A stretch of DNA of 64,000 nt from positions 24,806 to 88,805 of the forward strand of contig CAZBDY010000001.1 of assembly GCA_964490795.1 (NCBI GenBank). The letters are read 5' to 3'. This document shows, piece by piece, positions 1-64,000 of the stretch. Each line of letters begins with the position of its first letter. Within the stretch, counting starts at the first letter, position 1. Under the pieces are notes generated by a model that saw only the letters and a program-made list of their open reading frames with translations, was not told the origin of the DNA and made no database searches. The position numbers were made by a program, and so were the translations under genes. This stretch comes from Candidatus Woesearchaeota archaeon. GTDB taxonomy: Archaea > Nanobdellota > Nanobdellia > Pacearchaeales > GW2011-AR1.

Positions 1-1114
1 TATATTTTTCTCTTTCCATTCTATAATCAAATAAAAGTGTTTCAGCTCTTTTATCTAAAAAATTAGTTAAACTTCCTCCCCCAGAAATAATAGCAGCAAA
101 ACCATTTAATAATTCTGATAATTTTTTACTTGATGTTTGACTGGCAGTATTTTTTAAAGAAGTAACCAAATCATAACCATAAACATTAACCTGATTAATA
201 AGTTTCATAATTTCTTTTTTTGTGTACTTGTATTCTTCTCCTATACTTATTATCTTGAAAATCTGGCTTGGTTCTATACCACTTCCAGCTATTGCCGACA
301 TATGAATAGTTAAAAAAGGAAGTTCCTGATTAATTCTTCCTTCTAAACTTTTAGCTTCAGCACTAGGATAAAAATAAAACATAAAAAATGTTAAAAAAGG
401 AAGAGCAAGAAAAATAGCAAAGTTAATAACTACTGACTGGAATGTAATTTCTGCCTGAGCTATAAATGATGAAGTAAAATTTAAAGATATAAAAAAACTA
501 GAAATAAAATATAATAAAGATATAAATCCTACAATAAGAGAGGTAAAAAAACTCATAGAGAGATAAGTAGTAAGCAAATAAGGCATATTAGCTTTTCTTA
601 AATTAAGATTAAGTTTTTTAAAATACCCGTTTTTTTCAAAAGTATTTGAAGTTTTGAAAAAAAATTTATTTGAAATTATAGCATATAAACTTGGTTTTTT
701 AAATCCCCCTTTTTCCTTTTTTTCCTTCTTTTTAACTTGTTTTTTCAATCTCTTTAAACTGTCTTCGTGTATTCTTAAATTTTCTAAAAAATCATCTCTG
801 TCTTTCAACTTAATTGTTACCTTTTCTTCTTCTCCTCCTTTTGGTTTATGTGAAAGGCTCATTAAATTTTTAGCATTTTCTTGTTTTTCACCTATTTTTT
901 TATATTGAGAAATGTTTCCTAATAATTCAAGGACAGCATCATTAATAATCTCTAACTTTTTTAAAGAAGCATTTAGCGAATTTTCCAACATTCTTATTTC
1001 ATTTTCTTTTCCTGGCATATTTTTGAAATCTTCTAACTGATTTTTAAAAATATTAATTTCATCAATAATTTTTCTTTCTTTTTCTATATTTTCTTTTAGA
1101 TTTTTAATTGCCAT
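1..1114 (-). CDS. FlaJ/TadC-like polytopic membrane protein (T2SS-F domain), 5' complete, runs off window start
   Basis: Hand translation of the minus strand from ATG at 1112-1114 gives an uninterrupted ORF to position 1 (MAIKNLKENIEKERK...LPFLTIHMSAIAGSGIEPSQIF...). It has a charged cytoplasmic N-domain followed by TM helices and lies immediately downstream of the FlaI-like ATPase. The ORF track omits it because no stop falls inside the window. Confidence 0.5.
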   Translation of the reverse strand, partial: MAIKNLKENIEKERKIIDEINIFKNQLEDFKNMPGKENEIRMLENSLNASLKKLEIINDAVLELLGNISQYKKIGEKQENAKNLMSLSHKPKGGEEEKVTIKLKDRDDFLENLRIHEDSLKRLKKQVKKKEKKEKGGFKKPSLYAIISNKFFFKTSNTFEKNGYFKKLNLNLRKANMPYLLTTYLSMSFFTSLIVGFISLLYFISSFFISLNFTSSFIAQAEITFQSVVINFAIFLALPFLTFFMFYFYPSAEAKSLEGRINQELPFLTIHMSAIAGSGIEPSQIFKIISIGEEYKYTKKEIMKLINQVNVYGYDLVTSLKNTASQTSSKKLSELLNGFAAIISGGGSLTNFLDKRAETLLFDYRMEREKY

Positions 1115-1355
1115 TTTATTTTTTTAATTTATATATAGTATCAGAAATTCTTTTTTGATGGTTTAACATCTCTTGTTTAATCTCCTTTACTTTTTTTACT
1201 CTTCCTTTTTTCAGAGCTTTTTCTAGTTTGTTAGACTCAGTTTTTATCATCTCCACCTGTTTTTTCAGAAAATTAATTTCTTCTTGCTTCATTTTTACCT
1301 CTTTTTAGAAGATACTCTATATAATATAAAGAGAACTAATTTAAAAAGTTTTGTT

Positions 1356-2879
1356 TTAAGACAGATTATATTTACTTAAAACATATTTTGGGTTTTTGTA
1401 GTACTCATTAATTTCGCTTTGAACTTTTTCAAAATCAAAAATTTTCCCTTTTAGCCATATATTTAATAGTTTTGTCCTTATACTAAACTCTTTCAAAAGC
1501 TCTTCTCTTGTTAATCCATATCTAGAAGAAATTTTATTAAATACTTTACTATCTTTTTTAAAATAAAATCTGTCTTCTCCAGGATTCCAGATAAAAGGAG
1601 TATTAGTTAGAGCAACACCATCTGGATCTACTTTAACAACTTCAACAATACTTGATAATCTTCTTGTCTGCTTTTTATTAACTATTGCATGTCTCATAAT
1701 AGCAACAGCGTCCAAGGTATTAACTAAGGTAGGAGAGAGTTCAATAGGAGGAGTTTCTAATCTTTTTACCACAGTATCAACTGAATCAGCATGCATAGTT
1801 GAAATAGAGGCATGTCCAGAAGCCATTCCCTGAAACAAAACAAAAGCTTCTTTTCCTCTTACCTCTCCAACTATCACATAATCTGGATTTTGCCTAAAAG
1901 AATTTTTTAATAAAGAAAATAAATCCACTTCTCCTGTTTTTCCAACTCCAATAGATGTTCTTGCTACACTCGGCAACCAGTTTTCTCTTGCTAAATTTAA
2001 TTCTCTCGTATCTTCAATTGATACAACTCTGTCTTCAGGAGGTATAAAAAAAGAGACAGCATTTAGCAAGGTTGTTTTTCCAGAAGCAGTTCCTCCGGTA
2101 ATTAAGATATTTGCCTTATATTCAATTAATATCCAAAAATAAGCCAGCATTTCAGGAGACAAAGTATTAAATTCAATTAATTGAGGAGGAGTCCAGGGAA
2201 CTCTGGTAAATTTTCTTATAGTAAAAGTCGGACCTCTGCTAGTAATGTCTTTTGTATATGAAGCATTAACTCTTGAACCATCAGGCAAACTACCATCCAG
2301 TAATGGAGAAGCATAAGAAATATATTTGCCACATCTTTGGGCAAGTTTTTCAACAAAACTAGATAATGCATCTAGGTCTTTATAAACAATATTTGTCTTC
2401 ATATTTCTATATGTTCTATGAATAATATAAACAGGAGTATCTGTACCATTACACTCAATATCCTCAATAAAAAAATCTCTTAATAAAGGTTCAGCTTCAT
2501 TTAACCCAATGAAATCTCTAAAAAGATAATAAAATATCTTTCTGTATGACTCCTCACTTATTTTTAAATTTAATTCAGAAATCAACAAGTTTGCTGTTTT
2601 GTCAATATAATCAATCTTTCCTTTTGTTGTTTTTTCTATTAAAACATTAATATTTACAACCTCTCTCATATCTTTTTCTAGTGTTTTTAATATTTGTTTT
2701 TCATTATTATCTAAAACCGGCTCTTCTAAATCATAAACCAACTCATTTTCCTTTTTATCCCAATAAATATGAGCATAAGCATAAGGAGGTAATAAAGCAT
2801 ATCTAACATTAACTTTTGTTTTATCTCCTAATTTTGGAAGTGCAGGAATACTTGGCTTTAAATTAATTTGAATATTCAT
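1356..2879 (-). CDS. FlaI/VirB11-family secretion ATPase (archaeal pilus/archaellum assembly ATPase)
   Basis: Walker A GGTASGKTT, Asp box and His box are typical of the GspE/FlaI family; 507 aa; sits in the pilin/FlaJ locus. Confidence 0.8.
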   Translation of the reverse strand: MNIQINLKPSIPALPKLGDKTKVNVRYALLPPYAYAHIYWDKKENELVYDLEEPVLDNNEKQILKTLEKDMREVVNINVLIEKTTKGKIDYIDKTANLLISELNLKISEESYRKIFYYLFRDFIGLNEAEPLLRDFFIEDIECNGTDTPVYIIHRTYRNMKTNIVYKDLDALSSFVEKLAQRCGKYISYASPLLDGSLPDGSRVNASYTKDITSRGPTFTIRKFTRVPWTPPQLIEFNTLSPEMLAYFWILIEYKANILITGGTASGKTTLLNAVSFFIPPEDRVVSIEDTRELNLARENWLPSVARTSIGVGKTGEVDLFSLLKNSFRQNPDYVIVGEVRGKEAFVLFQGMASGHASISTMHADSVDTVVKRLETPPIELSPTLVNTLDAVAIMRHAIVNKKQTRRLSSIVEVVKVDPDGVALTNTPFIWNPGEDRFYFKKDSKVFNKISSRYGLTREELLKEFSIRTKLLNIWLKGKIFDFEKVQSEINEYYKNPKYVLSKYNLS

Positions 2880-2927
2880 GTTATCCTCTTTTTATTTAAA
2901 ACACAAAAGCAATATTTAAATCTTGCC

Positions 2928-3461
2928 TTAATTAACTGAAGAAAAATCTATATTTATTGAATCTCCTATCTTGCCTTTATTTATAATATTTATTTTATAA
3001 GGGGTTGGTGTTGGCTGAAATATTTTTTCTTGTTCTTTATTATTCCAGGTTATATTTTCTGTGTAATTAAGAATAAAACTAACTTCAAATATTTCACCTT
3101 TTTGTTTTGTTAAAGATTTAATTTTTCCAATTTCTACACTCTCATTTAACTCACTATACTGATGATTGCTATCCATAAAAAATTTAATAGAATTATTTTT
3201 AGAATTAATCATAAGTGTTCCTTTTTTTGTCTGAAATTCAATATTTCTTGAATTTCCTGCACCATAAAAAACAACATCTCTTATCTGGTTTTCAAAATTT
3301 TTAATCATATTTAAACTTTGTTCTAATATTATTTTATCTTGTCTCTCTTTTATTTCAGGTGTAAGAAAAGCTAATAAGACACCAATTATAGCTAATCCTA
3401 TTAAGGTGTAAATTACAGTTTCTATCCATATTTGTGATTTTTTGCTCCTTGTTTTTTTCAT
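2928..3461 (-). CDS. N-terminally membrane-anchored pilin-like/secreted protein
   Basis: The likely start is the internal Met (MKKTRSKKSQIWIETVIYTLIGLAIIGVLL); the track's 5' extension overlaps the next pilin gene. Single N-terminal hydrophobic helix, in the pilin cluster. Confidence 0.35.
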   Translation of the reverse strand: MKKTRSKKSQIWIETVIYTLIGLAIIGVLLAFLTPEIKERQDKIILEQSLNMIKNFENQIRDVVFYGAGNSRNIEFQTKKGTLMINSKNNSIKFFMDSNHQYSELNESVEIGKIKSLTKQKGEIFEVSFILNYTENITWNNKEQEKIFQPTPTPYKINIINKGKIGDSINIDFSSVN

Positions 3462-3462
3462 T

Positions 3463-3948
3463 TTAACATTGAGGAAGATTATAGCTTTCAGATTCACATA
3501 ACTCTTCATTTTGTTTAATTACAGCTATTTCTGCCTTTTCTCCTGATTTATTAAAAATATAAGTTTTTGATTCACCAGGCAAAGGTAAAACTATATTTTC
3601 AACTTTTTCTCCATTTTTATTTAACATTTTAACTTCATCCACTCTTCCTGAAATTAAATCAAATCTCTTTGAACTTCCTTCAGAAACAATACTAACTGCA
3701 ATTCCTTTTATAGTTATATTATCAATTTTTCTTTTTAACATTAATTTCACTTCAGTATCAGAATAACAAGAAAATTCATTTGAGTCTATAACAGAGATAT
3801 ATTCTCTTAATTCAAAACAACTTTTTCCTTGTTCTAAATTTTCTTTTACTAAAGGGATAATAAAATTAGCTACAGTTACAACTGCAATAACAGTTATTAA
3901 AACAAGAAGTATAGTTGCAACAACCGGACTTATCCCTTTTTTCTTCAT
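3463..3948 (-). CDS. archaeal type IV pilin (class III signal peptide)
   Basis: MKKKG|ISPVVATILLVLITVIAVV matches the prepilin peptidase (PibD/FlaK) site followed by a hydrophobic helix. Confidence 0.7.
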   Translation of the reverse strand: MKKKGISPVVATILLVLITVIAVVTVANFIIPLVKENLEQGKSCFELREYISVIDSNEFSCYSDTEVKLMLKRKIDNITIKGIAVSIVSEGSSKRFDLISGRVDEVKMLNKNGEKVENIVLPLPGESKTYIFNKSGEKAEIAVIKQNEELCESESYNLPQC

Positions 3949-3953
3949 TTTAA

Positions 3954-4379
3954 TTAATTAGCTATAAAGCTATTTTTACAAGTATAAACTTTTTTTGAGT
4001 TTTCACCTTGTCCTAATATTTTAGGAAATATTTCAATTCTATTATATTCCTCGCCTATATGTTTATTAAAAGTTTTTCCAGAAGTAATTGGTTCATTAGA
4101 AAAACTTTCAGTTTCACTTCCTCCAGAATATTCTTTATTTACTTCAAAACCATACATAGGGATATTTCCATTATTAATTATTTCTAAATCTCCACTAGAA
4201 GAAGAGTATGATGCCTGTAAGTTTATTTCATCACAAGCCTGATCAGCAGACATACCTTTTTTTTGTATTGATTCCTGGATAAAACCTTTTGCCCATAAAA
4301 ATACAATTAAAGCAAGTATAATAACTATAGCTATTAATAATATAGTTGCAACAACCGGACTTATCCCTTTTTTCTTCAT
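3954..4379 (-). CDS. archaeal type IV pilin paralog
   Basis: N-terminus identical to the preceding pilin (MKKKGISPVVATILL); the first ~45 nt of the gene plus its upstream region are repeated verbatim at 3921-3960 and 4352-4391. Confidence 0.7.
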   Translation of the reverse strand: MKKKGISPVVATILLIAIVIILALIVFLWAKGFIQESIQKKGMSADQACDEINLQASYSSSSGDLEIINNGNIPMYGFEVNKEYSGGSETESFSNEPITSGKTFNKHIGEEYNRIEIFPKILGQGENSKKVYTCKNSFIAN

Positions 4380-4416
4380 TTTAATTAATTTAACCTATAC
4401 TAATTTAAAAACCTTA

Positions 4417-4896
4417 CTAACAATCTTCTAATCTTTGATTTATTATTGATTTATCACATAATAAGCCATCTATAACTGGAACAATTTCAATTCTTTTTAA
4501 AGTGTTTCCATTATTAAGACATTTATCATAACTTTTTTCAATTTCTGCCTTTTCTCCTGTTTTTAAACTACCTCTTCCCTGAATAAAAGCATGATAATTG
4601 AAATCTCCATCATCTGTTATTACACAAGAAATTAATCCCTCTGACTGAGTAGAAACCCTGATAATAACTCCTTCAATATCAAACAACCCTTTATTTTTAA
4701 GATTTAAAGTTATATTTTTTTTGTTAATATCACAAGAATAATCATCAATAATTATAGAAACATCTTTAGGACATTTTTCAACCTGTCCTGGTAACTGTCC
4801 TTTCATCCAATTATAAACTAATACACTTAAAGATATTGCTATAACTACTAATAAAACATAAGCAATAATTTCACTTAAACCTTTTTTTGATTTCAT
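4417..4896 (-). CDS. archaeal type IV pilin-like protein
   Basis: MKSKKG|LSEIIAYVLLVVIAISL is a class III signal-like N-terminus. Confidence 0.6.
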   Translation of the reverse strand: MKSKKGLSEIIAYVLLVVIAISLSVLVYNWMKGQLPGQVEKCPKDVSIIIDDYSCDINKKNITLNLKNKGLFDIEGVIIRVSTQSEGLISCVITDDGDFNYHAFIQGRGSLKTGEKAEIEKSYDKCLNNGNTLKRIEIVPVIDGLLCDKSIINQRLEDC

Positions 4897-4898
4897 TT

Positions 4899-5480
4899 TT
4901 AATCATTATTTTTATCTTCTTTATTATCATCTCCTAAAGATGGAGGTAGCTCTTTTTCGCTTTCCTGAGTTGATACTAACCCCTCTGAACTTATTACAAA
5001 AAAGAAATTTTCATTTGGGGTTAATTTAAATTCATAAGTTTGTTCTTTAAAAGTTATCTCAACCTTGTTTCCATCTATATCATCAGTTATATCTTCTTCT
5101 GTCTTCTCTCCTTTAGAAATTATATATTCTGTATTAAAAATACTAATTGTTCCTGCATCTGTTTGAGTGAATGTTATTAATGTAAGATTTTTTTTATTCC
5201 CATATATAAAAATCCAGTCTTCAACTATATCTCCCTGAGTATAATTATAATACTCGTTTGTCCAGTTATTGATAAGTTCATTTTGATCTTTCTGATTATA
5301 AACCCCATAATCATAAACTCTTCCTGTCTCTAAGTCAAATTCTTCTCCTAAATCATAAATTCTTGTTCCTTGTTTTTCTGTACGAGCATAATTTTGAATT
5401 ACAAAAAATCCAACTATAATTGAAATGATTATAATGGCAACTATTAAATAAAATTGTCCTCTTTTTCCTCTTTTTATCAT
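4899..5480 (-). CDS. pilin-like protein (N-terminal TM, possible class III signal RG|QFYLIVAIII)
   Basis: The likely start is the internal Met MIKRGKRGQFYLIVAIIIISIIV; the track start at 5531 would abut the SRP RNA 3' end. Confidence 0.4.
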   Translation of the reverse strand: MIKRGKRGQFYLIVAIIIISIIVGFFVIQNYARTEKQGTRIYDLGEEFDLETGRVYDYGVYNQKDQNELINNWTNEYYNYTQGDIVEDWIFIYGNKKNLTLITFTQTDAGTISIFNTEYIISKGEKTEEDITDDIDGNKVEITFKEQTYEFKLTPNENFFFVISSEGLVSTQESEKELPPSLGDDNKEDKNND

Positions 5481-5536
5481 ATATAAAAAAGAAAATACTT
5501 GTTTAAATATGTTTTGAATAGTATTTAACAAAAAAT

Positions 5537-5793
5537 GCAGACCCAGGGTTTGCTCAAAACCGACTGATTAGTTTCAACAGGCATCCTCAGTTTTGCTACC
5601 CTGAAAGCACCTTAATCCTTAATTAGGGCTGCTCCGATCAAGGCCTGACCCGATTCATAAGGGCAAGGTCAAACAGGACAAAACTTCAACGTTATCCTGA
5701 TGTCTTTATCAACCAGTTTATCACTTGCCCCTTTAAGCCTGCCATAAAGCCCTATTTGCAAATAGCAGAGGGCTAACCTGCCAGCTTGTCTGC
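5537..5793 (-). ncRNA. signal recognition particle RNA (7S/SRP RNA)
   Basis: A GC-enriched ~290 bp ORF-free gap between two minus-strand genes. The 5' end GCAGAC(AAGCUGG) pairs with the 3' end (CCCUGGGU)CUGC, followed by a U-run (plus 5531-5536). The internal GGGUCAGGCC...GGAGCAGCC resembles the conserved helix-8 motif of SRP RNA (E. coli 4.5S GGUCAGGUCC..GGAAGCAGCC). An AT-rich TATA-like cttttaaa lies ~25 nt upstream. Confidence 0.6.
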
Positions 5794-5795
5794 TT

Positions 5796-5830
5796 AAAAT
5801 CAAGAATTTGTTAGTTTAAAAGGTTTATTA
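5796..5830 (-). promoter_or_regulatory. putative archaeal TATA/BRE promoter for SRP RNA
   Basis: The element ccttttaaact lies ~20-27 nt upstream of the predicted RNA 5' end. Confidence 0.25.
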
Positions 5831-6718
5831 TTTTACTTTCCTTTTTTTAATAGTATAAACTATTAATGTAGAAATAAATGTTAGAACAACAAAAATAATC
5901 GGTATTGTTACTTTTCCTCTTCCTCCTCCAATTATAGCTCCTGTGATTGATGATAAGAAACCCTTATTTTCATCTTGAGATTCATTATTTTCTATTTCAG
6001 GATTACTTGATTTATTATTTTCTTCTTTCCCATTATTTTCCAAACCTAATGTTTGGAAACCTGTCCCATCATCATTGTTATCATCATTATTATTCCCTCC
6101 ACCTCCTCCAGGATTAGCAGGGGTATTTATTGTAAATATAGGTTTATCTTTTGATTCAAATGTTTCCCCACCTATAATTGCTTTTAATTGGGAAACATAA
6201 CCTCCTTTTTGATAGTTTGTTGTGTCAAGAACTATCTCATATAAATAATATAATTTTTTTCCTCCCTGTCCATATCCATACCCATATCCATATCCATAAC
6301 CAAAATCATAACCATAGCCAAATTCAGAATCATAACCATATCCATACCCATAACCCTTTTCATTTTCATCAGGAAAATTAATTGGGGTGATTGTCATATC
6401 TTCACATCCTTGTAAAGGATTATTTCCATTAAGATTAAATATACAAGTAGAAGAGGTAGGACCTTTAATTTCTAAAGTTAAATTTTTGGCAGGAAGATAC
6501 TTATCCATACTTTCAATTTCTAAACTTGCATTAAAAGTAACTTTTTCTCCTTTTATAAGAGAATTATTATCAATAGTCAACCCAAGAATAAATGCTTGTA
6601 CAGGGCCAGCAAAAATAAGCAAACTAATTATAAATAAAGTTAAAATTCCTGCAATTATTCTTGTCTTTTTTAGATTCATATTATTTACAAATTTTTCAAG
6701 GTTTTTAATGATTTTCAT
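5828..6718 (-). CDS. secreted Gly-Tyr repeat protein with C-terminal TM anchor
   Basis: N-terminal signal/TM; low-complexity block GYGYGYDSEFGYGYDFGYGYGYGYGYGQGG and G/N/D-rich stretches; C-terminal hydrophobic helix followed by KKRKVK. Confidence 0.5.
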   Translation of the reverse strand: MKIIKNLEKFVNNMNLKKTRIIAGILTLFIISLLIFAGPVQAFILGLTIDNNSLIKGEKVTFNASLEIESMDKYLPAKNLTLEIKGPTSSTCIFNLNGNNPLQGCEDMTITPINFPDENEKGYGYGYGYDSEFGYGYDFGYGYGYGYGYGQGGKKLYYLYEIVLDTTNYQKGGYVSQLKAIIGGETFESKDKPIFTINTPANPGGGGGNNNDDNNDDGTGFQTLGLENNGKEENNKSSNPEIENNESQDENKGFLSSITGAIIGGGRGKVTIPIIFVVLTFISTLIVYTIKKRKVK

Positions 6719-6855
6719 ACTCTAAAGTATACTTTTTTCTTATATAAAATTGAGAATATACTTTATAAATCTTTTTATTATGTTATTACTTTTATATTAC
6801 TACAAAATAATAACTTTTATAAACTTCAAATATACTTAAGTATAGTAAACAATAG

Positions 6856-7821
6856 ATGAATATGAGAAAAATGGAAAATAAAATTAAAGTTTATTATTCA
6901 GTTGTAATTCCGGTTTATAATGAACAAGGAAATGTTAAGAGATTAAACCAGGAAATAAAACAAGTTATGCATAAATTAGGAAAAACTTATGAAGTTATTT
7001 ATATAAATGACGGTTCTTCTGACAATACTTTAAATGAGTTAAAATCTCTAAAAAAAGTAAAAATTATTGATTTAAATAGAAATTTTGGTCAGTCAACAGC
7101 TTTAGATGCTGGTTTTAAAGAGTCAAGAGGAGAGATAATTATTTCTTTGGATGGGGATTTACAAAATGACCCTAATGATATCCCAAAATTAATTGAAAAG
7201 CTTGAAAAAGAAAATCTTGATGTAGTATCTGGATGGAGAAAAAAAAGAAAAGACAAGACAGGAATTAAGATTCTTACAAAAATGGGGAGAATTTTAAGAA
7301 AGATTTTAATTAAAGATAATGTTCATGATACTGGATGTACATTAAGAGTTTATAAAAGAGAAGCTATCAAAAGTCTGGATATTACAGGAGAGATGCACAG
7401 ATATATTCTCGCATTATTAAGATGGAAAGGATTTAAGGTGGGAGAGGTTGTTGTAAATCATAGAAAAAGAGAGAATGGTAAAACAAAATATGGGTATAAA
7501 AAGGCAGTAAGAGGGTTTGTGGATTTAATTTATATGTGGTTTATAAATAAGTATTCTCAGAGACCCCTGCATATTTTTGGTTCATTAGGAATTTCTGTAT
7601 TTTCCTTAGGAATTTTATCTGGATTATTTTCTCTTTACAGAAAAGTTTTCCTAAATTTAAGCTTAAACAGAGATGGTTGGTTTTTCTTAACTTTTTTCCT
7701 TATAATAACTGGAGTTATCTTTTTTAGTTTCGGGATAGTTATTGATTTATTAATGAAGATTCATCTAAATTCTTCTCCTTATGAAAAAAGATATTATATC
7801 AGAGAGGTTTTAGTTAGGTAA
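6856..7821 (+). CDS. GT2 glycosyltransferase (dolichyl-phosphate sugar synthase-like) with C-terminal TM helices
   Basis: VVIPVYNE, DGSSDNT and DGDLQ motifs typical of the DPM1/ArnC-like GT-A fold. Confidence 0.7.
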   Translation: MNMRKMENKIKVYYSVVIPVYNEQGNVKRLNQEIKQVMHKLGKTYEVIYINDGSSDNTLNELKSLKKVKIIDLNRNFGQSTALDAGFKESRGEIIISLDGDLQNDPNDIPKLIEKLEKENLDVVSGWRKKRKDKTGIKILTKMGRILRKILIKDNVHDTGCTLRVYKREAIKSLDITGEMHRYILALLRWKGFKVGEVVVNHRKRENGKTKYGYKKAVRGFVDLIYMWFINKYSQRPLHIFGSLGISVFSLGILSGLFSLYRKVFLNLSLNRDGWFFLTFFLIITGVIFFSFGIVIDLLMKIHLNSSPYEKRYYIREVLVR

Positions 7822-7822
7822 A

Positions 7823-8977
7823 ATGAGAATTAATAAAAAGAAAAGAATTCTTATGTTAAATTATGAGTTTCCTCCTTTGGGGGGTGGAGGAGGAGTGGCT
7901 GCAAAAAAATTAGCAAAAGGGTTTATTAAAAGAGGTTATGAAGTTGATTATTTAACAACAGGATTTAAAGAATTAAAAGAATTTGAAAAAGTAGACAGAA
8001 TAAATGTTTATAGGGTTAAAGTTATCGGAAGAAAAGAACTTCCAACAGCTACAATGGCTTCTCTTTTATCTTTTCCTGTAATGGCTTATAAAAAAGCATG
8101 CGAATTATGTGAAAAAAACAAGTATAAATTTATAATAACTCAATTTGCAGTTCCTTCAGGACTTTTAGGAGTAAAATTGTCTAAAAAATATAACATAAAA
8201 CAGATACTTTCTTTACAAGGAGGAGATATTTATGATCCCACTAAAAAAAACTCTCCCCATAATAAATGGTATTTAAGAAAAGTGGTTAAGAGGGTTTTAA
8301 ATAATTCAGATGTTGTTACAGCTCATTCTTCTAATACAAGAAAGAATACTATAAAGTATTATCATCCAGACAAAAGAATTAAGATAATTTCCATACCTTA
8401 TGAACCAGTAAAATTTAGAAAAATTTCAAGAGAAAAGTTAGGATTGCAAGAAAATAATATTTATTTAGTGGGAGTAGGAAGACTTGTTAAAAGAAAAGGG
8501 TTTCATTTTTTAATAAAAAGTTTAGCAAGATTAAGTAATAAAAAAGTCTATGCTATAATAATTGGTGAAGGTCCAGAGAAACAAAATCTAAAAGAGTTAG
8601 CAAAAAGATTAAAGGTATCAAAACAAATACATTTCATAGGATTTGTATCTGAAGAAAAAAAGTTCCAATATTTGTCAAACTCAGACATATATGTTCTTTC
8701 ATCTGTGCATGAAGGTTTTGGAATAGTATTGCAGGAAGCAATGCAAGTTGGATTACCAATAATTGCAACAAATAACGGGGGACAAGTTGATTTGGTTGAA
8801 AATAATAAAAACGGTTTTCTTATAAAATTTGATGACAAAAATGCAATGAGGAAATCTATTGAAAAATTGATAAATGATAGGAGATTAAGAAGTAAAATGA
8901 AAAAGAACAATTTAAGAAAAGTTAAGGAGTTTGAGCTGGGGAAAATAGTTAAACAATATGAGAGGTTGTTGAGATGA
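7823..8977 (+). CDS. GT4-family glycosyltransferase
   Basis: The C-terminal motif EGFGIVLQEAMQVGLPIIATNNGG...NGFL is the GT-B (GT4) signature. Confidence 0.7.
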   Translation: MRINKKKRILMLNYEFPPLGGGGGVAAKKLAKGFIKRGYEVDYLTTGFKELKEFEKVDRINVYRVKVIGRKELPTATMASLLSFPVMAYKKACELCEKNKYKFIITQFAVPSGLLGVKLSKKYNIKQILSLQGGDIYDPTKKNSPHNKWYLRKVVKRVLNNSDVVTAHSSNTRKNTIKYYHPDKRIKIISIPYEPVKFRKISREKLGLQENNIYLVGVGRLVKRKGFHFLIKSLARLSNKKVYAIIIGEGPEKQNLKELAKRLKVSKQIHFIGFVSEEKKFQYLSNSDIYVLSSVHEGFGIVLQEAMQVGLPIIATNNGGQVDLVENNKNGFLIKFDDKNAMRKSIEKLINDRRLRSKMKKNNLRKVKEFELGKIVKQYERLLR

Positions 8978-10083
8978 AAAATAAGAAGATTGTTCATCTA
9001 ACCAAAGGAACCATTGGAGGATTAGATACAATAACTTCTAAAATATCTAATTGTATTGGTGGTAAAAACATTCTTTTAACTGAAAAAGATCCCTTTGACT
9101 TATATAAAAATAAGATTTTTATGGGATCTTACAAGTTCGGTCCAGAGATTATTTTCCCAAAAATTAAGAATTTTTTTATATTTTTTAAATTATTATCTCA
9201 GAGTAAAATAATCCATGTTCACATAACAAACTTAATAATTTTTTTATTATTCCCATTTTTTTTGGGTAAAAAGATTATTTTTTCTATTCATAAAAATTTC
9301 GGAGGAAGGTATGATATATTATATCGAAAAAGCATAGCTAAAAGATTGTCTTTTAAGTTATTAAGAACCCTTTCATTATTTTTTTATATAAACTACTTAG
9401 TCTTAATTTCTAATAAGATTATATTATTGACAAATTCCCAAAAAGAAGATTTTAGGAAATTTTCCTTATTTTTAAAAAAATATGACAAGAAAACGATTGT
9501 AATAACAAATTTCATATCAAAAAAGAATATCCTTAGCAAAAAGAAGAAAGTTAAAAAGTTGAGAATAATTTTTATAGGAAGACTTGGGATATATAAGGGA
9601 TTCCATGATTTGATAAAGTTAATAAATTCATTGCCACAAGACATAGAATTTTGTATTGTCGGTGAAGGAAAATTACAAAAGAAAATTCCTGCTGGAAAAA
9701 ACATTCAGTATTTAAGTAGTATTAATCACAAGGATCTAAACAAATTTTACGATTCTTCAAATATTCTAATCCTCCCATCCTATAGTGAAACATGTGGATT
9801 AGTTATTTTGGAGGCAATGGCTAGAGGCCTAGTTATTCTAGCATCAGATTTGCCCGTGATAAAAGAATATTTTCGGGATGGAAGAAATGGATACCTTTTC
9901 CCTCCAGGAGATACTGAAAAAATGAAAGAATTAACTTTATATTTAAAGAACAATCTGAAAGAAATAAAAAGAATTTCAAAAAATAACTTAAAAGATATTC
10001 ACAAGTTTACTGCCGAAAAACAAATTCCAAAATATATTCAAGTTTACCATGAAGTTTTAAAAGAAAACAAAAAGAAAACATAA
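8974..10083 (+). CDS. GT4-family glycosyltransferase
   Basis: ETCGLVILEAMARGLVILASDLPV...NGYLF is the GT4 signature; start overlaps the upstream stop. Confidence 0.65.
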   Translation: MKNKKIVHLTKGTIGGLDTITSKISNCIGGKNILLTEKDPFDLYKNKIFMGSYKFGPEIIFPKIKNFFIFFKLLSQSKIIHVHITNLIIFLLFPFFLGKKIIFSIHKNFGGRYDILYRKSIAKRLSFKLLRTLSLFFYINYLVLISNKIILLTNSQKEDFRKFSLFLKKYDKKTIVITNFISKKNILSKKKKVKKLRIIFIGRLGIYKGFHDLIKLINSLPQDIEFCIVGEGKLQKKIPAGKNIQYLSSINHKDLNKFYDSSNILILPSYSETCGLVILEAMARGLVILASDLPVIKEYFRDGRNGYLFPPGDTEKMKELTLYLKNNLKEIKRISKNNLKDIHKFTAEKQIPKYIQVYHEVLKENKKKT

Positions 10084-10084
10084 A

Positions 10085-11353
10085 ATGTTAAAGTTTAAAT
10101 ACCTCCGACACAAAGAAACAATACATAATTTTATTTGGAGAGCTTTGCAAATAGGGGCAAAACAAGGAACTACTTTTCTAATTTTCTTCATGTCTGCATA
10201 TTTTCTTTCTCCTGAAAGATTTGGATTGTTCAGTTACTTGATGACACTTGTTGCCTTTTTTATTATTTTTTGCGATTTTGGACTTTCAACAGCAACATCA
10301 AAATATGTTGCAGAGTATAAAGCAAACAAATCCGAAAGTTTGAATAAAATTTTATTTTCTGTTTCTATAATAATTATTAGTTTGGCCACTCTAATCTCTT
10401 TATTTTTAATCTTTTTTGGAGGATATCTCTTTGGAGAACATAAACTTTTATTATATTTTATTCCATATCTCTTTCTTTTCCCCCTAACAAGTGTTTTAGA
10501 TGGAGTTTATAGGGGATCGAAGGAATTTAAGAAGTTATCTATAATAACTTTGGTTGTGGGGGCTCTCTCATTAATAGCTTCATATTTTTTGATAAAAAAT
10601 TATTTTTTAATTGGAGCAATTATTTCTCAAAATTTGCTGTTCTTACTCTTGGTTATCTCTTTATTTTCATTTAGAAAAGAATCTAAGTTTTCAATAGATA
10701 ACCCAATTTTAAAGAAAATTGGGAAGTATGCTTTAATAATTGGGGTTATTAATGCTATGTTCTTCTTATATACTAAGGCAGATATTTTAATTTTAAAGTA
10801 TTTTGGATATATTATAGAAATAGGGTATTATGAAATCATTAACAAGGTATTTATGTTAATCATTGTTCCATCAATGTTATTAGGACAAGTAATTGCTCCA
10901 AATATAACAAAACACTACACCTTAAAGAAATTTGCTTTAGTAAGGAAAAAGTTTCTAAAACATGTTTTTATTATATTTATTTTCTCCTTGATTTTGGTTG
11001 GAATTTTGTATTTTGTGTTTCCACCATTAATTAAATTATTTTTAAGTAAATATTTTACGAAAGAAACTCTCTTAATGTTTAATTTATTACTTATTGTTTT
11101 ACCCTTGAAATTGGTAGCGTCGATAGTTAATCACGGCCATACAGTCCCAACAGGAAATGCCCATTTTTCAATGTGGACCATGATTCCGGCAGGAATAGCT
11201 AATATAATCCTTGACTTTTGGTTTATTTCACTTTTTGGATTTATTGGGGTAATTTATGCAACTTTAATTTGTTATACATTTGCAACAACTTCTTTTATGA
11301 TTCTCTATTATTTTAAATTAAATAGATTATTAAAAAATGAAACAAAAAAATAA
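10085..11353 (+). CDS. polysaccharide biosynthesis flippase (Wzx/MOP superfamily)
   Basis: About 12 predicted TM helices over 422 aa, embedded among GT genes. Confidence 0.55.
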   Translation: MLKFKYLRHKETIHNFIWRALQIGAKQGTTFLIFFMSAYFLSPERFGLFSYLMTLVAFFIIFCDFGLSTATSKYVAEYKANKSESLNKILFSVSIIIISLATLISLFLIFFGGYLFGEHKLLLYFIPYLFLFPLTSVLDGVYRGSKEFKKLSIITLVVGALSLIASYFLIKNYFLIGAIISQNLLFLLLVISLFSFRKESKFSIDNPILKKIGKYALIIGVINAMFFLYTKADILILKYFGYIIEIGYYEIINKVFMLIIVPSMLLGQVIAPNITKHYTLKKFALVRKKFLKHVFIIFIFSLILVGILYFVFPPLIKLFLSKYFTKETLLMFNLLLIVLPLKLVASIVNHGHTVPTGNAHFSMWTMIPAGIANIILDFWFISLFGFIGVIYATLICYTFATTSFMILYYFKLNRLLKNETKK

Positions 11354-12044
11354 ACCAGCAATATCAGTAGTAATGTCCACATACAATGAACCCTTAAAAT
11401 GGATAACTGAAAGCATAGATTCAATTCTTAATCAAACTTTTTTAGACTTCGAATTTATAATCCTTAATGATAATCCCAAAAGAAAAGAACTTGAGGGGTT
11501 TTTAGAGAAATACAAGAAGAAAGATAAAAGAATAAAGATAATTACAAATCCAAAAAATATTGGATTAACAAAATCCTTAAACAAGGGCCTTAGAATTGCA
11601 AAGGGTGAATATATCGCAAGAATGGATGCAGATGACATCTCTTTGCCCCAAAGATTTCAAATACAATATAATTATTTAGAAAAACATAAAGATATTTTTT
11701 TATGTTCCACTTGTGCATTTAACATAAATGAAAAAGGAGAGAGGATTAGTCGTCACTATATTTATCCTTTTCCTAAAATAATTACTTGGAGATTAAAGAA
11801 AAAAAATTGTTTGTATCATCCAACTATTATGTTTAGAAATGAAAAAAATAATTTTTATAATGAGAACCTAATGTATTCGCAAGATTATGGTTTTTATTTG
11901 TCCTTAATTAAAAAAGGAAAAAAGTTAATAGGGATCCCAAGATTTCTTTTGAAATATAGGGTAAGTAACTTATCAATCACTGGAGATAAAAAAGAAGAAC
12001 AAAATTATTTTGCTAAACTAACTAAAAAAACTTATCTCGATTAA
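11337..12044 (+). CDS. GT2 glycosyltransferase
   Basis: SVVMSTYNE...DADDIS motifs. Confidence 0.65.
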   Translation: MKQKNKPAISVVMSTYNEPLKWITESIDSILNQTFLDFEFIILNDNPKRKELEGFLEKYKKKDKRIKIITNPKNIGLTKSLNKGLRIAKGEYIARMDADDISLPQRFQIQYNYLEKHKDIFLCSTCAFNINEKGERISRHYIYPFPKIITWRLKKKNCLYHPTIMFRNEKNNFYNENLMYSQDYGFYLSLIKKGKKLIGIPRFLLKYRVSNLSITGDKKEEQNYFAKLTKKTYLD

Positions 12045-14218
12045 TCCCCCCATAAATATATCTTAAAATCATTGATTTCTTTAATAAACTCAAATTTTTT
12101 ACCATATAAATAAAAATCTTCTAATTTTAATTGGTGAGTACATTTAAGGGATTCATCAGAAATGCAATAATGTTTAGTAACAAAATATCCTTCCATCGAA
12201 ATTTCAGTTGCTTTAACTAACTCATGAATATTGAAATATGAAGACTCAACAAACATATTTCTTCCAACATCATACCTTACTCCATTTTCTCTTAATAAGA
12301 ATCTTTTATCATCTATGGGATAATCTAACAAAAAAATAAATTCAGGATACTTGCCACCAAAAATCCAAGGAGTTTCGGAATCCCATTCTAAGTCATTTTT
12401 AATAAAATCAACAACCCCATACATATTAAACCTTCCAGTACCAATATTATCAATTTGTAAATTAGATATATCTTCTTTTTCATAAGCTTTTATTGGGTTA
12501 AGGGCATAATAAAATGAAGTAAGATTAAGAAATAATAAAATAATAATTAAAATTGAAAATAATTTCTGAACTTTTATTTTTTTATAATGTTGAAAAACGT
12601 AAATTAATGACATAGCAAGAATAATACAATAAATTGGAAAGAGAAAATAAATGTATCTTGTAGGGTTATAATCTATATGACTTTGATATTTAACTAAATA
12701 AAGGCATAGCCCAAAAAAGAATGAAGAATAAAATATATTTATTATGTTATTTTTCTTATCTTTTAAAAAATTAAACAACAAAGGGATTAAAAAAAGAGAA
12801 AAAATCAATAAAGTCGAAATTAAGTTATTATGAAACCATTGCCAAGGAGATTCTATCAAGGGATTAAAAAATACATCAAAATAAAATTTATCAAATGAAT
12901 AGCCCCTTACAAAAGGAAAATATTTTATAAAATAAATAGAAATAGCCCCAGCCACTAAAATAGTTAGGAAATATGTTTTTTTCAAGAAAGTAAGAGATTT
13001 TGAATTTCTTTTTAAACAATTTTTTAGAAAACCATAAAGAATAAAAATCCCTGTTACGAATGGAAAAATTATTACGATGAGTGTTTGTATTCTTCCATTA
13101 AAGCTGTTTAAAATATAAACAGAGATAGTTAAAATAAACAACCCAGTTAAACAATAAATGTTTTTTTTAATTTCCCCTTCTTTAGCTTTTTGATAAAGAT
13201 AAATAGAAAAATAAAGAATAATAACTCCTGCCATACAATCAAAAGAATAATCTCTAGTTACTTTTGATAAAATTATTGACCAAGGAGAAACGGCAAATAA
13301 AAGCATACTTAATAATGCAACTTTTTTATTTATGAATTTGGCAATAAAATAAATAAAGATTATTGTAATCAGACTATATAGTATGAAAGGCAATTTTAAT
13401 GCTCCAAAATTAAAACCAAAGATCTTTACAGATAGCAACATTAATTGAGTGCTTATTATAGAATACTTGTAGAAAGAATGTCCATTTTCATACAATGCTT
13501 TTACTGCGACATCATTATAATTGTCGCTTCCATCAATATAATCCAAAGAGTACAATCTTACTCCTAAAAAGAGAATTATCAATAAAATAAATAAGACACT
13601 ATACCACCACCCCTCCCCATACCCCCACTTAACAAAACTATATGGAAGCCTTGCAACCCAAATAAAAGGGCTGATTAAAATTCTTAAAATCCAGATAAAA
13701 TATCTTTTATTTTTCCAGGCATCTTTTATTTTATATTTAAAATTAAAAAACTTTAATCTAGGAAACTTATCATCAAACTCATTAAATCTCTTTTTCTCTG
13801 CTTTCTCCTCATTTTCTGTTTCTTCCTCAACCTCTTTCTCAACCTTGTTTCTATAAGCATAAAAAGCAAGAAAACCAAAAGCAATACTTAATGCAGTTAT
13901 TTCTGGAAGAAAATCAATTATAATCTGTCTTTTCAAAAACTGGTTTAAAGTAATTATAACTAATGATAAGATAAAAAAATGACTAAAATAATAAATCATC
14001 TTTGAATCTTTTCTTTTATTTTCAGGAATTTCTTTTATTTTTAAAGCAAGAAAAATTGTATTAATAGCAACAATAAAAAAGAAAATATAATTTAGATTAT
14101 TACTCCAAAACAAAGGCAAGAAGTTAAGAAAATTAAATAAAATTAATAAAACAAATAAAATATCTATTCCTATTGTTAAATGTTTTAAAATTTTATAATG
14201 TTTTAAATTTAGTTTCAT
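12041..14218 (-). CDS. large polytopic membrane protein with C-terminal soluble domain (possible GT-C-fold glycosyltransferase)
   Basis: 725 aa with many TM helices; GT-C call is weak. Confidence 0.3.
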   Translation of the reverse strand: MKLNLKHYKILKHLTIGIDILFVLLILFNFLNFLPLFWSNNLNYIFFFIVAINTIFLALKIKEIPENKRKDSKMIYYFSHFFILSLVIITLNQFLKRQIIIDFLPEITALSIAFGFLAFYAYRNKVEKEVEEETENEEKAEKKRFNEFDDKFPRLKFFNFKYKIKDAWKNKRYFIWILRILISPFIWVARLPYSFVKWGYGEGWWYSVLFILLIILFLGVRLYSLDYIDGSDNYNDVAVKALYENGHSFYKYSIISTQLMLLSVKIFGFNFGALKLPFILYSLITIIFIYFIAKFINKKVALLSMLLFAVSPWSIILSKVTRDYSFDCMAGVIILYFSIYLYQKAKEGEIKKNIYCLTGLFILTISVYILNSFNGRIQTLIVIIFPFVTGIFILYGFLKNCLKRNSKSLTFLKKTYFLTILVAGAISIYFIKYFPFVRGYSFDKFYFDVFFNPLIESPWQWFHNNLISTLLIFSLFLIPLLFNFLKDKKNNIINIFYSSFFFGLCLYLVKYQSHIDYNPTRYIYFLFPIYCIILAMSLIYVFQHYKKIKVQKLFSILIIILLFLNLTSFYYALNPIKAYEKEDISNLQIDNIGTGRFNMYGVVDFIKNDLEWDSETPWIFGGKYPEFIFLLDYPIDDKRFLLRENGVRYDVGRNMFVESSYFNIHELVKATEISMEGYFVTKHYCISDESLKCTHQLKLEDFYLYGKKFEFIKEINDFKIYLWGD

Positions 14219-15707
14219 CTTCTTTTAATATTAATTTAATTTCTTTAAAATATACTCTTAACTTATCTAATACCTGTATTTTGTATTTGTTTTTTCTATC
14301 TATAGTTATTTTCCCATTATAAGTAAATTTTCCATTTTCAATATCAAGTTTATTTTTATCAATAATAATTACATCAGAATCAATTAGTTTTTTATCACTT
14401 TCTTTTGGAAAATAAAACCAGTTTTCTTTTGATGGAGAGATTATATTTGAGTACACATTAACCATCCCTTCATTAATTTCAAAATTATACTCTCCTTTTT
14501 CTAATTCTTGTTCATATCTTTTACTTTTCCAATCTTCATCTAAATCAATTGTTTCTGTTTTTGTTCCTGTCTGTCTTATTTTCTGCTGTTTACTTTCCCA
14601 CCAATAATTAAATCCTATTTCTTGTTTAGAATTAACTTTAACATAAAAATCAAATTCATTTAAAGGCAAGATTTTATCTAAAATCAAAATCTTATTAGAA
14701 TTAATTTCTATATCTTTAATAGAAGAATCAGAAGCCTTATTATAATCATCTTTTATAAATTCAATATAATAAATATTCCTGTCAAGATTATTTAAAGTGA
14801 TTTCAAAATCCTGTTCATCTCCTTCTTCTCCTGTATCTTTTTTTATTCCATCATCTTCAAATACTTTATTATAAACTTCTTCTCCTTGGTAATTTGTTAT
14901 TTTAACATTATATTCATCTTTTCCCACATACCAGTTTAAATCCTGTTTTGTAAATTCTATATTTAAATTTCCATAAACATAAACAGCTAATTTTAAATTA
15001 TCCCTAAATTGTGTGTCAATTCTTGTTGTTGTTTTTTTATAATCTTGAATTATTGGAATTCCCCCTTTTAATTCAGCAAAACTATAAATTGAATTTCCAG
15101 GAAAATTATTATAAACAAAACTTTTAGCATTATCTGATTCTTGATATGAAGATTTTGTTAACTCTTTCTTAATCCAGATTTCTTCATCTTCAAACCCCTT
15201 TATTTTTTCATAATTTTTTAAATTCGGAATTATCAAATTATCATTAAAATAAATATCAGTTTCAGGTTTTATTACTGATAACTGAAAAATAGCAGAAATA
15301 TTTTCTGAAACAACTTTTTTAGGATTAAAAACAATATTAAATGGACCTTCTGATATAATCAATCTAACTGTCTCATTATTAATCTTAGTTTTTCCACCCA
15401 AAACATCTTTATCCATATATAAGCCTTTTAATTCATTTTCCATACTTAAATCAGAAGCAGATAAAGTATAAACTCCTGAAGTATTTACAGGGTTATTTGG
15501 CAACAAATTAGCAATTAAGAAATACCCCGCAATAATAAAAATAGCGAGATATAAGAAAATTACCACATACTGCTCTGGTTTTAACTCTTTTACTATTTGT
15601 TTAATGCTTCTTTTTTTCTTTTTTTCCCTGAATTTAAATATAATTATAAATAATAAGAAGATTTCTAATATCATTAATACCAGCAACATAGCTATTAATA
15701 GGTTCAT
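14193..15707 (-). CDS. N-terminally anchored extracellular protein, unknown function
   Basis: N-terminal TM helix then a ~450 aa hydrophilic domain. Confidence 0.4.
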   Translation of the reverse strand: MNLLIAMLLVLMILEIFLLFIIIFKFREKKKKRSIKQIVKELKPEQYVVIFLYLAIFIIAGYFLIANLLPNNPVNTSGVYTLSASDLSMENELKGLYMDKDVLGGKTKINNETVRLIISEGPFNIVFNPKKVVSENISAIFQLSVIKPETDIYFNDNLIIPNLKNYEKIKGFEDEEIWIKKELTKSSYQESDNAKSFVYNNFPGNSIYSFAELKGGIPIIQDYKKTTTRIDTQFRDNLKLAVYVYGNLNIEFTKQDLNWYVGKDEYNVKITNYQGEEVYNKVFEDDGIKKDTGEEGDEQDFEITLNNLDRNIYYIEFIKDDYNKASDSSIKDIEINSNKILILDKILPLNEFDFYVKVNSKQEIGFNYWWESKQQKIRQTGTKTETIDLDEDWKSKRYEQELEKGEYNFEINEGMVNVYSNIISPSKENWFYFPKESDKKLIDSDVIIIDKNKLDIENGKFTYNGKITIDRKNKYKIQVLDKLRVYFKEIKLILKEDETKFKTL

Positions 15708-15820
15708 TTTGTTACTATTATTAAATAACTAATAGGTTTTTAAGTTTTGTGATTTTTGTTTTTATTTTTCTGCATAAAAAAGTTTATAAACATAATAAGT
15801 TTAACATAATAAGGGATAAA

Positions 15821-16156
15821 ATGAAACACAAATTACATTATGATAGGGATTATGATAATCTGATTATTTCTAGAAAAAGAGATAACGAAAGGGTGAAGGG
15901 AAATTTTGAACTTGGAGAAGATATAGTGATAAGTGTCACTGGAAATGGAAAAATAGTGGGAATTGAATTAAGAGATGCTTCAGGGTTTTTACAAGAATTA
16001 GGAATCAATCCGAAAATTTTGGAACAAATAAAATCAGGAGAATTAATAATTGAACCAAAAAGAAACGCTCTTTTTATCTCATTTAAACTTTATCTAAAAC
16101 CAAAAAAAGAACAAAAAATCCCAATAGCACAGATTCCCTCTAAATCAATTAATTAA
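15821..16156 (+). CDS. DUF2283-like small protein
   Basis: MKHKLHYDRDYDNLIISR...GIELRDAS pattern; start moved to the internal ATG at 15821. Confidence 0.35.
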   Translation: MKHKLHYDRDYDNLIISRKRDNERVKGNFELGEDIVISVTGNGKIVGIELRDASGFLQELGINPKILEQIKSGELIIEPKRNALFISFKLYLKPKKEQKIPIAQIPSKSIN

Positions 16157-16518
16157 GCCGTGTATTTTTTGTATCTTTTTACTATAGATTTAATTAATCT
16201 TTGTAAATTCTTTCTAATTAGATAAGCATTTATAAGTACAGGAGGATTTTTATTAATATCAATTGCATATAGAATTGCTTGTCCTTTGTCTGTTCTGTAA
16301 TAAATATCATAATTCTCCTTTTTGCCTTTTCTCAAACATACAAATTCAATTCTTTCAAATTGCGAATAATATTTTTTCAGTAATTTTTCATCAGTATTTT
16401 TTTCTAATAAGGAATATTTATAATGATCTGTTTTACTTAATTTATCAAAAGAACATTTTTTCAGAATTTTTTTAATCTCCTTTATTTTATTGTTATCCAG
16501 AGGAATAATTTCTCCCAT
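16153..16518 (-). CDS. hypothetical protein (weak DUF4258-like)
   Basis: 121 aa, convergent with the previous gene. Confidence 0.25.
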   Translation of the reverse strand: MGEIIPLDNNKIKEIKKILKKCSFDKLSKTDHYKYSLLEKNTDEKLLKKYYSQFERIEFVCLRKGKKENYDIYYRTDKGQAILYAIDINKNPPVLINAYLIRKNLQRLIKSIVKRYKKYTA

Positions 16519-16551
16519 TGATTTTCAAAAGAAAAAGCCATTTATAAAATT

Positions 16552-17514
16552 TTATTTCTCAACCCATTTATAACTCAATTTCCAGAAAATAGCAAAATAA
16601 ATTAAAAACAATACTGCAGAAGCATTAGTATGAAATGTTTGTAATGCAAAATTTCTGGAAATATAACTACCTATTAATATTAAAATAAAAACCCTTAATA
16701 TATTTAAGAAAAAAGCACCAATAACTCCAGGAATAAATAAATAAGCCATTTTCTTTTTATTTAGCTTTTTGTAATCCCAAGCCAATATAGCTAAAAACAA
16801 ACCAGTGAAAATAAAAACAGAATCAATTCCAGAGCAGGTTTTAGCTATTTTTACTGTAAAATCTTTAAACATTAGAATAGGAAGATTTCCAGAAAAATTA
16901 AGATTAGAATTTCCAATTAAACTTAATAAAAAGTGAACAGAACTTGCTACAAAATTGCTAAAATAAGGCCATAAATTCTGAAATTGTCTTATTAGAATAT
17001 AAACAAATATTGTTCCAATTAAAACAAATATCAGCCCTTTCTTATATTCTTTAACAAAATCTTTAACAAAATTAAATCCAAAAACAAAAACAAGAAGAAA
17101 AAACAAAATAACAAACAAAATCAAATACTCAATTGAAGTAAAAATATAAAGAAAATCCTTAACAACTTCGATATTTGCAACCATATATGTCTTATATTGA
17201 AAATACAAAGGAAATAATCCAATTATAATAATACCAGAAATGACTCTCTGCCATAATTTAACAGAGTATTTTTTAATTTTAAGCAGCTTTTTTTTATTTA
17301 AAGCCAAAAATATAATAATCATAAAAAAAGCAGATTGAGCCAAATCATCCATAGCAAGAGGTTTTATCTCTCCTGGAAGAAAGGTTTCTGAAGCCCACCC
17401 CATTGTTATAAGTTGAGTAAGAATAAACAAAAATATAAAAATAACAGATTTAATTAAAAAATCCTTAAATCCTTTTGGAATCTTGTTTTTCTCTCTGTTC
17501 ATAAAATAAATCAA
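16552..17514 (-). CDS. archaeosortase/exosortase-family transpeptidase
   Basis: About 8 TM helices and a conserved AKTCSGIDS motif (exosortase Cys-Ser-Gly active-site region); adjacent to a PEF-CTERM protein. Confidence 0.55.
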   Translation of the reverse strand: MIYFMNREKNKIPKGFKDFLIKSVIFIFLFILTQLITMGWASETFLPGEIKPLAMDDLAQSAFFMIIIFLALNKKKLLKIKKYSVKLWQRVISGIIIIGLFPLYFQYKTYMVANIEVVKDFLYIFTSIEYLILFVILFFLLVFVFGFNFVKDFVKEYKKGLIFVLIGTIFVYILIRQFQNLWPYFSNFVASSVHFLLSLIGNSNLNFSGNLPILMFKDFTVKIAKTCSGIDSVFIFTGLFLAILAWDYKKLNKKKMAYLFIPGVIGAFFLNILRVFILILIGSYISRNFALQTFHTNASAVLFLIYFAIFWKLSYKWVEK

Positions 17515-17545
17515 GATTATTTGTATTTAAAGTTATTGCTGTTCT

Positions 17546-17959
17546 TTATTTCCTTCTTATTAAAAAGAAAATTCCTAAACCTGCAATTGCTGTAATTACT
17601 CCCATATATAAGCCGAATTCTGGAATTATAACATTAACTATTGCTACATCCCAATCATCAACAACATTGTCTATAATTGTTCCGGTTTTACTGCCACTCA
17701 TATCCTCTTTTTCAGCATAAACACTTAAGCTATCACCAGAATTACAATCAAATTCAGAATATGTAACTGCATAATCTCCTTCACTATTACTTGTGGTTTC
17801 TTGGACATTACTATCACAAGTAACTTCTACATCAGCGCCACTAATAAGATTACCATCACCATCATAGATTTTTCCTGCAATCATTGTACTAGCACTCACT
17901 AAACTTAAACTAGAAATCACAAACAATCCCAAAATCATTAAACTTAGTATTTTTTTCAT
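17546..17959 (-). CDS. small secreted protein with PEF-CTERM sorting signal
   Basis: Signal peptide MKKILSLMILGLFVISSLSLVSA; C-terminal PEFGLYMGVITAIAGLGIFFLIRRK is PEF plus a TM helix plus basic tail. Confidence 0.55.
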   Translation of the reverse strand: MKKILSLMILGLFVISSLSLVSASTMIAGKIYDGDGNLISGADVEVTCDSNVQETTSNSEGDYAVTYSEFDCNSGDSLSVYAEKEDMSGSKTGTIIDNVVDDWDVAIVNVIIPEFGLYMGVITAIAGLGIFFLIRRK

Positions 17960-18058
17960 ACATAACTTACAAATTACTACTTTAAAAAGATTGTTGTTAT
18001 ATGAGATATAAATTATTTTACTACCTAAGATTAGTTAATTAAAAAGAATTTAATATTT

Positions 18059-19468
18059 TTATTCACAATAATAAATTCTCATATCAATATTCTCATATTG
18101 TATAGAGCAATTCTTAATAATTTTATTGAAATTTTTCATTTGTTCTGGCTTTAATTTAGCTAATGAATAATAATCTGCAATAACATAATACTTGTTAACT
18201 GAGTGAGGCAAATCCTGTTTTTTTCTTATTATTCTAGCTCCAGAGTAAACATCTACTGTTTTGTTATCAGGATTTTGATAAGAAACACTGTCTTGTATTC
18301 TTCCAGTCATAGAAAAATCAAACACATAATCCGGCTTTTTAATATACCACTCAACATTAGGAGAAAACAAAGAGAGAAGAATATTTTCTTTCATATCTTT
18401 AATTAATACTTGAGGAATACTCTTAAAGTCAATTTCAGGAGCAGAATAATCATTATAATTATAATCTATTGGCAAAATTACATTAACATAAGTATAAGGG
18501 AAGATTAAATTAGAAGGAACTATTAATAATGCAAGAAGAGATATCAACATAATCTTTCCATATCTCTCATACAAAAAAGAAATCAATAGAGAAGAATAAA
18601 GAACTAAAGGGAATACAAAAAAATAACTATATCTTAAAGCAAACATATTAAGAAACACTATGCCAATTAAAAGAACAAACGAAGGAACAATTATAAGGAA
18701 AGATAATCTTTTTTTCTTTAAAAAACTCCAAATCAATCCAGGAATAAAAAGAACAAATAAATATTTAATATTACTTACATAAGAAAAATATTTACTAGCA
18801 AAATTAACTGCACTAGAAGCAGATTTTGAAGACAACCCAAGTAAAGATATGAACTTATAAACTAAAGGAATAGCAGGAATAATTGAAAGATATTTTTTCC
18901 ATTTTTTATTATAAATTAAGATATGAAGAATAAAGAAAGGAGCCAAAACTAATCCTGCTATTTGTGTATTTATTGTTATGAAAAACGAGATTAAAGATAC
19001 ATAAAGCCATTTGGGATTATCTTTTGATTTATACAAAAGATATAATGAAAGGAAAAATAACAACTGGAAAAACTGATAAAACCTCGCTTGTCTGGAATAA
19101 AAAACCTCAAGATAAAAAACAGCTGTAAATAGGGCTACAATAATCCCTCCAGGTTTGGAATACTCTTTCCCAATAAAGTAAGCAAGAACAATTGTTAATA
19201 AACCAAAAATAACAGACACAAACCTAGCTAAAAAATCTGTTTCTCCAAATAATAAGAAAAAAGCCTGTAAATAATGAAAAAGGTAAGCCCTTCCGTAAAA
19301 TAATCCTGAATCAAAAATAGGTAAACCTTTATCTAAAATATTTAAACTTGTAATACTAGAAATACTTTCATCTATCCAAAAATTAGGAGATCCTAAAGCA
19401 TAAACTCTTATAAAAAGCGCAAAAAATAATATGAGTATTAATAAGATTATCTCTATTCGTTTTTTCAT
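18059..19468 (-). CDS. GT-C glycosyltransferase (ArnT/PMT, GT39/83-like)
   Basis: First loop motif FWIDES (DE motif) after TM1; more than 10 TM helices. Confidence 0.5.
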   Translation of the reverse strand: MKKRIEIILLILILFFALFIRVYALGSPNFWIDESISSITSLNILDKGLPIFDSGLFYGRAYLFHYLQAFFLLFGETDFLARFVSVIFGLLTIVLAYFIGKEYSKPGGIIVALFTAVFYLEVFYSRQARFYQFFQLLFFLSLYLLYKSKDNPKWLYVSLISFFITINTQIAGLVLAPFFILHILIYNKKWKKYLSIIPAIPLVYKFISLLGLSSKSASSAVNFASKYFSYVSNIKYLFVLFIPGLIWSFLKKKRLSFLIIVPSFVLLIGIVFLNMFALRYSYFFVFPLVLYSSLLISFLYERYGKIMLISLLALLIVPSNLIFPYTYVNVILPIDYNYNDYSAPEIDFKSIPQVLIKDMKENILLSLFSPNVEWYIKKPDYVFDFSMTGRIQDSVSYQNPDNKTVDVYSGARIIRKKQDLPHSVNKYYVIADYYSLAKLKPEQMKNFNKIIKNCSIQYENIDMRIYYCE

Positions 19469-19542
19469 ATCAAAATCAAGTTTTTAATCTTTTAAAACAT
19501 AACGAAAACACTTGTCAAAAGAAACCACTTTTTTCTACTTCT

Positions 19543-20223
19543 CTACTTTTTAGTTTTCTGAACTACTTCTTCTGTCTCTTCTTCAACAGCCCTTTCTTCT
19601 TCACTTGAAAAAAAATCAATAATTAAAAACAAGAACCTCATGAAAATTTCTAAACCAGCAATAAAAACAAGATAAATTAAAATATGATTAAACAAACTAG
19701 GAATTTCAGAAAATCTAGTAATCAATTTAGCTATAGAAAAAAATTCAGGGTTTAATAAAAAAATAGCTAAAACAGTAAAAGGAAACATTTTAGCTAAATC
19801 TTTTGATAAACTAGTAGAGTAATAAGCAGAGATTCTTGTGGCAGCCACTATAGCCCCTGTAATTAGTAAAATATGGCTTACAGACCTTGATTCAGATAAT
19901 ATTAATAAGAAAATTGCTAATATAGAAAACCAAAAAAATACAAGAATAGGCATTACAATAACATATTCTAATAAAAATAATAAAGATGCAATAAATTTAT
20001 TCCATATAGGATGTTCTGTCTTATTATAACCTCCTAAATTCATTTTAATTATATTTTTCCTAGCTAAAAACTTGTAAAATTTCCATATAAAAATAGCATA
20101 AACAGCAATAATAACAGTATATAATATTAATACAACTAAGGGTTTATATGTTTCAGGAATTTGTTGAGTAAAAGATGTAGAAATTCCTGTCAAAGTTTCA
20201 TTTATAATATTACCAGCATCCAT
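19543..20223 (-). CDS. polytopic membrane protein, unknown
   Basis: 226 aa with several TM helices and an acidic C-terminal tail. Confidence 0.4.
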   Translation of the reverse strand: MDAGNIINETLTGISTSFTQQIPETYKPLVVLILYTVIIAVYAIFIWKFYKFLARKNIIKMNLGGYNKTEHPIWNKFIASLLFLLEYVIVMPILVFFWFSILAIFLLILSESRSVSHILLITGAIVAATRISAYYSTSLSKDLAKMFPFTVLAIFLLNPEFFSIAKLITRFSEIPSLFNHILIYLVFIAGLEIFMRFLFLIIDFFSSEEERAVEEETEEVVQKTKK

Positions 20224-20426
20224 TTTTCCTCTTTATTTCCTCTTTTATTTGTTATCTTATGCTTTTTCTTATTTATATATCTTTTTATATAACATTTAAA
20301 AATGCGGGAAGTATCAAGAGCACATTTAAAAATGCGGGAGAAAGTCCTTAACAATCAAAGATTCTTGGGAACTTAAACTCTTGCAAGTTTAAGTGATTCT
20401 CACCTTACAGGTTCGAATTTAATTTA

Positions 20427-20510
20427 TGCGGGAGAAAGGATTCGAACCTTCGTAGGCACTAAGCCACAGGATCTTAAGTCCTGCCCGTTTGACCGCTCCG
20501 GCACTCCCGC
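20427..20510 (-). tRNA. tRNA-Leu (anticodon UAA), type II with long variable arm
   Basis: Manual fold on the minus strand: acceptor GCGGGAG/CUCCCGC, anticodon stem CAGGA/UCCUG with loop CUUAAGA, T-arm GAAGG-UUCGAAU-CCUUU, discriminator A. Confidence 0.7.
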
Positions 20511-20663
20511 CCAATATTTTGACAAGTGATTATTAGTTTATATTATTTTCGAGTCAAGATATGAACATATTTTTTAAATTAAATAAAGACTTATAAAACT
20601 TTTGAAAGTGGATTTGATTTTTAAAAAGAAAAATTTTAAAAACTATAAATTCAAAATAAAATT

Positions 20664-20879
20664 ATGGGAGCAAAAGAATTACAAGAGAGGATGGAAGAAA
20701 TTCAGAAAAACAATTCTTTTGAAGGAGCTTTTTCTAAACTTGTTTCAGGAGGAAAAGCAGGATATAAAGCAGCAATTGAAAAACCAAGAGAATTTAATAA
20801 GTGTAAGGAATGTGGAAATATCTTATCTGGGCAAGAAAAATTCTGTCCTGAATGCGGATTTAAGGTTAATCAGGATTAA
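20664..20879 (+). CDS. small zinc-ribbon protein
   Basis: CKECGN...CPECG double CxxC; preferred over the overlapping alternative frame 20602..20916. Confidence 0.4.
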   Translation: MGAKELQERMEEIQKNNSFEGAFSKLVSGGKAGYKAAIEKPREFNKCKECGNILSGQEKFCPECGFKVNQD

Positions 20880-21060
20880 TAACTTGTTTTTTATTGTAAT
20901 CATTTTTAGATTCTAAATATTCAATTTTTTAAGCTATTTGGAACCTAGAAAAATTATCTAAGCAAATAATTTAAAAAGTTTAAACAGAAGTTTTGTAAAA
21001 GAGAAAATAAAATTTTTACCAATCAATAACATTTATTAATCTTATTTTATTTTTTCTTAT

Positions 21061-22764
21061 ATGAATACAAAACAACTGATTGTTGATTTAATTGAAAAAG
21101 AGACAAAATTAAAAAAACAAGAAATTAAAAATTTATTAGAAATTCCTCCAAAACCAGAGCTAGGAGATTACTCTTTACCTTGTTTTATTCTTGCTAAAAA
21201 ATTAAAAAAATCACCTGAACAAATAGCTTCTGAGATTTCAAAAAAATTAAAAAAAAGAACAAGAGATTTAGAAGAAATAGAAAATGTAGAATCATTTAAA
21301 GGATATGTTAATTTTCTAATTAATTTAAAAATTTTAGTTCAAGAAATTTTTGATAAAATAGATAATCACAAAACAGACAAGAAAAAGCATAAGATAATAA
21401 TTGACTTTTCAAGTCCTAATGTAGGAAAACCAATGCACATAGGACATATTCGTTCAACTATTTTAGGAGACAGCTTATTAAGGATTTTAGATTTTCAAGG
21501 ATATAATGTAAAGGGAATTAATTATTTAGGAGATATTGGCTTACATATTGGAAAATTAATAGTTGCTTATGAGTTATGGCTTAACAAACAAAAATTAAAA
21601 CAAAACCCAGTAAAAGAATTATTAAGATTATATGTGAAATTTAATGAAAAAGAAGGAACACAATATAAAGAAGGATTAGAAGAGGAATTTCAGGAAAATG
21701 AGTGGACACAAAAGGCAAAAGAAAAATTAGAATTATTAGAAAAAGGAGATAAAAAAGCACATAAAATTTGGCAAGAAATTCAAAAATATTCTAAAAAAGG
21801 GTTTAATGAAGTTTATAAAATTTTAAATGTAAATTTTCATAAAACAACAGGACAATCTTTATTTTCTGAAAAAGGGAAAAAAATAATTATAGAAAATCTA
21901 AAAAAAGGAAAAGCAAAAACACAACAAGATAATGCTGTTTTTGTTGATTTAAAAGAATTTAATCTTCCTAAAAAATATGTATTAAGAAAAAATGGGACAG
22001 CATCTTATATTACCCAAGATATAGGAGCGGCTGTTGAAAGATATAAAAATTATAAATTTGATAAAATGATTTATGTAACTGATTTTAGACAAGAGATACA
22101 TTTTAAACAGCTTTTCAAAATTTTAGAAAAATTTAATTATGGATTTTCAGATAAACTTTTTCATATTGGTTTTGGAACAGTTAATTTTGGAAAACAAATA
22201 ATGAAGACAAGAAAAGGAAAAATCATACTATTAAAAGATGTTTTAAATAAAACAATAGAAAAAGCAAAAAAAGAAATTAAAAAAAGAAAAACTTCTGGAA
22301 ATGCAAAAAAAGTAGGAACCGGAGCTTTAAAATATTCATTTTTAAAAAACATTCCTGAAAAAGATGTGAATTTCTCTTATGAAGAGGCATTAAATTTTGA
22401 AGGAAATACAGGCCCATATTTACAATATAGTTATGCAAGAGCTTCATCTATTTTAAGGAAATCTAAAAAAACAGCAAAATATAACCCAGGAAAAATAATA
22501 GAAATGGAAAAACAGGAAATCAAATTAATAAAAAAATTTGATGAATTTCCAGAAATTATAAATAAAGCAGAACAATTTTTAAACCCAAGTTTAATCTCTA
22601 ATTATTGTTTTGAATTAGCATCTAATTTTAATGAATTTTACTCTTTTTGCCCTGTTATTAATTCAGAAAAAGAAGAATTTAGATTAAAGATAGTTCAAGA
22701 GTTTAGAAAGATTTTATCTAAGTGTTTATATTTGTTAGGTATAGAAGTTATGGAAAGAATGTGA
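21061..22764 (+). CDS. argS: arginyl-tRNA synthetase
   Basis: Class I HIGH region SSPNVGKPMHIGHIRSTILGD, KMSKS-like IMKTRKG, 567 aa. Confidence 0.6.
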   Translation: MNTKQLIVDLIEKETKLKKQEIKNLLEIPPKPELGDYSLPCFILAKKLKKSPEQIASEISKKLKKRTRDLEEIENVESFKGYVNFLINLKILVQEIFDKIDNHKTDKKKHKIIIDFSSPNVGKPMHIGHIRSTILGDSLLRILDFQGYNVKGINYLGDIGLHIGKLIVAYELWLNKQKLKQNPVKELLRLYVKFNEKEGTQYKEGLEEEFQENEWTQKAKEKLELLEKGDKKAHKIWQEIQKYSKKGFNEVYKILNVNFHKTTGQSLFSEKGKKIIIENLKKGKAKTQQDNAVFVDLKEFNLPKKYVLRKNGTASYITQDIGAAVERYKNYKFDKMIYVTDFRQEIHFKQLFKILEKFNYGFSDKLFHIGFGTVNFGKQIMKTRKGKIILLKDVLNKTIEKAKKEIKKRKTSGNAKKVGTGALKYSFLKNIPEKDVNFSYEEALNFEGNTGPYLQYSYARASSILRKSKKTAKYNPGKIIEMEKQEIKLIKKFDEFPEIINKAEQFLNPSLISNYCFELASNFNEFYSFCPVINSEKEEFRLKIVQEFRKILSKCLYLLGIEVMERM

Positions 22765-22767
22765 TTA

Positions 22768-23922
22768 TTATTCTTCAGATTCTAAAGCAAGAAAAGCCCA
22801 CCAAGGTTTCTTTAACTTCACTTTAGCATCTTCATCCTCAGCATCTACTTCAGCTCTAACTTTCATTTTAGTTTTAAACAAACCAAGAATTCTTGCATGT
22901 CTTTCTGTCTGAACTTCATATTTTAATTCAACATTATTTCCTTCATCAGTTTCTTTTAATTCAATAGAACAATTATTACTCTTATTACAATTTCTTATTC
23001 TTAATCTGTTTAAAGCTTTTTCAGAAGCTGTATCTGGCATAACTTTAATTTCAGCATTTCTACCATTTGATAATCTTGCTCTTAATCTTGTTCTGTTTTG
23101 TTCTTGAAGTTCTTCTTGTTCAAGTTCTAAGCTAGTATTAACTTCTGTTTTCTCCATACTAATTGTAATCACATTCCCGCTTCTTCCAGCTTCAATTGTC
23201 ATTTCTCTTCCATTTTCAGTTGGACATGTAACAACAGCCCCACGACAAACACATCCTTCTGGACATTCTGACTCTTTTCTTTTCTGGTAAGGAACAAAAG
23301 TTGATGTTGTTCCTCTTGTTCTTGTTTTGTTTTGAGTTGTTATAGTGCTTTGATTTTCAGCGGGATTGGTTGTATTTTCCTCTCCAGAGCAGTCTGCTAA
23401 TAACTCACATTCACCATCAATACATACTTCATGAACATGCTGCCTTCCATCAGGACAAACCAACTCTATGCAATCATCATCACTTATGCATTCTCGGCTA
23501 TTATTTGTATTAGGACTACCACAATCTTTTTCACAGTTACAGGAGTTTTCATATTCTGAATCACAAACCCCATCACCACAAGCAAGACAAGTTCCAAAAC
23601 TGCCAACACTAAAAGCACAAACACCATTAACTATTTCAGTTGAAGAAAGAGAAGTACCTTCAATAAGTCCTTCACAACATTCATATCCTGGAGACATAGC
23701 TTCTCCTAATTCTACACAACTAAAATTCTCTACAAATTCACTTCCACATTCTCCATTATAAAAAGCCCATAACTCACAACTCTGATTAATATTAAAGATA
23801 CAGTGTGTTGAATTATAAGTATATCCCATATTTTCACAATAAATTGGGGCAGGATTAGGAATAGCTAATACTAAATTAATTAAAAAAATCCCTAAAATAA
23901 ATAAAACCATAACTTTTTTCAT
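22768..23922 (-). CDS. secreted cysteine-rich protein, unknown
   Basis: Signal peptide, more than 30 Cys in repeated CxxC/CxC blocks, acidic C-terminus. Confidence 0.45.
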   Translation of the reverse strand: MKKVMVLFILGIFLINLVLAIPNPAPIYCENMGYTYNSTHCIFNINQSCELWAFYNGECGSEFVENFSCVELGEAMSPGYECCEGLIEGTSLSSTEIVNGVCAFSVGSFGTCLACGDGVCDSEYENSCNCEKDCGSPNTNNSRECISDDDCIELVCPDGRQHVHEVCIDGECELLADCSGEENTTNPAENQSTITTQNKTRTRGTTSTFVPYQKRKESECPEGCVCRGAVVTCPTENGREMTIEAGRSGNVITISMEKTEVNTSLELEQEELQEQNRTRLRARLSNGRNAEIKVMPDTASEKALNRLRIRNCNKSNNCSIELKETDEGNNVELKYEVQTERHARILGLFKTKMKVRAEVDAEDEDAKVKLKKPWWAFLALESEE

Positions 23923-24040
23923 ATTTAAACAAATAACCTAATATTTAAAAACCTTTTCATATATCCCTCAAACCTTATATTTTTATACAACAATACTTAT
24001 ATACAATGTTTTTCTTTATTTATAGCGAGGGATTCAGAAA

Positions 24041-24673
24041 ATGAGAAAAACAGCAAGAGGATTGACTGCATTAGTTTCTGGCATTATGGTTGCTGCACTT
24101 CCTGGATGCAGTGGTGTTGCTTCTAAATTAGGTTACATGCCTGAGGAGGATTATCATAATGCTGTAACTGAAAGAGATAAATCAAGAAAAGAGTATAAAT
24201 CATTAAGTTCAGATTTAGAAACTACTAACAAAGAATTAACAAGTGAACAAGAAAAAGCAAAAAATCTTCAGATAGTTGTAAAAGAACAAATTCAACAAAT
24301 TGAGGGTTTAGAAAAAAGAAAGAAATACTGTATCCCCATTACAGTAGATGGAGTAAGACACGGGTGGGCAACACAAAAAGGGGCAAGGTTATATTATGAC
24401 TTCTTGGCAGAAATAGCAGAAGTTAGAGGACAATCTTTAACAAATATGGAAAAGAAATCTATCTTGCTTGCAACTGATTCCTATGATGGAAAAAGAGACG
24501 GAATTTTAACAGATGAATCAATAGAAGAAGCATATGGGAATTCTGCAGATGAAATCATAAGAAAATATGAAAAATTTATAGCAACCTATCTTCCTTCTGA
24601 AAAAGAAACTTCAGCAGGAATAGCAGGAGTTAAAGCAATGGGAGATGGAATCGAGCCAGGAAAAGAAAGATAA
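24041..24673 (+). CDS. lipoprotein-like protein with coiled-coil region
   Basis: MRKTARGLTALVSGIMVAALPGCSG is a lipobox-like LPGC; codon usage is visibly GC-richer than the neighbours. Confidence 0.4.
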   Translation: MRKTARGLTALVSGIMVAALPGCSGVASKLGYMPEEDYHNAVTERDKSRKEYKSLSSDLETTNKELTSEQEKAKNLQIVVKEQIQQIEGLEKRKKYCIPITVDGVRHGWATQKGARLYYDFLAEIAEVRGQSLTNMEKKSILLATDSYDGKRDGILTDESIEEAYGNSADEIIRKYEKFIATYLPSEKETSAGIAGVKAMGDGIEPGKER

Positions 24674-24707
24674 CTAATCTTAAAAACCTGTTTCTAATTA
24701 AAATTTT

Positions 24708-25997
24708 ATGAAAGAAAATAGTTATGTATATTTTGAAACTTATGGATGTACAGCTAATCAAAATAATACTGAAATAATGAAATCTCTCTGCTTAGAATCA
24801 GGACTACAAACAACTTCTAATCTAAATATAGCTGATATAATAATTATTAATACATGCATAGTAAAAGGAAAAACAGAAAAAAAGATAGAAAGAAGAATTT
24901 ATGATTTGTTAAAAAATCAGAAAAACAAACCAATAATAGTTGCAGGCTGTATGCCAGAAGTAAGGAAAAACAAACTTCAAAATAAAAATCTTTATTTGTT
25001 AGGAACACATCATTTTAAAGAGATAACAAGATTAATTAAGGCAATAATAGAAAAAAAATATAATCAAGATTATTTTACTGATTTTAAAAATGAAGAAAAA
25101 TTGCTGACAGGAAAAATCCCTCAAAATTCTAAAATATCAATAATACAGATTTCAGAAGGCTGTCTTGGAAACTGCTCTTTTTGTTTAACAAGAAAAGCAA
25201 AAGGAAAATTATGTTCTTATTCACAAAAAAATATTTTAAACCAGATAAAATCAGATTTAAATTTTTGTAAAGAAATATGGATAACAAGTCAAGATAATGC
25301 CAGTTATGGATTAGATTCAGGAAAAAGAAAACTTCCTGAATTATTAAAAGAAATTTTAAAATTAAAAGGGAATTTTAAAATCCGTCTTGGAATGTCAAAT
25401 CCAGAAAATGTTCTTCCTATTTTAGATGAGCTAATTGAGATTTATAAAAACAAAAAAATGTATAAATTTCTTCATATTCCTATTCAATCTGGTTCAAATG
25501 AAATATTAAAAAAAATGAATAGAAAATATTGTATAAAAGATTTCTTAAAAATAGTTAGAAAATTTAAAAATAATTTTCCTAATTTAGTTTTATCAACTGA
25601 CATAATAGTTGGATTTCCACAAGAAACAGAAAAAGATTTTAGCAAAACTTTAGATATAATTAAAAAAACATCTCCTGACTTAATGAATATCTCAAGGTTT
25701 TGGGCAAGAAAAGGAACTAGAGCAGAAAAATTTAAACAAATCCCAGTAAATATAATTAAAAAAAGATTAGAAAAAATATTTAATTTACATAAAAAACAAT
25801 CTTTAGAAAATTATAAAAAATTATTAGGAAAAAAATTAAAATGTTTAGTTAGTCAAAAACAAGAAAACCAATTAATAGCAAGAGATGAAAGTTATAGAAT
25901 AATAATTTTAAACACAAATAAAAAATTATTAGGAAAAAAAGTTAATGTCAAGATAATCAAATCAGGAATACATTATTTAGTGGGAGAAGTTATTTGA
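24708..25997 (+). CDS. radical-SAM methylthiotransferase (MiaB/RimO/MtaB family; likely tRNA ms2-modification enzyme)
   Basis: N-terminal MTTase domain (YFETYGCTANQ...), radical SAM CLGNCSFC, C-terminal TRAM-like domain. Confidence 0.7.
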   Translation: MKENSYVYFETYGCTANQNNTEIMKSLCLESGLQTTSNLNIADIIIINTCIVKGKTEKKIERRIYDLLKNQKNKPIIVAGCMPEVRKNKLQNKNLYLLGTHHFKEITRLIKAIIEKKYNQDYFTDFKNEEKLLTGKIPQNSKISIIQISEGCLGNCSFCLTRKAKGKLCSYSQKNILNQIKSDLNFCKEIWITSQDNASYGLDSGKRKLPELLKEILKLKGNFKIRLGMSNPENVLPILDELIEIYKNKKMYKFLHIPIQSGSNEILKKMNRKYCIKDFLKIVRKFKNNFPNLVLSTDIIVGFPQETEKDFSKTLDIIKKTSPDLMNISRFWARKGTRAEKFKQIPVNIIKKRLEKIFNLHKKQSLENYKKLLGKKLKCLVSQKQENQLIARDESYRIIILNTNKKLLGKKVNVKIIKSGIHYLVGEVI

Positions 25998-26802
25998 TTT
26001 TTTTAAACTGATTCCAAGCCAGCTCAAACATTTGTTCTAATGCTTGAGCAAAAAATTCAGTATTTATCCATATACCAATATCATAAGTAGGATGTATTTC
26101 TTTATCATCCATCAACATAAACATAACTTCTTTTGAATCAACAACAACAAATCTCGCCCTTAATCCATGCCCCTCCATATCTTTAACTTCAGCTACTTTT
26201 GATAATTGTTTTGCAATATTTTTATTATCTTTATCAACAGGAGCAGAGATTCTTATTTTTACTTTCCTTTTTTTAGCTTTTTCTAAACTTGGCATTAATG
26301 TCTCTAATTTTCTATTTAACCCATCTCTAGTTGTAACAATAGTAATAGTTTTTTCAGCTCCTCTTATCATCATATCTAAATGGTTGTATAAATTTTGTCT
26401 TCCTCTCATACTTCCACTTAAATCAGAAGGTTCAATATACTTAACACCATCCCCATATAAAGAAGACAGCTCTTCTAAAACTTCTTCTCCTTTTAATTTT
26501 TCAAGTCTTTTTGATTTTTCATCAGCTTGTTTAGATAAATTTCTTTTAACTCTTTCAATAACTTCTTCTGGTTTTAAAGCAACAAACTTAATTGGTTTTC
26601 CTAATTTCATAACAATAAATCCTCTTTTTTCTAAGCTCTCTAAAATATCATATGTTCTTGATCTAGGAACATCAGAAATATTACTTAACTCTCCGGCAGT
26701 TGCAACCCCTCGAGAAAGCAAAGCAGTCCAAACCTTTGATTCATATAAATTCAAATCAAAGATTTTTCTTATCCTGCTTAAAAATTCATCTTTAACAATC
26801 AT
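25990..26802 (-). CDS. TrmB-family transcriptional regulator
   Basis: N-terminal wHTH LYESKVWTALLSRGVATAGELSNISDVPRSRTYDILESLEKRGFIV; 270 aa. Confidence 0.6.
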   Translation of the reverse strand: MIVKDEFLSRIRKIFDLNLYESKVWTALLSRGVATAGELSNISDVPRSRTYDILESLEKRGFIVMKLGKPIKFVALKPEEVIERVKRNLSKQADEKSKRLEKLKGEEVLEELSSLYGDGVKYIEPSDLSGSMRGRQNLYNHLDMMIRGAEKTITIVTTRDGLNRKLETLMPSLEKAKKRKVKIRISAPVDKDNKNIAKQLSKVAEVKDMEGHGLRARFVVVDSKEVMFMLMDDKEIHPTYDIGIWINTEFFAQALEQMFELAWNQFKKIK

Positions 26803-26836
26803 CTTATTTTATATTTCTTTATCTTTATAAACTTTT

Positions 26837-29653
26837 TTATATCTTTTTAAAGGTAACATACACTCTTTTTTCATTAATCTTAAACTCATCAGTATTTTTA
26901 AATGTTTCTTTCTTTTTTTCAGAAATTTTTAATTGACAAGCATTAACTCTTTTTTTCAAAAATTCTTCCTGGTTCTTTAACATGCTTTTTAATTTTTCAT
27001 CAACCATAATTTCAATTTTTATTTTATCTTCTTTAACCAATCCTGCTTTTTTCCTAGAGTTTTGAATTTTTCTTGCTATGCTTCTTGCATAACCCTCTGC
27101 TTCAAGCCCAGGAGTTAATGTTAAATCTAATTTAACTTTAACCTTTTTACCTTTTTTCACAATAACTTTTTTAACATTTAGCTGTCTTTTAATTATCTCT
27201 TTTAAATCTTTATTTAATCTAATATCAGAAACAACTTCAGCTTTTTTTAATGGCCATTTTAATCCCTTTCCTGCCTTATCTCTCTCCCTTAATCCAGCTT
27301 CTATAATCTCTAAAACTTTTTCTATCTGTTTTTCTAATTTTTTATTTATTTTCTTTTCATCTGGTTTTGGAAATGATGTTAAGTGAATTGATTCTTCTTT
27401 TACTATTTTTTCCTGTTTTAAATCCTGCCATATTTTTTCTGTTATGAATGGAGTGATAGGAGCCACTAATTTTATTAAATTAATATAAACTTTTTTCAAA
27501 ACATACTTTGCATTTTTGTCTTCACCCAATCTTTCTCTGACAAACTGAATATACCCTCTTGATAAGTCATTTAACCAGAAATCTTTCAAAGCTCTTGAAG
27601 CTAAATGAGGATGCAAATTTTCTAATTCTGAAATAACTTTTTTTATTAATGAATTTAATTTTGATAATATCCACTTATCTTCTATATTTAATTTCCTTCC
27701 TTCAGAATTTTCAATTAGCTTTGAGATATTAAATAAAATATTAATATTATTTGCTGGTTCTTTTAAAACATTAAATCCAAATCTTAGTTCTTGGCTTGGA
27801 TCTTGCAAACAATAAAACAACCTTAAAGGGCCTGCTCCTACTTTTTCAACAGCATCATCAAACCAAATAGCATTTCCTTTTGATTTGTGCATTTCTTCTC
27901 CTTTTTCATCTTTTAGTGTCTCATAACCAAACAATCTTTTGAAAGGAGCCTTTCCAGTTAAAACAACTGAACTCCAAAATAAAGCATTAAACCACCCCCT
28001 AAATTGTCCAGGCATATTTTCACTTATTAATTCAGCAGGGAACCATTTTTTCCAGTATTTTTTATTTTCTAGATAATTCAGAGTAGAAAAAGGGACAATT
28101 CCTGCATCTAACCATGCATCTCCTACATCTTTAATTCTTTTAACTTCTTTCCCACACTTTTCACATTTAATTTTAATTTCATCTACCCAAGGACGATGAA
28201 TTTCCGGCAAGTTATCAACTTTTTTCTTATTAATTGCTTTTTTCCTTAATTCTTTTAAACTTCCTATAACTTCGATATTCCCACATTCACATTCCCAAAT
28301 TGGAAGAGGGAAGCCCCAAAATCTTTTTCTCGAGATTAACCAATTCCCCATATTATTGAACCAGTCTTTTTGTCTTATTTTCCCATATTTAGGATACCAT
28401 TCAATCTTCTGATTTTCTTGTATCAATTTTTTTCTAAACTTTTCATCACATTTAATATACCATTCATCTACTAATCTAAAAACAAGTTCTTCACCACATC
28501 TCCAACAATGAGGATATCTATGAGGATAATTTTCAATTTTATATACAAATCTTCTTTTTTTTAAATCTTCTAAAACCAGGGAATTTACTTGAGAATGTTT
28601 TTTTAAACTAAACTCATCAAAACCAGAATTATAATTTCCTCCATCATCTAATGGAGAGATGCTGGGGAGATTTTCTTTTTTTCCTAATTCAAAATCTTCT
28701 GCCCCGCATCCAGGGGCAATATGAACAATTCCTGTTCCTTCTTCTTCAGAAGCCAAGTCCCATAATATAACTTTGTGAGGGGAATTTTTTTGTTGTTTTA
28801 AATTAGAATAAGGCATAAGATACTGTTTGTCTTTTAATTTTCTTCCTTTAACTTTTTTTATTATTTGATATTTCCCTTGTAGTTCATTCAATCTTCCTTT
28901 TGCAATCCAATAATAAACTCCCTCTTGTTCAACTTTGACATAATCTAGTTTTTCATTAACAGCAATAGCCACATTAGCAGGTACTGTCCAAGGAGTTGTT
29001 GTAAAAATTAAAAAATAAGTATTGTCTTCATTTTTAACAGGGAATTGCATAAACAATGCCTTATGAATAACTTCTTTATATCCTTCAGTCGCTATATCAT
29101 GTTTTGAGGAAGCTGTTCCGCATCTTCCACACCAAGGGACAACATCTTTTCCTTTGAAAATCCATCCCTTTTCAAAATATTTTTTCATTAAAAACCAATT
29201 ATGTAATTGATTAGAATCAGACATAGTGTAATAAGAATTATCCCAATCCATCCAATATCCAAGTTTTATGCTTTGTTGTTTTTGAATCTCTGAAAATTTT
29301 TCAACTCTTTTTCTGCAAGATTTTACAAATTTTAATATCCCAAATTTTTCAATGTCTTTCTTATTTTTCAATCCTAAATCTTTTTCTTCTCCTCTCTCTA
29401 CCCACAACCCCTGGCAGTCAAAACCGTTTTGATACCTTAAATTATATCCCTGCATTGCTTTAAATCTCTGAAATAAGTCTTTGTAAGTTCTTCCCCATGC
29501 ATGATGCACCCCCATTGGATTATTTGCTGTTATTGGACCATCAAGAAAACTCCAGTTCTTTCCATTAGAATTTTTTCCCTTTAGCTTTTCAAATATTTTT
29601 TTCTTTTCCCAAAATCTCAGAATTTCTTTTTCAACTTCTTGCGGATTATACAT
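26837..29653 (-). CDS. ileS: class Ia aminoacyl-tRNA synthetase, most likely isoleucyl-tRNA synthetase
   Basis: WSFLDGPITANNPMGVHHAWG aligns to IleRS FxFxDGPPFATGxPHYGH; GFDCQGL matches GWDCHGL; NWLISRKRFWGFPLP matches DWCISRQRYWG; KMSKS appears as KMHKSKGN; zinc-knuckle Cys pairs present. Confidence 0.6.
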   Translation of the reverse strand: MYNPQEVEKEILRFWEKKKIFEKLKGKNSNGKNWSFLDGPITANNPMGVHHAWGRTYKDLFQRFKAMQGYNLRYQNGFDCQGLWVERGEEKDLGLKNKKDIEKFGILKFVKSCRKRVEKFSEIQKQQSIKLGYWMDWDNSYYTMSDSNQLHNWFLMKKYFEKGWIFKGKDVVPWCGRCGTASSKHDIATEGYKEVIHKALFMQFPVKNEDNTYFLIFTTTPWTVPANVAIAVNEKLDYVKVEQEGVYYWIAKGRLNELQGKYQIIKKVKGRKLKDKQYLMPYSNLKQQKNSPHKVILWDLASEEEGTGIVHIAPGCGAEDFELGKKENLPSISPLDDGGNYNSGFDEFSLKKHSQVNSLVLEDLKKRRFVYKIENYPHRYPHCWRCGEELVFRLVDEWYIKCDEKFRKKLIQENQKIEWYPKYGKIRQKDWFNNMGNWLISRKRFWGFPLPIWECECGNIEVIGSLKELRKKAINKKKVDNLPEIHRPWVDEIKIKCEKCGKEVKRIKDVGDAWLDAGIVPFSTLNYLENKKYWKKWFPAELISENMPGQFRGWFNALFWSSVVLTGKAPFKRLFGYETLKDEKGEEMHKSKGNAIWFDDAVEKVGAGPLRLFYCLQDPSQELRFGFNVLKEPANNINILFNISKLIENSEGRKLNIEDKWILSKLNSLIKKVISELENLHPHLASRALKDFWLNDLSRGYIQFVRERLGEDKNAKYVLKKVYINLIKLVAPITPFITEKIWQDLKQEKIVKEESIHLTSFPKPDEKKINKKLEKQIEKVLEIIEAGLRERDKAGKGLKWPLKKAEVVSDIRLNKDLKEIIKRQLNVKKVIVKKGKKVKVKLDLTLTPGLEAEGYARSIARKIQNSRKKAGLVKEDKIKIEIMVDEKLKSMLKNQEEFLKKRVNACQLKISEKKKETFKNTDEFKINEKRVYVTFKKI

Positions 29654-29686
29654 TTTATTATTAACTAAATTTTATTTATAAATTTA

Positions 29687-29932
29687 TCATATTGCTGCTC
29701 TGAAAATTTCCCTATAATGAAGTTCTGCAAATCTCCTTAGGTCTAATTGTGTATCTCTCTCTTGATTTCTAAAGTACTTTCTGGCCCCATCGTATTTTCT
29801 ATTATCTACCAATTCTCTAAACATTTCTATTTTTCTTGCTCTCTCTTCTCCTAAATTCCTTACAACTTCATTGAGGGGCATAATTTTATCTGACATTGAA
29901 ATTTCCTGCAATCTCAGAAATAGAGATTGCAA
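29687..29932 (-). CDS. hypothetical protein
   Basis: 81 aa ORF with no recognised motifs. Confidence 0.3.
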   Translation of the reverse strand: MQSLFLRLQEISMSDKIMPLNEVVRNLGEERARKIEMFRELVDNRKYDGARKYFRNQERDTQLDLRRFAELHYREIFRAAI

Positions 29933-30019
29933 TTAAATAATAATAGACATAGCAATAGCTGAACAAATTCTCATTGAAAAATTATTTTCAGCCATAAACA
30001 TTGTTAGAATTAGCAGTTT

Positions 30020-30745
30020 TTAAATTTTTTCATTTAATATTTCTAAAGCTTCTTGTTCAGTAAAATGCAATTTTCCTGGGATAATTAAACAAAAAGGTTC
30101 CTTTATTTTTGCTTTTTTTAACTTATTTACAGTAGAATAATAGAACTTACTTTGAAAACCCATTCTTTCACAAACTACAATTTTATCTAATTTTACATTA
30201 TTTTTATCTTGTTTTATTGCTTGTTCTAATTGTTCTAAACATTTTTTTAATGACAACCCAATATCTATTAAAATTAAACTATGGGCAGAAATTTTCTTAT
30301 TATTTTTTATAATATTTAAAAAACCTAATGATTTTCCTTTTTGTTCCCATGAAGGCATACTTGTTATTTTTCCAAATTTATATAATTGTAACCCAGTTTC
30401 AGAAACAGCATCAAATATACTTGAATTATGTAAAATTTTATATTTAATCTTTCCCTTTTTACAGCTTAAAATTAAAGAAATATGGGTAGTTGCCATTAAA
30501 GGAGAGCCATAGACTAATAAAGTTATATCTTTACTTTTAGATTCTAATATTAATTTATCTGACTCTACTCCTTCTCTATTAACTTCTATAATTTTTTTAC
30601 CAAATATTTTTTCTAATTGATTTTTGTTATAAGGAAATTTAATAGTATAATTTTCTAAATAAACTTTATCAGCTTTTCTTATTGTTTCTAAAGCTTCTTT
30701 TCCTATACTTTCTAAATTTAATCCTAAACCAATTAAATAAAACAT
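30020..30745 (-). CDS. dph5: diphthine synthase (tetrapyrrole-methylase fold)
   Basis: N-terminus MFYLIGLGLNLESIGKEALETIRKADKVYLENYT is characteristic of Dph5/DphB. Confidence 0.65.
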   Translation of the reverse strand: MFYLIGLGLNLESIGKEALETIRKADKVYLENYTIKFPYNKNQLEKIFGKKIIEVNREGVESDKLILESKSKDITLLVYGSPLMATTHISLILSCKKGKIKYKILHNSSIFDAVSETGLQLYKFGKITSMPSWEQKGKSLGFLNIIKNNKKISAHSLILIDIGLSLKKCLEQLEQAIKQDKNNVKLDKIVVCERMGFQSKFYYSTVNKLKKAKIKEPFCLIIPGKLHFTEQEALEILNEKI

Positions 30746-30769
30746 AAGGAATTAAAAGTAAATTAATTT

Positions 30770-31366
30770 TTAATTGTTTCGTTCATTAATATAAACCAAG
30801 AACATTGCTAGAATTGCCCCAAGAAAATTAGCAACTAAGTCTAAACTAGTATTAATATATCCTCCTACACCTGTTTCAGGAACAATAACAGTTGCCAAAA
30901 ACTCAATTATCTCGTTCAATGCTCCTAATCCCAGTCCAGCGAGGATAACAATAAAGGAGAGAGATTTCCATGATTTGGTTGTTTTCAGATTTGGCTTGAT
31001 AATATAATAAGCTAAAAGCGTAGCAACACCAAAACCAACAATATGCACAAATTGGTCATATTTTAAAACAAAATAAGGTTCTCCTATTAAATTTAAAATA
31101 ACAATCTCATATAATTTTGTTCCAGAAATAAAAACACTTCCTCCAGCTAAATGAAGTAACCCCCATAAAGTCAGCCCCCATAAAACAAAATTAGGATAAT
31201 TTATTTTTTTGTTGCTAATTAAAATCAGAGAGAGAGCAAGAATAATCACCCCAATATAACCTATAAATTCATAATTTCTTTTAATAATAAAGATATAACT
31301 AAAAATTAAAATTATAATCAAGTTAATAATAAATATTTTTAACTGCCCCTTTTTTAAATTAAACAT
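30770..31366 (-). CDS. membrane protein, unknown
   Basis: 198 aa, 5-6 TM helices. Confidence 0.4.
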   Translation of the reverse strand: MFNLKKGQLKIFIINLIIILIFSYIFIIKRNYEFIGYIGVIILALSLILISNKKINYPNFVLWGLTLWGLLHLAGGSVFISGTKLYEIVILNLIGEPYFVLKYDQFVHIVGFGVATLLAYYIIKPNLKTTKSWKSLSFIVILAGLGLGALNEIIEFLATVIVPETGVGGYINTSLDLVANFLGAILAMFLVYINERNN

Positions 31367-31461
31367 AAACTCTCTAATTCTAATATATTTATAAATCTTG
31401 TTTAATGATTAACTTTATAAAATATACTCGCTTTATATATAAAATAAAAAGGAGGTAAAAA

Positions 31462-31665
31462 ATGGCAGAAAAATCATTTGTAGGAATTGTTATGTGGATT
31501 GTAGAAACTTTAGTTGCCTTAGCAGTAGGTTTTGCTATGACTGACGGAACATTAGAAGTCCCATACATACCATTGGTAGTGACTCAAGTTGCTGGTTGGA
31601 TTGTAGTTATTGGAATAATAATTGGAGTTATATCAGCAATAGTTCAAGGAATGGCTAAAGAATAA
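31462..31665 (+). CDS. small hydrophobic membrane protein
   Basis: 67 aa, two TM helices; strong SD-like GGAGGT 7 nt upstream of the ATG. Confidence 0.4.
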   Translation: MAEKSFVGIVMWIVETLVALAVGFAMTDGTLEVPYIPLVVTQVAGWIVVIGIIIGVISAIVQGMAKE

Positions 31666-31685
31666 ACTTATTTATTTTTTATTTT

Positions 31686-31934
31686 TTATTTTTTTCTTAT
31701 TTTTTCATAACTTTTATATAAAGAAATTAAAGTTACTAAACAGACGAATATACTAAATATTGAAATTATTTTACTAAAAAATAAACTAATCAAAGAAATA
31801 ATAAAAAAGATAGAGATAATTAAAATAAACCACTTTCTTCCTTTTTCAAGTTCATCTTTTGTTAAGTAAGCTAATAAGTAACCTGCTGGAATTGCAAAAA
31901 AGATAATTAATATGCCTAAGATTATATTTATCAT
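31686..31934 (-). CDS. small membrane protein
   Basis: 82 aa, two TM helices. Confidence 0.3.
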   Translation of the reverse strand: MINIILGILIIFFAIPAGYLLAYLTKDELEKGRKWFILIISIFFIISLISLFFSKIISIFSIFVCLVTLISLYKSYEKIRKK

Positions 31935-32752
31935 AGGATATTATCTAAAGGAGACTTTATATTCTTTATTGATGCTTGGGATATTTGGGTATATATTTGT
32001 GTTGTTTTTATATTTGAATGTCCCAGAAGTTTTTGTATTATTCTTAAATCAGTTCCACCCTCAAGAAGATGTGTAGCAAAACTATGCCTTAGTAAATGAG
32101 GATAAACTCTTTTTTTAATTTTAGATTTTTTACCTGCATTTTTAATAATTTTGGCAATTGTTTTTTTAGTTAGTTTTCCTCCTTGATTTGAAGGAAATAA
32201 TATCTCTGAATTATTAAGTTTACAATAGTGTTCAAATTCTTCAGCAAGAGATTCAGGAATTTTAACAAATCTGTCTTTTTTACCTTTTGCAAGATTTATT
32301 TTTATTAATCCTTCTTCAAAATTTATATTATTTAATTTCAAATTAACAATCTCAGAAACTCTTAATCCGCACCCATAAAGAAGTTTAATTATAAGTTTAT
32401 GTTTTATGTTTGAAGTTACATCAATGAGTTTTTTAATTTCTTTAATAGTCAAAATTTCAGGAAGAGTTTTATTTCTTTTTGGATTTGGGATATCTAACTT
32501 TTTTCCCAAAACATTTTGAAAAAAATATTTAATAGTAAAAACATTATGGCTAACAGATGCAGGACTATCTTTTGATAATTTTTTAATAAGAAATTCCTTT
32601 GCACTTTCTTGATTAATCCCCTTATTTTCAGCAAACTCAAGATATTTTCCAACTTGATTTAAATAACCTTTAATTGTTTCTTTAGAATAATTCCTCAACT
32701 TCAAATTTTCTTCAAATTTGATTAACAATTCCCCCATAAATCTTAAAAACAA
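31931..32752 (-). CDS. xerA: tyrosine site-specific recombinase (XerA/XerC/D family)
   Basis: C-terminal catalytic region HLLRHSFATHLLEGGTDLRIIQKLLGHSNIKTTQIYTQ (R..HxxR..Y); 273 aa. Confidence 0.8.
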   Translation of the reverse strand: MFLRFMGELLIKFEENLKLRNYSKETIKGYLNQVGKYLEFAENKGINQESAKEFLIKKLSKDSPASVSHNVFTIKYFFQNVLGKKLDIPNPKRNKTLPEILTIKEIKKLIDVTSNIKHKLIIKLLYGCGLRVSEIVNLKLNNINFEEGLIKINLAKGKKDRFVKIPESLAEEFEHYCKLNNSEILFPSNQGGKLTKKTIAKIIKNAGKKSKIKKRVYPHLLRHSFATHLLEGGTDLRIIQKLLGHSNIKTTQIYTQISQASIKNIKSPLDNIL

Positions 32753-32834
32753 CTGAATTATATAAAGGTTACTAAAGCAACCTTAAAAGGATATATAACC
32801 TAGTAAAGGTTAATATCCAGAGTGTTATACGCAA

Positions 32835-32976
32835 TTAAATTTAATTTTCACGACTAGAAAACGGGAATTCTCTCTAAAAACTGAAAGGGCAATTTCTAAA
32901 AACTAAAGGGGTCGCCTTAGGTTGCTTCGCAACATATAGCTTGACTTCGTCAAGAAATTTATAGGGTCGCCGTTTT
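32835..32976. repeat. left arm of imperfect inverted repeat bracketing the metal/redox island
   Basis: Ordered blocks ttaaatttaattttc / gggaattctctct / aagggcaatttc / aaaggggtcgcc / gggtcgccgtttt recur in reverse complement at 40638-40839. It also contains triloop hairpins gttgc-ttc-gcaac and cttgac-ttc-gtcaag. Confidence 0.7.
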
Positions 32977-35237
32977 CACAACTTTTTCCTTCTCAACAAA
33001 TTAGCATTTGTAACAACAGTTATTGAAGAGGCAGCCATTGCAATTTCAGCAATTACTGGATGCAATAAGCCCAAGAATGCCAGTGGAATTGCAATAAGAT
33101 TGTAGGAATATGCCCAGAACAAATTCTGTTTTATTTTTTTAAATGTCGCTTTGCTTAATTTTATTGCAGAGACAACTCCGTCAAGATTTCCTCTTACTAA
33201 GACAATATCTCCTGATTCAATAGCAATATCTGTCCCAGTTCCCATTGCAATACCTACATTTGCCTGTTTTAATGCAGGAGCATCATTTATTCCATCACCA
33301 ACAAAAGCAACAAATCCTTTTTTTTGAAGTTGTTTTATTTTATCTGCTTTATCCTCTGGGAGAACATCTGCTATAACTTCGTCAATATTCACTTCTTTTG
33401 CAATTGCTTTTGCTGTCCTTTCATTATCTCCAGTTATCATAAGAGTCTTAAATCCAAGTTCATGAAGATCTTTAATTGCCTTTTTTGAATCTTCTTTTAA
33501 GGTATCTGCAACCGCCAAAATTCCAATTGCTTTTTTTTCAACAGCAACAATCATTGTTGTTTTTCCTTTGTTTTCAAATTCTTGAATCTCTTTTTCCATG
33601 TTCTTTATATTGACATTCTTTTCAGACATTAACTTTCTATTACCTATTATAACAGATTCTTTATTCAGCAATGCTTCAATTCCTCTTCCTCTTTGTATCT
33701 TGAAGTTAGATATTTTTTTAATTTTTAATTTCTTATTTTTTGCAGCCTCTACAATTGCTTTTGCAATGGGATGTTCTGAAGCAGATTCCAGTGATGCTGC
33801 AATTGTCAATAATTCTTTTTCTGAAATTGAAATTGCGTTTATATCAGTAAGTTCAGGTTTTCCTTTTGTGATTGTACCTGTTTTGTCAAAAACAATAAAT
33901 TTCACATCTTTCATTGTTTGTATTGCTTCTCCTCTTCGTATTAAAATTCCTCTTTCTGCACCCATTCCTGATGAAACCATCAGTGCAGTAGGAGTTGCTA
34001 ATCCTAAGGCACATGGGCAGGCAATCACTAAAACCGCAATTGCAGAAAATAAGGCAAGAGAGATAACTCCTATTTCTAGATTGATCCAAGGAATAAAACT
34101 AAAAAAAGATGCAATTGATTTAAAAAATTCGGGAAATACTAGCCAAGAGATAAATGAAAGAGATGCAATTACCAAAACAATAGGCACAAATATGCCTGTA
34201 ATTTTATCAGCGAGTTCTTGTATAGGAATTTTGCTTCCCTGTGCTTCTTCAACAAGTTTAATAATCTGGCTTAAAAAAGTATCTTTGCCTATTTTTGTTG
34301 TTTTTATATACAATATTCCATCTTGGTTAATTGTTGCTCCAATAACTTTATCTCCTTTGTGTTTATCAACTGGAAGAGATTCTCCTGAAACCATAGATTC
34401 ATCAACAGCAGATTCTCCTTTTACTACAATTCCATCTGTAGGAATTTTTTCTCCAGGCCTTACAACTAAAATATCACCCACTTTTACATCTTCCATTTTA
34501 ACTTCTTTTTCTTGTTTTCCTATAAGAATCCTGGCAGTTTTTGCCTCTAATTTCAATAATTTTTTTATTGCCTGGCTTGCTCTCCCTCTCGCTTTTGTTT
34601 CAATATATCTTCCAGTCAGGTGGAAAGCCATAATCATTGCCCCAACAGCCGCATAATTTTCTATTGGAAGCATTAAAATTTTTAGAGGACCTGTAACAAA
34701 GGCAGCAATTGTTCCGATTGCAATTAAAGAATCCATGTTAAAAGAAAAGTGTCTTATTGACTTTAATGCAGACTTTTGAGTGTTGTAACCTAAAATAAAA
34801 ATTACCGGAATTGCAAGAAGAATATACATTATATCTATTAATAAAATCATCTCCTTGCTTGTATCCATTGGCATAAAGAACATATGATAAATCATAAACA
34901 ACCCCAAAGGAGCTGCGAAGATCCAAGAGAATTTCATTTTCTTTTTTGCATTGCCCATTTCCTTTATTTCAGGGTCTATTTTATGATGTTTTTCTCCATC
35001 ATGAGAAGAAATATCTTTTCCAGTTTCTTCTTCTGGAAATGCCTTGTAATCTCCTGCATTTGAAACAGCATTTATAACTTTTTTGTCATCAACAAGTTCT
35101 GCTTCAACATAAAGTTTTTTTGTAGCAAAATTAACATATGCATTTTTTATTTCTTTTAATTTATTTACAGAAGTTTCTATATTCCTTGCACAACTTGCAC
35201 AATGCATTCCTTCAATTAAAAATATTTTTTTAGTCAT
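32976..35237 (-). CDS. copA: copper/heavy-metal translocating P1B-type ATPase
   Basis: N-terminal [18 protein letters not shown] transport motif [10 protein letters not shown], phosphorylation site DKTGTIT, hinge [10 protein letters not shown]. Confidence 0.9.
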
Positions 35238-35689
35238 TTTGACTCCTTTCTAAAAACAAATTTATTTATTAAAAACAAAGTTGCTATAGAAGTTATTGAA
35301 AGTTGTATTAAAGGAGTTAAGCCAATTCCAAAAATTATGGGCATAAATTCATTATATTGCCATGAATTAAATAATATGGCTTTAACTTCAATGAAGATAG
35401 CAAAAAGAATTCCAAATATTGCCAAAAAAGTATAATCTCTCTTTTTAGGATTGATTATCCAATTAAAGTCTCTATTAAAAAGTGAAACTAATAAGATCAT
35501 TATTCCAATGTACACAACATCACCTAATGTTGAAAAAAGTATTTTTGGAATAAAAAAATAGATATTGTTTTCTAAAGGCGGAATATTCCAGTTGTAAAGT
35601 ATACTATGGGAGACTTCCCAGAATAAATTAAGAAAAAATGAAAAAATTAATATCCCAAGTAAAGCATAAAATTTTTTTTGTTTTGTCAT
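35234..35689 (-). CDS. membrane protein, unknown
   Basis: 151 aa, 4 TM helices, overlaps copA start. Confidence 0.4.
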
Positions 35690-36003
35690 TCTCTACTCCT
35701 TGGATTTTCCACTAATATTAACAAAAAACTTGTATTTTCTTCTGCTTTTAATGAATGAACAGCATTTTCTTTCATATTGATAAAAACCCCTTCTTTCATT
35801 TCAATATCTTTTCCTTCTAAATTAAAAATTCCTTTTCCTTCAATAACATAGACATATCCTTGTTTTGTAGAAGTATGCTCGTTAATCTCTGTTCCCTTTG
35901 CCATACAAAATAAACCAACATCTGATTTTTCGTTTTTAAAAACCTCTTTACTTAAAACTCCTTCTTTAGGATATTCTATCATTTGCTTTATTTGTTTATT
36001 CAT
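35686..36003 (-). CDS. cupin-domain protein
   Basis: GYVYVIEGKGIF...AVHSLKAEENTSFLLIL is a two-motif cupin pattern. Confidence 0.5.
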   Translation of the reverse strand: MNKQIKQMIEYPKEGVLSKEVFKNEKSDVGLFCMAKGTEINEHTSTKQGYVYVIEGKGIFNLEGKDIEMKEGVFINMKENAVHSLKAEENTSFLLILVENPRSRE

Positions 36004-36090
36004 TTTTTAAACTCCTAACAAAATTAAGATGTTTCATTTCTTTGTTTATTCATTTTTTAAACTCCTAACAAAATTAAGATGTTTCATTTC
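35991..36090. repeat. perfect 50 bp tandem duplication (x2) spanning the hemerythrin stop and cupin start junction
   Basis: tttgtttattcattttttaaactcctaacaaaattaagatgtttcatttc occurs at 35991-36040 and again at 36041-36090, with a partial third unit following. Confidence 0.85.
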
Positions 36091-36651
36091 TTTGTTTTTA
36101 TTTATATTGGCAATTCTTTTGAATTTTTCCAACATTTCTTTTTCTATACTCTCATTTAATATATCATCAGCCATAGGATAAAGAATGTTATCTTCTTTGA
36201 AAATATGTTCTTGTATTAAGTTAGCATAACCTCTTGCATTTTCTATTAAACCCTGTTTATCATTCTTTTCTAGAGATTCTTCCATGCCTTTTACAAAATT
36301 TCTTCCCTCGTCATGTTCAGATAACATTTGTTCAACTGGATTGCAATGCAAACATTCAGAATCTTTCTCTGCGCATTTATTAAATTCCTTAAATAAAATC
36401 TCTTCTTCTTTTGCATGATGAAATTTATCAGCATAATTTCTAATAAAATCAATTATCTTTCTAAAAAAATCTTTATCAATTTCCTTTCTAAAAAAATCTT
36501 TATCAATTTCCTTTCCATTCTCAATTAGATCACATTCTTTTGTTAAGGCATCAACTACTTTCAAGATATTTTCATGCTCCTTTGTTAAAATCCTGGAGCT
36601 TTCTCGTTTTATTTTCTTTTGAAACATTTTTATTATTCCTAGTTTAACCAA
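36046..36651 (-). CDS. hemerythrin-like (HHE cation-binding) protein
   Basis: H..E..H spacing (HHAKEEEILF, LSEHDEGRNF, HIFKEDN); contains an in-frame 27 bp duplication encoding EIDKDFFRK twice. Confidence 0.45.
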   Translation of the reverse strand: MVKLGIIKMFQKKIKRESSRILTKEHENILKVVDALTKECDLIENGKEIDKDFFRKEIDKDFFRKIIDFIRNYADKFHHAKEEEILFKEFNKCAEKDSECLHCNPVEQMLSEHDEGRNFVKGMEESLEKNDKQGLIENARGYANLIQEHIFKEDNILYPMADDILNESIEKEMLEKFKRIANINKNKEMKHLNFVRSLKNE

Positions 36652-36967
36652 AAGTTAAAATTTTGTCTGATTCTTCAACTAATTTTAACAAGTCTTTCAT
36701 GGTTGAAATTGGACAAACTTTACTACCTTCTTTTTCTCTTGATTCTAAGCAAGTTCCACAAGCTAATATTTGCCCTTGGTTATCAAGAAATAAATCGGTT
36801 TGTTCTTTTACATTATACTTCTCATCCTTAATACTTTCAATTTCAACGCCTTTATTTATTAAGAAAACTTTTACTTCATGATTTGCTTTTAATGATGTAT
36901 TTCCAAATCTGAAAGCATTCCAAACAACTTCTGGTTCATTTGTGCTTATTATTATTCCAAGTTTCAT
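36644..36967 (-). CDS. DsrE/DsrF (YchN)-like small protein
   Basis: MKLGIIISTNEPEVVWNAFRF N-terminus and a conserved Cys typical of the DsrE-like fold. Confidence 0.35.
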   Translation of the reverse strand: MKLGIIISTNEPEVVWNAFRFGNTSLKANHEVKVFLINKGVEIESIKDEKYNVKEQTDLFLDNQGQILACGTCLESREKEGSKVCPISTMKDLLKLVEESDKILTFG

Positions 36968-37185
36968 TTTTTATCTTCCTGCAATTGTTTAATCAACCAC
37001 ATAATAGAGAGTATTAATACTACAAAAATAAGAAACATAAAAATCCAACCAAATCCCATCATAGGCATCATTCCATAACTACTATTTAATCTTCCTCCAA
37101 AGCCAAACACCCCTAAAAATAAAAATGCAGTTACTGCGATTATTATTCCAATCAATAAATTATTATTTTTTTTCATATCTCGCAC
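36964..37185 (-). CDS. small membrane protein
   Basis: 73 aa, two TM helices. Confidence 0.3.
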   Translation of the reverse strand: MRDMKKNNNLLIGIIIAVTAFLFLGVFGFGGRLNSSYGMMPMMGFGWIFMFLIFVVLILSIMWLIKQLQEDKK

Positions 37186-37511
37186 ACCCCACCATCAGTT
37201 GAAGTACATCTGCCTTCTTCTATCCCTTTTTTGCATTGAGGACATACTTTATCAAACTCTTTATTTTTTATCATATCATCACAATAACAGCTTCCATCTT
37301 CCCATATCCAATTACCAAGATAGCACATTGTACATGGTGGCTCTATGCAACAATCATATCTTCCAATTTCCTTTGCATCTTCAATATTACTAAACAACTG
37401 ATTTAATAAAAGTTCTCTTTTTGTTTCAAAATTTCTTTGATTTGTAAATACCAAAAGTGAGCTAAATACAATAAGAAAGGCAAGGATTGATATTAAAAAT
37501 ATTCTTTTCAT
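37173..37511 (-). CDS. secreted cysteine-rich protein
   Basis: Signal/TM, then 12 Cys including CCIEPPCTMC. Confidence 0.35.
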   Translation of the reverse strand: MKRIFLISILAFLIVFSSLLVFTNQRNFETKRELLLNQLFSNIEDAKEIGRYDCCIEPPCTMCYLGNWIWEDGSCYCDDMIKNKEFDKVCPQCKKGIEEGRCTSTDGGVCEI

Positions 37512-37864
37512 TCTAATTCACATCCTGAAATTTGAGCAAGTCTACCAAGTTGTTGCAGACCAGGATAATTTTCTCCATTTATTTTCCAAGTTGGATAGCC
37601 CGTTACTCCGGCAGATTGACATTCCTGCTTGTTTTTATCACAATCCCTAAAATCCACATATTTAAATGAACTTCCAAATAAATCTTTTTGTCTTTGGCAA
37701 TAGCTACACCATCCTGTCCCATACATTACAACTTCTTTTTCAGTCAGGCACTGAGCAAATTCATCATATTGTCCAATTGAATCAGGTTTAAAAAATAAGT
37801 AAATAAGTATTGCTAATAAAAAGACCCCTCCAAATATCAAAATATTTCTGGTTAATTTTTTCAT
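37508..37864 (-). CDS. membrane-anchored thioredoxin/glutaredoxin-like protein
   Basis: N-terminal TM, CxxC active site GTGWCSYCQRQ. Confidence 0.5.
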   Translation of the reverse strand: MKKLTRNILIFGGVFLLAILIYLFFKPDSIGQYDEFAQCLTEKEVVMYGTGWCSYCQRQKDLFGSSFKYVDFRDCDKNKQECQSAGVTGYPTWKINGENYPGLQQLGRLAQISGCELE

Positions 37865-38319
37865 TTGAATCTATAAGCTCCCTTTTTTAAATCAGATATC
37901 TTAATTATCAAGTTGTCCCCTTCTATTTTGCTTGGCAAATAACCTGGCCAGCATCCACCACCACGAAGATTTTCTGTTCCTAAACCAGAAATAGGATATC
38001 TGTTTCCGCAATTATTACAAATCATAAAATCCCCTTCTTGTCTATACCCTTTTCTGCTTCCATAACAAACATCACAGGCATCAAAAGCTGTTTTTATTGT
38101 TCCATCTTTTGCCTTAACTACAAAATATTTTATTTTGATTCTACTCGAATCATATTCGTACCATTCTGCATTTTCAGATATTTCTGGTAAGGATATTTTT
38201 ATAGTTTCATCAGAATTTTTTATTGTATTTCCAGTTATATCTGATTTTCCTGAAAACAGAAAAAAAACACCAGCTAATAACAAGACAACTACAGATAAGA
38301 TTAATATTATTTTTGTCAT
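37861..38319 (-). CDS. membrane-anchored Cys-cluster protein (DUF2318-like)
   Basis: N-terminal TM; CDVCYG...CNNCGN double CxxC. Confidence 0.35.
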   Translation of the reverse strand: MTKIILILSVVVLLLAGVFFLFSGKSDITGNTIKNSDETIKISLPEISENAEWYEYDSSRIKIKYFVVKAKDGTIKTAFDACDVCYGSRKGYRQEGDFMICNNCGNRYPISGLGTENLRGGGCWPGYLPSKIEGDNLIIKISDLKKGAYRFK

Positions 38320-39212
38320 CTTGCTAAAACTCCCTCAATTGCTTGTTGAAATACATCATATTGCTGAGCTCCTGAAATTAATTTATATCCTTGTTCTGAA
38401 TTTCCAATTAAAAATCCAGGTGTTCCAGTGATTCCAAGAGATTGCCCAAATGAAGTTGATTGGCTAACTTGTGTTTTATATTTTCCAGAGTTTAAACATT
38501 CATTAAATGAAGTTTCATCTGCTCCTGTCTGAACAGCTAACCCAGATAATAGTGAGGGATTACTTCTCACTTCTTGTTGATTCTCTAAAATTAATCCAAA
38601 CATCTCCCAGAAAGCCTCATCTCCATTTAATTCTCTCACACAAAGTGCAGCCTCATGAGGTGTTGAGGTCCCCACACCAACAAAATCAGCGAAAATATGT
38701 TTAACTAGCCCTTTATCAATATAATTCTCTTTTATTAGGGGTTTTGTTTGAAGATAATGCCTCTGGCAAAAAGGACAACTAAAATCAGTGAATTCAATAA
38801 TTGTAACAGGTGCATCTTTATCACCCAAATAAGCATAATTTTCAATCTGAGACTCTTCAACATTAACTCTTTGGCCTTGTTGTACTTGTTGAGTTTGTTG
38901 TTGAGAAATTTGTGTTGGTTGAGAGATTAAAGGAGAAATCTCTTGAATAAAATATTCTCCATCTTTAGTTATATAAACTGGAATGTTTTGCCCCTCATAT
39001 AAAACAGTTATTTTATACAAATTTCCTAGATCTTGTGAATCAACAAAACTAATTCCACCTTCAGTTAAACTATTTAGATATTCTACTATTTTTGTTGATG
39101 CAGATTTTTCAGAGATAGTTCCTCCCCTAAATCCAAATGCTCCTATTAATACTATAAGCAGCAGAATTGCTGAGATTATCTGCCATATCCTTATATTATT
39201 TATTTTTTTCAT
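38316..39212 (-). CDS. DsbA-like thiol:disulfide oxidoreductase (thioredoxin fold), membrane-anchored
   Basis: N-terminal TM, Q-rich linker, CPFC active site FSCPFCQRHY. Confidence 0.55.
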   Translation of the reverse strand: MKKINNIRIWQIISAILLLIVLIGAFGFRGGTISEKSASTKIVEYLNSLTEGGISFVDSQDLGNLYKITVLYEGQNIPVYITKDGEYFIQEISPLISQPTQISQQQTQQVQQGQRVNVEESQIENYAYLGDKDAPVTIIEFTDFSCPFCQRHYLQTKPLIKENYIDKGLVKHIFADFVGVGTSTPHEAALCVRELNGDEAFWEMFGLILENQQEVRSNPSLLSGLAVQTGADETSFNECLNSGKYKTQVSQSTSFGQSLGITGTPGFLIGNSEQGYKLISGAQQYDVFQQAIEGVLAR

Positions 39213-39252
39213 TTGCTCAACCTCTGAATATTTTTTATTTTTTGTTCCATTT

Positions 39253-40023
39253 TTATTTTCCTAAACTGCAAGTTGGACTTCCACAGCTCCCCCCACAAGA
39301 TGAAGATCCTCCACATCCTCCTGAACAGCTTCCTTCGGTATTATCTGCTAATTTTTGTACTTCCTGAATTTGGGTGTTTTGAGAATCACTAATTAAGGTG
39401 GCGGGATATTCCTCAAAAACCTCTAATCCTAAAATCTCATCTACAGAGGTTTTACTTTTATCATACTTTACTTCAAAATTATTTGGGAAAGAGTATTTTA
39501 CATCAATAATTCCGTCAATAGTTTTTATTTCATTTGAAATTAGAGGTGCATGACCTGGGCAAGGAATATCTGATTTTAAACTAATTGTTCCTAAATTTTC
39601 AGGATTTCCATCAAACACAACAGCTCCAGTCAGAGAAACATTTGCCAAAAGCGGAAATACAAAAAAGAAAAGAATCAAATTAATCCCTATGGTTGAGCCA
39701 TACATTATAGATAAATATCCTTTCTTTTTCTTAATCCCTTCCCAAGATAATAATTTATTTTTCCTTAGATATAGGAAAGACGATAGTGTTGCAAATCCTA
39801 CTGAAAGCAATATTAAATAGTGAAAGATATATCTATTCATCAAGAAAGGCCTAAAAAACTGCATTAATATCGTTGCTCCTAAAACTGCACCTATAATAAA
39901 CATAATACATCCAATATGAGGGATTATACCATAAGCTATTCCCATTAAAGGGTTATTTCCCTTATATTCTTTTTTTGGCTTGCAACAATCGGGCAAGTTT
40001 TGATTATTTGATTTTTCTTCCAT
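39253..40023 (-). CDS. membrane protein with HMA-like domain and Cys/Gly-rich C-terminal tail
   Basis: N-terminal CC pair, 4-5 TM helices, IPCPGHAPLISNEIKTIDGIIDVKY (HMA-like) and C-terminal CSGGCGGSSSCGGSCGSPTC. Confidence 0.35.
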   Translation of the reverse strand: MEEKSNNQNLPDCCKPKKEYKGNNPLMGIAYGIIPHIGCIMFIIGAVLGATILMQFFRPFLMNRYIFHYLILLSVGFATLSSFLYLRKNKLLSWEGIKKKKGYLSIMYGSTIGINLILFFFVFPLLANVSLTGAVVFDGNPENLGTISLKSDIPCPGHAPLISNEIKTIDGIIDVKYSFPNNFEVKYDKSKTSVDEILGLEVFEEYPATLISDSQNTQIQEVQKLADNTEGSCSGGCGGSSSCGGSCGSPTCSLGK

Positions 40024-40076
40024 AACAGGAGGTAGAATGAAACACCTTATAAGCGATTGTATGAAACTAGTTTCAG

Positions 40077-40583
40077 TTAGTGTTTAAGAATAATAATATT
40101 AGTCATGCCTCTTCTTTTTCTTTCAACTAAACCTTTCCCTTCTAATCTATCTAACAAACGAGTAACTTTGACTTTTGTAAGTTTTGATTTATCTACCAAA
40201 TCTGATTGAAATATTGTTCCATCTGCTTCCACAATCTTCTCAAAGATAAGTTTTTCATCATCACTTAAATCACTCATTACTTTCTGATAATTTTCTTTTG
40301 TAATCTTTTTAGGCTCAATTTGTTGTTTAATTGTTTTGACTTTTGTAATTATTTTTTCTTCTATCCCAAAGAATACTAAATATAATCCAATTATAATTAT
40401 AAAGACCATTATCCCTATACTCATGTTAGTCTGAAAATTTATTGAACCCCACATTGGGCAGGTAGAGCCATGTTCACAAGAAGTATTAATAATCTCAGTC
40501 ATTGCTCTATTAAAAGAGAATATTATAAAACCTATTAGTGCTGCTATTCCTAAAACTATAAATCCTGCAATTCGGTTCTTCAT
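40077..40583 (-). CDS. membrane-anchored winged-helix transcriptional regulator
   Basis: Two N-terminal TM helices with a CEHGSTCPMWG Cys pair between them; C-terminal wHTH LSDDEKLIFEKIVEADGTIFQSDLVDKSKLTKVKVTRLLDRLEGKGLVERKRRG. Confidence 0.5.
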   Translation of the reverse strand: MKNRIAGFIVLGIAALIGFIIFSFNRAMTEIINTSCEHGSTCPMWGSINFQTNMSIGIMVFIIIIGLYLVFFGIEEKIITKVKTIKQQIEPKKITKENYQKVMSDLSDDEKLIFEKIVEADGTIFQSDLVDKSKLTKVKVTRLLDRLEGKGLVERKRRGMTNIIILKH

Positions 40584-40637
40584 ATTATAGGGAATAAATA
40601 ATCTTATTTAAATATCTTCTTATTTTTTTTAGGGGTT

Positions 40638-40839
40638 AAACGGCGACCCCAAAACATCTTCTTTTTTCCAAAAAAGAAGCAAAAAAGGACGGCGACCCCT
40701 TTAAGATTTGACTGAAAAGCACTATCGTGCTAAAAACGAAATTGCCCTTAATGTTTTAATAGAAAGCCCTACGGGCTAGAGAGAGAATTCCCTTAAAAGA
40801 TACTCTTGCTACGCAAGAATTGATAGAAAATTAAATTTA
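40638..40839. repeat. right arm of inverted repeat (reverse-complement copy of 32835-32976 with insertions)
   Basis: Reverse complement reads ttaaatttaattttc ... gggaattctctct ... aagggcaatttc ... aaaggggtcgcc ... ggggtcgccgttt; inserted hairpins agccc-tac-gggct and cttgc-tac-gcaag. Confidence 0.7.
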
Positions 40840-41147
40840 ACTTCTCCGGTTTTTTGCTACGCAAAAAATCCTCGACCCCACTGCGTTCTCCTCGCTTTGC
40901 TCGTCGGGGCGTATAACAGCACTTTAAAGAGAAATGCCTCAGCTCGGCATTTCTCCAAATTTTTTCTCAGCTCTGAAAATTTTGCCAGCTCTGTTTCACG
41001 AGGGCAAAATTTTCGAGGAGAAAAAACTTCTTTAAATGCGATGTTCTTAGCAATAAAAATGAAGTTTTTTACCCGCCCAATTTTGAAGAGAACACTATCT
41101 ACTTTAGCATACAAATCTTTTTATATCCCTTCTTCTTTTCTTTCGTC

Positions 41148-41588
41148 ATGGATATTGTCAACCAAGTTGCAGATGAATTAGAGAAAAGAGGACAAGAAAG
41201 AATTTCTGGACATCTTTATGGGCTTCGACATGAACTTATAGGAAAGCCTTGTTTATATTCTTGTGATGGAGATTTAAAACCTGCAATTCCTTATGGTGCT
41301 TATAGATTAGATAAAGATGCAGAAATTCATGTTGCCGAATATAAACAAGGAAAACCACTTTTAGCTATCGCTTATTTTGATTCTCATTCATCTTGCGAAG
41401 GTTCAAATGTTCATGTCAAAGCACTTTCCGCAGTTAGTCCCGATGACTTAATTCCTGTCGACCCGTCTTCAAGAAGAGGACAGGAAATTTCTCATATAAT
41501 TCTTTCTTGGTTGGTTGACAATCGTGATGGAACTTTTAGAGCAGAAGAAAGAAGAAGGAAAAGACTTGAACAAGAAGTAACTGCTTAA
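41148..41588 (+). CDS. hypothetical protein (GC-shifted cassette gene)
   Basis: 146 aa non-repetitive ORF flanked by repeat modules; no recognised motifs. Confidence 0.35.
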   Translation: MDIVNQVADELEKRGQERISGHLYGLRHELIGKPCLYSCDGDLKPAIPYGAYRLDKDAEIHVAEYKQGKPLLAIAYFDSHSSCEGSNVHVKALSAVSPDDLIPVDPSSRRGQEISHIILSWLVDNRDGTFRAEERRRKRLEQEVTA

Positions 41589-41918
41589 TTTTGCGATAGT
41601 GTTCTCTCCTATTTTAATTTTCCCACCCTAAAACTTCATTTTTACTTCTTCGAAAAATCAAAGATTTTTCTCGACCACGTCCTGCGGACTTTCGCACTGC
41701 GGTGCTCAGGGCTAAGAACAGGGCTTAAACAGAAAATCCTTGCAGGATTTTCCCAAATTTTTTCTTTCAGAAAAAACTCTCGAGGTCACTTCGTTCTGCT
41801 CGAGCCCTACGGGTTGTTTAAGCCCGATTCAACGAAATTTTTTGCTCCACAAAAAACTCTGCGCGAGATTAATTTTAGTTATTCTATTCCCCACCCGAAG
41901 GATGTGCCTTAGAAAGAT

Positions 41919-42197
41919 TTACTGAGAATATGCATCAGGGAATGTATTTAATACGCCTAAAGCCCCATAAGTAGGAATTGGGTCAGTAGCTCCAACAAGA
42001 AAACCTCTAACCATTCTATCTACACTTTTTTTATCGTCTGCACTACCGCCAAGTATTTGTACAAGTCCTTCAGACCCGCCACAAGCATTTAACATTCTTC
42101 CTGTTGCACCCGAAATGTCATCAGTCATACCATAGTCTAAGAATCTCTGTCTTAGTCTTTGTAACATTTCATTAAGTACTGCATTTCCATCTACCAT
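41919..42197 (-). CDS. hypothetical small protein
   Basis: 92 aa, Gly-rich; lies between repeat modules. Confidence 0.3.
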   Translation of the reverse strand: MVDGNAVLNEMLQRLRQRFLDYGMTDDISGATGRMLNACGGSEGLVQILGGSADDKKSVDRMVRGFLVGATDPIPTYGALGVLNTFPDAYSQ

Positions 42198-42536
42198 GTT
42201 TTTAAGAATGCAAATGCCCTATATAAATATTTCTATATGTAACTACTATTAAAGGATAAAGGCACATCCTCCCCCACCCTTAAAATTAGTCTAAAATTAA
42301 TCTCGCTTGCCACGCCTTGCAGGCTTTCAGAAAATCAAAGATTTTCTTCAGGTCGCTGAACAGCGATTAAAAAGAAATTTCTTGCAGAAATTTCCCATAT
42401 TTTTGCTACGCAAAAACACTCGAGGTCACTTCGTTCCACTCGAGCCCTTCGGGTTGTTTAATCGCGATGTTAATTGCAATATTACTCGGTGGCAAAACAG
42501 CATAAATTTATTAAAGCCCTCTTATTCTAATACACT

Positions 42537-42809
42537 ATGAGAAAATTAATCGACAAAGCTGCTGAATTTTTGGATGATTTAGCTTGGAAATTATCTCCTC
42601 ATCCAGATTTGCCAATTGGCGAACCAGTTTGTAATGTTTCTGATGAAACTAATGAATGGAATAAGAGGGCTTTGGAACATGCTTGGCGACCAGGAAATGG
42701 TTTAATTCCTTATAGAAGAGAGTTCTCTCAAGAAGAAATGCAAAAAATGCAAGAGAGAACTTATGAAATGAATCGCCAAGCACTAGACTATGCTAATAGC
42801 CAAAGATAG
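42537..42809 (+). CDS. hypothetical small protein
   Basis: 90 aa ORF downstream of a repeat module. Confidence 0.3.
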   Translation: MRKLIDKAAEFLDDLAWKLSPHPDLPIGEPVCNVSDETNEWNKRALEHAWRPGNGLIPYRREFSQEEMQKMQERTYEMNRQALDYANSQR

Positions 42810-42842
42810 TTTTTTGCCCCTGCGTCATACTGTGCCTACGCT

Positions 42843-43832
42843 TTGCTTCGGCATTTTTTCTTGCAGAAAAAACAATTAACAGCGCAGCCAAATCCTGAAT
42901 TTATGAGAGATATGATACCCCATATGTTAGATCATTCTGAAGAATCCATAAAAAAAGTTACTTTTAAAGAAAGAGATCTAAGAGCGGTAATAGGTTTATC
43001 TGGAGGGCTAGATTCTTGTATCTCTGCTTGGTTAGTTTCTAATGCAATATCAAGGGGAATAAAAAGAAAAAGCTCGGATAATGGCAGATTAGTTTTAATG
43101 ACTTTTAATGGGATGAGCCAAGAAGATTTGGAATACGGCGGGAGATTTGCAGAAGATTTGGAAAGAGATTTTGGAGATATTGATATAAAATATGTAGAAA
43201 AAGATATAAGGCCCTTAATGCGTTCTGTTCATGATTTTACTGATGATATGGTTCATACTACTAGAGGAACTAAAATTTATCCTGGAGAGTTAGCTACTAG
43301 ATTAATAGACTTAGTAACCTTGGAATATGCTGATAAAACAGGCCATTGTGGAGTAGACTCTACAAACGGGAGTGAGATAATTTTGGGAGAGATTGTACTC
43401 GGTGCAGGGTTAGAATATTCTCCTATAAGCGATTTGTACAAAAGCCAAGTCTTTGATTTAGGAGAATTATTAGATGTTCCCCAGTATGTTTTAGACAGAA
43501 ATCCTATAAACTCCACTTTTGGAACAGATAAAATTAGAAGTTATTTTGGAGAAATTCCAGAGGGATTCAGTGCAAGAGAGGTTTATGCAGTTTTAGATCC
43601 AGTTTTATTCCATATATTTGACAAAAATATGAAACCTCGAAGTATAGCTCGTAAATTAGGCCATTCTCAAGATTTTGTTGATAGAGTTTACCAAAGAGTT
43701 AGAAATCAAGATCATAGAAGAAAACACCCTTATTTTGCTTTAAACGATAGAAGAATAAATTTACCAAGAACCGTCAAAGGTAAACCAAATCAAGAGTTTA
43801 AAGAATATTTGGACGGTTGCTTTTTAAGATGA
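42843..43832 (+). CDS. PP-loop ATP pyrophosphatase, NAD+ synthetase (NadE)-like
   Basis: SGGxDS PP-loop in RAVIGLSGGLDSCISAWL; NadE-like C-terminal block YSPISDLYKSQVFDLGELLDVP...NPINSTFG. The N-terminus may be shorter than the track start. Confidence 0.55.
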   Translation: MLRHFFLQKKQLTAQPNPEFMRDMIPHMLDHSEESIKKVTFKERDLRAVIGLSGGLDSCISAWLVSNAISRGIKRKSSDNGRLVLMTFNGMSQEDLEYGGRFAEDLERDFGDIDIKYVEKDIRPLMRSVHDFTDDMVHTTRGTKIYPGELATRLIDLVTLEYADKTGHCGVDSTNGSEIILGEIVLGAGLEYSPISDLYKSQVFDLGELLDVPQYVLDRNPINSTFGTDKIRSYFGEIPEGFSAREVYAVLDPVLFHIFDKNMKPRSIARKLGHSQDFVDRVYQRVRNQDHRRKHPYFALNDRRINLPRTVKGKPNQEFKEYLDGCFLR

Positions 43833-44308
43833 ACATTATAATTTCTTCAGGATACGGAAATGGAAAAACAGAAATTGCTGCATTTGATGAAGCTCTTAAT
43901 AATGCAGGTCTCTCTAATCTTAACTTAATTTATCTTTCTTCAGTTATACCTCAAAAAGCTCATATAAATCTTAAAAAAAAGAGTCCAAAGTATAAACATG
44001 GAGATAAAGCTTATGTAGTCTTGGCAAAGAATATCTCTAAAAATAATAAGAAAATAAGTGCAGGATTGGGTTGGGTCCAAGAAAAGAAATCTGGAGAAGG
44101 ATTATTTGTTGAAATTATTGGAGAAAATAAAGCGAAAGTGATCAAAGATATTAAAGAAACTTTAAAACATATGAAGAAGCTGAGAAAAAAAGATTTTGGA
44201 CCAATTAATTATGAGATTAAAGAAGCAAATTGCAAACAAGGATATAATTGTGTTATAGTAATAGCTTTATATCAAATAGAATCTTGGGATTTAAGTAAAA
44301 ACAGATAG
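43829..44308 (+). CDS. pdaD: pyruvoyl-dependent arginine decarboxylase
   Basis: KTEIAAFDEALNNAGLSNLNLIYLSSVIP matches the M. jannaschii PdaD region [29 protein letters not shown], including the Ser-Ser self-cleavage site. Confidence 0.7.
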   Translation: MNIIISSGYGNGKTEIAAFDEALNNAGLSNLNLIYLSSVIPQKAHINLKKKSPKYKHGDKAYVVLAKNISKNNKKISAGLGWVQEKKSGEGLFVEIIGENKAKVIKDIKETLKHMKKLRKKDFGPINYEIKEANCKQGYNCVIVIALYQIESWDLSKNR

Positions 44309-44338
44309 ACTTTTAAAAGATCTAAACTTATTTAGGTT

Positions 44339-44878
44339 ATGGATATAAAAATTTGGAAACAAAGGAGTTGTGAGAGTTGTTTATCTGTTTCTTTGATGAG
44401 TCTTTTAGAATCACAAAAGGGAATAAAATTAGAAGATGAAGAAGAGTTCAATATTCTTCTTGAAGGATTAAAATTTACTAGGATAGATTTTTCAACAGGA
44501 CACTTAGCGTATCTCGCTAAAAAGCTCCCCAAATTAACATTTGAACAATATATAGATTTTGATATTTTTTACAAGATACTTTCAAAGTTAGAGATTCCAG
44601 AAAATCTTAAAATGTATTCTAAGAAGATTAATTTAAAATTTTTAAAAGAAATGACAAAAGAAAGCCCAGTAATAATCTATGTGGATATGTTTACCTTGGA
44701 AGGAGTTTACCATTATTCTCATTTTGTAGTTTTAACTGAAATTAACGATGAAAAAGCCATAATTTTTGATCCATGGTCTGGAGAACAAATAGAGATAAAG
44801 ACTAAAATTTTAATGAGATCAATCAGTTATGTCCGGAATAGATTAAAAATTGCCCCTAAATTAATTAGAATAAAGTAA
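44339..44878 (+). CDS. papain-like (C39-like) cysteine peptidase domain protein
   Basis: Q..C...H...D order (QRSCESCLSVSLMSLLE ... HYSHFVVL ... DPW) over 179 aa. Confidence 0.35.
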   Translation: MDIKIWKQRSCESCLSVSLMSLLESQKGIKLEDEEEFNILLEGLKFTRIDFSTGHLAYLAKKLPKLTFEQYIDFDIFYKILSKLEIPENLKMYSKKINLKFLKEMTKESPVIIYVDMFTLEGVYHYSHFVVLTEINDEKAIIFDPWSGEQIEIKTKILMRSISYVRNRLKIAPKLIRIK

Positions 44879-45511
44879 TTTCGTGTAGCGTCTTCTTTTT
44901 AGAAAAAAGAAGCAAAAAGATGGAAATCCCCATTTTCTTTTTTTAAGAAAAAAAGAAACAAAAAAAGCACGCGTCTCTCTAATACATAGCCCACCCAAAA
45001 AATATTATTTCAAAATTTTATAAAACGGCATTCTCAAAAACTTTGATTCGCTAAAAAACTTTCAGTTTTTGGCGCCCCAAAAATCTACGATTTTTTAGGG
45101 TTTTGCCTTCGGCATCGTTGCACTAAAAATCAATCCTAACGGAGAGTTTAACAAATTTAGAGATTCCAGAAACTTGCAGTTTCTTCCATCCAAATTTTTG
45201 CTTCGCAAAAACTTCTCTAAATCCTGATGTTATGTCTAATTGTTCGAAGGCACTAAACTTTGAAAATTAAAGATAGTTAAAGATGGCACTTCAATACCCC
45301 CCGACCACCCGCCCCAATTAGGAGATGTGTGCTTTCGTGCTACGCACATTTAGTCAAAATCAAAGATTTTGAAATTTATAATTAAATTTTTTTCCACTCT
45401 AGAGAGACTCGCGGTTTTCCTGAAGGAAAACAGATAGTCGGCTTACGCCGATTAATTAGTTGTAACTATAAAGTAAGAAAGATTTAAATAATCTTTTTAG
45501 TATTTTAGAAT

Positions 45512-46837
45512 ATGGTAACTATAGAGCAAGAAAACCAAGGGCTAAGGTTAGATATCCAAAATTACGATGGATCTAATGGAGAAAGTATATCTGTTGGAAA
45601 TTCCTCACAAAGAGATCCTAGAAACTATTTATTTAATTTTCAAAGAAAGCAGAGTAATCACGGATATACTTCTGGAGAAACTCTCTTTTTTAATGGAGAT
45701 TGTGGTAATAATTTAATCATTTCTACTTATGAATCAAACCTTTTTAAAAATGTAAGGAATGCTTTTGTTTTAGCAAATGAAGACAGAGTTGAAATAAGTC
45801 CAATTGCTAATATTTGGGATGCAATATCTAGGGGAAACAGAATCTTGTCTGGAAAGATTAATTATTTTATTCCTCAGAGAGTTTTATCTAGAGAAAATTT
45901 ACCTTCCGTAGATATTGAACAATTAAAGGAAGAACTAAAAATTAAATATGGGTTTGTTACAATGAATATAAATCCTTTATTAGAAGGAAGATCAAAAAAT
46001 GGAACCTATATTTTGACTCAGGGAAAATCTAAATTTGTTTTAAAATACAGGGGAAATAATGAAGAAAGGGCAGAATCAATTTCTCAAGTATTAGGATCTA
46101 TTGAAGATTACTTTCCAAGAGTCTTCCCAAGAATAGATAAAACCAAGAGTTATACTATTAAAATTGGAGAAAATTATTTTGGATTAGAAGAATTTATTGA
46201 AGCAAAAGAAAAGCCAGATTTAAATGTAGATTATTTTTCTCTATTAGGAGATCACACAGGAAGGCTACACAATTCTTTTTCTTTTTTTCTATCAGAGAAT
46301 CCAAGTTTGACGGAAAGATTACAACGAAGAGATTCTTTTAATGAAGCAAGTATAATCTCAGTATATCTGGATTTAATGAACAATAATCCAAATAAAAATA
46401 GGTTTTTGGTTGATTTTTTAGACGAAATTTTAAGGAAAGGTTTCGTTGAGTTTTTACCAAAATTACCTAAGGCACTTATTCATAGAGATTTGAACTGGTC
46501 AAATATTTTTTGGGATACAAATAAGCCAAAAATAGTTGATTCAGAATCTATTGGAATTTATAGGAGATTAGAGGAACTTATCGCCCCATTACTTTTAGGA
46601 GAAAATATGGCAAGACCTAATTATGCTAAAGGTTCTCTTGAGAGAATGATGGAAAATTATAATGATTCAATAAGTGAACCCCTTATTCAGGAAGAAGAAA
46701 ATATCCTTAGACCATTATTAAAATATTCTTTATTGAAATATTATGTTGTCCGTTCTATTAGGAGAAAAATTGAGGACTCAGACTATTTGGAGATTTTACA
46801 TAAGAATCTAAACGAAATAGGGGGAAGAGATGATTAA
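45512..46837 (+). CDS. APH/choline-kinase-like phosphotransferase with ~150 aa N-terminal extension
   Basis: Catalytic loop LIHRDLNWSNIFWD (HxDLxxxN), metal site IVDSESIG (IDxE-like), N-lobe Lys in FVLKYRGN. Confidence 0.55.
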   Translation: MVTIEQENQGLRLDIQNYDGSNGESISVGNSSQRDPRNYLFNFQRKQSNHGYTSGETLFFNGDCGNNLIISTYESNLFKNVRNAFVLANEDRVEISPIANIWDAISRGNRILSGKINYFIPQRVLSRENLPSVDIEQLKEELKIKYGFVTMNINPLLEGRSKNGTYILTQGKSKFVLKYRGNNEERAESISQVLGSIEDYFPRVFPRIDKTKSYTIKIGENYFGLEEFIEAKEKPDLNVDYFSLLGDHTGRLHNSFSFFLSENPSLTERLQRRDSFNEASIISVYLDLMNNNPNKNRFLVDFLDEILRKGFVEFLPKLPKALIHRDLNWSNIFWDTNKPKIVDSESIGIYRRLEELIAPLLLGENMARPNYAKGSLERMMENYNDSISEPLIQEEENILRPLLKYSLLKYYVVRSIRRKIEDSDYLEILHKNLNEIGGRDD

Positions 46838-47693
46838 CAGAATTCCTTTTGAGATAGACTTCCCTTTTGAAATTTTTGATGATTCCAAAAAGATTGATTT
46901 TAGTAATCCTGATGAGAGAAAAAAGCTTTTTGATAGAAATATTTATCGTTTTTTATATTCTGGAAATAAAAATCCCTTATTAGAAAAAAGAAATAGGATA
47001 TATCAAGGGTTATCTCAAAAAGTCGTAAATTCAATAAATAGAGATTCTCCTTCCCTAGAGGTTTTAAGTTGTTCCATTTTTGGTTCTTCTCTTTTTTCAG
47101 AAAAACCAGGAGATTTTGATTTTTTAGTAATTACAAAAGGAAATGAATTCTCTTTGGAAGAAACAACAATGAATTTAGAGGAAATTTCTTCAGAAGGATT
47201 TAAGAAAAATGAAGAATATAATGTTGGAATCTCTGTTAAAGGAGTAGATAATTTTAAGAAAGGAATTTGCAGTCCTTTATCGAGTGTTCCAGAAGAGTAT
47301 CAAAAACAAATAATCTATCGTACATCAAGTGCATTATTCAGAAGACACATACCTCTTTTAGGATATGATTTTTTAAAAAATAGAGAATTATTCCAAAGAA
47401 ATTTATATGCTCAAGCATCTGATTTGCTTATTAATACCTTTGATTTATATTATAATGATAATGAAAGGATAAAATTATGCCCTGATAAAAGAGCAAATAA
47501 AATTTTGTCTCGTATCTATGAAGCAGTCACTTATTTGAGTTTTGCAGAAGATAAGCCAGAAATAGGGCAATTAAGAAAACAAATTTCCAATTCTATTGGT
47601 TTTGGACTACCTCTTAGAGAAACGAAAAGGCTTTTTAATAGGGTAGTCTCTATTTATAATAATAAAACAGACAAAAAACCTAAAAATGAATAA
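46830..47693 (+). CDS. pol-beta-superfamily nucleotidyltransferase with helical C-terminal domain
   Basis: hG[GS]x9-13DhDh motif in LSCSIFGSSLFSEKPGDFDFLVIT; 287 aa; start overlaps the upstream stop by 8 nt. Confidence 0.5.
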   Translation: MINRIPFEIDFPFEIFDDSKKIDFSNPDERKKLFDRNIYRFLYSGNKNPLLEKRNRIYQGLSQKVVNSINRDSPSLEVLSCSIFGSSLFSEKPGDFDFLVITKGNEFSLEETTMNLEEISSEGFKKNEEYNVGISVKGVDNFKKGICSPLSSVPEEYQKQIIYRTSSALFRRHIPLLGYDFLKNRELFQRNLYAQASDLLINTFDLYYNDNERIKLCPDKRANKILSRIYEAVTYLSFAEDKPEIGQLRKQISNSIGFGLPLRETKRLFNRVVSIYNNKTDKKPKNE

Positions 47694-49386
47694 AATATTT
47701 GCTTTTGATTATGATGACACCCTTGCTGAACATGGCGGAAAAATAGATAGAGAAATGTCTGGAATTTTATCAAAAATGATCTTAGGGGGACATAAAATCT
47801 CTATAATTACTTCTAGAACTATGTATTGGTTAGAAAAGAATAATATAAATATTTTAGAAATGATTTTTCCAGATTTTTCCAGTTTATCTAATCTAGACAT
47901 TAAGAGAATAAAAGAAAATTTCATCCTTTATACTGGAAGAGGTAACGAAAAATTTTCCCCTGAAATTTCTAATGATAAATTTAATTTTTATGAAAAAGTA
48001 TCTTATAGAAAATCTCTCACATTAGAACAAGTCTTTAAAATTCAAGAGATCATTAAACAAGAATTGCCTAAAAAAATATTTTCTGGAAAAAATTATACTA
48101 AACAATTTTCTTCTAGAGATCTTCAGAGCATATTGAGAGTAATTATGCGAATTGAGAAAATTCAGAATTCGTCAAAGAATAAGATATTATCAAATATTAA
48201 ATATAAATTAAACAAAATAGGTAATTTATCCAAAATTCTTTTAGAGATTAACGGGAATTATATTAGTTTTAGTTTTAAGAATAAATCTTTTGCAATTAAA
48301 GATTTATTAAAAAATAATCCTTCATACCATCTAGATTATTATGGAGATTCTCCATTAGAAAACGATAAACCCATCTTTGATTTAGCAAAAGGTAAAATGA
48401 AAAATAAATTAAGTTTTATTTGCGTAGAAAACCCCGTCCATACTTTAAGTTTAGTTAAGGTTCATTGTGGAGCACCCCAAAATGAATCTGGCAATATTTT
48501 GGATGTTTTGTCTATTAAAGGAGCAAGAGAAAATATAAAAGAAAGAATAAAAGATTATTGGAAATCAATAGGCTTACAGATATCTTGGATCTCTCCCATG
48601 TTGTCTATTCTAGAAAATAATCAAGATAATGAAAATTTAGCCGTTTTTAAAATTAGAAATAAATTTCCTTCTTTGGGAAATAAAAAGAGCTTAGATTATT
48701 CTAGAAAATTAATCCAATTTAGGAAGAAGAAGATAAAAAATTTAGCTAAGAGAATAAATGGTTTTTTAATCAAGGGTTCTGTAGCAGATATTGGGGGCAG
48801 GGCAGATGATTTCATGGAAGAGATATTAAAAATAAATAATTCCGTAAAAAAAGCTTATGTTACAGACATTGGGGCGTTTTCAGAAAGATCTAAGAATCCA
48901 AAAATAGATTTTATTGTTCAACCTTCTTTAGTCAAAACTCCTTTCTTAGAAAATCAATTAAACAATCTTGTTCTTTCTTTAATTCTGCATCATATGGATA
49001 ATTTAGATCAAGAAATATTTATTAAACATCTTGTAAGTATTTTGAGGGCTAAAGGAAGATTAATTCTTATTGAAGAGGGTTATCCTGAAAGTTGTCTTAA
49101 TGAAAATTTATCTCAGAATATTAAACAATTTTTATCTTTTGAAAAGAACATAAAAATGAAAATAATTTCTTTTTATGATTGGTTTGGGAACAAAATAATG
49201 AGAAATAGAGATAATACCGCATTAACTTTTAATTATAAAACAATTGAAGAGTGGGAAGAAATATTTAGTAAAGCTGGATTGACATTGATTCATTCTGAAT
49301 TTATTGGGAAAAAGCCTAAACATTTAGATTTATATCCTCCAAAAATAATCATGGTCTTTGAAAAAATGGAGAAAGATAAAAAATGA
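47686..49386 (+). CDS. fusion protein: N-terminal HAD-IIB (Cof-like) phosphatase plus C-terminal class I SAM-methyltransferase-like domain
   Basis: HAD motif I FAFDYDDTL (DxDxT), motif II ISIITSRT, motif IV YYGDSPLEND. The C-terminal half has ADIGGRADDF (degenerate GxGxG) and LILHHM...GRLILIE, typical of a Rossmann MTase. Confidence 0.5.
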   Translation: MNKIFAFDYDDTLAEHGGKIDREMSGILSKMILGGHKISIITSRTMYWLEKNNINILEMIFPDFSSLSNLDIKRIKENFILYTGRGNEKFSPEISNDKFNFYEKVSYRKSLTLEQVFKIQEIIKQELPKKIFSGKNYTKQFSSRDLQSILRVIMRIEKIQNSSKNKILSNIKYKLNKIGNLSKILLEINGNYISFSFKNKSFAIKDLLKNNPSYHLDYYGDSPLENDKPIFDLAKGKMKNKLSFICVENPVHTLSLVKVHCGAPQNESGNILDVLSIKGARENIKERIKDYWKSIGLQISWISPMLSILENNQDNENLAVFKIRNKFPSLGNKKSLDYSRKLIQFRKKKIKNLAKRINGFLIKGSVADIGGRADDFMEEILKINNSVKKAYVTDIGAFSERSKNPKIDFIVQPSLVKTPFLENQLNNLVLSLILHHMDNLDQEIFIKHLVSILRAKGRLILIEEGYPESCLNENLSQNIKQFLSFEKNIKMKIISFYDWFGNKIMRNRDNTALTFNYKTIEEWEEIFSKAGLTLIHSEFIGKKPKHLDLYPPKIIMVFEKMEKDKK

Positions 49387-50120
49387 GACCTCTGATATGT
49401 TGCAGTGTTGAAAATTTAAAGGAATTTTCTTTTGAAGATTATCCATTTGAGGGGTATGAATTTAAGACTTTTGGAAGAGGATTTAGTCCAAACATAATCT
49501 TATTAATAAAATTAAAAGAAATGTTTAAAGGAAAAGAATTATCTTTGCATAGCCAATTAAGTAGAATTTTTAGTTCTAGAGAAAAGGGTTTTCCAGAATT
49601 TTCTGAAGCAGAAATGAATATCTTAAAATCTGAGATAATTATTTCAAAAATTATAGGAATTAAGCAGATAAATTTTCATATGAAAGAAACAGAATTTACT
49701 GAAGATGAAACCAAAAAATTCAATGAAATTATAAATTTTGCTAATAAAAATGGAATAGAGATGATTTATGAAAACCATGTTTGTTCAGAGGAAGTGATCT
49801 TTAGAGTTCTAAAAAATTTCCCGAGGATTCAATTTTGTTTAGATATAGGTCATTTAAATGTAGCAGTCCACATGGGTAAATTTAAAATGAATCTGGATGA
49901 ATTTCTGGAAAAGGTAAAATCGAGATTAGTTCATATTCATGCACATAACAATTACGGAGAAAAAGATGAACATAATTCTTTAGACGAAGGAAATTTTAAT
50001 TGGAGAAATGTTTTAGATTACTTAGGTAAGGATCATTTAAAAAAAGTAATTATTGAATCCAAGAAAAAAGAAGATATATTAAAATCAAAAAAATTATTAT
50101 TAAACTACTTTAAAGAATAA
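49383..50120 (+). CDS. xylose-isomerase-like TIM-barrel enzyme (sugar-phosphate isomerase/epimerase; AP-endonuclease-2 fold)
   Basis: Metal-binding pattern CLDIGHLN ... HIHAHNN ... DEHNSLDEG; start overlaps the upstream stop by 4 nt. Confidence 0.5.
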   Translation: MRPLICCSVENLKEFSFEDYPFEGYEFKTFGRGFSPNIILLIKLKEMFKGKELSLHSQLSRIFSSREKGFPEFSEAEMNILKSEIIISKIIGIKQINFHMKETEFTEDETKKFNEIINFANKNGIEMIYENHVCSEEVIFRVLKNFPRIQFCLDIGHLNVAVHMGKFKMNLDEFLEKVKSRLVHIHAHNNYGEKDEHNSLDEGNFNWRNVLDYLGKDHLKKVIIESKKKEDILKSKKLLLNYFKE

Positions 50121-50618
50121 AACTTTCGCTTTTCGTAGCGACTTCTTTTAGAAAAAGAAGCAAAAGCGAGTCTCTCCACCTCAAAAAATTTATTTTCTTT
50201 TTAGAAAAAAGAAACAAAAAAGAGCGCGTGCCCTAAAAGATAGTCTTCTACGAAGATAATTTATATAATAAAACTCAAACTCAACTCTGCGGTTTTTTCT
50301 TTTCAAGAAAAAATCCTCGGGGACGTCTTGCAGACTTTCGCTTCTCTCACCCTCTTTTTTCGGGACACATTTTTCCCAAATTTTTCCTTCGGAAAAACTC
50401 TCGAGCGTTCCACAATTTTTCCAGCTCTGACTTCGTCGAGGGAAAAATTTCTACACCTCGAGCCCTACGGGTTTTTTAATCGCGATGTTCAACTCAATAA
50501 ATTTCTGGCGGTAACTCAATACCCCTCCCTCCTGCATTACCTAATTAATTCTAAAAATTATAAAAGAAAAGATTTATATAGTATTTCTTACATATCTTAC
50601 TATTAAGAGGAAAATAAA

Positions 50619-50873
50619 ATGCAAGATGAAATCAAAGACATAAAAATTGTGAAGATTACAAATAAAGGGCAGATTTGTATTCCTAGTGTAGCAAGATCAC
50701 TAGCAGGATTCAAGGAAGGAACAAAAATTAGCGTGGTAGTTTATTCTGACCGTGTTGAGTTAAAGCCACTTAAAAAAATAAGTGAAGATATGTTTCCGGC
50801 TTTAATTTCTGAAGAAGTTCTTGCAGAAGCATGGGATACTCCAGAAGAGGATGAAATATGGAAGGATTTATGA
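50619..50873 (+). CDS. AbrB/MazE-family antitoxin
   Basis: SpoVT/AbrB swapped-hairpin motif KITNKGQICIPSVARSLAGFKEGTKISV. Confidence 0.6.
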   Translation: MQDEIKDIKIVKITNKGQICIPSVARSLAGFKEGTKISVVVYSDRVELKPLKKISEDMFPALISEEVLAEAWDTPEEDEIWKDL

Positions 50874-51199
50874 ATTATGAAAAAGGGGATGTTGTAATTT
50901 TTAAATTTCCTTTTTCCAAGGGTGAAAAAGCTAAGAAAAGACCTTCTTTAGTTGTGGTAAAATTAAGAGGAGAGAGTGTTATACTCTGCCAAATTACTGG
51001 GCAACAAAGACCAGATCCAAATATTCTAGAGTTAAAAAGAAAAGAATTTCAATCTGGAGGAATTTCAAGAGATAGTTTTATTCGTCCATCTGTTTTGTTT
51101 ACAATTAACAAGTCAAGGATAGAATACAAAGCAGGAAGATTAAACCAAGAAAAAATTAAACAGGTTGAAAACGAACTTGTTAAGATTTTTACACAATAA
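50858..51199 (+). CDS. MazF/PemK-family toxin (endoribonuclease)
   Basis: GDVVIFKFPFSKGEKAKKRPSLVV is the PemK signature; overlaps the antitoxin stop by 16 nt. Confidence 0.6.
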   Translation: MEGFMNYEKGDVVIFKFPFSKGEKAKKRPSLVVVKLRGESVILCQITGQQRPDPNILELKRKEFQSGGISRDSFIRPSVLFTINKSRIEYKAGRLNQEKIKQVENELVKIFTQ

Positions 51200-51281
51200 T
51201 TCCCAAAAGAATATTTTTCAGATACAAAATAAAATTTTACCCCCACAACTTTATAAAAGGAACAATCTATCTTATAAAATC

Positions 51282-52454
51282 ATGAAGGAGTTCACACTGC
51301 CAGATTATAATGGAGGAAGTATAGTTAATTTAATGAGTTCTATTGCTAATTCTTTTGGAACAAAAACAATATATCGTCCTCTTAAAATTCTTCCTCCTGA
51401 AAAACTTAAAGACAAGAAGAATATAGCACTTTTGATTATAGATGGAATGGGTTATGAATATCTTAAGAAAAAAGAAAAGATGACTATACTTAATGATTAT
51501 CTTGCTGGTTCAATGACCTCTGTTTTTTTACCTACTACTGCTTCAGCAATAACAACCTTTCTTACAGGTGTTGCTCCACAACAACACGCATTTACTGGAT
51601 GGTATATGTTGCTTAAAGAAATTGGAGTGGTTTCAACAATATTGCCCTTTTCTCCAAGAGTTGGTGGAGATGCTTTTAGTAGTCAAGGAATTGAAGTGAA
51701 AGATGTGTTAAACCAAAAAGCATTTACTAGCAAGATAAAAGCGAGCAATTTTTCAATAAAGCATAAAAAAATTGCCTATTCAGATTTTTCAAAAGAGATG
51801 TCAAAAAATTCAAAGATTCTTCCTTATGGAACTTTGAATGGATTTTTTATGCAAATCAAGAAAGCTATAACTTCCAACAACAGGCGAAAATATATCTATG
51901 CCTACTGGCCTGAATTAGATTCCCTAAATCATAAACATGGTGTTGAACATAAAAAAGCAGAGAAACATTTTAAACAAATAGACAAAAAATTGAGAAGTTT
52001 CATTAAAAGTCTAAAAGGAACAAACACTCTTTTGATAATAACAGCAGACCACGGATTTACAAACACTCCTGTTGAGAGAATTATCAAATTAGAAGAACAT
52101 CCAAAAATGAAAGAGTGTTTAACACTGCCTCTTTGCGGAGAGGGAAGAGTTGCTTATTGTTATGTTCATCCTGAAAAAACTAATCAATTTGAGAATTATG
52201 TTAAGAAAAAGTTGGGTAAATATTGTCTTCTTTTCAAAAGTCAAGAATTGATAAAGAAAAATTATTTTGGATTAAAAGAACCAAATCCAAAACTTTTTGA
52301 TAGAATAGGAGATTATATTCTTGTGTTTAAAGAAAATTATATAATCAAAGATAAGATTAAAAAATACAAGAAAAAGAAAAAACCTAATATTGGACATCAC
52401 GGAGGAGTTAGTAGAAATGAAATGATTGTTCCTTTAGTCCTTATAGATTGTTAA
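51282..52454 (+). CDS. alkaline-phosphatase-superfamily type I phosphodiesterase/nucleotide pyrophosphatase (NPP)-like enzyme
   Basis: ALLIIDGMGYEYL, PTTASAITTFLTG (Thr nucleophile), YWPELDSLNHKHG, ITADHGF, IGHHGG. Start moved to the internal ATG at 51282 to avoid overlap with mazF. Confidence 0.55.
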   Translation: MKEFTLPDYNGGSIVNLMSSIANSFGTKTIYRPLKILPPEKLKDKKNIALLIIDGMGYEYLKKKEKMTILNDYLAGSMTSVFLPTTASAITTFLTGVAPQQHAFTGWYMLLKEIGVVSTILPFSPRVGGDAFSSQGIEVKDVLNQKAFTSKIKASNFSIKHKKIAYSDFSKEMSKNSKILPYGTLNGFFMQIKKAITSNNRRKYIYAYWPELDSLNHKHGVEHKKAEKHFKQIDKKLRSFIKSLKGTNTLLIITADHGFTNTPVERIIKLEEHPKMKECLTLPLCGEGRVAYCYVHPEKTNQFENYVKKKLGKYCLLFKSQELIKKNYFGLKEPNPKLFDRIGDYILVFKENYIIKDKIKKYKKKKKPNIGHHGGVSRNEMIVPLVLIDC

Positions 52455-52633
52455 AAATCCCCATTTTCTTTTTTAGAAAGAAAGAAACAAAAAAGCACAC
52501 CTCAAATTTTATGGGATGGCTATTTGCCCGCGACCCGCTCTTTCTAATTGATAAAAAGTTACTGAAAAAGCAAATCACTCGACCCACCAAAAACTAAGAG
52601 AGATTTTAGAAATATTATATGCTCTTTTTCAAA

Positions 52634-53035
52634 TTAGATTAATAATAAAAATTTTTCTGGACTAATAATCTTTATCATATCATAAGCTTTTAATTTTAAT
52701 AAGTGTTTATCTTGGCTTATAATAAAATCTGCTTTCCCACTTATTCCTGCTTCAAGAAATTTATTATCATTAGGATCATTTTTTATAATACTAAGTTTTA
52801 TTGTAGGTTCAACAATAATAGAATTTTTAATTATCAATCTTCTCCATTCTTCTATCATATTCCCAGGCATTTGAATTTTGAAATTTTTTAATGTTTTTAC
52901 AAACTCTTCTAGAATCTCTATAGAACTAACTAATTCAAAATCCTTATTTTTCCATTTATTTATTATTTTGGAACAAAAATTTCCTTCCCAGAAAATTCCA
53001 GAGACAAAAACATTCGTATCAAGGACAACCCTCAT
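52634..53035 (-). CDS. PIN-domain toxin (VapC-like)
   Basis: MRVVLDTNVFVSG..., acidic residues DTN/E/D in PIN spacing, 133 aa. Confidence 0.6.
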   Translation of the reverse strand: MRVVLDTNVFVSGIFWEGNFCSKIINKWKNKDFELVSSIEILEEFVKTLKNFKIQMPGNMIEEWRRLIIKNSIIVEPTIKLSIIKNDPNDNKFLEAGISGKADFIISQDKHLLKLKAYDMIKIISPEKFLLLI

Positions 53036-53292
53036 TTTATTCTGCTTTGTTTAATTGCTTTTTCTACATCAGAATCTTTTATTCCCTTATTTTTAGCAAA
53101 ATCTCTTGTTTTTTTGAGTAGTTTATCTATTCCGCTAAAAGAAGGCATCTCTAGTTTTTTCAATATAATTGTATTATTTTCTCCAATAACAACAAATTTT
53201 TCCCCAGTGTGAATTCTCATTTTGTCTCTCAAATTTTGAGGAATAACTACTTGCCCTCTTGAACTTACACTTGTTATTTCAACATTTTCCAT
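53032..53292 (-). CDS. AbrB/SpoVT-family antitoxin (VapB-like)
   Basis: ITSVSSRGQVVIPQNLRDKMRIHTGEKFVV; 4 nt stop/start overlap with the PIN gene. Confidence 0.6.
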   Translation of the reverse strand: MENVEITSVSSRGQVVIPQNLRDKMRIHTGEKFVVIGENNTIILKKLEMPSFSGIDKLLKKTRDFAKNKGIKDSDVEKAIKQSRIK

Positions 53293-53497
53293 TTTAACCT
53301 CCCAATAAGTTTATGTTATTAGTAAGATTATCTTATTTATAAACCTTTCGAAATCCCCCTTTTCTTTAAAAAAAGCACACTTCACTCTAATAAATAACCC
53401 GAAAGAATATTATTTCAGATTAATAAAAATATCATTCAAAAATTCAAACTAACAAGAATAACAACAAACTTAAATATTACTATTTTATATTTATATT

Positions 53498-54304
53498 ATG
53501 AACCTAATAGACATCCACTCACATCTAGATCATAGCAAATTTAAATCAGACTTAGATAAAGTTATTGAAAGAGCAAAAAAACAAGGAGTAAAAAAAATAA
53601 TAACTTCAGGAGTAAATTCTTCAACAAACAGATTAATTTTAGAAATTCAGAAAAAATATCCTGAAATAATTGAATGTTCTTTTGGAATCTACCCCCTAGA
53701 TGCTTTAGCTTCTGAAATGAATCAAGGAGAATCTTCTGGCTTTGTAAGAGATATTGAAAAATTTGATTTAAATAAAGAACTAAAATGGATAGAAAAAAAT
53801 AAAGATAAATGTTTGGCAATAGGAGAAGCAGGATTAGATTATAAGTTTACTAAACAAGAAAAATTAAAACAAGAACAAAAAAAGATATTTGAAAAAGTTA
53901 TTAAGTTAACAGAGAAAATAAACAAACCAGTAATAGTACATACAAGAAAAGCTGAACTTGATTCAGTAGAAATGTTAGAAAAATCAAAAATAAAAAACAT
54001 AATTCTACATTGTTTTAATGGAAGAAAACATTTAATTAAAAGAGCAGTTGAAAATAAGTGGTATTTATCAATACCTCCAATTATAACAAGGCTTCAACAT
54101 TTTCAAATGCTAGCTGAAATAGTACCTTTGACTCAGATTTTAACAGAAACAGATTCTCCATATTTATCACCAGTTTCAGGAGAAAGAAATGAATCTTCCA
54201 ATGTAAAAACCACAATAAAGGAAATAGCAAAAATAAAAAACCTTTCTGAGGAAAAAACAGCAGAACAAATATATAAAAATTTTAAAAACATATTTTTAAA
54301 ATGA
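53498..54304 (+). CDS. TatD-family metal-dependent hydrolase/DNase
   Basis: MNLIDIHSHLD... with His/Glu/Asp metal ligands (HTRKA, HCFNG, ETDSPY). Confidence 0.65.
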   Translation: MNLIDIHSHLDHSKFKSDLDKVIERAKKQGVKKIITSGVNSSTNRLILEIQKKYPEIIECSFGIYPLDALASEMNQGESSGFVRDIEKFDLNKELKWIEKNKDKCLAIGEAGLDYKFTKQEKLKQEQKKIFEKVIKLTEKINKPVIVHTRKAELDSVEMLEKSKIKNIILHCFNGRKHLIKRAVENKWYLSIPPIITRLQHFQMLAEIVPLTQILTETDSPYLSPVSGERNESSNVKTTIKEIAKIKNLSEEKTAEQIYKNFKNIFLK

Positions 54305-54855
54305 AATCAAAAAAAATACAAGAAATAAAACAAAACATATCTTCTTTATTAAGTAATATCTCAGATAATATTGATTCTTTGTATGAGATAGCTACAAAAG
54401 ATGAAAAAACAAAAATTTATAATTATAAATTTTTTTCAGAATTATTTAGCATAGAATTTGAAAAAGCAAAAAGAGGACAAAAACTTTCACTTGCAATATT
54501 TGATATAGATTATTTTAAAAAAATAAATTCAAAATATGGACATATTAAGGCAGATGATTTTTTAGTAAAAATAGCAAAAATAATTCAAAATAGCATAAGA
54601 AAATCAGATATTTTAGCAAGATTTGGAGGAGAAGAATTTATTTTATTATTGCCTCTGACTTCAAAAACAAAAGCTAAAAAAACAGCTGAAAGAATAAGAA
54701 GACAAATTGAAAAAAATTTTAAAAAATACAACATAACAATTTCTGGAGGGATTTCACAATACAAGAAAAAAGACACTAAATCTAATTTTAAGAAAAGAGC
54801 TGATAAAGCATTATATAAAGCAAAAAAAGTGAGGAACAAAATGGTTTGCTTATAG
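54301..54855 (+). CDS. stand-alone GGDEF-domain protein (putative diguanylate cyclase)
   Basis: LAIFDIDYFKKINSKYGHIKADDFL ... RFGGEEFILLLP (GGEEF active-site variant) ... ITISGGISQY; 184 aa with no sensor domain. Confidence 0.55.
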   Translation: MKSKKIQEIKQNISSLLSNISDNIDSLYEIATKDEKTKIYNYKFFSELFSIEFEKAKRGQKLSLAIFDIDYFKKINSKYGHIKADDFLVKIAKIIQNSIRKSDILARFGGEEFILLLPLTSKTKAKKTAERIRRQIEKNFKKYNITISGGISQYKKKDTKSNFKKRADKALYKAKKVRNKMVCL

Positions 54856-55376
54856 TTAAAATGAATTTAATTAATGAAATAAAATCTGGAAAAGTTTTCA
54901 TATATCCTACGGATACAGTATACGGGTTAGGGTGCAATGCATTAAATAAGAAAGCAGTAGAAAAAATCAAAAATATTAAAAAAAGAAATAAAAATAAACC
55001 TCTTTCTATAATATCTCCAGATTATAAATGGATAGAAAGAAAGTGTATCATTAATTTGGATTTAAAAAAATATCTTCCTGGGCCATATACCCTTATTTTA
55101 AAAAAGAGAGATAAAAATTTTCTTAAACATATATCTAAAACAGAATTTTTAGGAATTAGGATTCCTGACAATGAGTTTAGTTATAAAGTCCAAAAATCAG
55201 GAGTCCCTTTTGTAACAACCTCAGTTAATAAGTCAGGAGAGAAGCCTGCATCTCAAATAAAGGAAATTCCTGAAGAAATAAAAAGCCAAGCAGATATTAT
55301 CATAGATAAAGGAAAGTTGTCTGGAAAACCCTCTACCTTGATTATGGGAGAGGAAAAAATAAAAAGAGACAGATAA
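54846..55376 (+). CDS. L-threonylcarbamoyladenylate synthase (Sua5/YrdC/TsaC family)
   Basis: FIYPTDTVYGLGCNA ... PLSIISPD ... VTTSVNKSGEKP YrdC motifs. Confidence 0.7.
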   Translation: MLIVKMNLINEIKSGKVFIYPTDTVYGLGCNALNKKAVEKIKNIKKRNKNKPLSIISPDYKWIERKCIINLDLKKYLPGPYTLILKKRDKNFLKHISKTEFLGIRIPDNEFSYKVQKSGVPFVTTSVNKSGEKPASQIKEIPEEIKSQADIIIDKGKLSGKPSTLIMGEEKIKRDR

Positions 55377-55383
55377 AAATCAA

Positions 55384-55761
55384 CTAAGAAAAATAAAATT
55401 CTTCATTTAAATCATCACTATGAGCTATTAAATCAGTTGCTGTGATTATTCCTATTAATTCACTTTTCTTCATAACTGGTAGTCTTTTTATTTTATTTTT
55501 AGACATAATAAAAGCAGCATCATCTATACTTTGATTGTGTTCAATTGATTCAACTGTTTTTGACATAACTTTGGAAACACTTTTGTTTGAATTTGAAAAA
55601 TTTTTCATAATATCTCTTTCTGTAATTATTCCTGAAATTTTCTTTCCTTTAATAACAATTAAACTTCCTATATTTTCATCAGACATTATTTTAGCTACCT
55701 GTTTTAAAGAAATATTATCTTTTACAACCTTCACCTTACTCATTATTTCAGAAACTTTCAT
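55384..55761 (-). CDS. CBS-domain pair protein
   Basis: Two CBS repeats (VSEIMSKVKVVKDNISLKQVAKIM..., VMSKTVESIEHNQSIDDAAFIM...). Confidence 0.55.
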   Translation of the reverse strand: MKVSEIMSKVKVVKDNISLKQVAKIMSDENIGSLIVIKGKKISGIITERDIMKNFSNSNKSVSKVMSKTVESIEHNQSIDDAAFIMSKNKIKRLPVMKKSELIGIITATDLIAHSDDLNEEFYFS

Positions 55762-55771
55762 TTGATATAAA

Positions 55772-56068
55772 TTACTTATTTAATTTGTTATAGATTAAAG
55801 CAAATATTAAGGAAATGAAAAAAACATCAATTCCAGAATATATTCCAGCTAAAATTATTCCAATAATAGACAGAGATGCTCCAAAAAATCCATAAATACT
55901 TAAGATTATCCTTCCTGCTAAAACAGCATATCCAAACTTGGTAAAAATCAGAGTTATTATCACACATAACGAAGTCACTATCCCCCAAGCTAAACCAAAA
56001 TTAACTGAATTTAATTTTAGATATTTTTCTGTTTTTTGGCTCCTCTTTTTTATCTCTTTTTTCTTCAT
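55772..56068 (-). CDS. small membrane protein
   Basis: 98 aa, 3 TM helices. Confidence 0.3.
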   Translation of the reverse strand: MKKKEIKKRSQKTEKYLKLNSVNFGLAWGIVTSLCVIITLIFTKFGYAVLAGRIILSIYGFFGASLSIIGIILAGIYSGIDVFFISLIFALIYNKLNK

Positions 56069-56101
56069 GTTAAATTTAATATTTTTTTATTTATAAATCT
56101 A

Positions 56102-56181
56102 CGCCCCAACCAGGAATCGAACCTGGACGCCCAAAGGGCCAAGCACTCCAAGCTTGTGCAATACCATTATGCGATTGGGGC
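56102..56181 (-). tRNA. tRNA-Ser (anticodon GGA), type II
   Basis: Manual fold: acceptor GCCCCAA/UUGGGGC, anticodon stem CAAGC/GCUUG with loop UUGGAGU, variable arm GCCCUUUGGGC, T-arm CCAGG-UUCGAUU-CCUGG, discriminator G. Confidence 0.65.
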
Positions 56182-56212
56182 TTTAAATTGTTAGAAAAAG
56201 TTAATTTTTAAA

Positions 56213-56884
56213 TTATTTGGTTAAGAAACTTTCTAAATCTTGCCAAATTTTATCAGTAACTTCTGTTTTAGATAATCTTTTTCCTGTTTCATGATTCACA
56301 CAATCAATTAAAAGCCAGTCATTTTTTGATTTACACAACCAAGAAAAAGTTTCCATAACTCTTTCCTGATAATCTTCATTTGATTCATGCCCATCTTGTT
56401 TTCTTTCTTCTCTATCCATAGCTTTAACAGACTCAGTTCTAGGAACCCATAATCCATAAGTTCTATCTGGCATTGCAACTCCTAATCTTTTTTCAAAATC
56501 TATATTCCACTTAACAAAATCTTCTCTTTCTTCTGGAGGAAGTTTAGCTGCCTGATGAATCCAGTTACTTCCAATATATCTATCACATAAAATGTTTGTT
56601 CCAGAAATTAAATGATATCCTATTAATGATGCTTTCTCTTCTCTATTCCAGGCATAAGGTGCTGCTGATTGTTTTGGTGGAAGTTTAGCTGGATCTCCAA
56701 ATTCTCCATTTAAATAAGCTCTTATCATTTTTCCTGTAGTAGTAGTATAATCAGGAAAACTAAAACTAAATATTTTTATTCCAGAACTTTTTGCTCTTTC
56801 TAATAATCTTTTTGTTTGAGTTGCTTTTCCTGCACCATCACTTCCCTCTATTGATATTATTTTGCCTCTTTTTGCCATTTTCAC
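56213..56884 (-). CDS. tmk: thymidylate kinase-like P-loop kinase
   Basis: ISIEGSDGAGKATQ P-loop and LCDRYIGSNWIHQAA (DRY..S..AYQ-like). Confidence 0.55.
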   Translation of the reverse strand: MKMAKRGKIISIEGSDGAGKATQTKRLLERAKSSGIKIFSFSFPDYTTTTGKMIRAYLNGEFGDPAKLPPKQSAAPYAWNREEKASLIGYHLISGTNILCDRYIGSNWIHQAAKLPPEEREDFVKWNIDFEKRLGVAMPDRTYGLWVPRTESVKAMDREERKQDGHESNEDYQERVMETFSWLCKSKNDWLLIDCVNHETGKRLSKTEVTDKIWQDLESFLTK

Positions 56885-57723
56885 TCTTCAACATTATAAG
56901 CCTTTCCTTCTTCTGCTTCTTGTTTTAATCTTGCTCTTCCTGACTCAAATAAAGCTTGAACCATTTCAGAATCAGAATTCCATGTTCTTTCTTCAAAACT
57001 TCTTTGTTTTAAAGTTTTAAGAAAACCCTTAAAATTATTAAAATAACTTCCATAAATATGGTAAGAATCAGCAATATGAATATATTGTCCTGGTTTTATT
57101 TCTCTTCCTTTTCTTTTTGAAACCTCTTCTGCCACATATCTTTGAATATCTGTAAATGCCCACATATTCATAAAAGCAGCTTTAAAAGCATCATTACTTC
57201 TCATATGCATATTTAATCTTAATTCATCTCCAAAAATTCTAAACCACATTCTTTGTAAACAAGCAGGATCATCAACAGTTGGGTCAACATCAGGTTTCCA
57301 TGTAATTGCTTGTGCTCTTCTTGTGTGAGGGGCTTCAGATAATTTTGGGATAACTTGTTCATTAATCTGGTCAATTAATTTAACTTTTCCTGTTTTATCC
57401 CTAACATCATATTCAAATAATCTTTGATGGTAAGTATAACTCCATTTTCCCTCTTCTGGATTTACCCATGAATCATGAACACCATTTGTTACTTCTTGTC
57501 TATAAACTTCTAAATCTTCTAAACCTCCAGGAAAAGCCTTATGAATTCTTGGTTCTTGAAAAGGATTTGCAACAACAATAGTGGCTGTGACATCTCTTGA
57601 TTTAGGGTCTTCTGGTTTATCATATTCGGTTTTAATTCTATCCCCTTCCTCCCATGTTTTTACTACTGATTTTTCCCATGCTTCTGGCAAAGTTTTAGCA
57701 TCAACATATATATTTGAAGTCAT
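56881..57723 (-). CDS. ThyA-family protein (thymidylate synthase / nucleotide hydroxymethylase-like)
   Basis: PACLQRMWF ... LRLNMHMRSNDAFKAAFMNMWAFT aligns with ThyA PPCH..QF ... [25 protein letters not shown] (catalytic Cys retained, His replaced); 4 nt overlap with tmk. Confidence 0.5.
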   Translation of the reverse strand: MTSNIYVDAKTLPEAWEKSVVKTWEEGDRIKTEYDKPEDPKSRDVTATIVVANPFQEPRIHKAFPGGLEDLEVYRQEVTNGVHDSWVNPEEGKWSYTYHQRLFEYDVRDKTGKVKLIDQINEQVIPKLSEAPHTRRAQAITWKPDVDPTVDDPACLQRMWFRIFGDELRLNMHMRSNDAFKAAFMNMWAFTDIQRYVAEEVSKRKGREIKPGQYIHIADSYHIYGSYFNNFKGFLKTLKQRSFEERTWNSDSEMVQALFESGRARLKQEAEEGKAYNVEE

Positions 57724-57782
57724 AGCATAGAATGAAAAATGTTTTTTATAAATAAATAGGTAATAAAAAATATATTTTCAAG

Positions 57783-58091
57783 TTAAACTTTAGTTTCAAT
57801 TTTAATTGAAACACTTCTTGGAATAGAAATTCTCATAATAGAATGAAGAACCTTATCATTAGCAGGCAAATCAATAACTCTTTTATGAATTCTCATCTCA
57901 TACCTATCAAAAGTAGCAGTACCATCACCACAAGGAGATTTTCTTGTAGTAACTTTTAATCTTTTAGTTGGAAGAGGGGTAGGCCCTGAAATAACAACCC
58001 CTGATTTGCCAGCTATCTCTTTAATTGTCTGGCATACACTATTTAAAGCTGTTATATCCACACTACTTAACTTAATTCTTACTCTTGCCAT
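57783..58091 (-). CDS. rps10: 30S ribosomal protein uS10
   Basis: ARVRIKLSSVDITALNSVCQTIKEIAGKSGVVISGPTPLPTKRL...TRKSPCGDG...MRIHKRVIDL. The track start (58106) is a TTG extension; the ATG at 58089-58091 is preferred. Confidence 0.8.
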   Translation of the reverse strand: MARVRIKLSSVDITALNSVCQTIKEIAGKSGVVISGPTPLPTKRLKVTTRKSPCGDGTATFDRYEMRIHKRVIDLPANDKVLHSIMRISIPRSVSIKIETKV

Positions 58092-58106
58092 AATATAAAT
58101 TAACAA

Positions 58107-58470
58107 TTAGTCCAGTTTAAAAAGCTTACTATTCATTTTTATACATGTATCTAAATCAGGAATTAGATTCATATTAATAGATTTTTTTGGTTCTATCCAT
58201 TTAAAATTTTTATGTTCTTTTTTATTTATTTTAATAGGTCTATTAATTAAAATCCCCAATATTTAAACCAGTTTCTTCATTTATTTCTCTTTTAATAGCT
58301 TTATGTAGATTTTCATTATTTTGAATTTTCCCAGCAGGCAAGCCCCAGGTATTTCCTTCTGGTTTTTTATCTTGTCTATGTAGTAGGAGAATTTTCTTTT
58401 GATTTTCACAAAAACTTGCAACAACCTCAAATACAGGATTAAAATTTTTTGGTTCTTCTTTTTTTATCAT
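58107..58470 (-). pseudogene. Nudix hydrolase with apparent +1 frameshift (or sequencing indel)
   Basis: Nudix box GKIQNNENLHKAIKREINEETGL sits in the 58243..58470 frame, which stops after GDFN. Shifting one base continues ...GILINRPIKINKKEHKNFKWIEPKK...DTCIKMNSKLFKLD to a stop at 58107. Confidence 0.45.
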
Positions 58471-58511
58471 ATATAAAATAACTTTTTAAACTTTAAATTC
58501 ATTTTCTTTAT

Positions 58512-59225
58512 ATGAAATTAAGAATATTAATTTTCTGTTTAATATTAATTAATTTTCTTTTAATTGGTTATTTGATTTCTGAAAATGAAAATTATGAAAC
58601 AGCTTTAGTTTTAGAAATAATTGATGGAGACACTATTAAGACAGATATAGGCACAATTAGACTGTTAGGCATAAATTGTCCCGAAAAAAATAAATATTAT
58701 TATGAACAAAGCAAAAATTATCTTGAAAATCTACAAAATAAACAAATAAAATTATTTAAGACAAGTGAAAATAAAGACAGATATAACAGAAAATTAAGAT
58801 ATATATTTTTTCAGGGAAAAAATATTAATCTTGAAATAATAAAAAAAGGATTAGGACATACTTATTATTATGATAATGATAAATTTACATCTTCTTTAGA
58901 GTCAAGAGAAATAATAGCAAGACAACAAGAAAGAGGGATATGGAAATCAAGCAAAAACCAATGTAAAAATTGTATTAAACTTGTCAAATTAAATCACATA
59001 GATCCAGGAGAATATTTAATTTTAAAAAATTTTTGTAGATTTGATTGTAATTTATCTGGGTGGAATATAAAAGATGAGGCAAATCATTTTAAGATTTTAG
59101 ATTTTTCACTAAATCCAGGAGAACAATATCAAGTGAATTATTCTGGAAGAATCTGGAATGATGCTGGAGATAGCTTATTTTTACGTGATGAGAAAGGTTT
59201 ATTAGTTTTGTTTTATGAATATTAA
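58512..59225 (+). CDS. secreted thermonuclease (SNase-like) fused to a lamin-tail-domain-like C-terminus
   Basis: Signal/TM; SNase core VLEIIDGDTIKTDIGTIRLLGINCPE...R..Y..E; C-terminal beta-rich domain with conserved W/N/G pattern. Confidence 0.55.
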   Translation: MKLRILIFCLILINFLLIGYLISENENYETALVLEIIDGDTIKTDIGTIRLLGINCPEKNKYYYEQSKNYLENLQNKQIKLFKTSENKDRYNRKLRYIFFQGKNINLEIIKKGLGHTYYYDNDKFTSSLESREIIARQQERGIWKSSKNQCKNCIKLVKLNHIDPGEYLILKNFCRFDCNLSGWNIKDEANHFKILDFSLNPGEQYQVNYSGRIWNDAGDSLFLRDEKGLLVLFYEY

Positions 59226-59227
59226 TT

Positions 59228-59971
59228 ATGGAAATATTAACCCAAATATTACTTGCCTTTGTCCAAGCAGCAACCGAGTTTTTACCTATATCAAGTTCAG
59301 GGCATCTGGCTTTAATCTCAAATTTAATTTCAAAACCAGATTTATCTTTTATTATAACATTACATCTAGCTTCATTAATAGCAGTAATTATTTTTACAAG
59401 AAAAGAGATATATAAAATGATAACTTTTCAAAAAAAACATAGAAAATTATGGCTATATTTAATCATAGCAACAATTCCGGCAGGTTTAGTAGGAATTTTT
59501 CTTAGTGATTTTATAGAATCAACTTTTTCATCATATTTGTTTTTAGGAATATTTTTTATTTTTACCGGATTAGTTTTGATATTAACCAAATTAACTTATA
59601 CTTATTCTTTTCTTAATTCTAAAAACTCTCTGATTATAGGTTTATTTCAATCCTTAGCTTTATTCCCAGGAATTTCAAGAAGCGGGATGACAATTTCTTC
59701 TGGATTGTTTTCTGGAATAGAGAGAGAAACAGCAGTTAAATTTTCTTTCCTATTATTCATACCATTATCAATAGGGGCTTTTATCTTAAATCTGGCTAAA
59801 ACACAGGCTTATTTTTCTTTTTCATTAATAATCCCTTTTTTAGTAACTTTAATTTTCTCTATCTTATTTTTAAATTTATTATTAAAAATAGTTAAGAAAA
59901 ATTATTTTTGGCTTTTTTCTTTTTATTGTTTTTTAATTGGTTTAATTTCTCTAATTTTATACCTTAGATAA
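59228..59971 (+). CDS. uppP: undecaprenyl-diphosphatase (UppP/BacA)
   Basis: AATEFLPISSSGHLAL and PGISRSG motifs, 8 TM helices. Confidence 0.75.
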   Translation: MEILTQILLAFVQAATEFLPISSSGHLALISNLISKPDLSFIITLHLASLIAVIIFTRKEIYKMITFQKKHRKLWLYLIIATIPAGLVGIFLSDFIESTFSSYLFLGIFFIFTGLVLILTKLTYTYSFLNSKNSLIIGLFQSLALFPGISRSGMTISSGLFSGIERETAVKFSFLLFIPLSIGAFILNLAKTQAYFSFSLIIPFLVTLIFSILFLNLLLKIVKKNYFWLFSFYCFLIGLISLILYLR

Positions 59972-60045
59972 TCTTAAAAAAAGTAATTATTTTTTCTTTT
60001 TCTGATAGAAAAGTTTATAAACATATAGCAACTATATAACTTACT

Positions 60046-60279
60046 ATGGATACTACAATACAAATAAGTAAGGAGTTGTTAAAAAAATTACAATCCTTAA
60101 AAATTCATTCCAAAGAGAGCTATGAAGAATTAATCTGGGATTTAATAGATGATAGAATGGAATTAAGCAAAGAAACAAAAAGAGCAATAAAAGAATATGA
60201 AAACGATATAAAACAAGGAAATCTTAATAAATTTACAAATTTAGAAGATGTGAAAAAGGAGTTAAAATTAAATGCATAG
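60046..60279 (+). CDS. type II antitoxin (RelB/ParD-like)
   Basis: 77 aa helical protein immediately upstream of, and overlapping, a RelE/ParE-like toxin gene. Confidence 0.45.
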   Translation: MDTTIQISKELLKKLQSLKIHSKESYEELIWDLIDDRMELSKETKRAIKEYENDIKQGNLNKFTNLEDVKKELKLNA

Positions 60280-60523
60280 TTTGTTTTTTTATAATAACGC
60301 AAAAAAGCAATTAAGCAAACTCCCCGATAATGTTCAAAAAAGAATGATTAATTCTTTAGAGAGAATAAAGATAAGGCCTTTTCATTTTATTAAAAGAAAA
60401 GAAGGAACCCCCTATTTTATATTAAGGATAGGAGAATACAGAATTATTTTAGATGTTAAAAGAGATAAAATGATAATAATTGTAATTGAGATAGGACACA
60501 GAAAAAATATCTATAAAAAGTAA
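60272..60523 (+). CDS. RelE/ParE-family toxin
   Basis: KKQLSKLPDNVQKRMINSLERIK...LRIGEYRIILDVKRDKMIIIVIEIGHRKNIY. Confidence 0.6.
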   Translation: MHSLFFYNNAKKQLSKLPDNVQKRMINSLERIKIRPFHFIKRKEGTPYFILRIGEYRIILDVKRDKMIIIVIEIGHRKNIYKK

Positions 60524-60886
60524 TTATTTTTTCTTTTCTTGATTATTACTTTTAAATTTTTCCTTAATCTTTTTTTCTAATTTTTTCCTTTTCCTTTTCC
60601 TTCCCATTCTTGTAACTGTCACCATAATAAATATAACTGCAATAGTAACAATCACCGCTGAAAAAATATCATACATGTAAGGTTTTGAAAACCAGCCAAC
60701 ATTAATTAAAAACTCATCAATAAGACTTCTAATAGCGTCTCTCCAAACTAATGCAATAATAAAACCAAAACTTGCAACTACTGGCCCAGTCACATCACTT
60801 TTTATTTCGTCTTTGATTGCTTCTAACTCTCCTTTTAATTTAGCTATAACTTCTTTTTTTGGCTTTTTATTTTCTTCTTTTTTCAT
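60524..60886 (-). CDS. small membrane protein with basic termini
   Basis: 120 aa, two TM helices, K-rich ends. Confidence 0.3.
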   Translation of the reverse strand: MKKEENKKPKKEVIAKLKGELEAIKDEIKSDVTGPVVASFGFIIALVWRDAIRSLIDEFLINVGWFSKPYMYDIFSAVIVTIAVIFIMVTVTRMGRKRKRKKLEKKIKEKFKSNNQEKKK

Positions 60887-60921
60887 ATTTAAATTAATTA
60901 TTTTTTATTTTTAAACTTATC

Positions 60922-61299
60922 TCAACACTCACTTCTAACTCTATCTGTACTTTCAGCTATTTTCTCACTATTAAAACAAACTAAATTTTCTTTTTTAATT
61001 CTATCAGCATAATAGCAGGTACAAAGATAATATTTATCTGAATTAATACTTCCTACAAATTTAGCTCCTTTTTCACATCCTAACTCTATACATTTTTTTT
61101 GATTTTCACTTAATTTTTCTGGATTTGGATATTCTCTGTTATTAGAATAAAAATAAACAATTACTGAAAATAAAATAAGAAATAATAAAATTACTATAAC
61201 TAATATGACTGAATATTTTTTATTAGGTTTTATTTCTTTTTGATATTCTTGTTTCATTTTGTGAAGATTTCCATTTCTTTTTTCCAGAAGGAACCACAT
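60922..61299 (-). CDS. membrane-anchored Cys-containing protein, unknown
   Basis: 125 aa, one TM helix, 6 Cys. Confidence 0.3.
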   Translation of the reverse strand: MWFLLEKRNGNLHKMKQEYQKEIKPNKKYSVILVIVILLFLILFSVIVYFYSNNREYPNPEKLSENQKKCIELGCEKGAKFVGSINSDKYYLCTCYYADRIKKENLVCFNSEKIAESTDRVRSEC

Positions 61300-61570
61300 A
61301 AATTTTTTGAACTTTAAATGACTTATAAACTGACTCTAAAATATCAGTTCCAGCATAACCAGCTAATAAAGATAACCTATAATCAAAATTAAAAATTAAA
61401 CCAACAAACATTCCTATTAACATAGCAACAAAAGCAGTTATAATCCAATACCCCCATAATATCTGTCTCTTTAAAGCCATAGCTTTTAATAATCCTACCA
61501 ATCCACGAGTTAAACCTCCAGCCATTCCTAATGCTCCTGGCAATATTAATGTTGATATTAATTCATTCAT
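61223..61570 (-). CDS. small membrane protein
   Basis: 115 aa, 3 TM helices; overlaps the previous ORF by 77 nt in another frame, so one of the two starts is probably wrong. Confidence 0.3.
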   Translation of the reverse strand: MNELISTLILPGALGMAGGLTRGLVGLLKAMALKRQILWGYWIITAFVAMLIGMFVGLIFNFDYRLSLLAGYAGTDILESVYKSFKVQKIYVVPSGKKKWKSSQNETRISKRNKT

Positions 61571-61669
61571 TTTTCCTCTTTTTTATTATTAGATTTCAAT
61601 AATTTTTAAATGTTTTCTTTGTTCTGTATCACCATAAAATTTAAATAACTCTGTAAAAAGGATTAAGGC

Positions 61670-62101
61670 ATGGAAGAAAAAAAATCAAGAAGTTACAGAG
61701 ATTTAATTGTCGATAGCCCCTTTATTGCAGAGTTTTATTGTGAAAAAGGAGTTTATAGACCTATAGTTAATGAAAATCCAAGAAAAGCAAATATCCCAGT
61801 TTTAAATGAAGATTTTATTAGAGCAGGAAATATTATTAGAAGAGCAACAGGAACGTGTTTTTATGATGCTAATTTTGATGAAAACCCAAGATATATATCA
61901 AGAAAAGGAAATTCATTAAGTTGTAGTCAAAATGGATTAAATGAGGTTTTTTATATTATGGGAGGTATTGTTGCTTTAAAAAGATCTAATCCCTCAATAT
62001 TTTTAATTCATGAAACAAAAAAAGGGTTACAAGATCTTTCTTTTAGAACAGGATTGCCACTGCCTTTAACTGAAAGAGTAACTGGCAAAGAGTTAGAATA
62101 A
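61670..62101 (+). CDS. hypothetical protein
   Basis: 143 aa with no motifs recognised. Confidence 0.3.
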   Translation: MEEKKSRSYRDLIVDSPFIAEFYCEKGVYRPIVNENPRKANIPVLNEDFIRAGNIIRRATGTCFYDANFDENPRYISRKGNSLSCSQNGLNEVFYIMGGIVALKRSNPSIFLIHETKKGLQDLSFRTGLPLPLTERVTGKELE

Positions 62102-62401
62102 TTATTTTTTAAATTTAATATGTTTTTTTCCTATCTTGCTTTTATATTCATGATTTCTTTTACATAATTTACAATAATAAGTTTTATTATGATATGGTTT
62201 ATATCTTGAAAATATCTTAACAAAATCAGAAGCATATTTTTGGCTTGGTTTTTTTCCTGTTCTTAAACTTCTTCTTGCACTTCTCCATAAAATCTGATTA
62301 ATTAATTCTTCTACTGTTAAAAAATCTCTTTTAGCTCTTTTTTTCAGTTCATCTACAAGTTCTTTATCTAATCTTACTGAGAAAGTTTTCTTCTTCACCA
62401 T
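62102..62401 (-). CDS. ribbon-helix-helix DNA-binding protein with C-terminal zinc ribbon/basic tail
   Basis: N-terminal RHH-like FSVRLDKELVDELKKRAKRDFLTVEELINQIL; C-terminal CKLCKRNH...H. Confidence 0.4.
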   Translation of the reverse strand: MVKKKTFSVRLDKELVDELKKRAKRDFLTVEELINQILWRSARRSLRTGKKPSQKYASDFVKIFSRYKPYHNKTYYCKLCKRNHEYKSKIGKKHIKFKK

Positions 62402-62576
62402 CTTTTTATTATTCTAATTTAATTAGATATTTAAGTTTTTCTCTTCAGTTCTCTCTGATTTAGATAAACCATTAATACTGCTATAACAATAAACAACCAA
62501 TCAATAAAAAAAGTTAAAGCTAAAGATACTAATCCTATCAAAGAATATATTATAACTTTTTTATTTAACTTCTTTT

Positions 62577-63932
62577 TCATCTTCTTCTAGAAAAATTCCT
62601 TTTCCTACCATCTCTCCTATTTTCTCTTCTGTCATTTTTCCTACCATCTCTGTTCCTATCATTTCTTCCAAAATTTTTGTTTCCTCTTCTGCCCTCTTTT
62701 CTGTCATTTTTCCTATTATTTCTTTTATCTCTCCAATCCCCCTTGTCTTTGTCATTTCTTCCAAAATTTTTGTTTCTAAAACCCCTTTTAAATTTCCTAC
62801 TATCATCAACAACTATTTTTACTTTTTTTACATAAGGGGTTGCTTGTTTTTTAATATCTGTTTCAATACCTTTTAAAACAGCTGTAAAATTATCATAATC
62901 TCTGCTAGCAAGAATATTAATTGCCTTTCCTTTTTCACCTGCTCTGGCTGTTCTTCCAATCCTATGAGTATATTCTTTTCCTGTTTTTGGGATATCATAG
63001 TTATAAATATGGCTTACATTTTTAATATCTAAACCTCTTGCCGCCACATCTGTTGCAACTAAAACTTTAATATTGCTTTTATGAAATCTTTCCATAGTGC
63101 TTGTCCTTTTACTTTGAGAAAAACCACCATGGATTGCAATAGCATTAATGTTATTAATTTTAAGATTTTCAGCAACAAAATCAACATTTCTTTTTGTATT
63201 GCAAAAAACCATCACTAAATCTGATTTTTCATTTTTCAATAAATGAACAAGTAAAGAAAATTTTAAACCATCTGGAACATCATAATATATTTGTTCTAGA
63301 TTTTCTTCAGAAACATAATTTTCAGCACTTATTTTAATTGGATTTTTCATATATCTTTCCCCAATTTTTTCAATTTCATAAGAAATAGTAGCTGAAAATA
63401 ATAATGTTTGTTTATTTTTATTACATAAAGAAACTATTTTTTCTACATCATCAATAAAACCCATGTCTAACATTCTGTCTGCTTCATCTAAAACAAGTGT
63501 CTGAATTTCATTTAAATAAATTGTATTTCTATTTATATGGTCTAATAATCTTCCTGGTGTTCCTACAATTATATCAGCTTTTTTCAATGCTTTAATTTGA
63601 TTTACTATAGAAACTCCTCCATAAACTGCTACGCTTCTTAAAGGGTTATACTTAGAGAATTTTTTTATAGTATCATTAATTTGTTGTGCAAGTTCTCTTG
63701 TTGGAGTTAGTATTAATGCCTGAATTCCTTTTCCTGGTTTTGAATTTTGAATTATTCTTGAAATAAATGCAAGTGTTTTTCCACTTCCAGTTGCAGAGCC
63801 AGCTATAATATCCTTACCTTTTAATATTAAAGGAATTGTTTTGTCCTGAATTTCACTTGGTTTTTCAAATTTATGTTCTTTTATGACTTTTATTATTCCT
63901 TCACCTAAACCTAGTTTTCTAAAATTTTCCAT
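62577..63932 (-). CDS. DEAD-box ATP-dependent RNA helicase with Arg/Asp-rich C-terminal tail
   Basis: Q-motif, GSATGSGKTLAF, PTRELA, VLDEADRMLDMGF, SAT, HRIGRTARAG; RD/RN repeat tail. Confidence 0.85.
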   Translation of the reverse strand: MENFRKLGLGEGIIKVIKEHKFEKPSEIQDKTIPLILKGKDIIAGSATGSGKTLAFISRIIQNSKPGKGIQALILTPTRELAQQINDTIKKFSKYNPLRSVAVYGGVSIVNQIKALKKADIIVGTPGRLLDHINRNTIYLNEIQTLVLDEADRMLDMGFIDDVEKIVSLCNKNKQTLLFSATISYEIEKIGERYMKNPIKISAENYVSEENLEQIYYDVPDGLKFSLLVHLLKNEKSDLVMVFCNTKRNVDFVAENLKINNINAIAIHGGFSQSKRTSTMERFHKSNIKVLVATDVAARGLDIKNVSHIYNYDIPKTGKEYTHRIGRTARAGEKGKAINILASRDYDNFTAVLKGIETDIKKQATPYVKKVKIVVDDSRKFKRGFRNKNFGRNDKDKGDWRDKRNNRKNDRKEGRRGNKNFGRNDRNRDGRKNDRRENRRDGRKRNFSRRR

Positions 63933-64000
63933 GTTTTTGTTTAAATTTATATTTACACTATTTACTATATTGTTTTATTAAAAAAAGAAAAAGATAATTC

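Follow-up and report, generated by a model that had tools for sequence, protein, structure and literature searches.

The window analyzed here, which is the whole 64-kb stretch of DNA, contains a copper/redox operon of 12 co-directional minus-strand ORFs. This gene content is as described in the original prediction, which had counted about ten co-directional genes. From the copA end, the ORFs encode a CopA-type P1B ATPase, a TM protein, a cupin, a hemerythrin, a DsrE protein, and another TM protein, and then a Cys-rich protein of 112 aa, Trx-like, FtrD-like, and DsbA-like proteins, a Cys-rich TM protein of 256 aa, and a membrane MarR/DUF7343 wHTH regulator. The operon is complete, with its own TATA box, start codon, and 3' T-runs, and is bracketed by two inverted arms. 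Relatives with arms were found by a regulator search, and L-numbers denote these related loci. The main features are as follows.

31931..32737, minus strand: tyrosine recombinase XerA with a TATA box of its own (TTTATATA, 32759-32766), a neighbor outside the element.
32823..32976, plus strand: left (downstream) arm with blocks b0-b5, the copA 3' flank on the operon sense (minus) strand; orthologous arms in L148, L149, L084, and L087.
32976..40583, minus strand: 12-gene copper/redox operon, running from the wHTH regulator to CopA.
40605..40612, minus strand: operon TATA box TTTAAATA, starting 29 nt before the ATG.
40638..40918, minus strand: right (upstream) arm with blocks b0-b5 and five hairpin insertions; orthologous arms in L147, L148, L149, L087, L152, and L084.

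The arms were compared by block chaining (colinear exact matches of at least 10 nt, with 2,000 shuffles as the null) and by affine-gap alignment. The left arm (32823-32976, plus strand) and the right arm (40918-40638, minus strand) had six colinear exact blocks in common, 75 nt in total.

b0, TGTTATACGC: 32823-32832 (+) and 40918-40909 (-).
b1: 32835-32849 (+) and 40840-40826 (-).
b2: 32863-32875 (+) and 40792-40780 (-).
b3: 32885-32896 (+) and 40749-40738 (-).
b4: 32904-32916 (+) and 40703-40691 (-).
b5, innermost: 32964-32975 (+) and 40649-40638 (-).

The five blocks named in the original prediction were all present, exact, and in reverse-complement order, confirming true inverted repeats; b0 is an additional sixth block that lengthens both arms outward. 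Chained matches averaged 1.2 nt and reached at most 21 nt in the shuffles (n = 2,000), against 75 nt observed, and comparison of the left arm with every other 360-nt stretch on both strands of the window gave chains of 23 or less. The arms also held up in a gapped global alignment, with 122 matches and 17 mismatches (88% identity in the common backbone), and their longest exact identity was 15 nt. The right arm is about 130 nt longer owing to five insertions, each of which carries a small hairpin. Each block occurred at a single pair of sites in the window (0 mismatches) and the arms were tied to the copper module, which speaks against the earlier caveat that the blocks might be a generic intergenic motif. 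The arms are best read as diverged copies of one sequence in mirror orientation. Small hairpin modules typical of the intergenic DNA of this lineage would have entered between the blocks, for the most part in the upstream copy, leaving exact blocks with unrelated spacers.

Within the arms, b4 and b5 correspond to two boxes that are accompanied by hairpins.

40638..40649, minus strand: upstream copy of box 5, GGGTCGCCGTTT, ending 28-29 nt before the TATA box.
40655..40690, minus strand: T-rich, terminator-like hairpin TTTTTTGCTTCTTTTTT-GG-AAAAAAGAAG between the two upstream boxes.
40691..40703, minus strand: upstream copy of box 4, TAAAGGGGTCGCC.
40718..40817, minus strand: three hairpin insertions in the right arm (b1/b2, b2/b3, and b3/b4) with loops GTA, GTA, and GATA, the loops being altered in L147.
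40841..40908, minus strand: 68-nt insertion between b0 and b1 in the right arm, homologous to part of a multi-hairpin element at 42378-42500.
32904..32916, plus strand: downstream copy of box 4, on the sense strand GGCGACCCCTTTA followed by a T5 run.
32921..32954, minus strand: two small hairpins between the downstream boxes, on the sense strand CTTGAC-GAA-GTCAAG and GTTGC-GAA-GCAAC.
32964..32975, plus strand: downstream copy of box 5, on the sense strand the stop codon, AAAC, and GGCGACCC.

The box of about 13 nt (GGGGTCGCYGTTT) faces inward at both operon ends and is doubled around an inserted hairpin in most lineages. The T-rich hairpin at 40655..40690 was kept in every box-bearing relative, and the stem of the second downstream hairpin was altered on both sides in relatives (GTGC/GCAC and GCGC/GCGC). 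In both arms, hairpins and T-runs were specific to the operon sense strand. The inserted hairpin modules are multi-copy: the T-rich hairpin recurs at 44.9, 50.2, and 52.5 kb, where its relatives (44891-44918, 50192-50241, and 52462-52498) directly follow the stop codons of other genes, and the ATTGAAACTAAC hairpin recurs in L087/L152. Likewise, 40851-40935 matched 42400-42480 within the window (E 8.6e-6). An Rfam search of the arms and of 40.5-42.9 kb yielded only noise (at the gathering threshold and at E<=5), and no tRNA genes were found at the module boundaries. The three ORFs to the right of the right arm had no PHROGs, Pfam, or NCBIfam match. Scans with sigma-70 and terminator consensus sequences gained little, the host being an archaeon.

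We then examined the neighboring recombinase. The original prediction had placed its gene 80 bp outside the left arm and had suggested an invertible or excisable segment under XerA-like control. The ATG start of xerA was confirmed, and the gene begins 85 bp outside the arm. An imperfect 30-bp palindrome (32789-32818) lies between xerA and the left arm, outside the repeat. The proposal that the segment is recombined at its arms by the adjacent enzyme is consistent with a tyrosine recombinase gene so close to bracketing inverted repeats, with this palindrome, and with the ends of same-strain Logan contigs at 32797-32826 and 40958. However, the recombinase scored 241.2 bits against the NCBIfam XerA equivalog NF040815, above the cutoff of 220, which marks it as a housekeeping chromosome-resolution enzyme; it fell below the cutoffs of the XerC, XerD, and integron-integrase models. 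No arm-bearing relative had a recombinase beside the downstream arm; in L084, an integrase of 437 aa lies 6 kb upstream but is unrelated. A dif site consists of imperfect inverted arms of about 11 bp around a 6-bp spacer (PMC2958812). The dif/XerA-like site proposed for the repeat cores was not found when both arm regions were scanned for 11-(5..8)-11 palindromes with at least 9/11 matches: 32740-33000 and the shared blocks had none, and 40600-41000 had only an unrelated hairpin at 40928-40956. A search for a second copy of the xerA-proximal palindrome found none.

Module orientation relative to the flanks was constant in three related species (L087/88/89, L084/85/86, and L090/91/92/95, with 3, 3, and 4 independent assemblies), and the window strain had the same arrangement in 3 assemblies, so that none of these assemblies carried the opposite orientation. 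No target duplications, empty sites, or flipped copies were found in the available loci and assemblies. Moreover, exact identities between the arms do not exceed 15 nt, and flipping a complete operon together with its own promoter would have no regulatory effect. These results indicate that the arms are independent of XerA, which is a housekeeping bystander. Since nothing links the arms to XerA, the idea of a mobile or invertible island is unsupported, and XerA-mediated recombination at the arms is highly improbable. A recombinase adjoining inverted repeats is not evidence for a mobile or invertible segment.

The arms and their boxes were conserved in related lineages. The innermost block, GGGGTCGCYGTTT, lies upstream of the TATA box of the leaderless promoter in at least five related DPANN lineages whose regulators are 83-95% identical, and the spacing of 27-29 nt from box 5 to the TATA box was kept in seven lineages. 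The inverted box four bases past the copA stop kept its position in six lineages, across two CopA subfamilies. Upstream of the regulator, the order of box, T-rich hairpin, box, and promoter was present in the window, L147, L148, L149, L087-89, and L152-154, and degenerate in L084. Inverted boxes directly after the copA stop were present in the window, L148, L149, L084, and L087, and degenerate in L090. L148, L149, and L087-89 had homologous arms on both sides of an orthologous module, as did L084 more weakly. Arm-bearing lineages varied in their flanking and cargo genes, and even in the subfamily of CopA. A CopA-based scan of GTDB genomes retrieved relatives of at most 63% identity, and the blocks were in none of them. 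Regulator DNA diverged by about 17% between lineages, and the neighboring TM protein by 42%, such that neutral DNA is expected to be barely alignable; the box arrangement was nevertheless kept at both operon ends. A search of the 64-kb window and of 1.35 Mb of related low-GC loci placed GGGGTCGC[CT] almost exclusively at the operon ends. The arms thus appear to be conserved boundary elements of a copper-resistance operon common to related tiny archaea.

TATA-like matches across the genes of the window peaked at -31..-27. The operon TATA box, at -29, has the spacing usual for leaderless genes in this DNA; hence, the operon mRNA is predicted to be leaderless and to exclude the upstream arm. We tentatively favor the explanation that the arms are operon-specific boundary elements composed of a recognition box and terminator hairpins. 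These elements would delimit, upstream and downstream, a copper-efflux/redox operon that is self-contained and occurs in one clade of DPANN archaea of the Woesearchaeota/Pacearchaeota type. The selected core would be the inward-facing box, at which a trans-acting factor would recognize the DNA. As this factor, the membrane-anchored wHTH regulator of the operon itself is the most economical candidate; its putative sites would lie upstream at about -60 and at the operon end. Hairpins and T-runs on the sense strand would terminate transcription and insulate the operon from its neighbors. In favor of boundary elements are the reality and highly non-random nature of the inverted repeat, the preservation and near-exclusive location of the box at operon ends, the position of the upstream arm outside the mRNA, and the T-rich hairpins that follow other stop codons. 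The variation of flanking genes by lineage, with no recombinase accompanying the arms, and the assignment of XerA above its equivalog cutoff point in the same direction. Conversely, the box is non-palindromic, whereas typical wHTH operators are palindromic. L093, L090, and L132, whose regulators are 81-83% identical, lack upstream boxes, which indicates that the box can be dispensed with and that the main operator may be another sequence; a conserved stretch from TATA to ATG could be the real operator.

A protein site also leaves the matches between the outer blocks of the two arms unexplained. These blocks are lineage-specific: b2-b3 occur in the window and L148, and a different 17-nt block, 100% identical between arms, occurs in L087 and L149. 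Outer blocks that vary across lineages yet match inside each genome would be accounted for by RNA-RNA pairing, in which a structured sense ncRNA from the upstream arm, terminated at the T-rich hairpin that separates box 4 from box 5, pairs with the copA 3' UTR, that is, the downstream arm, and controls mRNA stability or 3' processing. We regard this as possible, though not probable. On the sense strand, the upstream arm sequence GGGGUCGCC is perfectly complementary to GGCGACCCC in the 3' UTR, and GGTTGCC is present in both box-4 copies of L084. In both lineages, the upstream copy bears extra hairpins and the downstream copy is compact, and hairpin stems are altered on both sides, as in GAGAAATGCC/GGCATTTCTC of the window versus GAGCCCC/GGGGC of L084. 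Furthermore, the region upstream of the promoter has a conserved terminator hairpin but no end of a co-directional gene, implying that some non-coding transcript ends there. By contrast, a conserved promoter for such an RNA was not found; the TATA-like b1 is limited to the window lineage (window and L147), and its predicted start falls inside a hairpin. In the predicted upstream-arm RNA, the blocks were not more single-stranded than average. L149 shows C/A mismatches in the nested pairing, and b3 is mismatched in L148 and deleted in L147. Because the operon mRNA is predicted to be leaderless, an intramolecular 5'-3' version is excluded. Fold energies were uninformative when the strands were compared: the minus strand was always more stable, even beside plus-strand genes, probably due to composition. 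Complementary 5' and 3' flanks are known in archaea from rRNA processing stems and haloarchaeal 5'-3' UTR interplay. The arms resemble these in being inverted repeats around a transcription unit that match within each genome, but differ in that the predicted leaderless mRNA lacks the upstream arm, there is no bulge-helix-bulge, and the unit, 4-8 kb long, is an operon of protein-coding genes.

The variable cargo between conserved ends bears on a further explanation, that a non-autonomous copper-resistance cassette is exchanged horizontally and mobilized in trans, the arms being its ends, with terminal inverted repeats and two subterminal binding boxes per end. Bacterial metal-resistance transposons with terminal inverted repeats include the Tn21/Tn501 mer transposons. 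Like them, the module has inverted repeats at both ends, a metal-resistance operon with the regulator at one end, and cargo that varies among relatives (SOD, an HMA protein, and Dsb/Trx/cupin sets). Its mirror-image ends carry repeated GGGGTCGCY boxes, and two CopA subfamilies that are 46% identical have the last codons and the downstream arm in common. Each lineage has a different genomic context, decay is patchy (L084, L090, and L093), the regulator gene (80-93% DNA identity) is far better conserved than its neighbors, and short contigs tend to end just beyond both arms. The contig breaks, however, are equally explained by multi-copy hairpin modules. Unlike the repeats of Tn21/Tn501 (25-38 bp), the arms are mosaics of 150-280 nt. 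Their innermost repeat keeps fixed distances to the TATA box and stop codon, which links it with gene expression and not with the termini of an element. No locus had a transposase in or beside the module, and no resolvase was seen. The flanks (CCAGAG / GCACTT in the window and TCGAAG / TTGAAA in L087) show no direct repeats or target-site duplications, and neither an empty site nor a second copy was seen in 64 kb of this genome and the retrieved relatives. A 36-nt direct repeat flanking the L087 module was considered as attL/attR and rejected because it is a generic hairpin present in many copies, four of them within 2.2 kb of L152. Sequence homology with L147 and L084 runs past the outermost block, L087 and L090 have distal upstream synteny in common, and a scan of viral contigs for the double box returned two chance matches in GC-rich DNA. 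For the second option of the original prediction, a mobile module that lacks its own transposase, the conserved ends and the variable cargo and context count in favor, and the fixed distances of the innermost repeat count against. We judge an exchanged cassette unlikely.

More doubtful still is a recombinase-less cassette with swappable cargo that is moved in trans by XerA or another enzyme and has the arms as its working ends; if true, this would give archaea a counterpart of pdif or IMEX modules. IMEX elements and the pdif modules of Acinetobacter are recombinase-less and Xer-dependent, and pdif modules are bounded by inverted sites. The locus is similar in that a recombinase-less gene module bounded by short sites lies beside a host Xer enzyme. 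It differs in that the arms have no 11-bp/6-bp/11-bp dif-like site, adjacency to XerA is not conserved, and the sole palindrome near xerA is single-copy and outside the repeat.

The abundance of hairpin modules raises the alternative that the backbone outside the boxes is a functionless relic, which arose by inverted duplication or recombination among hairpin-rich intergenic modules and in which only a generic terminator function is selected. In bacteria, REP/BIME elements combine small GC-rich hairpins with conserved linkers into intergenic mosaics that often lie at the 3' ends of operons and act as terminators or stabilizers. The hairpin modules here are likewise multi-copy in intergenic DNA, and those of the window and its relatives recur at many sites. 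The blocks may in part be an ascertainment effect of identity runs in an 88% identical alignment, and outer blocks are common to close relatives only. In contrast to REP/BIME, the GGGGTCGCY box and the blocks common to both arms are specific to the operon and occur at a single locus. Instead of local doublets, they make up a single inverted pair over a long range, and no RAYT-like gene was seen. A box that is operon-specific rather than generic, and that is kept across lineages where neutral DNA is expected to be about 55% identical, argues against a relic. In addition, the window arms (88%) are at least as similar to each other as the orthologous arms of the window and L148 (about 75-80%, a rough visual estimate), although the repeat predates the split. 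A relic accordingly seems an improbable origin for the backbone. Boundary elements remain our preferred explanation, in which a protein would bind the box and the hairpins and T-runs would insulate the operon.

To our knowledge, cis-elements of DPANN archaea are almost unstudied, since no DPANN organism is genetically tractable, and repeats of this kind in DPANN were not described in the literature we searched. The locus provides a conserved, operon-specific sequence pair, located about -60 from a leaderless start and four bases past the last stop codon. If this pair acts by protein bridging or RNA pairing, it would represent a new way to delimit or control an archaeal operon. If it instead marks the ends of a cassette, the locus would reveal a route by which metal resistance spreads between ultra-small archaea.

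The two non-coding stretches bracketing the copper/redox operon, one in the 3′ flank of copA (left, downstream) and one upstream of the wHTH regulator (right), had been described in the original prediction as inverted repeats carrying the same ordered blocks in reverse complement. All five listed blocks proved exact, and a sixth, TGTTATACGC, was found outermost in both arms (32823-32832 on the plus strand and 40918-40909 on the minus strand).

Arms of the inverted repeat
32823-32976, plus strand: left arm, ordered blocks with the sixth included
40638-40918, minus strand: right arm, same blocks in reverse-complement orientation

The chain of colinear exact matches between the arms totals 75 nt, whereas shuffled controls (n=2000) gave a mean of 1.2 and a maximum of 21, and no more than 23 was reached between the left arm and any other part of the window. 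Affine-gap alignment revealed a shared backbone of 88% identity (122 matches, 17 mismatches) and five insertions in the right arm, which together add about 130 bases. Every insertion contains one or more small hairpins (two with a GTA loop, one with a GATA loop, one T-rich, and a 68-nt piece with two); in the left arm, the interval between the last two blocks carries two small hairpins. What had appeared to be exact blocks with unrelated spacers is therefore an inverted duplication with moderate divergence and hairpin insertions. In the 64-kb window, GGGGTCGCC has three matches with none expected, and the remaining blocks are unique to the arm pair at zero mismatches.

At blocks 4 and 5, the innermost pair, the hairpin insertions in both window arms and in the related loci L087 (9514-9585 versus 13417-13451) and L149 lie between short direct repeats (GGGGTCGCC...GGGGTCGCC, and AGATTTTGGGT...ATATTTGGGGT), and the downstream arm of L087 is in an "empty" single-box state, which suggests that hairpins either were inserted with duplication of the target or were lost by deletion between short repeats. 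The 68-nt insertion corresponds to part of a structured element of about 105-120 nt that lies at 41715-41835 and 42378-42500 (both minus strand) and at about 14470-14580 in the related locus L084. This element has a 9-10 bp closing stem around four hairpins (GGGCTTAAAC/GTTTAAGCCC in one copy, GCGATTAAA/TTTAATCGC in the other); its stems change on both sides between copies, linkers such as TTTGGGAAA are constant, and it has no Rfam match. Small GC-rich and T-rich hairpins, recurring as families, pack the intergenic DNA of this 28% G+C genome in a REP/BIME-like mosaic.

Hairpin-packed intergenic DNA
41589-41918
42198-42536
44880-45260
50120-50480
52455-52600

Relatives have their own hairpin families, such as ATTGAAACTAAC...GTTAG, which is present four times in 2.2 kb of locus L152. 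A stretch of about 2 kb at the right arm and beyond it (40850-42840) has a G+C content of 36-41%, as against 25-33%. Its three ORFs, of 146, 92 and 90 aa, matched nothing in Pfam, NCBIfam or PHROGs, and the 92-aa gene stands between the halves of a 10-bp inverted repeat (GGATGTGCC / GGCACATCC). This stretch is possibly foreign DNA.

The arms enclose a co-directional copper/redox gene set, as predicted, although the count is 12 ORFs and not about ten.

ORFs between the arms, all on the minus strand
Membrane-anchored MarR/DUF7343 wHTH regulator, 168 aa, with its soluble wHTH domain at about residues 95-168
Cys-rich TM protein, 256 aa
DsbA-like, FtrD-like and Trx-like proteins (three ORFs)
Cys-rich protein, 112 aa
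TM protein, 73 aa
DsrE, hemerythrin and cupin proteins (three ORFs)
TM protein, 151 aa
Copper-type P1B ATPase (CopA)

The best protein matches of the window are to Woesearchaeota, Pacearchaeota and Nanoarchaeota MAGs, which together with its G+C content of 28% makes the DPANN assignment reasonable. A signal recognition particle RNA (5537-5793, minus strand) is matched, narrowly above threshold, by the bacterial large SRP model rather than by an archaeal one. The regulator gene (40077-40583) is unusually conserved, at 80-93% DNA identity across lineages, beside protein identities of about 58% for the adjacent TM protein and 46% for CopA; the loop between its two TM helices is rich in Cys, His and Met (SCEHGSTCPMWG), making it a candidate metal sensor. 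Tandem duplications are present at the cupin gene start and upstream region (50 nt, 94%; 35982-36081) and, in frame, in the hemerythrin gene (27 nt, KDFFRKEID/KDFFRKIID; 36448-36501), and both coincide with breaks in Logan contigs.

The regulator is very widely conserved (1266 matches), and we compared contigs whose regulators are 83-95% identical to that of the window. An upstream order of box GGGGTCGCC, T-rich hairpin, box GGGGTCGCYGTTT, 27-29 nt, TTTAAATA, 21-22 nt and the regulator ATG is common to L147 (95%), L148 (88%), L149, L087-89 and L152-154 (about 84-85%), and is degenerate in L084. On the sense strand after copA, the stop codon and AAA(C/G/T)(G/A)GC(G/A)ACC occur in the window, L148, L149, L084, L087 and L090, and in the window, L148, L149 and L084 two small hairpins come next, then a second inverted box. 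An independent repeat search recovered long-range inverted pairs in L148 (20 nt), L149 (26 and 17 nt) and L087 (17 nt), and b2 and b3 are also present in the downstream arm of L148. L087 and L149 have another sequence, TAGATTTTGGGTTTTAA, as their outer matched block, with 100% identity between arms and, as in the window, parted from the box by a hairpin insertion in the upstream arm only; in the L152 lineage the upstream outer block has diverged (TGAGTTTGAGTTTTG). The boxes are absent upstream of regulators of 81% identity or less (L093, L094 and others) and from the upstream region of L090, indicating that the arm element is clade-specific and dispensable. Across 1.35 Mb of low-GC related loci plus the window, GGGGTCGC[CT] occurs almost only at these operon ends, and the blocks are confined to the arms within the window; they are not a generic intergenic motif.

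The genes flanking the module differ in every lineage, as does the cargo: SOD and an HMA protein in some lineages, a 124-aa protein and a cupin in L148, and the long Dsb/Trx/DsrE/hemerythrin set in the window. Two ATPase subfamilies, 46% identical, share their last codons (LLRRKKL*) and the downstream arm. Ends of a copper cassette would account for this variable cargo and context, for the mirrored double boxes and for their patchy decay, but no target duplication, enzyme, empty site or second copy accompanies them, and they fit poorly with boxes locked to expression signals. The copA 3′ ends (32976-33010 in the window; L084, L087, L090 and L149) have similar DNA from about 25 nt before the stop into the downstream arm, and the copA of L150, a closer homologue (77%), has no arms and a different ending; these comparisons suggest that copA may have been replaced with a junction at its very 3′ end.

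We then considered recombination of the arms by the adjoining XerA, leading to inversion or excision of the segment. The neighbour is a tyrosine recombinase scoring 241 bits on the NCBIfam archaeal XerA equivalog model (cutoff 220) and below threshold for the XerC, XerD and integron integrase models; its ATG is at 32737, with its own TATA box at -29. In no relative does a recombinase adjoin the downstream arm (the 437-aa integrase of L084, 6 kb upstream, is unrelated), and the adjacency in the window is therefore incidental. A scan of the shared blocks for a dif-type site, an 11-bp/5-8-bp/11-bp palindrome (PMC2958812), was empty, and the proposed ends lack direct repeats; the 36-nt direct repeat that surrounds the module of L087 was rejected as a generic multi-copy hairpin of that lineage. 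The opposite orientation was not found: the module keeps one orientation relative to its flanks in three related species (3, 3 and 4 independent assemblies), and the window is reproduced identically in three assemblies of its strain. Logan contigs of this strain have graph branch points just outside the arms, at 32797-32826, an overlap of exactly 30 nt (k-1) between L003 and L155, and at 40958, where L001 and L002 begin; no alternative junction at the arms was retrieved among assembled contigs, and viral contigs gave only chance matches to the double box. Inverting a complete operon with its own promoter would also have no effect on expression. XerA-controlled inversion or excision is the least supported reading. 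Just upstream of the xerA TATA box, and not within the repeat, is an imperfect 30-bp palindrome, GGATATATAACC-TAGTAA-AGGTTAATATCC (32789-32818), which occurs once in the window; a second, AAGGTT/AACCTT, is at 32767-32786, and these could be a XerA operator or dif-like site.

Ahead of start codons across the window, TATA-like matches are most frequent at -31 to -27, and the operon TATA box lies at -29, which predicts a leaderless mRNA that would start at about 40583 and excludes the upstream arm. Although the blocks are mirrored, the T-runs and hairpins in the spacers of both arms lie on the operon sense strand, and relatives of the T-rich hairpin stand directly behind stop codons of other genes; these hairpins and T-runs may be terminators insulating the operon. 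Pairing of an upstream sense transcript with the copA 3′ UTR would explain a terminator upstream of a promoter, the matching of arms within each genome and the contrast between a hairpin-rich upstream and a compact downstream copy, but the upstream transcript has no conserved promoter, predicted folding does not leave the blocks exposed, and some lineages have mismatches.

The mirrored box keeps a constant spacing to the TATA box and to the stop codon in lineages whose regulator DNA differs by about 17% and neighbouring TM protein by 42%, which indicates selection on this operon-specific box. The outer backbone is plausibly a neutral relic, a functionless shared sequence, which fails to account for the box. 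As the preferred mechanism, the box would be recognised at the DNA level by a trans-acting factor, for which the operon's own regulator is the simplest candidate, with predicted sites at about -60 upstream and at the operon end. However, the box is not palindromic, close regulators occur without it, and the match of lineage-specific outer blocks between arms is left unaccounted for by a recognition site.

The arms partly resemble transposon ends, pdif/IMEX modules, REP/BIME mosaics and flanking processing stems, but failed at least one defining test of each. We found no description in the literature of such operon-flanking repeats in DPANN, and we rate the arms among operon boundary or flanking repeat elements. 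Taken together, the mobile or invertible reading was not borne out, and the arm element is real and conserved.

What the first reader, a model, noticed from the sequence alone, without database searches (positions are those of the whole stretch)
40851..53400. Cassette-like accessory region whose gene groups are separated by a recurring family of multi-hairpin intergenic modules
Diverged copies of a composite ~150-250 bp unit recur at about 40851-41110, 41600-41900, 42290-42500, 44880-45500, 50121-50560, 52455-52630 and 53330-53400. The shared blocks are the palindrome ttttgc-tac/ttc-gcaaaa (40853, 42402, 45196), the palindrome gaaaatc-aaa-gattttc (41625, 42330, 45355), ctcgag..ctcgag framing gagccc-tac/ttc-gggtt(g) (41781-41827, 42419-42460, 50450-50480), cgcgatgtt(a/c)a (42462, 50474), and gtc(c/t)tgc(g/a)gactttcgc (41660, 50322). 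Each cassette also ends with paired AT-stem palindromes just after its stop codon, cttctttttagaaaaagaagcaaaag followed by ttttctttttagaaaaaagaaacaaaaaagcacgcg (44895, 50150, 52460). The genes between them are GC-shifted relative to the housekeeping neighbours. Gene groups punctuated by a structured repeat in this way resemble an integron-like or recombination-site-delimited cassette array, or alternatively a family of small structured RNAs or terminators.
Basis: seen in the sequence. Interest (0 to 1): 0.7.

Follow-up and report, generated by a model that had tools for sequence, protein, structure and literature searches.

The report
XerA-linked integron-like gene cassette array
A tiny AT-rich archaeon (Pacearchaeota-like) keeps a ~20-kb array of swappable gene cassettes separated by folded DNA repeats and headed by a Xer-type recombinase; it is organised like an integron but has no integron integrase.

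Summary
The recurring multi-hairpin units are real. A covariance model built from related genomes finds exactly five in the 64-kb window, all on the + strand: 40911-41047, 41713-41831, 42355-42473, 45146-45233 and 50263-50491. Partial remnants lie at about 42812-42890, 52455-52617 and 53345-53385.

A 273-aa XerA-family tyrosine recombinase lies at 31931-32752 (-). About 70 nt upstream of its start is an attI-like site (crossover GTT at 32824-32826).

In all 13 informative loci counted from other Pace/Woesearchaeota assemblies, the homologous recombinase sits at the edge of a co-oriented unit array and is transcribed away from it. The window has the same layout.

Two assemblies encoding the identical recombinase are 99.9% identical over 10.9 kb. 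They diverge exactly after the attI "GTTA", carry unrelated cassettes, and realign right after the last unit's GT(T)CA.

Every unit ends in YGATGTT(A/C). Unit stems covary with almost no wobble pairs. Their triloops are GNA on the bottom strand, which is typical of stable DNA hairpins.

Best reading: an integron-like cassette platform run by a Xer-type enzyme lacking the IntI-specific insertion. It is a new variant of a known kind. Whether the sites act as folded single-stranded DNA is inferred, not shown.

The parts
31931..32752 (-). XerA-family tyrosine recombinase gene. The ORF is 273 aa; the database protein P0001 is 268 aa and 100% identical. It is transcribed away from the array.
   Evidence: Pfam Phage_integrase 1.4e-45 plus SAM-like N-terminal domain. 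NCBIfam recomb_XerA_Arch 241 bits (cut-off 220). Integron-integrase model TIGR02249 198 bits (cut-off 265), matched in two stretches. Best solved structure is P. abyssi XerA 4a8e, 1e-49, end to end. Against VchIntIA 2a3v, about 44 residues of the IntI insertion are missing. The conserved catalytic-motif blocks align.
32753..32840 (+). attI-like site. It has an AGGTTACTAAA box (32766-32776), an inverted pair GGATATATAACCTA / AGGTTAATATCC (32789-32802 / 32807-32818), then AGAGT-GTTA with GTT at 32824-32826, followed by TACGCAATT.
   Evidence: The same architecture lies upstream of every homologous recombinase. The sequence 3' of GTT equals the 3' flank of units in other genomes. The L215/L216 identity ends exactly after this GTTA.
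32827..41042 (.). First cassette block, about 8.2 kb. It holds about 12 minus-strand ORFs, including a Cu-type P-ATPase, hemerythrin, FtrD-like, DsbA-like and a MarR/DUF7343 regulator. It is flanked by inverted copies of leader modules (about 32860-32975 and 40600-40830) and ends with unit U1.
   Evidence: Pfam. Inverted repeat I6 32871-32896 / 40738-40763 and the gapped alignment. No internal units with filters off. A homologous MarR-x-DsbA operon lies inside the L212 array, also opposite to the units.
40911..41047 (+). Unit U1 (class B core). The junction GTT is at 41043-41045. The full non-coding block is about 40657-41045.
   Evidence: R1 39.8 bits, E 2e-8. DNA fold z -7.5/-7.7. The 3' flank TTCTTAGCAATAAAAATGAAG equals the L081 unit flank.
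41713..41831 (+). Unit U2 (class A core). Its junction is degenerate: GATTCA where homologous junctions read GATGTTCA, so two bases are missing.
   Evidence: R1 128 bits (U2 is a model training sequence). Its 3' flank equals the L062 and L066 flanks apart from the 2-nt gap.
42355..42473 (+). Unit U3 (class A core). The junction GTT is at 42469-42471.
   Evidence: R1 132 bits (U3 is a model training sequence). The fold shows closing stem GCGATTAAA/TTTAATCGC and hairpins P2-P5.
42812..42890 (+). Decayed 5' half of a unit, ending in ...TTAACAGCG, fused to the start of the NAD-synthase-like gene.
   Evidence: blastn to L215 8513-8577 (80%, 4e-11), which overlaps a unit there.
45146..45233 (+). Unit U4 (class B core, short). 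The junction GTT is at 45229-45231.
   Evidence: R1 27.4 bits, E 7e-5. Closing stem ATTTAGAGA/TCTCTAAAT and outer TAACA/TGTTA.
50263..50491 (+). Unit U5 (class A with a long P4 insert and a divergent 5' half). The junction GTT is at 50487-50489.
   Evidence: R1 51.6 bits. 86-92% identical to units of L017, L064, L065, L066, L105 and L212.
44891..44965 (+). Pair of AT-rich palindromes (cttctttttagaaaaaagaag..., ttttctttttttaagaaaaaaagaaa...) that open the non-coding block after the last ORF of a cassette. Equivalent pairs or singles lie at about 40657-40685, 50142-50221 and 52461-52494, with a remnant at 53351-53378.
   Evidence: the repeat finder families D4, D13 and D18. The motif occurs only in the array. 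It marks the sharp 5' boundary of the ~345-nt block shared by L017, L105 and L065. A terminator role is inferred, not shown.
41046..50486 (+). Cassettes C1-C4 between successive junctions. C1 is 41046-41828 (146-aa ORF). C2 is 41829-42468 (92-aa ORF on the - strand, flanked by inverted repeats). C3 is 42472-45228 (90-aa ORF, NAD-synthase-like, pyruvoyl ArgDC, C39-like). C4 is 45232-50486 (four ORFs including a TIM-barrel sugar-isomerase-like protein).
   Evidence: ORFs and Pfam. Junction coordinates.
50490..53400 (.). Distal end of the array. It holds MazE/MazF (50619-51199), a phosphodiesterase-family gene (about 51283-52454), a truncated block (52455-52617), PIN/AbrB toxin-antitoxin on the - strand (52634-53292) and an AT-hairpin remnant. 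A TatD gene follows at 53498.
   Evidence: Pfam. IG7 is 90% identical to L115 1549-1708, where a complete unit follows.

Best explanation
The window holds an integron-like gene-cassette platform of a Pacearchaeota-type DPANN archaeon, spanning about 31.9-53.4 kb.

A catalytically intact XerA-family tyrosine recombinase sits at one border and is transcribed away from the array. About 70 nt upstream of its start lies a primary site (attI-like). This site has three AGGTTA-type boxes followed by NNNAT-GTTA.

Each cassette has three parts:
- a leader that begins TTA-NNN-(C/G)(C/A)AAT;
- cargo of one to about a dozen ORFs, including hypothetical proteins, toxin-antitoxin pairs and metabolic or stress operons;
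- a non-coding block of AT-rich palindromes plus a 90-230-nt branched multi-hairpin unit ending in YGATG.

The recombinase exchanges strands at or within the invariant (T)GTT(A/C). It inserts circular cassettes at the primary site and excises or reshuffles them between unit ends. Related strains therefore carry different cassette sets between identical flanks.

Shown here: the anatomy, the recombinase linkage, and the breakpoints at GTT.

Inferred: that this recombinase is the catalyst. Also inferred: that the unit works as a folded single strand, most likely the bottom strand as for integron attC and the CTX-phage attP hairpin. In that fold an outer AACA/TGTT helix, an asymmetric internal loop and a covarying stem present the cleavage site. 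The AT palindromes probably act as bidirectional oligo-T terminators (inferred).
For: 1. Linkage to the recombinase.
- Homologs of the window recombinase occur in 6 of 23 unit-bearing loci found by a DNA motif (L050, L062, L081, L103, L105, L108). Each lies upstream of, and divergent from, co-oriented units.
- In loci chosen only by the protein, 6 of 6 informative ones show the same layout: L211, L212, L213, L215, L216, L217. L214 ends 450 nt upstream and is uninformative.
- L124 (43% identical recombinase) also has an attI-like GTTA and a unit cut by the contig end.
- That makes 13 informative loci from other assemblies, and the window has the same layout.

2. Breakpoints.
- L215 and L216 encode the identical recombinase and are 99.9% identical over 10,895 nt.
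- The identity stops right after ...AGGTTAATATCCGGAGTGTTA.
- The arrays differ completely: about 6 units in 5.1 kb versus 5 units in 9.5 kb.
- Similarity resumes (96%) immediately after the last unit's GT(T)CA.
- No unit lies to the left of attI, so homologous recombination between units cannot explain the proximal breakpoint.

3. Shared right halves.
- The sequence 3' of GTT at attI in one genome equals the 3' flank of units in others.
- The window attI right half GTTATACGCAATT matches the L027 and L004 unit flanks.
- The L105 attI flank matches the L050, L065, L212 and L216 unit flanks.
- The L050 attI flank matches its own unit flank for at least 40 nt.

4. Junction consensus. 64 junctions share T..tTtAatcccgATGTTa.a..caatt.

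5. Structure.
- 95.4% of cells are paired against 80.4% in shuffles.
- 185 double-change cells are seen against 44 expected.
- Slid controls give 31-60% pairing.
- P1, P2 and P3 all covary.

6. DNA character.
- Wobble pairs are about 1.3% of cells with no strand bias (tallied from the table).
- 129 of 229 perfect hairpins are triloops.
- 70 of these are TNC on the unit strand, which is GNA on the bottom strand, against 5 the other way. The control region gives 6 against 7.
- d(GNA) triloops are known extra-stable DNA hairpins (PMC3201870, PMC13037366).

7. Enzyme. It is a XerA equivalog, the conserved catalytic-motif blocks align, and it has no IntI insertion.

8. Cargo. It is typical of cassette arrays: small ORFs without Pfam hits, MazEF and PIN/AbrB. 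Restriction-modification genes lie in relatives' arrays.
Against: - No experiment or read-level data show excision, circles or catalysis by this enzyme.
- The junction has no dyad symmetry. The best score is 0.37, so it is not a classical 11-6-11 Xer core.
- The two GTT/AAC boxes of the folded stem are in direct, not inverted, orientation. This does not map simply onto the R and L boxes of attC.
- The outer AACA/TGTT helix shows no pair changed on both sides, so its pairing is unproven.
- Cassettes of 3-8 kb with several genes, some opposite to the units, are larger than classical integron cassettes.
- The unit block (~345 nt) and at least one ~290-nt leader are each conserved modules with sharp outer boundaries to unrelated cargo. 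A simple model in which ORF and site travel together does not predict this.
- In the window, 8 kb of minus-strand genes separate attI from the first unit.
- U2 has a damaged junction.
Confidence: 0.75

Rival explanations
1. Same array, different logic. The recombinase is simply the housekeeping chromosome-dimer resolvase XerA, whose dif site lies next to its gene. The cassettes are a pile-up of integrative elements that exploit Xer (IMEX-like). Each brings its own dif-like site embedded in the unit. There is no dedicated platform.
For: - The enzyme passes the XerA equivalog cut-off, and its best structural relative is P. abyssi XerA.
- The genes on the side of the recombinase away from the array are housekeeping genes and differ between lineages.
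- One junction (L027) reads as an 11-6-11 site, TTTAATCGCGA-TGTTAT-ACGCAATTAAA, with 9/11 complementary arm positions (read).
- CTX-type IMEX use two inverted half-sites about 90 nt apart that fold in single-stranded DNA (own knowledge). This resembles the AACA...TGTT arrangement of the units.
Against: - Across 64 junctions there is no dyad symmetry.
- attI has accessory boxes and an asymmetric core, more like attI or attP than dif.
- Cassettes carry no replication, packaging or transfer genes.
- L115 shows a second XerA-family gene, 38% identical, with no attI-like upstream region. Such genomes may therefore have a separate resolvase.
Confidence: 0.3
2. The units are genes for a family of structured non-coding RNAs, either small RNAs or cis-regulatory leaders. 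They merely happen to lie between accessory genes.
For: - Folding is strong: z -2.6 to -5.6 as RNA.
- A consensus structure is conserved, with many compensatory changes.
- Unpaired junction sequences such as CCCAAAT are conserved.
- Some units are followed by CAATTTTT, a possible archaeal oligo-T terminator.
Against: - No Rfam family matches, even at E<=1.
- Wobble pairs are about 1.3% of cells, and no pair of the seed alignment changes on one side only.
- The loop bias favours GNA triloops on the strand opposite the cassettes, a DNA hallmark.
- The T-run is not conserved.
- U2 has no downstream + strand gene, and U1 has no upstream co-directional gene, so neither a 5'- nor a 3'-UTR role fits.
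- An RNA role explains neither the recombinase linkage nor the GTT breakpoints.
Confidence: 0.08
3. The units are miniature non-autonomous transposons. Their terminal inverted repeats (..AACAGGGCTTAAAC ... GTTTAAGCCCGATGTT..) are mobilised in trans and have accumulated in a permissive region.
For: - The core has 14-16-nt inverted termini.
- Blocks 90-93% identical occur in different species with unrelated flanks and sharp boundaries.
- The modules form mosaics.
Against: - All credible units in a locus are co-oriented, and every locus that contains the recombinase gene has them only on its 5' (upstream) side.
- No other unit appears in the window with default filters, and none between 30 and 58 kb with filters off.
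- No target-site duplication is seen at the 5' boundary, which is an AT hairpin with no GTT.
- The inverted termini covary between unit classes. This argues for pairing rather than transposase recognition.
Confidence: 0.07
4. The blocks are ordinary gene-boundary signals of this lineage (terminators, promoters, insulators) and are found at most genes.
For: - AT palindromes with T-runs directly follow stop codons.
- TATA-like sequences lie between leaders and ORF starts (read).
Against: - The motifs and the model hit only the array within the 64-kb window.
- The other ~43 kb of the window has compact AT-rich spacers without them.
- In relatives, credible units are found only on the 5' (upstream) side of the recombinase gene.
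Confidence: 0.03

Closest known systems
Integrons (IntI integrase, attI, attC-bounded cassettes), including sedentary chromosomal integrons with homogeneous attC such as Vibrio VCRs, and the archaeal integrons of Ghaly et al. 2022 (PMC9668308)
   Same: - A tyrosine recombinase sits at the array border, divergent from the cassettes.
- A primary site lies next to the recombinase gene.
- The crossover is at a conserved GTT.
- Structured sites are co-oriented, bounded by AAC...GTT, and conserved in structure.
- Cargo is hypothetical ORFs and toxin-antitoxin pairs.
- Cassette content varies between strains.
- The signature of single-strand folding lies on the bottom strand.
   Different: - The recombinase is a 268-273-aa XerA equivalog without the IntI-specific insertion. 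Archaeal IntIs described so far all have it and form one clade (PMC9668308).
- Sites are 90-230-nt branched multi-hairpins inside ~350-nt conserved blocks, not 55-141-nt single imperfect hairpins.
- Sequence conservation across species is strong.
- The two GTT boxes are direct rather than inverted.
- Conserved leaders follow the junction.
- Several cassettes are multi-gene (3-8 kb).
IMEX elements and the XerCD/dif system, especially CTX-phage attP(+), a folded single-strand substrate made of two inverted dif-like halves about 90 nt apart (own knowledge)
   Same: - The recombinase is of the Xer family.
- Elements accumulate in tandem next to the primary site.
- Inverted half-sites (AACA-stem ... 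stem-YGA-TGTT) about 100 nt apart can fold into a duplex with a central bulge.
   Different: - The cargo has no phage or plasmid functions.
- The primary site is not a symmetric 28-bp dif.
- Whether the enzyme also resolves chromosome dimers is unknown.
- The system is archaeal.
Acinetobacter plasmid pdif modules (genes, often resistance or toxin-antitoxin, flanked by XerC/D sites; own knowledge)
   Same: Discrete gene modules are bounded by Xer-type sites and shuffled between replicons. Toxin-antitoxin cargo is common.
   Different: - pdif sites are simple 28-bp sites that alternate in orientation.
- Here the sites are co-oriented, embedded in large folded blocks, and tied to an adjacent recombinase gene.
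Plasmid resolution sites cer/psi (Xer core plus ~180 bp accessory sequence on one side; own knowledge)
   Same: A short core is flanked on one side by 150-350 bp of required-looking non-coding sequence.
   Different: - cer and psi accessory DNA binds ArgR/PepA or ArcA and is not a set of covarying hairpins.
- Those sites resolve plasmid multimers and do not capture cassettes.

Membership tests
Integron | Integrase is an IntI: a tyrosine recombinase with the IntI-specific additional domain near patch III | tested here: not met
   The protein is 273 aa. TIGR02249 scores 198 bits, below the 265 cut-off, in two stretches. In the alignment to VchIntIA 2a3v, query 174-196 faces chain 178-244, so about 44 residues are absent. 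XerA_Arch scores 241 against a cut-off of 220.
Integron | Integrase gene adjacent to and divergent from a co-oriented cassette array, with attI between them | tested here: met
   The window shows this layout, as do L050, L062, L081, L103, L105, L108, L124, L211, L212, L213, L215, L216 and L217.
Integron | Cassette insertion point at G|TT shared by attI and the 3' end of attC | tested here: met
   The breakpoints of L215 versus L216 fall after GTTA at attI and after GT(T)CA at the last unit. attI and units share right halves. Resolution is limited to the shared (T)GTT(A/C).
Integron | attC: 55-141-nt imperfect palindrome with R''-L''...L'-R' boxes and extrahelical bases, detectable with the IntegronFinder attC model | tested here: inconclusive
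   AAC...GTT ends, a closing stem and an asymmetric internal loop are present. However, the units are 80-230 nt, branched, and have direct rather than inverted inner boxes. The attC covariance model was not available. Nanoarchaeota arrays of attC sites without an integrase (CALINs) were reported by Ghaly et al., one in the species cluster of L212's genome. They may be these arrays, but this was not tested.
Integron | Cassettes mostly single, promoterless ORFs co-oriented with attC | tested here: inconclusive
   C1 and C2 are single small ORFs, and C2 is reversed. C3, C4 and C0 hold 4-12 genes. In L212, 9 of 14 genes are co-oriented with the units.
Xer/dif with IMEX | Recombinase of the Xer family | tested here: met
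   It is an NF040815 XerA equivalog, and 4a8e is the best PDB relative.
Xer/dif with IMEX | 28-bp dif core with 11-bp inverted arms and a 6-bp spacer (PMC8371274) | tested here: not met
   No dyad symmetry over 64 junctions, maximum 0.37. Only the L027 junction approaches 11-6-11, with 9/11.
Xer/dif with IMEX | The site is the chromosome's dimer-resolution site, and the enzyme is the sole or housekeeping Xer | not testable with these tools
   Only 8-20-kb pieces of related genomes were readable. L115 hints at a second XerA paralog.
Structured non-coding RNA (Rfam family) | Match to a curated RNA family, or RNA-type covariation with G-U intermediates and defined transcript ends | tested here: not met
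   No Rfam match. Wobble pairs are about 1.3% of cells. No pair of the seed alignment changes on one side only. The 3' T-run is not conserved. Transcription was not testable.
MITE / non-autonomous transposon | Terminal inverted repeats, target-site duplication, and insertion in either orientation at many loci | tested here: not met
   Inverted termini exist, but they covary. Orientation is uniform, and the units are confined to the array. No duplication is seen at the 5' boundary.

The most novel reading that the evidence does not exclude
Pace/Woesearchaeota carry an integron analogue of archaeal origin. In it a XerA-type enzyme, without the IntI insertion, captures and shuffles cassettes by recombining large folded bottom-strand DNA sites. 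This would be either a living relative of the Xer-to-integron transition or an independent invention. On this reading, the integrase-less Nanoarchaeota attC clusters (CALINs) already in the literature are in fact complete systems of this kind.
Probability: 0.35. Interest if true: 0.9.

Novelty: new variant of a known kind. Interest (0 to 1): 0.8.

Why it matters
Integrons are the textbook bacterial gene-capture device. In Archaea only canonical IntI-type integrons, thought to descend from one bacterial acquisition, have been reported (PMC9668308).

A widespread array in DPANN archaea that is driven by a Xer-type enzyme would matter in four ways:
- It would show that the integron logic does not need the IntI-specific domain.
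- It would give a concrete system for asking how integrons arose from Xer recombination.
- It would explain why Nanoarchaeota attC clusters lack integrases.
- It would identify the main hypervariable locus of very small symbiotic genomes, carrying toxin-antitoxin, restriction-modification and stress genes.

The sharp modular boundaries of unit and leader blocks also bear on the unsolved question of how cassettes are born.

The repeats seem to break assemblies, since many contigs end just upstream of the recombinase. These loci are therefore probably under-reported.

Tried and rejected
- Rfam, at gathering thresholds and at E<=1 over the region, gave only SRP RNA and two tRNAs elsewhere.
- An exact look-up of the 146-aa cassette protein found nothing on record.
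- The genome-wide motif scan returned many chance hits in GC-rich bacteria. Only the 23 archaeal (DPANN-type) loci carried whole units.
- Viral contigs gave 10 chance motif hits and no credible unit.
- The metagenome scan with the recombinase gave only relatives at 46% identity or less, plus bacterial Xer proteins. The model found one weak unit (L124), which proved real by eye.
- I looked for a classical 11-6-11 dif core and for dyad symmetry at the junction. It is not general.
- I looked for shared cassette proteins between the window and other arrays. Only toxin-antitoxin, a MarR/DsbA operon and one weak P-type ATPase match recur.
- I tried to map the unit stem onto the attC R and L boxes. 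The box orientation does not fit.
- Literature searches for a XerA-linked or integron-like array in DPANN found nothing. Subscription journals are not covered.
- UNCG-tetraloop reading of the TAC/TTC loops: judged by eye from the sequence, not computed, the tetraloop register breaks the P3 stems, so I rejected it.

Full report
OBSERVATION

The window is about 28% G+C. Between 40.6 and 53.5 kb it has unusually long intergenic gaps (94-633 nt), and all but the last are G+C-richer than the genes (0.33-0.41).

- Each unit folds far better than shuffles, as RNA (z -2.6 to -5.6) and as DNA on either strand (z -3.4 to -7.7).
- The fold is the same branched shape each time: a closing stem P1 around hairpins P2-P5.

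WHAT THE UNITS ARE RELATED TO

A scan of one genome per species for CTCGAGCCCTWCGGGTT gave 120 loci. Twenty-three are Woese-/Pace-/Nanoarchaeota or unclassified archaeal assemblies. In these, and not in the GC-rich bacterial chance hits, the whole ~200-nt unit is conserved.

Alignment shows a mosaic of interchangeable hairpin modules between invariant linkers such as CCCAAAT, ACTCTCGAG and TTGTTTAAKCSCGATGTTA.

- RNAalifold on 20 units gives 33 pairs. Thirteen have changes on both sides and none has a change on one side only.
- A core covariance model R1 finds 45 units at E<=1e-4 in the window plus those loci.
- On their alignment, 95.4% of cells pair against 80.4% in shuffles.
- 185 double-change cells are seen against 44 expected.
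- Slid controls give 31-60% pairing.
- The alignment was fitted to the model, which inflates pairing somewhat. The slid controls and the seed alignment agree with it.

In the window, R1 hits only 40911-41047, 41713-41831, 42355-42473, 45146-45233 and 50263-50491, all on the + strand. (U2 and U3 are training sequences of the model, so their scores are by construction.) With filters off over 30-58 kb nothing else credible appears. In every locus all credible units share one strand, at 0.6-2.5 kb spacing.

THE MISSING HEAD OF THE SYSTEM

A Pfam sweep of mid-sized ORFs found a tyrosine recombinase at 31931-32752 (-).

- It passes NCBIfam's XerA equivalog cut-off (241 against 220).
- It fails the integron-integrase model (198 against 265, in two stretches).
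- Its best solved relative is Pyrococcus abyssi XerA, aligned end to end.
- Against Vibrio IntIA, about 44 residues of the IntI insertion are absent.
- The conserved catalytic-motif blocks (GLRVSE, KGxKDR, HxLRHSFATH, LGHS...TTQIY) align.

blastn and tblastn then showed homologs of this gene in L050, L062, L081, L103, L105 and L108. Each is within 0.4-3.5 kb of units, on the opposite strand and upstream of them.

About 70-85 nt upstream of every such gene is a conserved site:
TATAAAAGGTTACTAAA - N10-13 - GGATATATAACCTA - N4 - AGGTTAATATCC - NNNAT - GTTA - NNN - (C/G)(C/A)AAT.

In the window the GTT is at 32824-32826.

INDEPENDENT TEST

I picked loci by protein only. A protein search showed that the window protein is on record: 100% identical, on a 108-kb NCBI contig. 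Hundreds of 70-80% relatives are named as Pacearchaeota recombinases.

Contigs for seven of them were fetched, and six were informative (L211, L212, L213, L215, L216, L217). All have units only upstream of, and divergent from, the recombinase gene. The genes on the other side are housekeeping genes. L214 ends 450 nt upstream.

With the six motif-found loci and L124, 13 of 13 informative loci from other assemblies share the layout seen in the window.

BREAKPOINTS

L215 and L216 encode the identical recombinase and are 99.9% identical over 10,895 nt on the housekeeping side.

- The identity ends immediately after ...AGGTTAATATCCGGAGTGTTA.
- Beyond that point the cassettes are unrelated. L215 has HNH, acetyltransferase and methyltransferase genes with about six units in 5.1 kb. 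L216 has a DNA methylase plus helicase and others, with five units in 9.5 kb.
- Similarity resumes at 96% directly after the last unit's GATGTTCA (L216) and a decayed ...ATGTCA (L215).

attI is unique sequence on its left, so unit-to-unit homologous recombination cannot make the proximal breakpoint. Site-specific exchange at GTT can.

Consistent with this, the sequence to the right of GTT at attI in one genome is found to the right of units in others. L017, L105 and L065 share a ~345-nt block at 90-93% that stops at GATGTT. Sixty-four junctions give the consensus T..tTtAatcccgATGTTa.a..caatt.

WINDOW ANATOMY

- The recombinase is at 31931-32752 (-), and attI follows (GTT 32824).
- Next comes an 8.2-kb block of about 12 minus-strand ORFs: Cu-ATPase, hemerythrin, FtrD-like, DsbA-like, MarR/DUF7343 and others.
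- This block is bracketed by inverted copies of leader modules and, by eye, by an inverted GTTA near 40826.
- Then follow U1; C1 (146-aa ORF); U2, whose junction has lost two bases; C2 (92-aa ORF, reversed and bracketed by inverted repeats); and U3.
- C3 holds a 90-aa ORF, a decayed half-unit at about 42812-42890, a NAD-synthase-like gene, pyruvoyl arginine decarboxylase and a C39-like protein.
- Then come U4; C4 (four ORFs); U5; MazEF and a phosphodiesterase; a truncated block at 52455-52617; PIN/AbrB; and an AT-hairpin remnant. TatD starts at 53498.
- The AT palindromes and the junction motif occur nowhere else in the window.

RNA OR DNA?

Several results argue for DNA.
- No Rfam family matches.
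- Wobble pairs are about 1.3% of cells and show no strand bias.
- The T-run after some units is not conserved.
- The units sit neither consistently 5' nor 3' of co-directional genes.

The loops are strongly asymmetric.
- Of 229 perfect hairpins in 65 units, 129 have 3-nt loops.
- Seventy of these are TNC on the unit strand, which is GNA on the complementary strand. Only 5 are the reverse.
- Outside the array the counts are 6 and 7.

d(GNA) triloops, especially closed by C-G, are the classic extra-stable DNA mini-hairpins (PMC3201870, PMC13037366).

I therefore infer that the bottom strand folds as single-stranded DNA. This is the geometry used by integron attC sites and, from my own knowledge, by the CTX-phage attP hairpin recombined by XerCD. 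This step is inference.

WHAT DOES NOT FIT

- The junction lacks dyad symmetry.
- The outer AACA/TGTT helix shows no pair changed on both sides.
- The inner and outer GTT boxes are direct repeats.
- Both the unit block and at least one ~290-nt leader are discrete conserved modules joined to unrelated cargo. That leader carries an inverted copy of the site.
- How cargo is exchanged between leader and block is unexplained.

COMPARISON WITH WHAT IS KNOWN

Ghaly et al. 2022 found integrons in 75 archaeal assemblies, with six IntIs. All six have the IntI domain and form one clade.

In Nanoarchaeota they report only attC clusters without integrases (CALINs). One of these lies in the species cluster of L212's genome. 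These may be the arrays described here, but this is untested.

I found no paper describing a XerA-linked cassette array or these units. The library lacks most subscription journals.

VERDICT

The system fails the defining IntI test, so it is not a canonical integron. It works like one, at least in architecture and breakpoints. I rate it a new variant of a known kind and of high interest.

Noticed in passing
window 32860-32975 and 40600-40830 (bracketing 32976-40583): The 8-kb block of minus-strand genes next to attI is bracketed by inverted copies of leader modules (gggaattctctct, agggcaatttc, ggggtcgccgt). By eye there is also an inverted GTTA (ttTAAC at about 40826). This suggests a site-specific or repeat-mediated inversion, or a natively reversed cassette. 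A homologous MarR-x-DsbA operon is also reversed inside the L212 array.
   Followed up: partly
window 41860-41915 and 42255-42310 (bracketing ORF 41919-42197, - strand): The single reversed 92-aa ORF is flanked by inverted repeats (gcgagattaatttta ... ggatgtgcc). The C-rich motif CCCCACCC lies in the same orientation on both sides.
   Followed up: no
L017 2145-2482, L105 986-1330, L065 6539-6879: A ~345-nt non-coding block (AT hairpin to GATGTT) is 90-93% identical in three different species-level assemblies. Its recombinases are far more diverged from the window enzyme (44% identity for L105). Both of its boundaries are sharp and its flanks are unrelated. The 5' boundary carries no GTT, so how blocks become attached to new cargo is unexplained.
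   Followed up: partly
L216, L017, L050, L065, L105, L212 (leader starting TTCATTTCAATTTCCAATCTCC): A ~290-nt leader module is conserved after six different left contexts and before different cargo. It contains an inverted copy of the unit's 3' end (CATAACATCGCTGATTAAAC).
   Followed up: partly
L115 7254-8000 (+): A second XerA-family gene, 38% identical to the window enzyme and at the XerA equivalog cut-off although truncated, lies 5.3 kb beyond a unit. It is co-directional and has no attI-like upstream region. This hints that some genomes have a separate Xer paralog.
   Followed up: partly
many loci (e.g. L122, L123, L126, L128, L129, L214): Contigs very often end within a few hundred bases upstream of the recombinase gene, and most contigs carrying homologs are 1-3 kb. 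The repeated units probably break short-read assemblies, so these arrays are likely under-sampled.
   Followed up: no
window leaders and unit 5' regions (e.g. 41622-41640, 41888-41896, 42270-42285, 45300-45320, 50525-50535): A C-rich motif, CCCACCC(T)AAAA and variants such as CCCCGACCACCCGCCCC, recurs in leaders and unit upstream regions here and in other arrays. Its function is unknown.
   Followed up: no
window 52455-52500 and 53345-53385: The PIN/AbrB toxin-antitoxin pair on the - strand is bracketed by direct copies of aaatcccc(a/c)ttttcttt...aaaaagcacac. It looks as if it was inserted into, or replaced the rest of, a unit block.
   Followed up: no
window 5537-5793 (-): The signal-recognition-particle RNA of this apparently archaeal genome scores just above threshold on the bacterial large-SRP model (62.3 against 60 bits), and this was the best match kept within the SRP clan.
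   Followed up: no
window 3871-3959 and 4302-4390 (-): Two adjacent small ORFs share a 79% identical 5' end. By eye it encodes MKKKGISPVVATI..., which looks like an archaeal pilin-type (class III) signal peptide. An exosortase-family gene lies at 16552-17514.
   Followed up: no
window 6270-6371 (within ORF 5828-6718, -) and 35982-36081: A 12-nt periodic repeat (CCATATCCATAC...) lies inside an ORF with no Pfam hit. Separately, a 50-nt tandem duplication (94%) spans a gene start within the first cassette block.
   Followed up: no

What the first reader, a model, noticed from the sequence alone, without database searches (positions are those of the whole stretch)
45512..50120. Tightly overlapping four-gene operon: APH/ChoK-like kinase, pol-beta nucleotidyltransferase, HAD phosphatase fused to a methyltransferase-like domain, and xylose-isomerase-like TIM barrel
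Start and stop codons overlap between all four genes (46830/46837, 47686/47693, 49383/49386), indicating translational coupling. The catalytic motifs are all intact by eye: HRDLNWSN and IVDSE in the kinase, GSx10DFDF in the NTase, DYDDT and GDSxxxND in the HAD domain, and HxH...D/E metal ligands in the TIM barrel. The HAD to Rossmann-MTase fusion is an unusual domain architecture. Together the four genes read as kinase plus nucleotidyltransferase plus phosphatase/MTase plus isomerase, i.e. a small-molecule pathway such as a phosphorylated or nucleotidylated sugar or polyol, a head-group, or a modification/inactivation of a xenobiotic, but they match no canonical pathway I can name (not LicABC, not the DIP, MPG or CDP-alcohol routes). 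The operon sits in a GC-shifted island between repeat modules, next to toxin-antitoxin genes, so it may be an accessory or defence-associated metabolite system.
Basis: partly seen in the sequence, partly recalled or inferred. Interest (0 to 1): 0.75.

Follow-up and report, generated by a model that had tools for sequence, protein, structure and literature searches.

The report
Kinase–nucleotidyltransferase enzyme cassette of DPANN archaea
A real four-gene operon in a tiny symbiotic (DPANN) archaeon encodes a kinase, a nucleotide-adding enzyme, phosphate-removing enzymes and a methyltransferase. It belongs to a rare, undescribed gene cassette that most likely works on nucleotides or RNA ends, not on sugars.

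Summary
The four overlapping ORFs, their motifs and the flanking toxin-antitoxin genes are real. The claimed GC shift is not (27.3% against 27.9% for the window). The conserved core is the first two genes. K is an APH-fold kinase with an extra N-terminal beta domain. N is a sequence-orphan pol-beta nucleotidyltransferase with a HEPN-like helical bundle, the same architecture as kanamycin nucleotidyltransferase. K sits directly upstream of N at all 42 junctions in about 50 loci, all from Woese-, Pace- and Nanoarchaeota.

The other genes are swappable. Phosphoesterases vary: HAD-IIB, an EndoIV-like TIM barrel, a histidine phosphatase, or a PHP enzyme resembling pAp phosphatase/RNase AM. Some variants add a class I methyltransferase or a cytidine-deaminase-fold domain. 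These occur fused as N-MT, N-deaminase-MT and K-N-deaminase-HAD. Distant bacterial N homologues pair with 2H phosphoesterases, an APS-kinase domain and a PNK-like P-loop kinase. RtcB/Archease lies beside the module in three loci.

My best reading (confidence 0.5) is a cassette that modifies and resets a nucleoside/nucleotide or an RNA 3' end. This is analogous to Pnkp/Hen1 or RlaP–RtcB but built from different folds. The substrate is unproven. Novelty: new variant of a known kind. Interest 0.6.

The parts
45484..45491 (+). TATA-box-like element (TTTAAATA) about 21-28 nt upstream of the K start codon. It is a candidate archaeal promoter for a leaderless or short-leader operon transcript.
   Evidence: Read directly from the sequence. 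Not tested. Archaeal promoters are not covered by the promoter scan tool.
45512..46837 (+). K: 441-aa APH/ELK-fold kinase. Residues 1-~100 form an all-beta domain of unknown fold. The kinase domain spans residues ~150-441, with K178, H324-x-D326-x4-N331 and D343.
   Evidence: ORF. Weak APH, CotS and homoserine-kinase profile hits. AF2 model at pLDDT 85. Foldseek best matches are homoserine kinase II 2ppq (1e-10), amicoumacin kinase AmiN, YtaA, YihE, APH(9) and NahK. Catalytic residues are invariant in 28 homologues.
46830..47693 (+). N: 287-aa sequence-orphan pol-beta nucleotidyltransferase. It has a conserved N-terminal IPFxIDFP segment, an NTase core (~aa 49-145; G85-S86, D95-x-D97, invariant E111) and a HEPN-like four-helix bundle (~aa 155-280) that lacks an Rx4-6H motif.
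47686..48471 (+). HAD-IIB (capped) phosphatase domain of the fusion protein HM (aa 1-~262), with all four HAD motifs intact.
   Evidence: TIGR01484 HAD-SF-IIB at 2.6e-9. Motifs D8/D10, S39-T42-S43, K198/K200 and D221/D227 are invariant in 7 homologues.
48481..49386 (+). Helical linker (~100 aa) plus a class I SAM-dependent methyltransferase domain of HM (aa ~266-566). In relatives the same unit is fused to N, or to N-deaminase, instead of to HAD.
   Evidence: Weak Methyltransf_11 and CpaM hits. The profile search against PDB finds generic class I MTases (3dtn, 3i9f). Motifs ADIGGR, YVTD, LHH and LIE are conserved. Alternative fusions.
49383..50120 (+). T: 245-aa AP_endonuc_2 (xylose-isomerase-like) TIM barrel of the MJ1311 type. 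Its invariant H56, H99, E130, D154, H157, H186, D195, H197 and E225 fit the nine EndoIV metal ligands in order and spacing.
   Evidence: PF01261 at 2.7e-17. MJ1311 (3wqo) is the only PDB relative, at 2e-13. Weak CbiR hit at 3.7e-9. Invariant residues.
44879..45511 (.). Upstream intergenic region (33% GC). It carries short palindromic repeat modules that recur downstream of the operon.
50121..50618 (.). Downstream intergenic region (35% GC). It has the same repeat modules in the same order, plus T-rich stretches right after the T stop codon that may act as a terminator.

Best explanation
The operon is one variant of a rare accessory enzyme cassette of DPANN archaea.

Its obligate core is a translationally coupled pair:
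- K, an APH-fold kinase.
- N, a KNTase-like nucleotidyltransferase (a pol-beta core plus a HEPN-like substrate-binding bundle).

Proposed substrate (inferred): a nucleobase-bearing ribose compound. This would be either a nucleoside/nucleotide-type small molecule or the terminal nucleotide of an RNA such as tRNA.

Proposed steps (all inferred):
- K phosphorylates a ribose hydroxyl.
- N transfers an NMP from an NTP onto a hydroxyl of the same substrate.
- The phosphoesterases remove or reset phosphates. Here these are the capped HAD-IIB domain and the EndoIV-like TIM barrel T. Elsewhere they are a histidine phosphatase, a PHP enzyme of the pAp-phosphatase/RNase AM type, or a 2H enzyme.
- The SAM methyltransferase marks or protects the product.

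The logic resembles end-healing and modification cassettes (Pnkp/Hen1, RlaP with RtcB) or PAPS/CoA-type chemistry ('nucleotidylate, 3'-phosphorylate, recycle pAp'). It is built from unrelated folds.

Shown: gene order, the overlaps, the folds, intact catalytic residues, conservation of the K-N pair, the accessory swaps and the fusions.

Inferred: the substrate class, the order of reactions and the biological role (salvage or detoxification, repair, or conflict).

Within this explanation I weight a small nucleotide substrate at about 0.3 and RNA ends at about 0.2.
For: 1. The K-N core.
- K lies directly upstream of N on the same strand at 42 of 42 junctions. The genes overlap by 4-35 nt at 39 of them.
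- K-N also occurs alone, wedged between EF-1alpha and EF-2 in L004.

2. Fusions tie the parts to a single substrate.
- N-MT proteins of 570-581 aa and N-deaminase-MT proteins of 744-749 aa.
- K-N-deaminase-HAD in one 1268-aa protein, P0064.
- N-deaminase in P0067 and N...HAD in P0081.
- CDA-fold deaminases are known, from established knowledge of the family, to act only on nucleobases in free bases, nucleosides, nucleotides, nucleic acids or the riboflavin precursor.

3. The accessory phosphoesterases are nucleotide-type.
- The PHP partner scores best against 3',5'-nucleoside bisphosphate phosphatase (5.5e-45) and RNase RNM (3.9e-42).
- T's invariant residues fit the nine EndoIV metal ligands (seven aligned, two by spacing).
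- The stand-alone deaminase is closest to TadA. The fused one is closest to anti-phage dCTP deaminase.

4. Distant N homologues repeat the theme with other folds.
- A 2H phosphoesterase overlaps N in L052 and L056.
- In L052, N is fused to an APS-kinase domain (7e-43) and followed by an AAA_33/PNK-like P-loop kinase.
- In a 5166-aa protein, N lies about 300 residues upstream of a YbaK/tRNA_edit domain.

5. RtcB lies next to the module in L026, L012 and L049, in three different arrangements. Archease accompanies it in L026 and L012. By my own back-of-envelope estimate, about 0.2 such cases are expected by chance.

6. Precedent: RlaP, a pol-beta NTase in RtcB operons, adds 1-2 NMPs to damaged RNA 3' ends (PMC12776372).

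7. Outside the metal ligands, N's conserved residues are mostly Arg/Lys. K has an invariant C-terminal RR. This fits an anionic rather than a cationic substrate, though it is weak evidence.
Against: - No recognisable RNA-binding domain is present, and K is acidic (pI 5.7).
- The closest structural relatives of K and N act on amino acids, sugars and antibiotics.
- HAD-IIB enzymes are typically sugar-phosphate phosphatases. Capped HADs prefer small molecules, which argues against an RNA polymer as the HAD substrate.
- The window's own variant has no deaminase. The nucleobase argument rests on relatives that share 40-50% identity in N.
- L026 and L012 share other syntenic genes, so the RtcB adjacency may reflect one or two events rather than three.
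- The 2H association comes from a single lineage: the two 2H proteins are 64% identical.
- T's only solved relative, MJ1311, is of unknown function. The hhalign probability for T against EndoIV is only about 1%.
- Pol-beta NTases normally use hydroxyl acceptors, so Kennedy-type 'phosphate then NDP-X' chemistry is not expected.
- There are no experimental data for any member.
Confidence: 0.5

Rival explanations
1. Small-molecule activation pathway for a sugar, polyol or lipid/glycan head-group. K makes X-phosphate. N makes or transfers a nucleotide-activated X. HAD and MT trim and methylate it. T isomerises it. The product would be a compatible solute or a surface decoration.
For: - K resembles NahK, choline/ethanolamine kinases and aminopropanol kinase.
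- The HAD-IIB family is rich in sugar-phosphate phosphatases.
- T belongs to the xylose-isomerase-like superfamily.
- Glycosyltransferase genes flank the module in L002/L021, and a GT gene sits inside it in L005, L009 and L024.
Against: - Cytidine-deaminase-fold domains are fused into N-MT and K-N-HAD proteins.
- The PHP partner is of the pAp-phosphatase/RNase AM type.
- Distant homologues partner with 2H enzymes and APS kinase.
- N has the ANT/KNTase architecture, not the architecture of sugar-1-phosphate or CDP-alcohol nucleotidyltransferases.
- T has a His-rich, EndoIV-like set of metal ligands.
- No transferase for the activated product is conserved in the module.
Confidence: 0.15
2. Xenobiotic or antibiotic inactivation cassette. 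K and N O-phosphorylate and O-nucleotidylate an aminoglycoside, aminocyclitol or nucleoside antibiotic that targets the ribosome. The deaminase and MT are additional inactivating activities.
For: - The best structural matches are resistance enzymes: APH(9), APH(2''), AmiN and corramycin kinase for K; ANT(4'), AAD(9) and AadA for N.
- Blasticidin-S deaminases share the CDA fold (established knowledge).
- The cassette is sporadic and looks mobile.
Against: - Resistance genes do not normally come as strictly coupled kinase+NTase pairs together with two or three phosphatases, which would undo the modification.
- The conserved pocket residues are basic rather than acidic, as would be expected for cationic aminoglycosides (weak).
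- Sequence identity to all resistance enzymes is 10-17%.
- K, N and HM have no match above a curated threshold in Pfam or NCBIfam (which includes resistance-enzyme models such as Mph).
Confidence: 0.12
3. Conflict module (toxin-antitoxin or defence). N is a toxic or signalling NTase, like MenT/TglT, MNT-HEPN, CD-NTases or Hailong HalB. K is its regulating kinase, like the TakA antitoxin or SrkA/YihE. The phosphoesterases, deaminase and MT act as effectors or reset enzymes.
For: - The upstream gene overlaps the downstream NTase gene, as in toxin-antitoxin pairs.
- MazEF and PIN lie next to the window operon. MazE-like and PIN genes lie upstream in L002. A MazF homologue lies upstream in L033.
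- JGI names some K homologues 'RdoA (MazF antagonist)'.
- The fused deaminase is closest to the anti-phage dCTP deaminase.
- HalB and HEPN toxins appear among the fold hits.
- In L004 the pair is inserted into a conserved EF gene cluster.
- Distribution is very sparse: 11 of 185,579 species representatives.
Against: - No PADLOC model matches K or N.
- There is no sensor and no classic effector (nuclease, pore, NADase) in any variant.
- The HEPN-like bundle lacks the Rx4-6H motif.
- MenT structures are not among the top fold matches.
- The family is absent from viral contigs and PHROGs.
- Operon GC equals host GC.
Confidence: 0.13
4. Cofactor nucleotide-loop salvage or remodelling, for example of cobamides. 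K would be a cobinamide (aminopropanol-OH) kinase. N would be a nucleotidyltransferase like CobU/CobY. T would be a CbiR-like phosphodiesterase. HisPhos or HAD would be a CobC-like phosphatase. The MT and deaminase would tailor a purine lower ligand.
For: - The best NCBIfam hits, all below their cutoffs, are: T to CbiR (3.7e-9), HisPhos to alpha-ribazole phosphatase CobC (5.5e-16), and MT to the corrinoid-associated CpaM (2.7e-4).
- An aminopropanol kinase is among K's fold matches.
- A ThiC/BzaF-like radical SAM gene lies next to a distant N homologue.
Against: - All these hits fall far below the family cutoffs and are the generic nearest representatives of large superfamilies.
- No CobS, CobT or other corrinoid gene appears in any locus whose flanks carry Pfam annotation.
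- The 2H, APS-kinase and RtcB associations do not fit this model.
- A phosphate acceptor is atypical for pol-beta NTases.
Confidence: 0.05

Closest known systems
Kanamycin nucleotidyltransferase ANT(4') and the ANT(3'')(9)/AAD(9)/AadA adenylyltransferases
   Same: Both share the two-domain architecture of a pol-beta NTase core plus a C-terminal helical (HEPN-like) substrate-binding bundle, at a similar size. N has the hG[GS]...DxD motif. These enzymes give the best full-length fold matches.
   Different: Identity is only 10-17% and there is no sequence-profile match. N has a conserved ~50-aa N-terminal extension (IPFxIDFP). N is obligatorily coupled to a kinase and to phosphoesterases. Its conserved pocket residues are basic.
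APH/ELK small-molecule kinases (homoserine kinase II, AmiN, YtaA/CotS, YihE/SrkA, APH(9), NahK)
   Same: The bilobal kinase fold and the catalytic Lys, HxDxxxxN loop and metal-binding Asp are shared.
   Different: K has an extra ~100-aa all-beta N-terminal domain (shorter in type C). The HRDLN loop resembles protein kinases. An invariant C-terminal IRR motif is present. Pfam APH scores below threshold.
Bacterial Pnkp/Hen1 RNA repair system, and T4 Pnkp plus Rnl
   Same: The set of activities is the same: kinase, phosphoesterase, nucleotidyl transferase and SAM methyltransferase in one operon. It is accessory and sporadically distributed.
   Different: Every component has a different fold: APH rather than P-loop kinase; pol-beta rather than ligase-type NTase; HAD-IIB, EndoIV-like, HisPhos or PHP rather than calcineurin-type phosphoesterase. 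Any similarity of the MT to Hen1 is unproven. No ligase is encoded in the module. RNA as substrate has not been shown.
RlaP (PF10127), the RNA-ligase-associated pol-beta NTase of RtcB operons
   Same: Both are pol-beta NTases. N lies next to RtcB/Archease in three loci. RlaP adds 1-2 NMPs to damaged RNA 3' ends (PMC12776372).
   Different: N has no PF10127 match, even at E<=5. The RtcB association is seen in only 3 of about 50 loci. The obligate partner of N is a kinase, not a ligase.
PAPS/CoA-type chemistry (ATP sulfurylase with APS kinase; PPAT with dephospho-CoA kinase) with recycling by pAp phosphatase
   Same: All three elements are found across the family: NTase, kinase and a 3',5'-bisphosphate-nucleotidase-like PHP enzyme. 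One N homologue is fused to a genuine APS-kinase domain.
   Different: K is not an APS or DPCK kinase. The NTase fold differs. No sulfo- or phosphopantetheinyl-transferase is present. The analogy is purely by composition.
MJ1311 (PDB 3wqo), endonuclease IV and CbiR within the AP_endonuc_2 TIM-barrel superfamily
   Same: T shares the fold and the C-terminal half of the barrel with MJ1311 (2e-13). Its metal-ligand pattern fits EndoIV. A 2009 paper listed MJ1311 as the predicted EndoIV homologue of M. jannaschii (PMC2770678).
   Different: T is shorter (245 aa). There is no significant profile match to EndoIV or CbiR. The function of MJ1311 is itself unknown. T's substrate is not established.

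Membership tests
Pol-beta nucleotidyltransferase superfamily (N) | hG[GS]-x(8-13)-D-h-[DE]-h motif on the alpha-beta-alpha-beta core, plus a third carboxylate | tested here: met
ANT(4')/KNTase and AadA aminoglycoside nucleotidyltransferases (N) | Sequence-family membership (Pfam NTP_transf_2, KNTase_C or DUF4111, or resistance models) and an acidic aminoglycoside pocket | tested here: not met
HEPN-MNT toxin-antitoxin pair / HEPN ribonucleases (C-terminal domain of N) | Four-helix HEPN fold carrying the catalytic Rx4-6H motif | tested here: not met
RlaP (PF10127) RNA-repair NTase (N) | Match to PF10127 and location in an RNA-ligase operon | tested here: not met
   No PF10127 match. RtcB is adjacent in only L026, L012 and L049, and is not co-oriented as an operon in L026.
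APH / protein-kinase-like phosphotransferases (K) | Bilobal kinase fold with an ATP-binding Lys, the catalytic HxDxxxxN loop and a DFG-like metal-binding Asp | tested here: met
   Foldseek gives E of 1e-10 to 1e-6 to many APH-family structures. K178, H324, D326, N331 and D343 are invariant or nearly so. The Pfam APH score (14-24 bits) is at or below the gathering cutoff.
HAD superfamily, subfamily IIB (N-terminal half of HM) | Motifs I (DxDxT), II (S/T), III (K) and IV (DxxxD/GDxxxD), with a C2B cap inserted between motifs II and III | tested here: met
   TIGR01484 matches at 2.6e-9 over residues 4-235, with 37.4 bits against a cutoff of 41.8. All four motifs are invariant. The cap type is inferred from the IIB profile and the ~150-aa insert; it was not modelled.
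Class I SAM-dependent methyltransferases (C-terminal half of HM) | Rossmann-like fold with glycine-rich motif I and an acidic motif II residue | tested here: inconclusive
   Only weak profile hits were found: Methyltransf_11 (weak), CpaM at 2.7e-4, and PDB 3dtn at 2.4e-3. ADIGGR and YVTD are conserved.
Hen1 RNA 3'-terminal 2'-O-methyltransferase (MT) | Hen1-type MT domain with the metal-binding E..EH...H motif and an RNA 3'-end binding module | not tested
   No Hen1 family appeared among the Pfam, NCBIfam or PDB hits. No dedicated comparison was run.
Endonuclease IV (Nfo) phosphoesterases (T) | TIM barrel with nine ligands (H, H, E, D, H, H, D, H, E) for a trinuclear metal site | tested here: inconclusive
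   Invariant H56, H99, E130, D154, H157, H186, D195, H197 and E225 match in order and spacing. The profile search of solved-structure sequences matched only MJ1311.
Xylose-isomerase-like sugar isomerases/epimerases (T) | AP_endonuc_2 barrel with the E-D-H-E metal site and demonstrated sugar isomerase or epimerase activity | tested here: inconclusive
   PF01261 matches at 2.7e-17. D-psicose 3-epimerase gives only 6.9e-3. E130, D154, H186 and E225 could also form an E-D-H-E site. Activity cannot be tested with these tools.
Pnkp/Hen1 RNA repair system (whole operon) | P-loop 5'-kinase, calcineurin-type 2',3'-phosphoesterase and ligase-type adenylyltransferase in Pnkp, plus the Hen1 methyltransferase | tested here: not met
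   None of these domain families is detected in K, N, HM or T. Only the list of activities is parallel.
LicA/LicC/LicD and CDP-alcohol (Kennedy-type) pathways | Choline-kinase-fold kinase, plus an NTP_transferase-fold cytidylyltransferase, plus a LicD or CDP-alcohol transferase | tested here: not met
   K does resemble LicA distantly (4r77, 1e-6). N is not an NTP_transferase or LicD family member. No transferase is conserved in the module.
Known anti-phage defence systems (PADLOC-DB) | Match of the core proteins to a PADLOC model | tested here: not met
   No hit for K, N or HM. T has a weak hit to PDC-M70B (6.7e-4). Only the fused deaminase of relatives matches a defence model, dCTPase at 7.8e-11.

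The most novel reading that the evidence does not exclude
The K-N cassette is a previously unknown RNA-end processing system of DPANN archaea. A protein-kinase-fold enzyme and a KNTase-like NTase phosphorylate and extend, or tag, broken or toxin-damaged tRNA/rRNA ends. Interchangeable phosphoesterases clean the ends. A methyltransferase protects the repaired end, and the housekeeping ligase RtcB seals it. This would be a third, independently invented RNA repair or end-marking toolkit alongside T4 Pnkp/Rnl and Pnkp/Hen1. It would also be the first use of an APH-fold kinase on RNA.
Probability: 0.2. Interest if true: 0.8.

Novelty: new variant of a known kind. Interest (0 to 1): 0.6.

Why it matters
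DPANN archaea have tiny genomes and depend on hosts for nucleotides and lipids, so each conserved accessory enzyme set points to how they cope.

- **An uncharacterised family.** N has no Pfam, NCBIfam, PADLOC or PHROG model and no relative among solved structures. Only 67 clusters were found among 1.84 billion representatives. Yet it recurs from DPANN archaea to giant Omnitrophota-type proteins, and every well-resolved operon pairs it with a kinase, a phosphoesterase or both.
- **If the substrate is RNA.** This would be a new RNA repair or marking system built from 'antibiotic-resistance' folds, and a lead on how such folds originated.
- **If the substrate is a nucleotide-like small molecule.** This would reveal an unknown salvage, detoxification or signalling route in host-dependent archaea.
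- **In either case.** The family gives biochemists a compact four-protein system with clear, testable activities.

Tried and rejected
- **Sequence-profile searches on N.** Pfam at E up to 5, NCBIfam, PADLOC, PHROGs, and PDB by both phmmer and profile all gave nothing. Fold search was needed instead.
- **The K alignment built from fetched loci.** I rebuilt it from homologous-protein hits.
- **The N-terminal beta domain of K.** It could not be searched alone. Its only Pfam hit is noise.
- **GC-island hypothesis.** Rejected.
- **Viral origin.** No relatives of K or N in IMG/VR or in PHROGs.
- **ThyA/Tmk linkage.** These genes appear near the module only once each (window at 6 kb, L005, L053). I treat this as anecdotal.
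- **aaRS adjacency (LysRS, MetRS, GluRS).** It is seen in several loci, but I estimate about 34% of random DPANN loci would have a translation or tRNA gene within five genes. It is not counted as evidence.
- **pI as an RNA-binding indicator.** Uninformative: K 5.7, N 8.9, genome median 9.3.
- **Burroughs & Aravind 2016, the RNA-repair survey.** It is not held in the library. I could not check whether this NTase family is mentioned there.
- **Cobamide-remodelling idea.** Considered because of the CbiR, CobC and CpaM best hits. Down-weighted because all are far below their cutoffs and no corrinoid genes co-occur.

Full report
**Observation**

The window carries four co-directional ORFs:
- K, 45512-46837, 441 aa.
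- N, 46830-47693, 287 aa.
- HM, 47686-49386, 566 aa.
- T, 49383-50120, 245 aa.

The junctions read ATGATTAA, ATGAATAA and ATGA, giving overlaps of 8, 8 and 4 nt. A TTTAAATA element lies about 25 nt upstream of the K start. T-rich sequence follows the T stop codon. This fits a single transcription unit, though that is my inference.

The one slip is that the G-S to D spacer in N is 8 residues, not 10.

MazE/MazF (50619-51199) and a PIN gene (52634-53035) lie immediately downstream.

The 'GC-shifted island' is not real. The operon is 27.3% GC and the window 27.9%. Only the two flanking intergenic regions are GC-richer, at 33-35%. Those regions do share short palindromic repeat modules in the same order.

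**Organism**

Homologues recovered from species-representative genomes are all DPANN archaea: Woesearchaeota, Pacearchaeota and Nanoarchaeota MAGs. The neighbouring genes fit an archaeon, for example the pyruvoyl arginine decarboxylase. An identical copy of the operon exists in public assemblies.

**The four proteins**

- **K.**
  - It gives only sub-threshold APH, CotS and homoserine-kinase profile hits.
  - Its AF2 model (pLDDT 85) matches homoserine kinase II, amicoumacin kinase, YtaA, YihE, APH(9) and NahK at E of 1e-10 to 1e-8.
  - The ATP lysine, HxDxxxxN loop and metal-binding Asp are conserved.
  - Residues 1-~100 form an extra all-beta domain of unknown type.
- **N.**
  - It has no hit in Pfam, NCBIfam, PADLOC, PHROGs or PDB sequences.
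  - Its AF2 model (pLDDT 85) is a pol-beta NTase core followed by a four-helix bundle.
  - Foldseek ranks ANT(4'), AAD(9), AadA and Hailong HalB first.
The HEPN Rx4-6H motif is absent.
- **HM.**
  - It is a HAD-IIB phosphatase (TIGR01484 at 2.6e-9, all four motifs).
  - A ~100-aa helical segment joins this to a generic class I SAM methyltransferase.
- **T.**
  - It is an AP_endonuc_2 TIM barrel (2.7e-17). Its only solved relative is MJ1311.
  - Its invariant H56, H99, E130, D154, H157, H186, D195, H197 and E225 mirror the nine EndoIV metal ligands in order and spacing.
  - A weak hhalign places seven of them on Nfo ligands.
  - I therefore lean towards T being a phosphoesterase rather than an isomerase, as an inference.

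**What is conserved**

N has only 25 close clusters among 5.8 billion proteins, and K has 23.

I examined about 50 loci fetched from genomes and metagenomes.
- K lies directly upstream of N at all 42 junctions seen. The genes overlap by 4-35 nt at 39 of them.
- The remaining genes vary:

| Type | Gene order | Notes |
|---|---|---|
| A (the window) | K, N, HAD-MT, T | One locus has a histidine phosphatase in place of T |
| B | K, N-MT fusion (570-581 aa) or N-deaminase-MT fusion (744-749 aa) | Followed by a 183-aa histidine phosphatase or by T |
| C | deaminase, PHP, K, N | All four genes overlapping |

- In L004 the pair stands alone between EF-1alpha and EF-2.
- Flanking genes differ almost everywhere.
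- Only 11 of 185,579 species representatives were hit.

So this is a sporadic accessory cassette that moves as a unit. It was not found in viral collections.

**Clues to the substrate**

1. *Deaminase fusions.* CDA-fold deaminase domains are fused into N-MT proteins. In P0064 (1268 aa), K, N, deaminase and HAD form one chain. Such deaminases act only on nucleobase-containing compounds; that is family knowledge, not a result obtained here.
2. *Nucleotide-type phosphoesterases.* The PHP partner scores best against 3',5'-nucleoside bisphosphate phosphatase (5.5e-45) and RNase RNM (3.9e-42). The stand-alone deaminase is closest to TadA. The fused one is closest to anti-phage dCTP deaminase.
3. *Distant homologues.* A full HMMER profile search of 1.84 billion representatives found 67 N-family clusters. 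Beyond DPANN, they include:
   - N fused to an APS-kinase domain (7e-43). It is preceded by an overlapping 2H phosphoesterase and followed by a PNK-like AAA_33 kinase.
   - A second 2H-N pair.
   - N together with HAD, with PCMT, and with a helicase, GNAT and sugar transferase.
   - An N domain about 300 residues upstream of a YbaK/tRNA_edit domain inside a 5166-aa protein.
   
   Across every well-resolved operon the theme 'NTase plus kinase and/or phosphoesterase' therefore persists, even when the partner folds change.
4. *RtcB adjacency.* RtcB lies beside the module in L026, L012 and L049, in three different arrangements, with Archease also present in L026 and L012. For a single-copy gene in a genome of about 1000 genes, I estimate about 0.2 such cases by chance. 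L026 and L012 share other synteny, so the events may not be independent.
5. *Precedent.* A recent preprint shows that RlaP, a pol-beta NTase in RtcB operons, adds one or two NMPs to damaged RNA 3' ends (PMC12776372).

**Interpretation**

The best-supported reading (confidence 0.5) is a cassette that acts on a nucleobase-bearing ribose substrate.
- K phosphorylates a hydroxyl.
- N adds an NMP to a hydroxyl.
- The phosphoesterases remove or reset phosphates.
- The MT marks the product.

Within this reading I slightly prefer a small nucleotide-like substrate. The HAD is capped, the PHP is pAp-phosphatase-like, there is an APS-kinase fusion, K is acidic, and both core folds belong to small-molecule modifiers. 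The alternative is RNA termini, supported by RtcB, tRNA_edit, the TadA-like deaminase, the 2H plus PNK-like kinase set, and the RlaP and Hen1 precedents.

Rivals:
- Antibiotic inactivation (0.12).
- A toxin-antitoxin or defence module in which K regulates a toxic or signalling N (0.13).
- Cobamide nucleotide-loop remodelling, suggested only by sub-threshold CbiR, CobC and CpaM hits (0.05).

None is excluded. The deaminase fusions and nucleotide-type phosphoesterases argue most strongly against the sugar/polyol idea. The built-in phosphatases argue against simple resistance. The lack of any sensor or effector, and of any PADLOC match, argues against a classical defence system.

**Comparison with known systems**

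N works like KNTase/ANT enzymes in architecture, but it fails every sequence-membership test for them, for RlaP (PF10127) and for catalytic HEPN domains. K is a member of the APH/ELK fold class but of no named family. As a whole, the operon parallels Pnkp/Hen1 or PAPS/CoA-type chemistry only in its list of activities, and every fold differs. I found no description of this cassette in the searchable literature. The key 2016 RNA-repair survey was not available.

**Verdict**

This is a genuine, conserved and undescribed enzyme cassette with an orphan NTase family at its core. The function is constrained to nucleotide or RNA chemistry but is not resolved. Novelty: new variant of a known kind. Interest: 0.6.

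Noticed in passing
window 41757-41828, 42397-42471, 44893-44963, 45190-45213, 50195-50220, 50376-50489, 52455-52494: A family of short, partly palindromic intergenic repeat modules bounds successive gene cassettes between 41.7 and 52.6 kb: NadE-ArgDC-C39, the K-N-HM-T operon, and MazEF-phosphodiesterase. These intergenic regions are 33-37% GC against 27% for the genes. There is no Rfam match. They could be MITE-like elements, terminator/promoter modules or recombination sites.
   Followed up: partly
window 54301-54855 (+): A 184-aa GGDEF-domain protein (PF00990 at 1.2e-38, with a weaker Cas10 palm hit) sits in an archaeal genome. It overlaps TatD (53498-54304) and Sua5/YrdC (54846-55376). Diguanylate-cyclase-type domains are, to my knowledge, unusual in archaea.
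   Followed up: no
window 50619-52454 (+): MazE (84 aa) and MazF/PemK (113 aa) are followed by an overlapping 429-aa alkaline-phosphatase-superfamily protein. That protein matches Phosphodiest at 1.3e-27 and has weak BREX PglZ hits. This may be a three-gene unit. A MazF homologue also lies upstream of the K-N module in L033.
   Followed up: partly
window 5537-5793 (-): The SRP RNA scores just above threshold as the Bacteria_large_SRP model (62.3 bits against 60) rather than as an archaeal SRP model.
   Followed up: no
L026:5606-8451; L012:7005-8968; L049:2116-2394: RtcB lies next to the K-N module in three loci, in three different arrangements, and Archease accompanies it in L026 and L012. L026 and L012 also share a downstream syntenic block, clusters c41-c44.
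   Followed up: partly
L052:82-2601; L056:6466-7882: In distant, apparently bacterial relatives, a 2H (LigT/CPDase) phosphoesterase gene overlaps the N-family gene by 8 nt. In L052, N is fused to an APS-kinase domain and followed by an AAA_33/PNK-like kinase.
   Followed up: partly
proteins P0082 (5166 aa), P0083 (5746 aa), P0093 (7465 aa), P0104 (2679 aa), P0088 (2204 aa): The N-family domain is embedded in giant multidomain proteins. P0093 contains what look by eye like hydrophobic membrane-spanning stretches and TPR-like repeats. P0088 carries helicase, GNAT and sugar-transferase domains, and P0082 a YbaK domain. One related 849-aa protein, P0079, is annotated as coming from Candidatus Omnitrophota.
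   Followed up: partly
window 56213-57723 (-); L005:3049-4503; L053:6219-7969: Thymidylate kinase and a ThyA-like gene lie 6 kb downstream of the operon. A ThyA-like protein with a DUF4346 pterin-binding domain lies directly upstream of K in L005. Thymidylate kinase and a ThiC-like radical SAM gene precede a distant N homologue in L053. Each is a single instance, so this may be coincidence.
   Followed up: partly
L004:7072-13321: The K-N pair alone is inserted on the opposite strand between the EF-1alpha/S10 genes and the EF-2 gene, within an otherwise conserved translation gene cluster.
   Followed up: no
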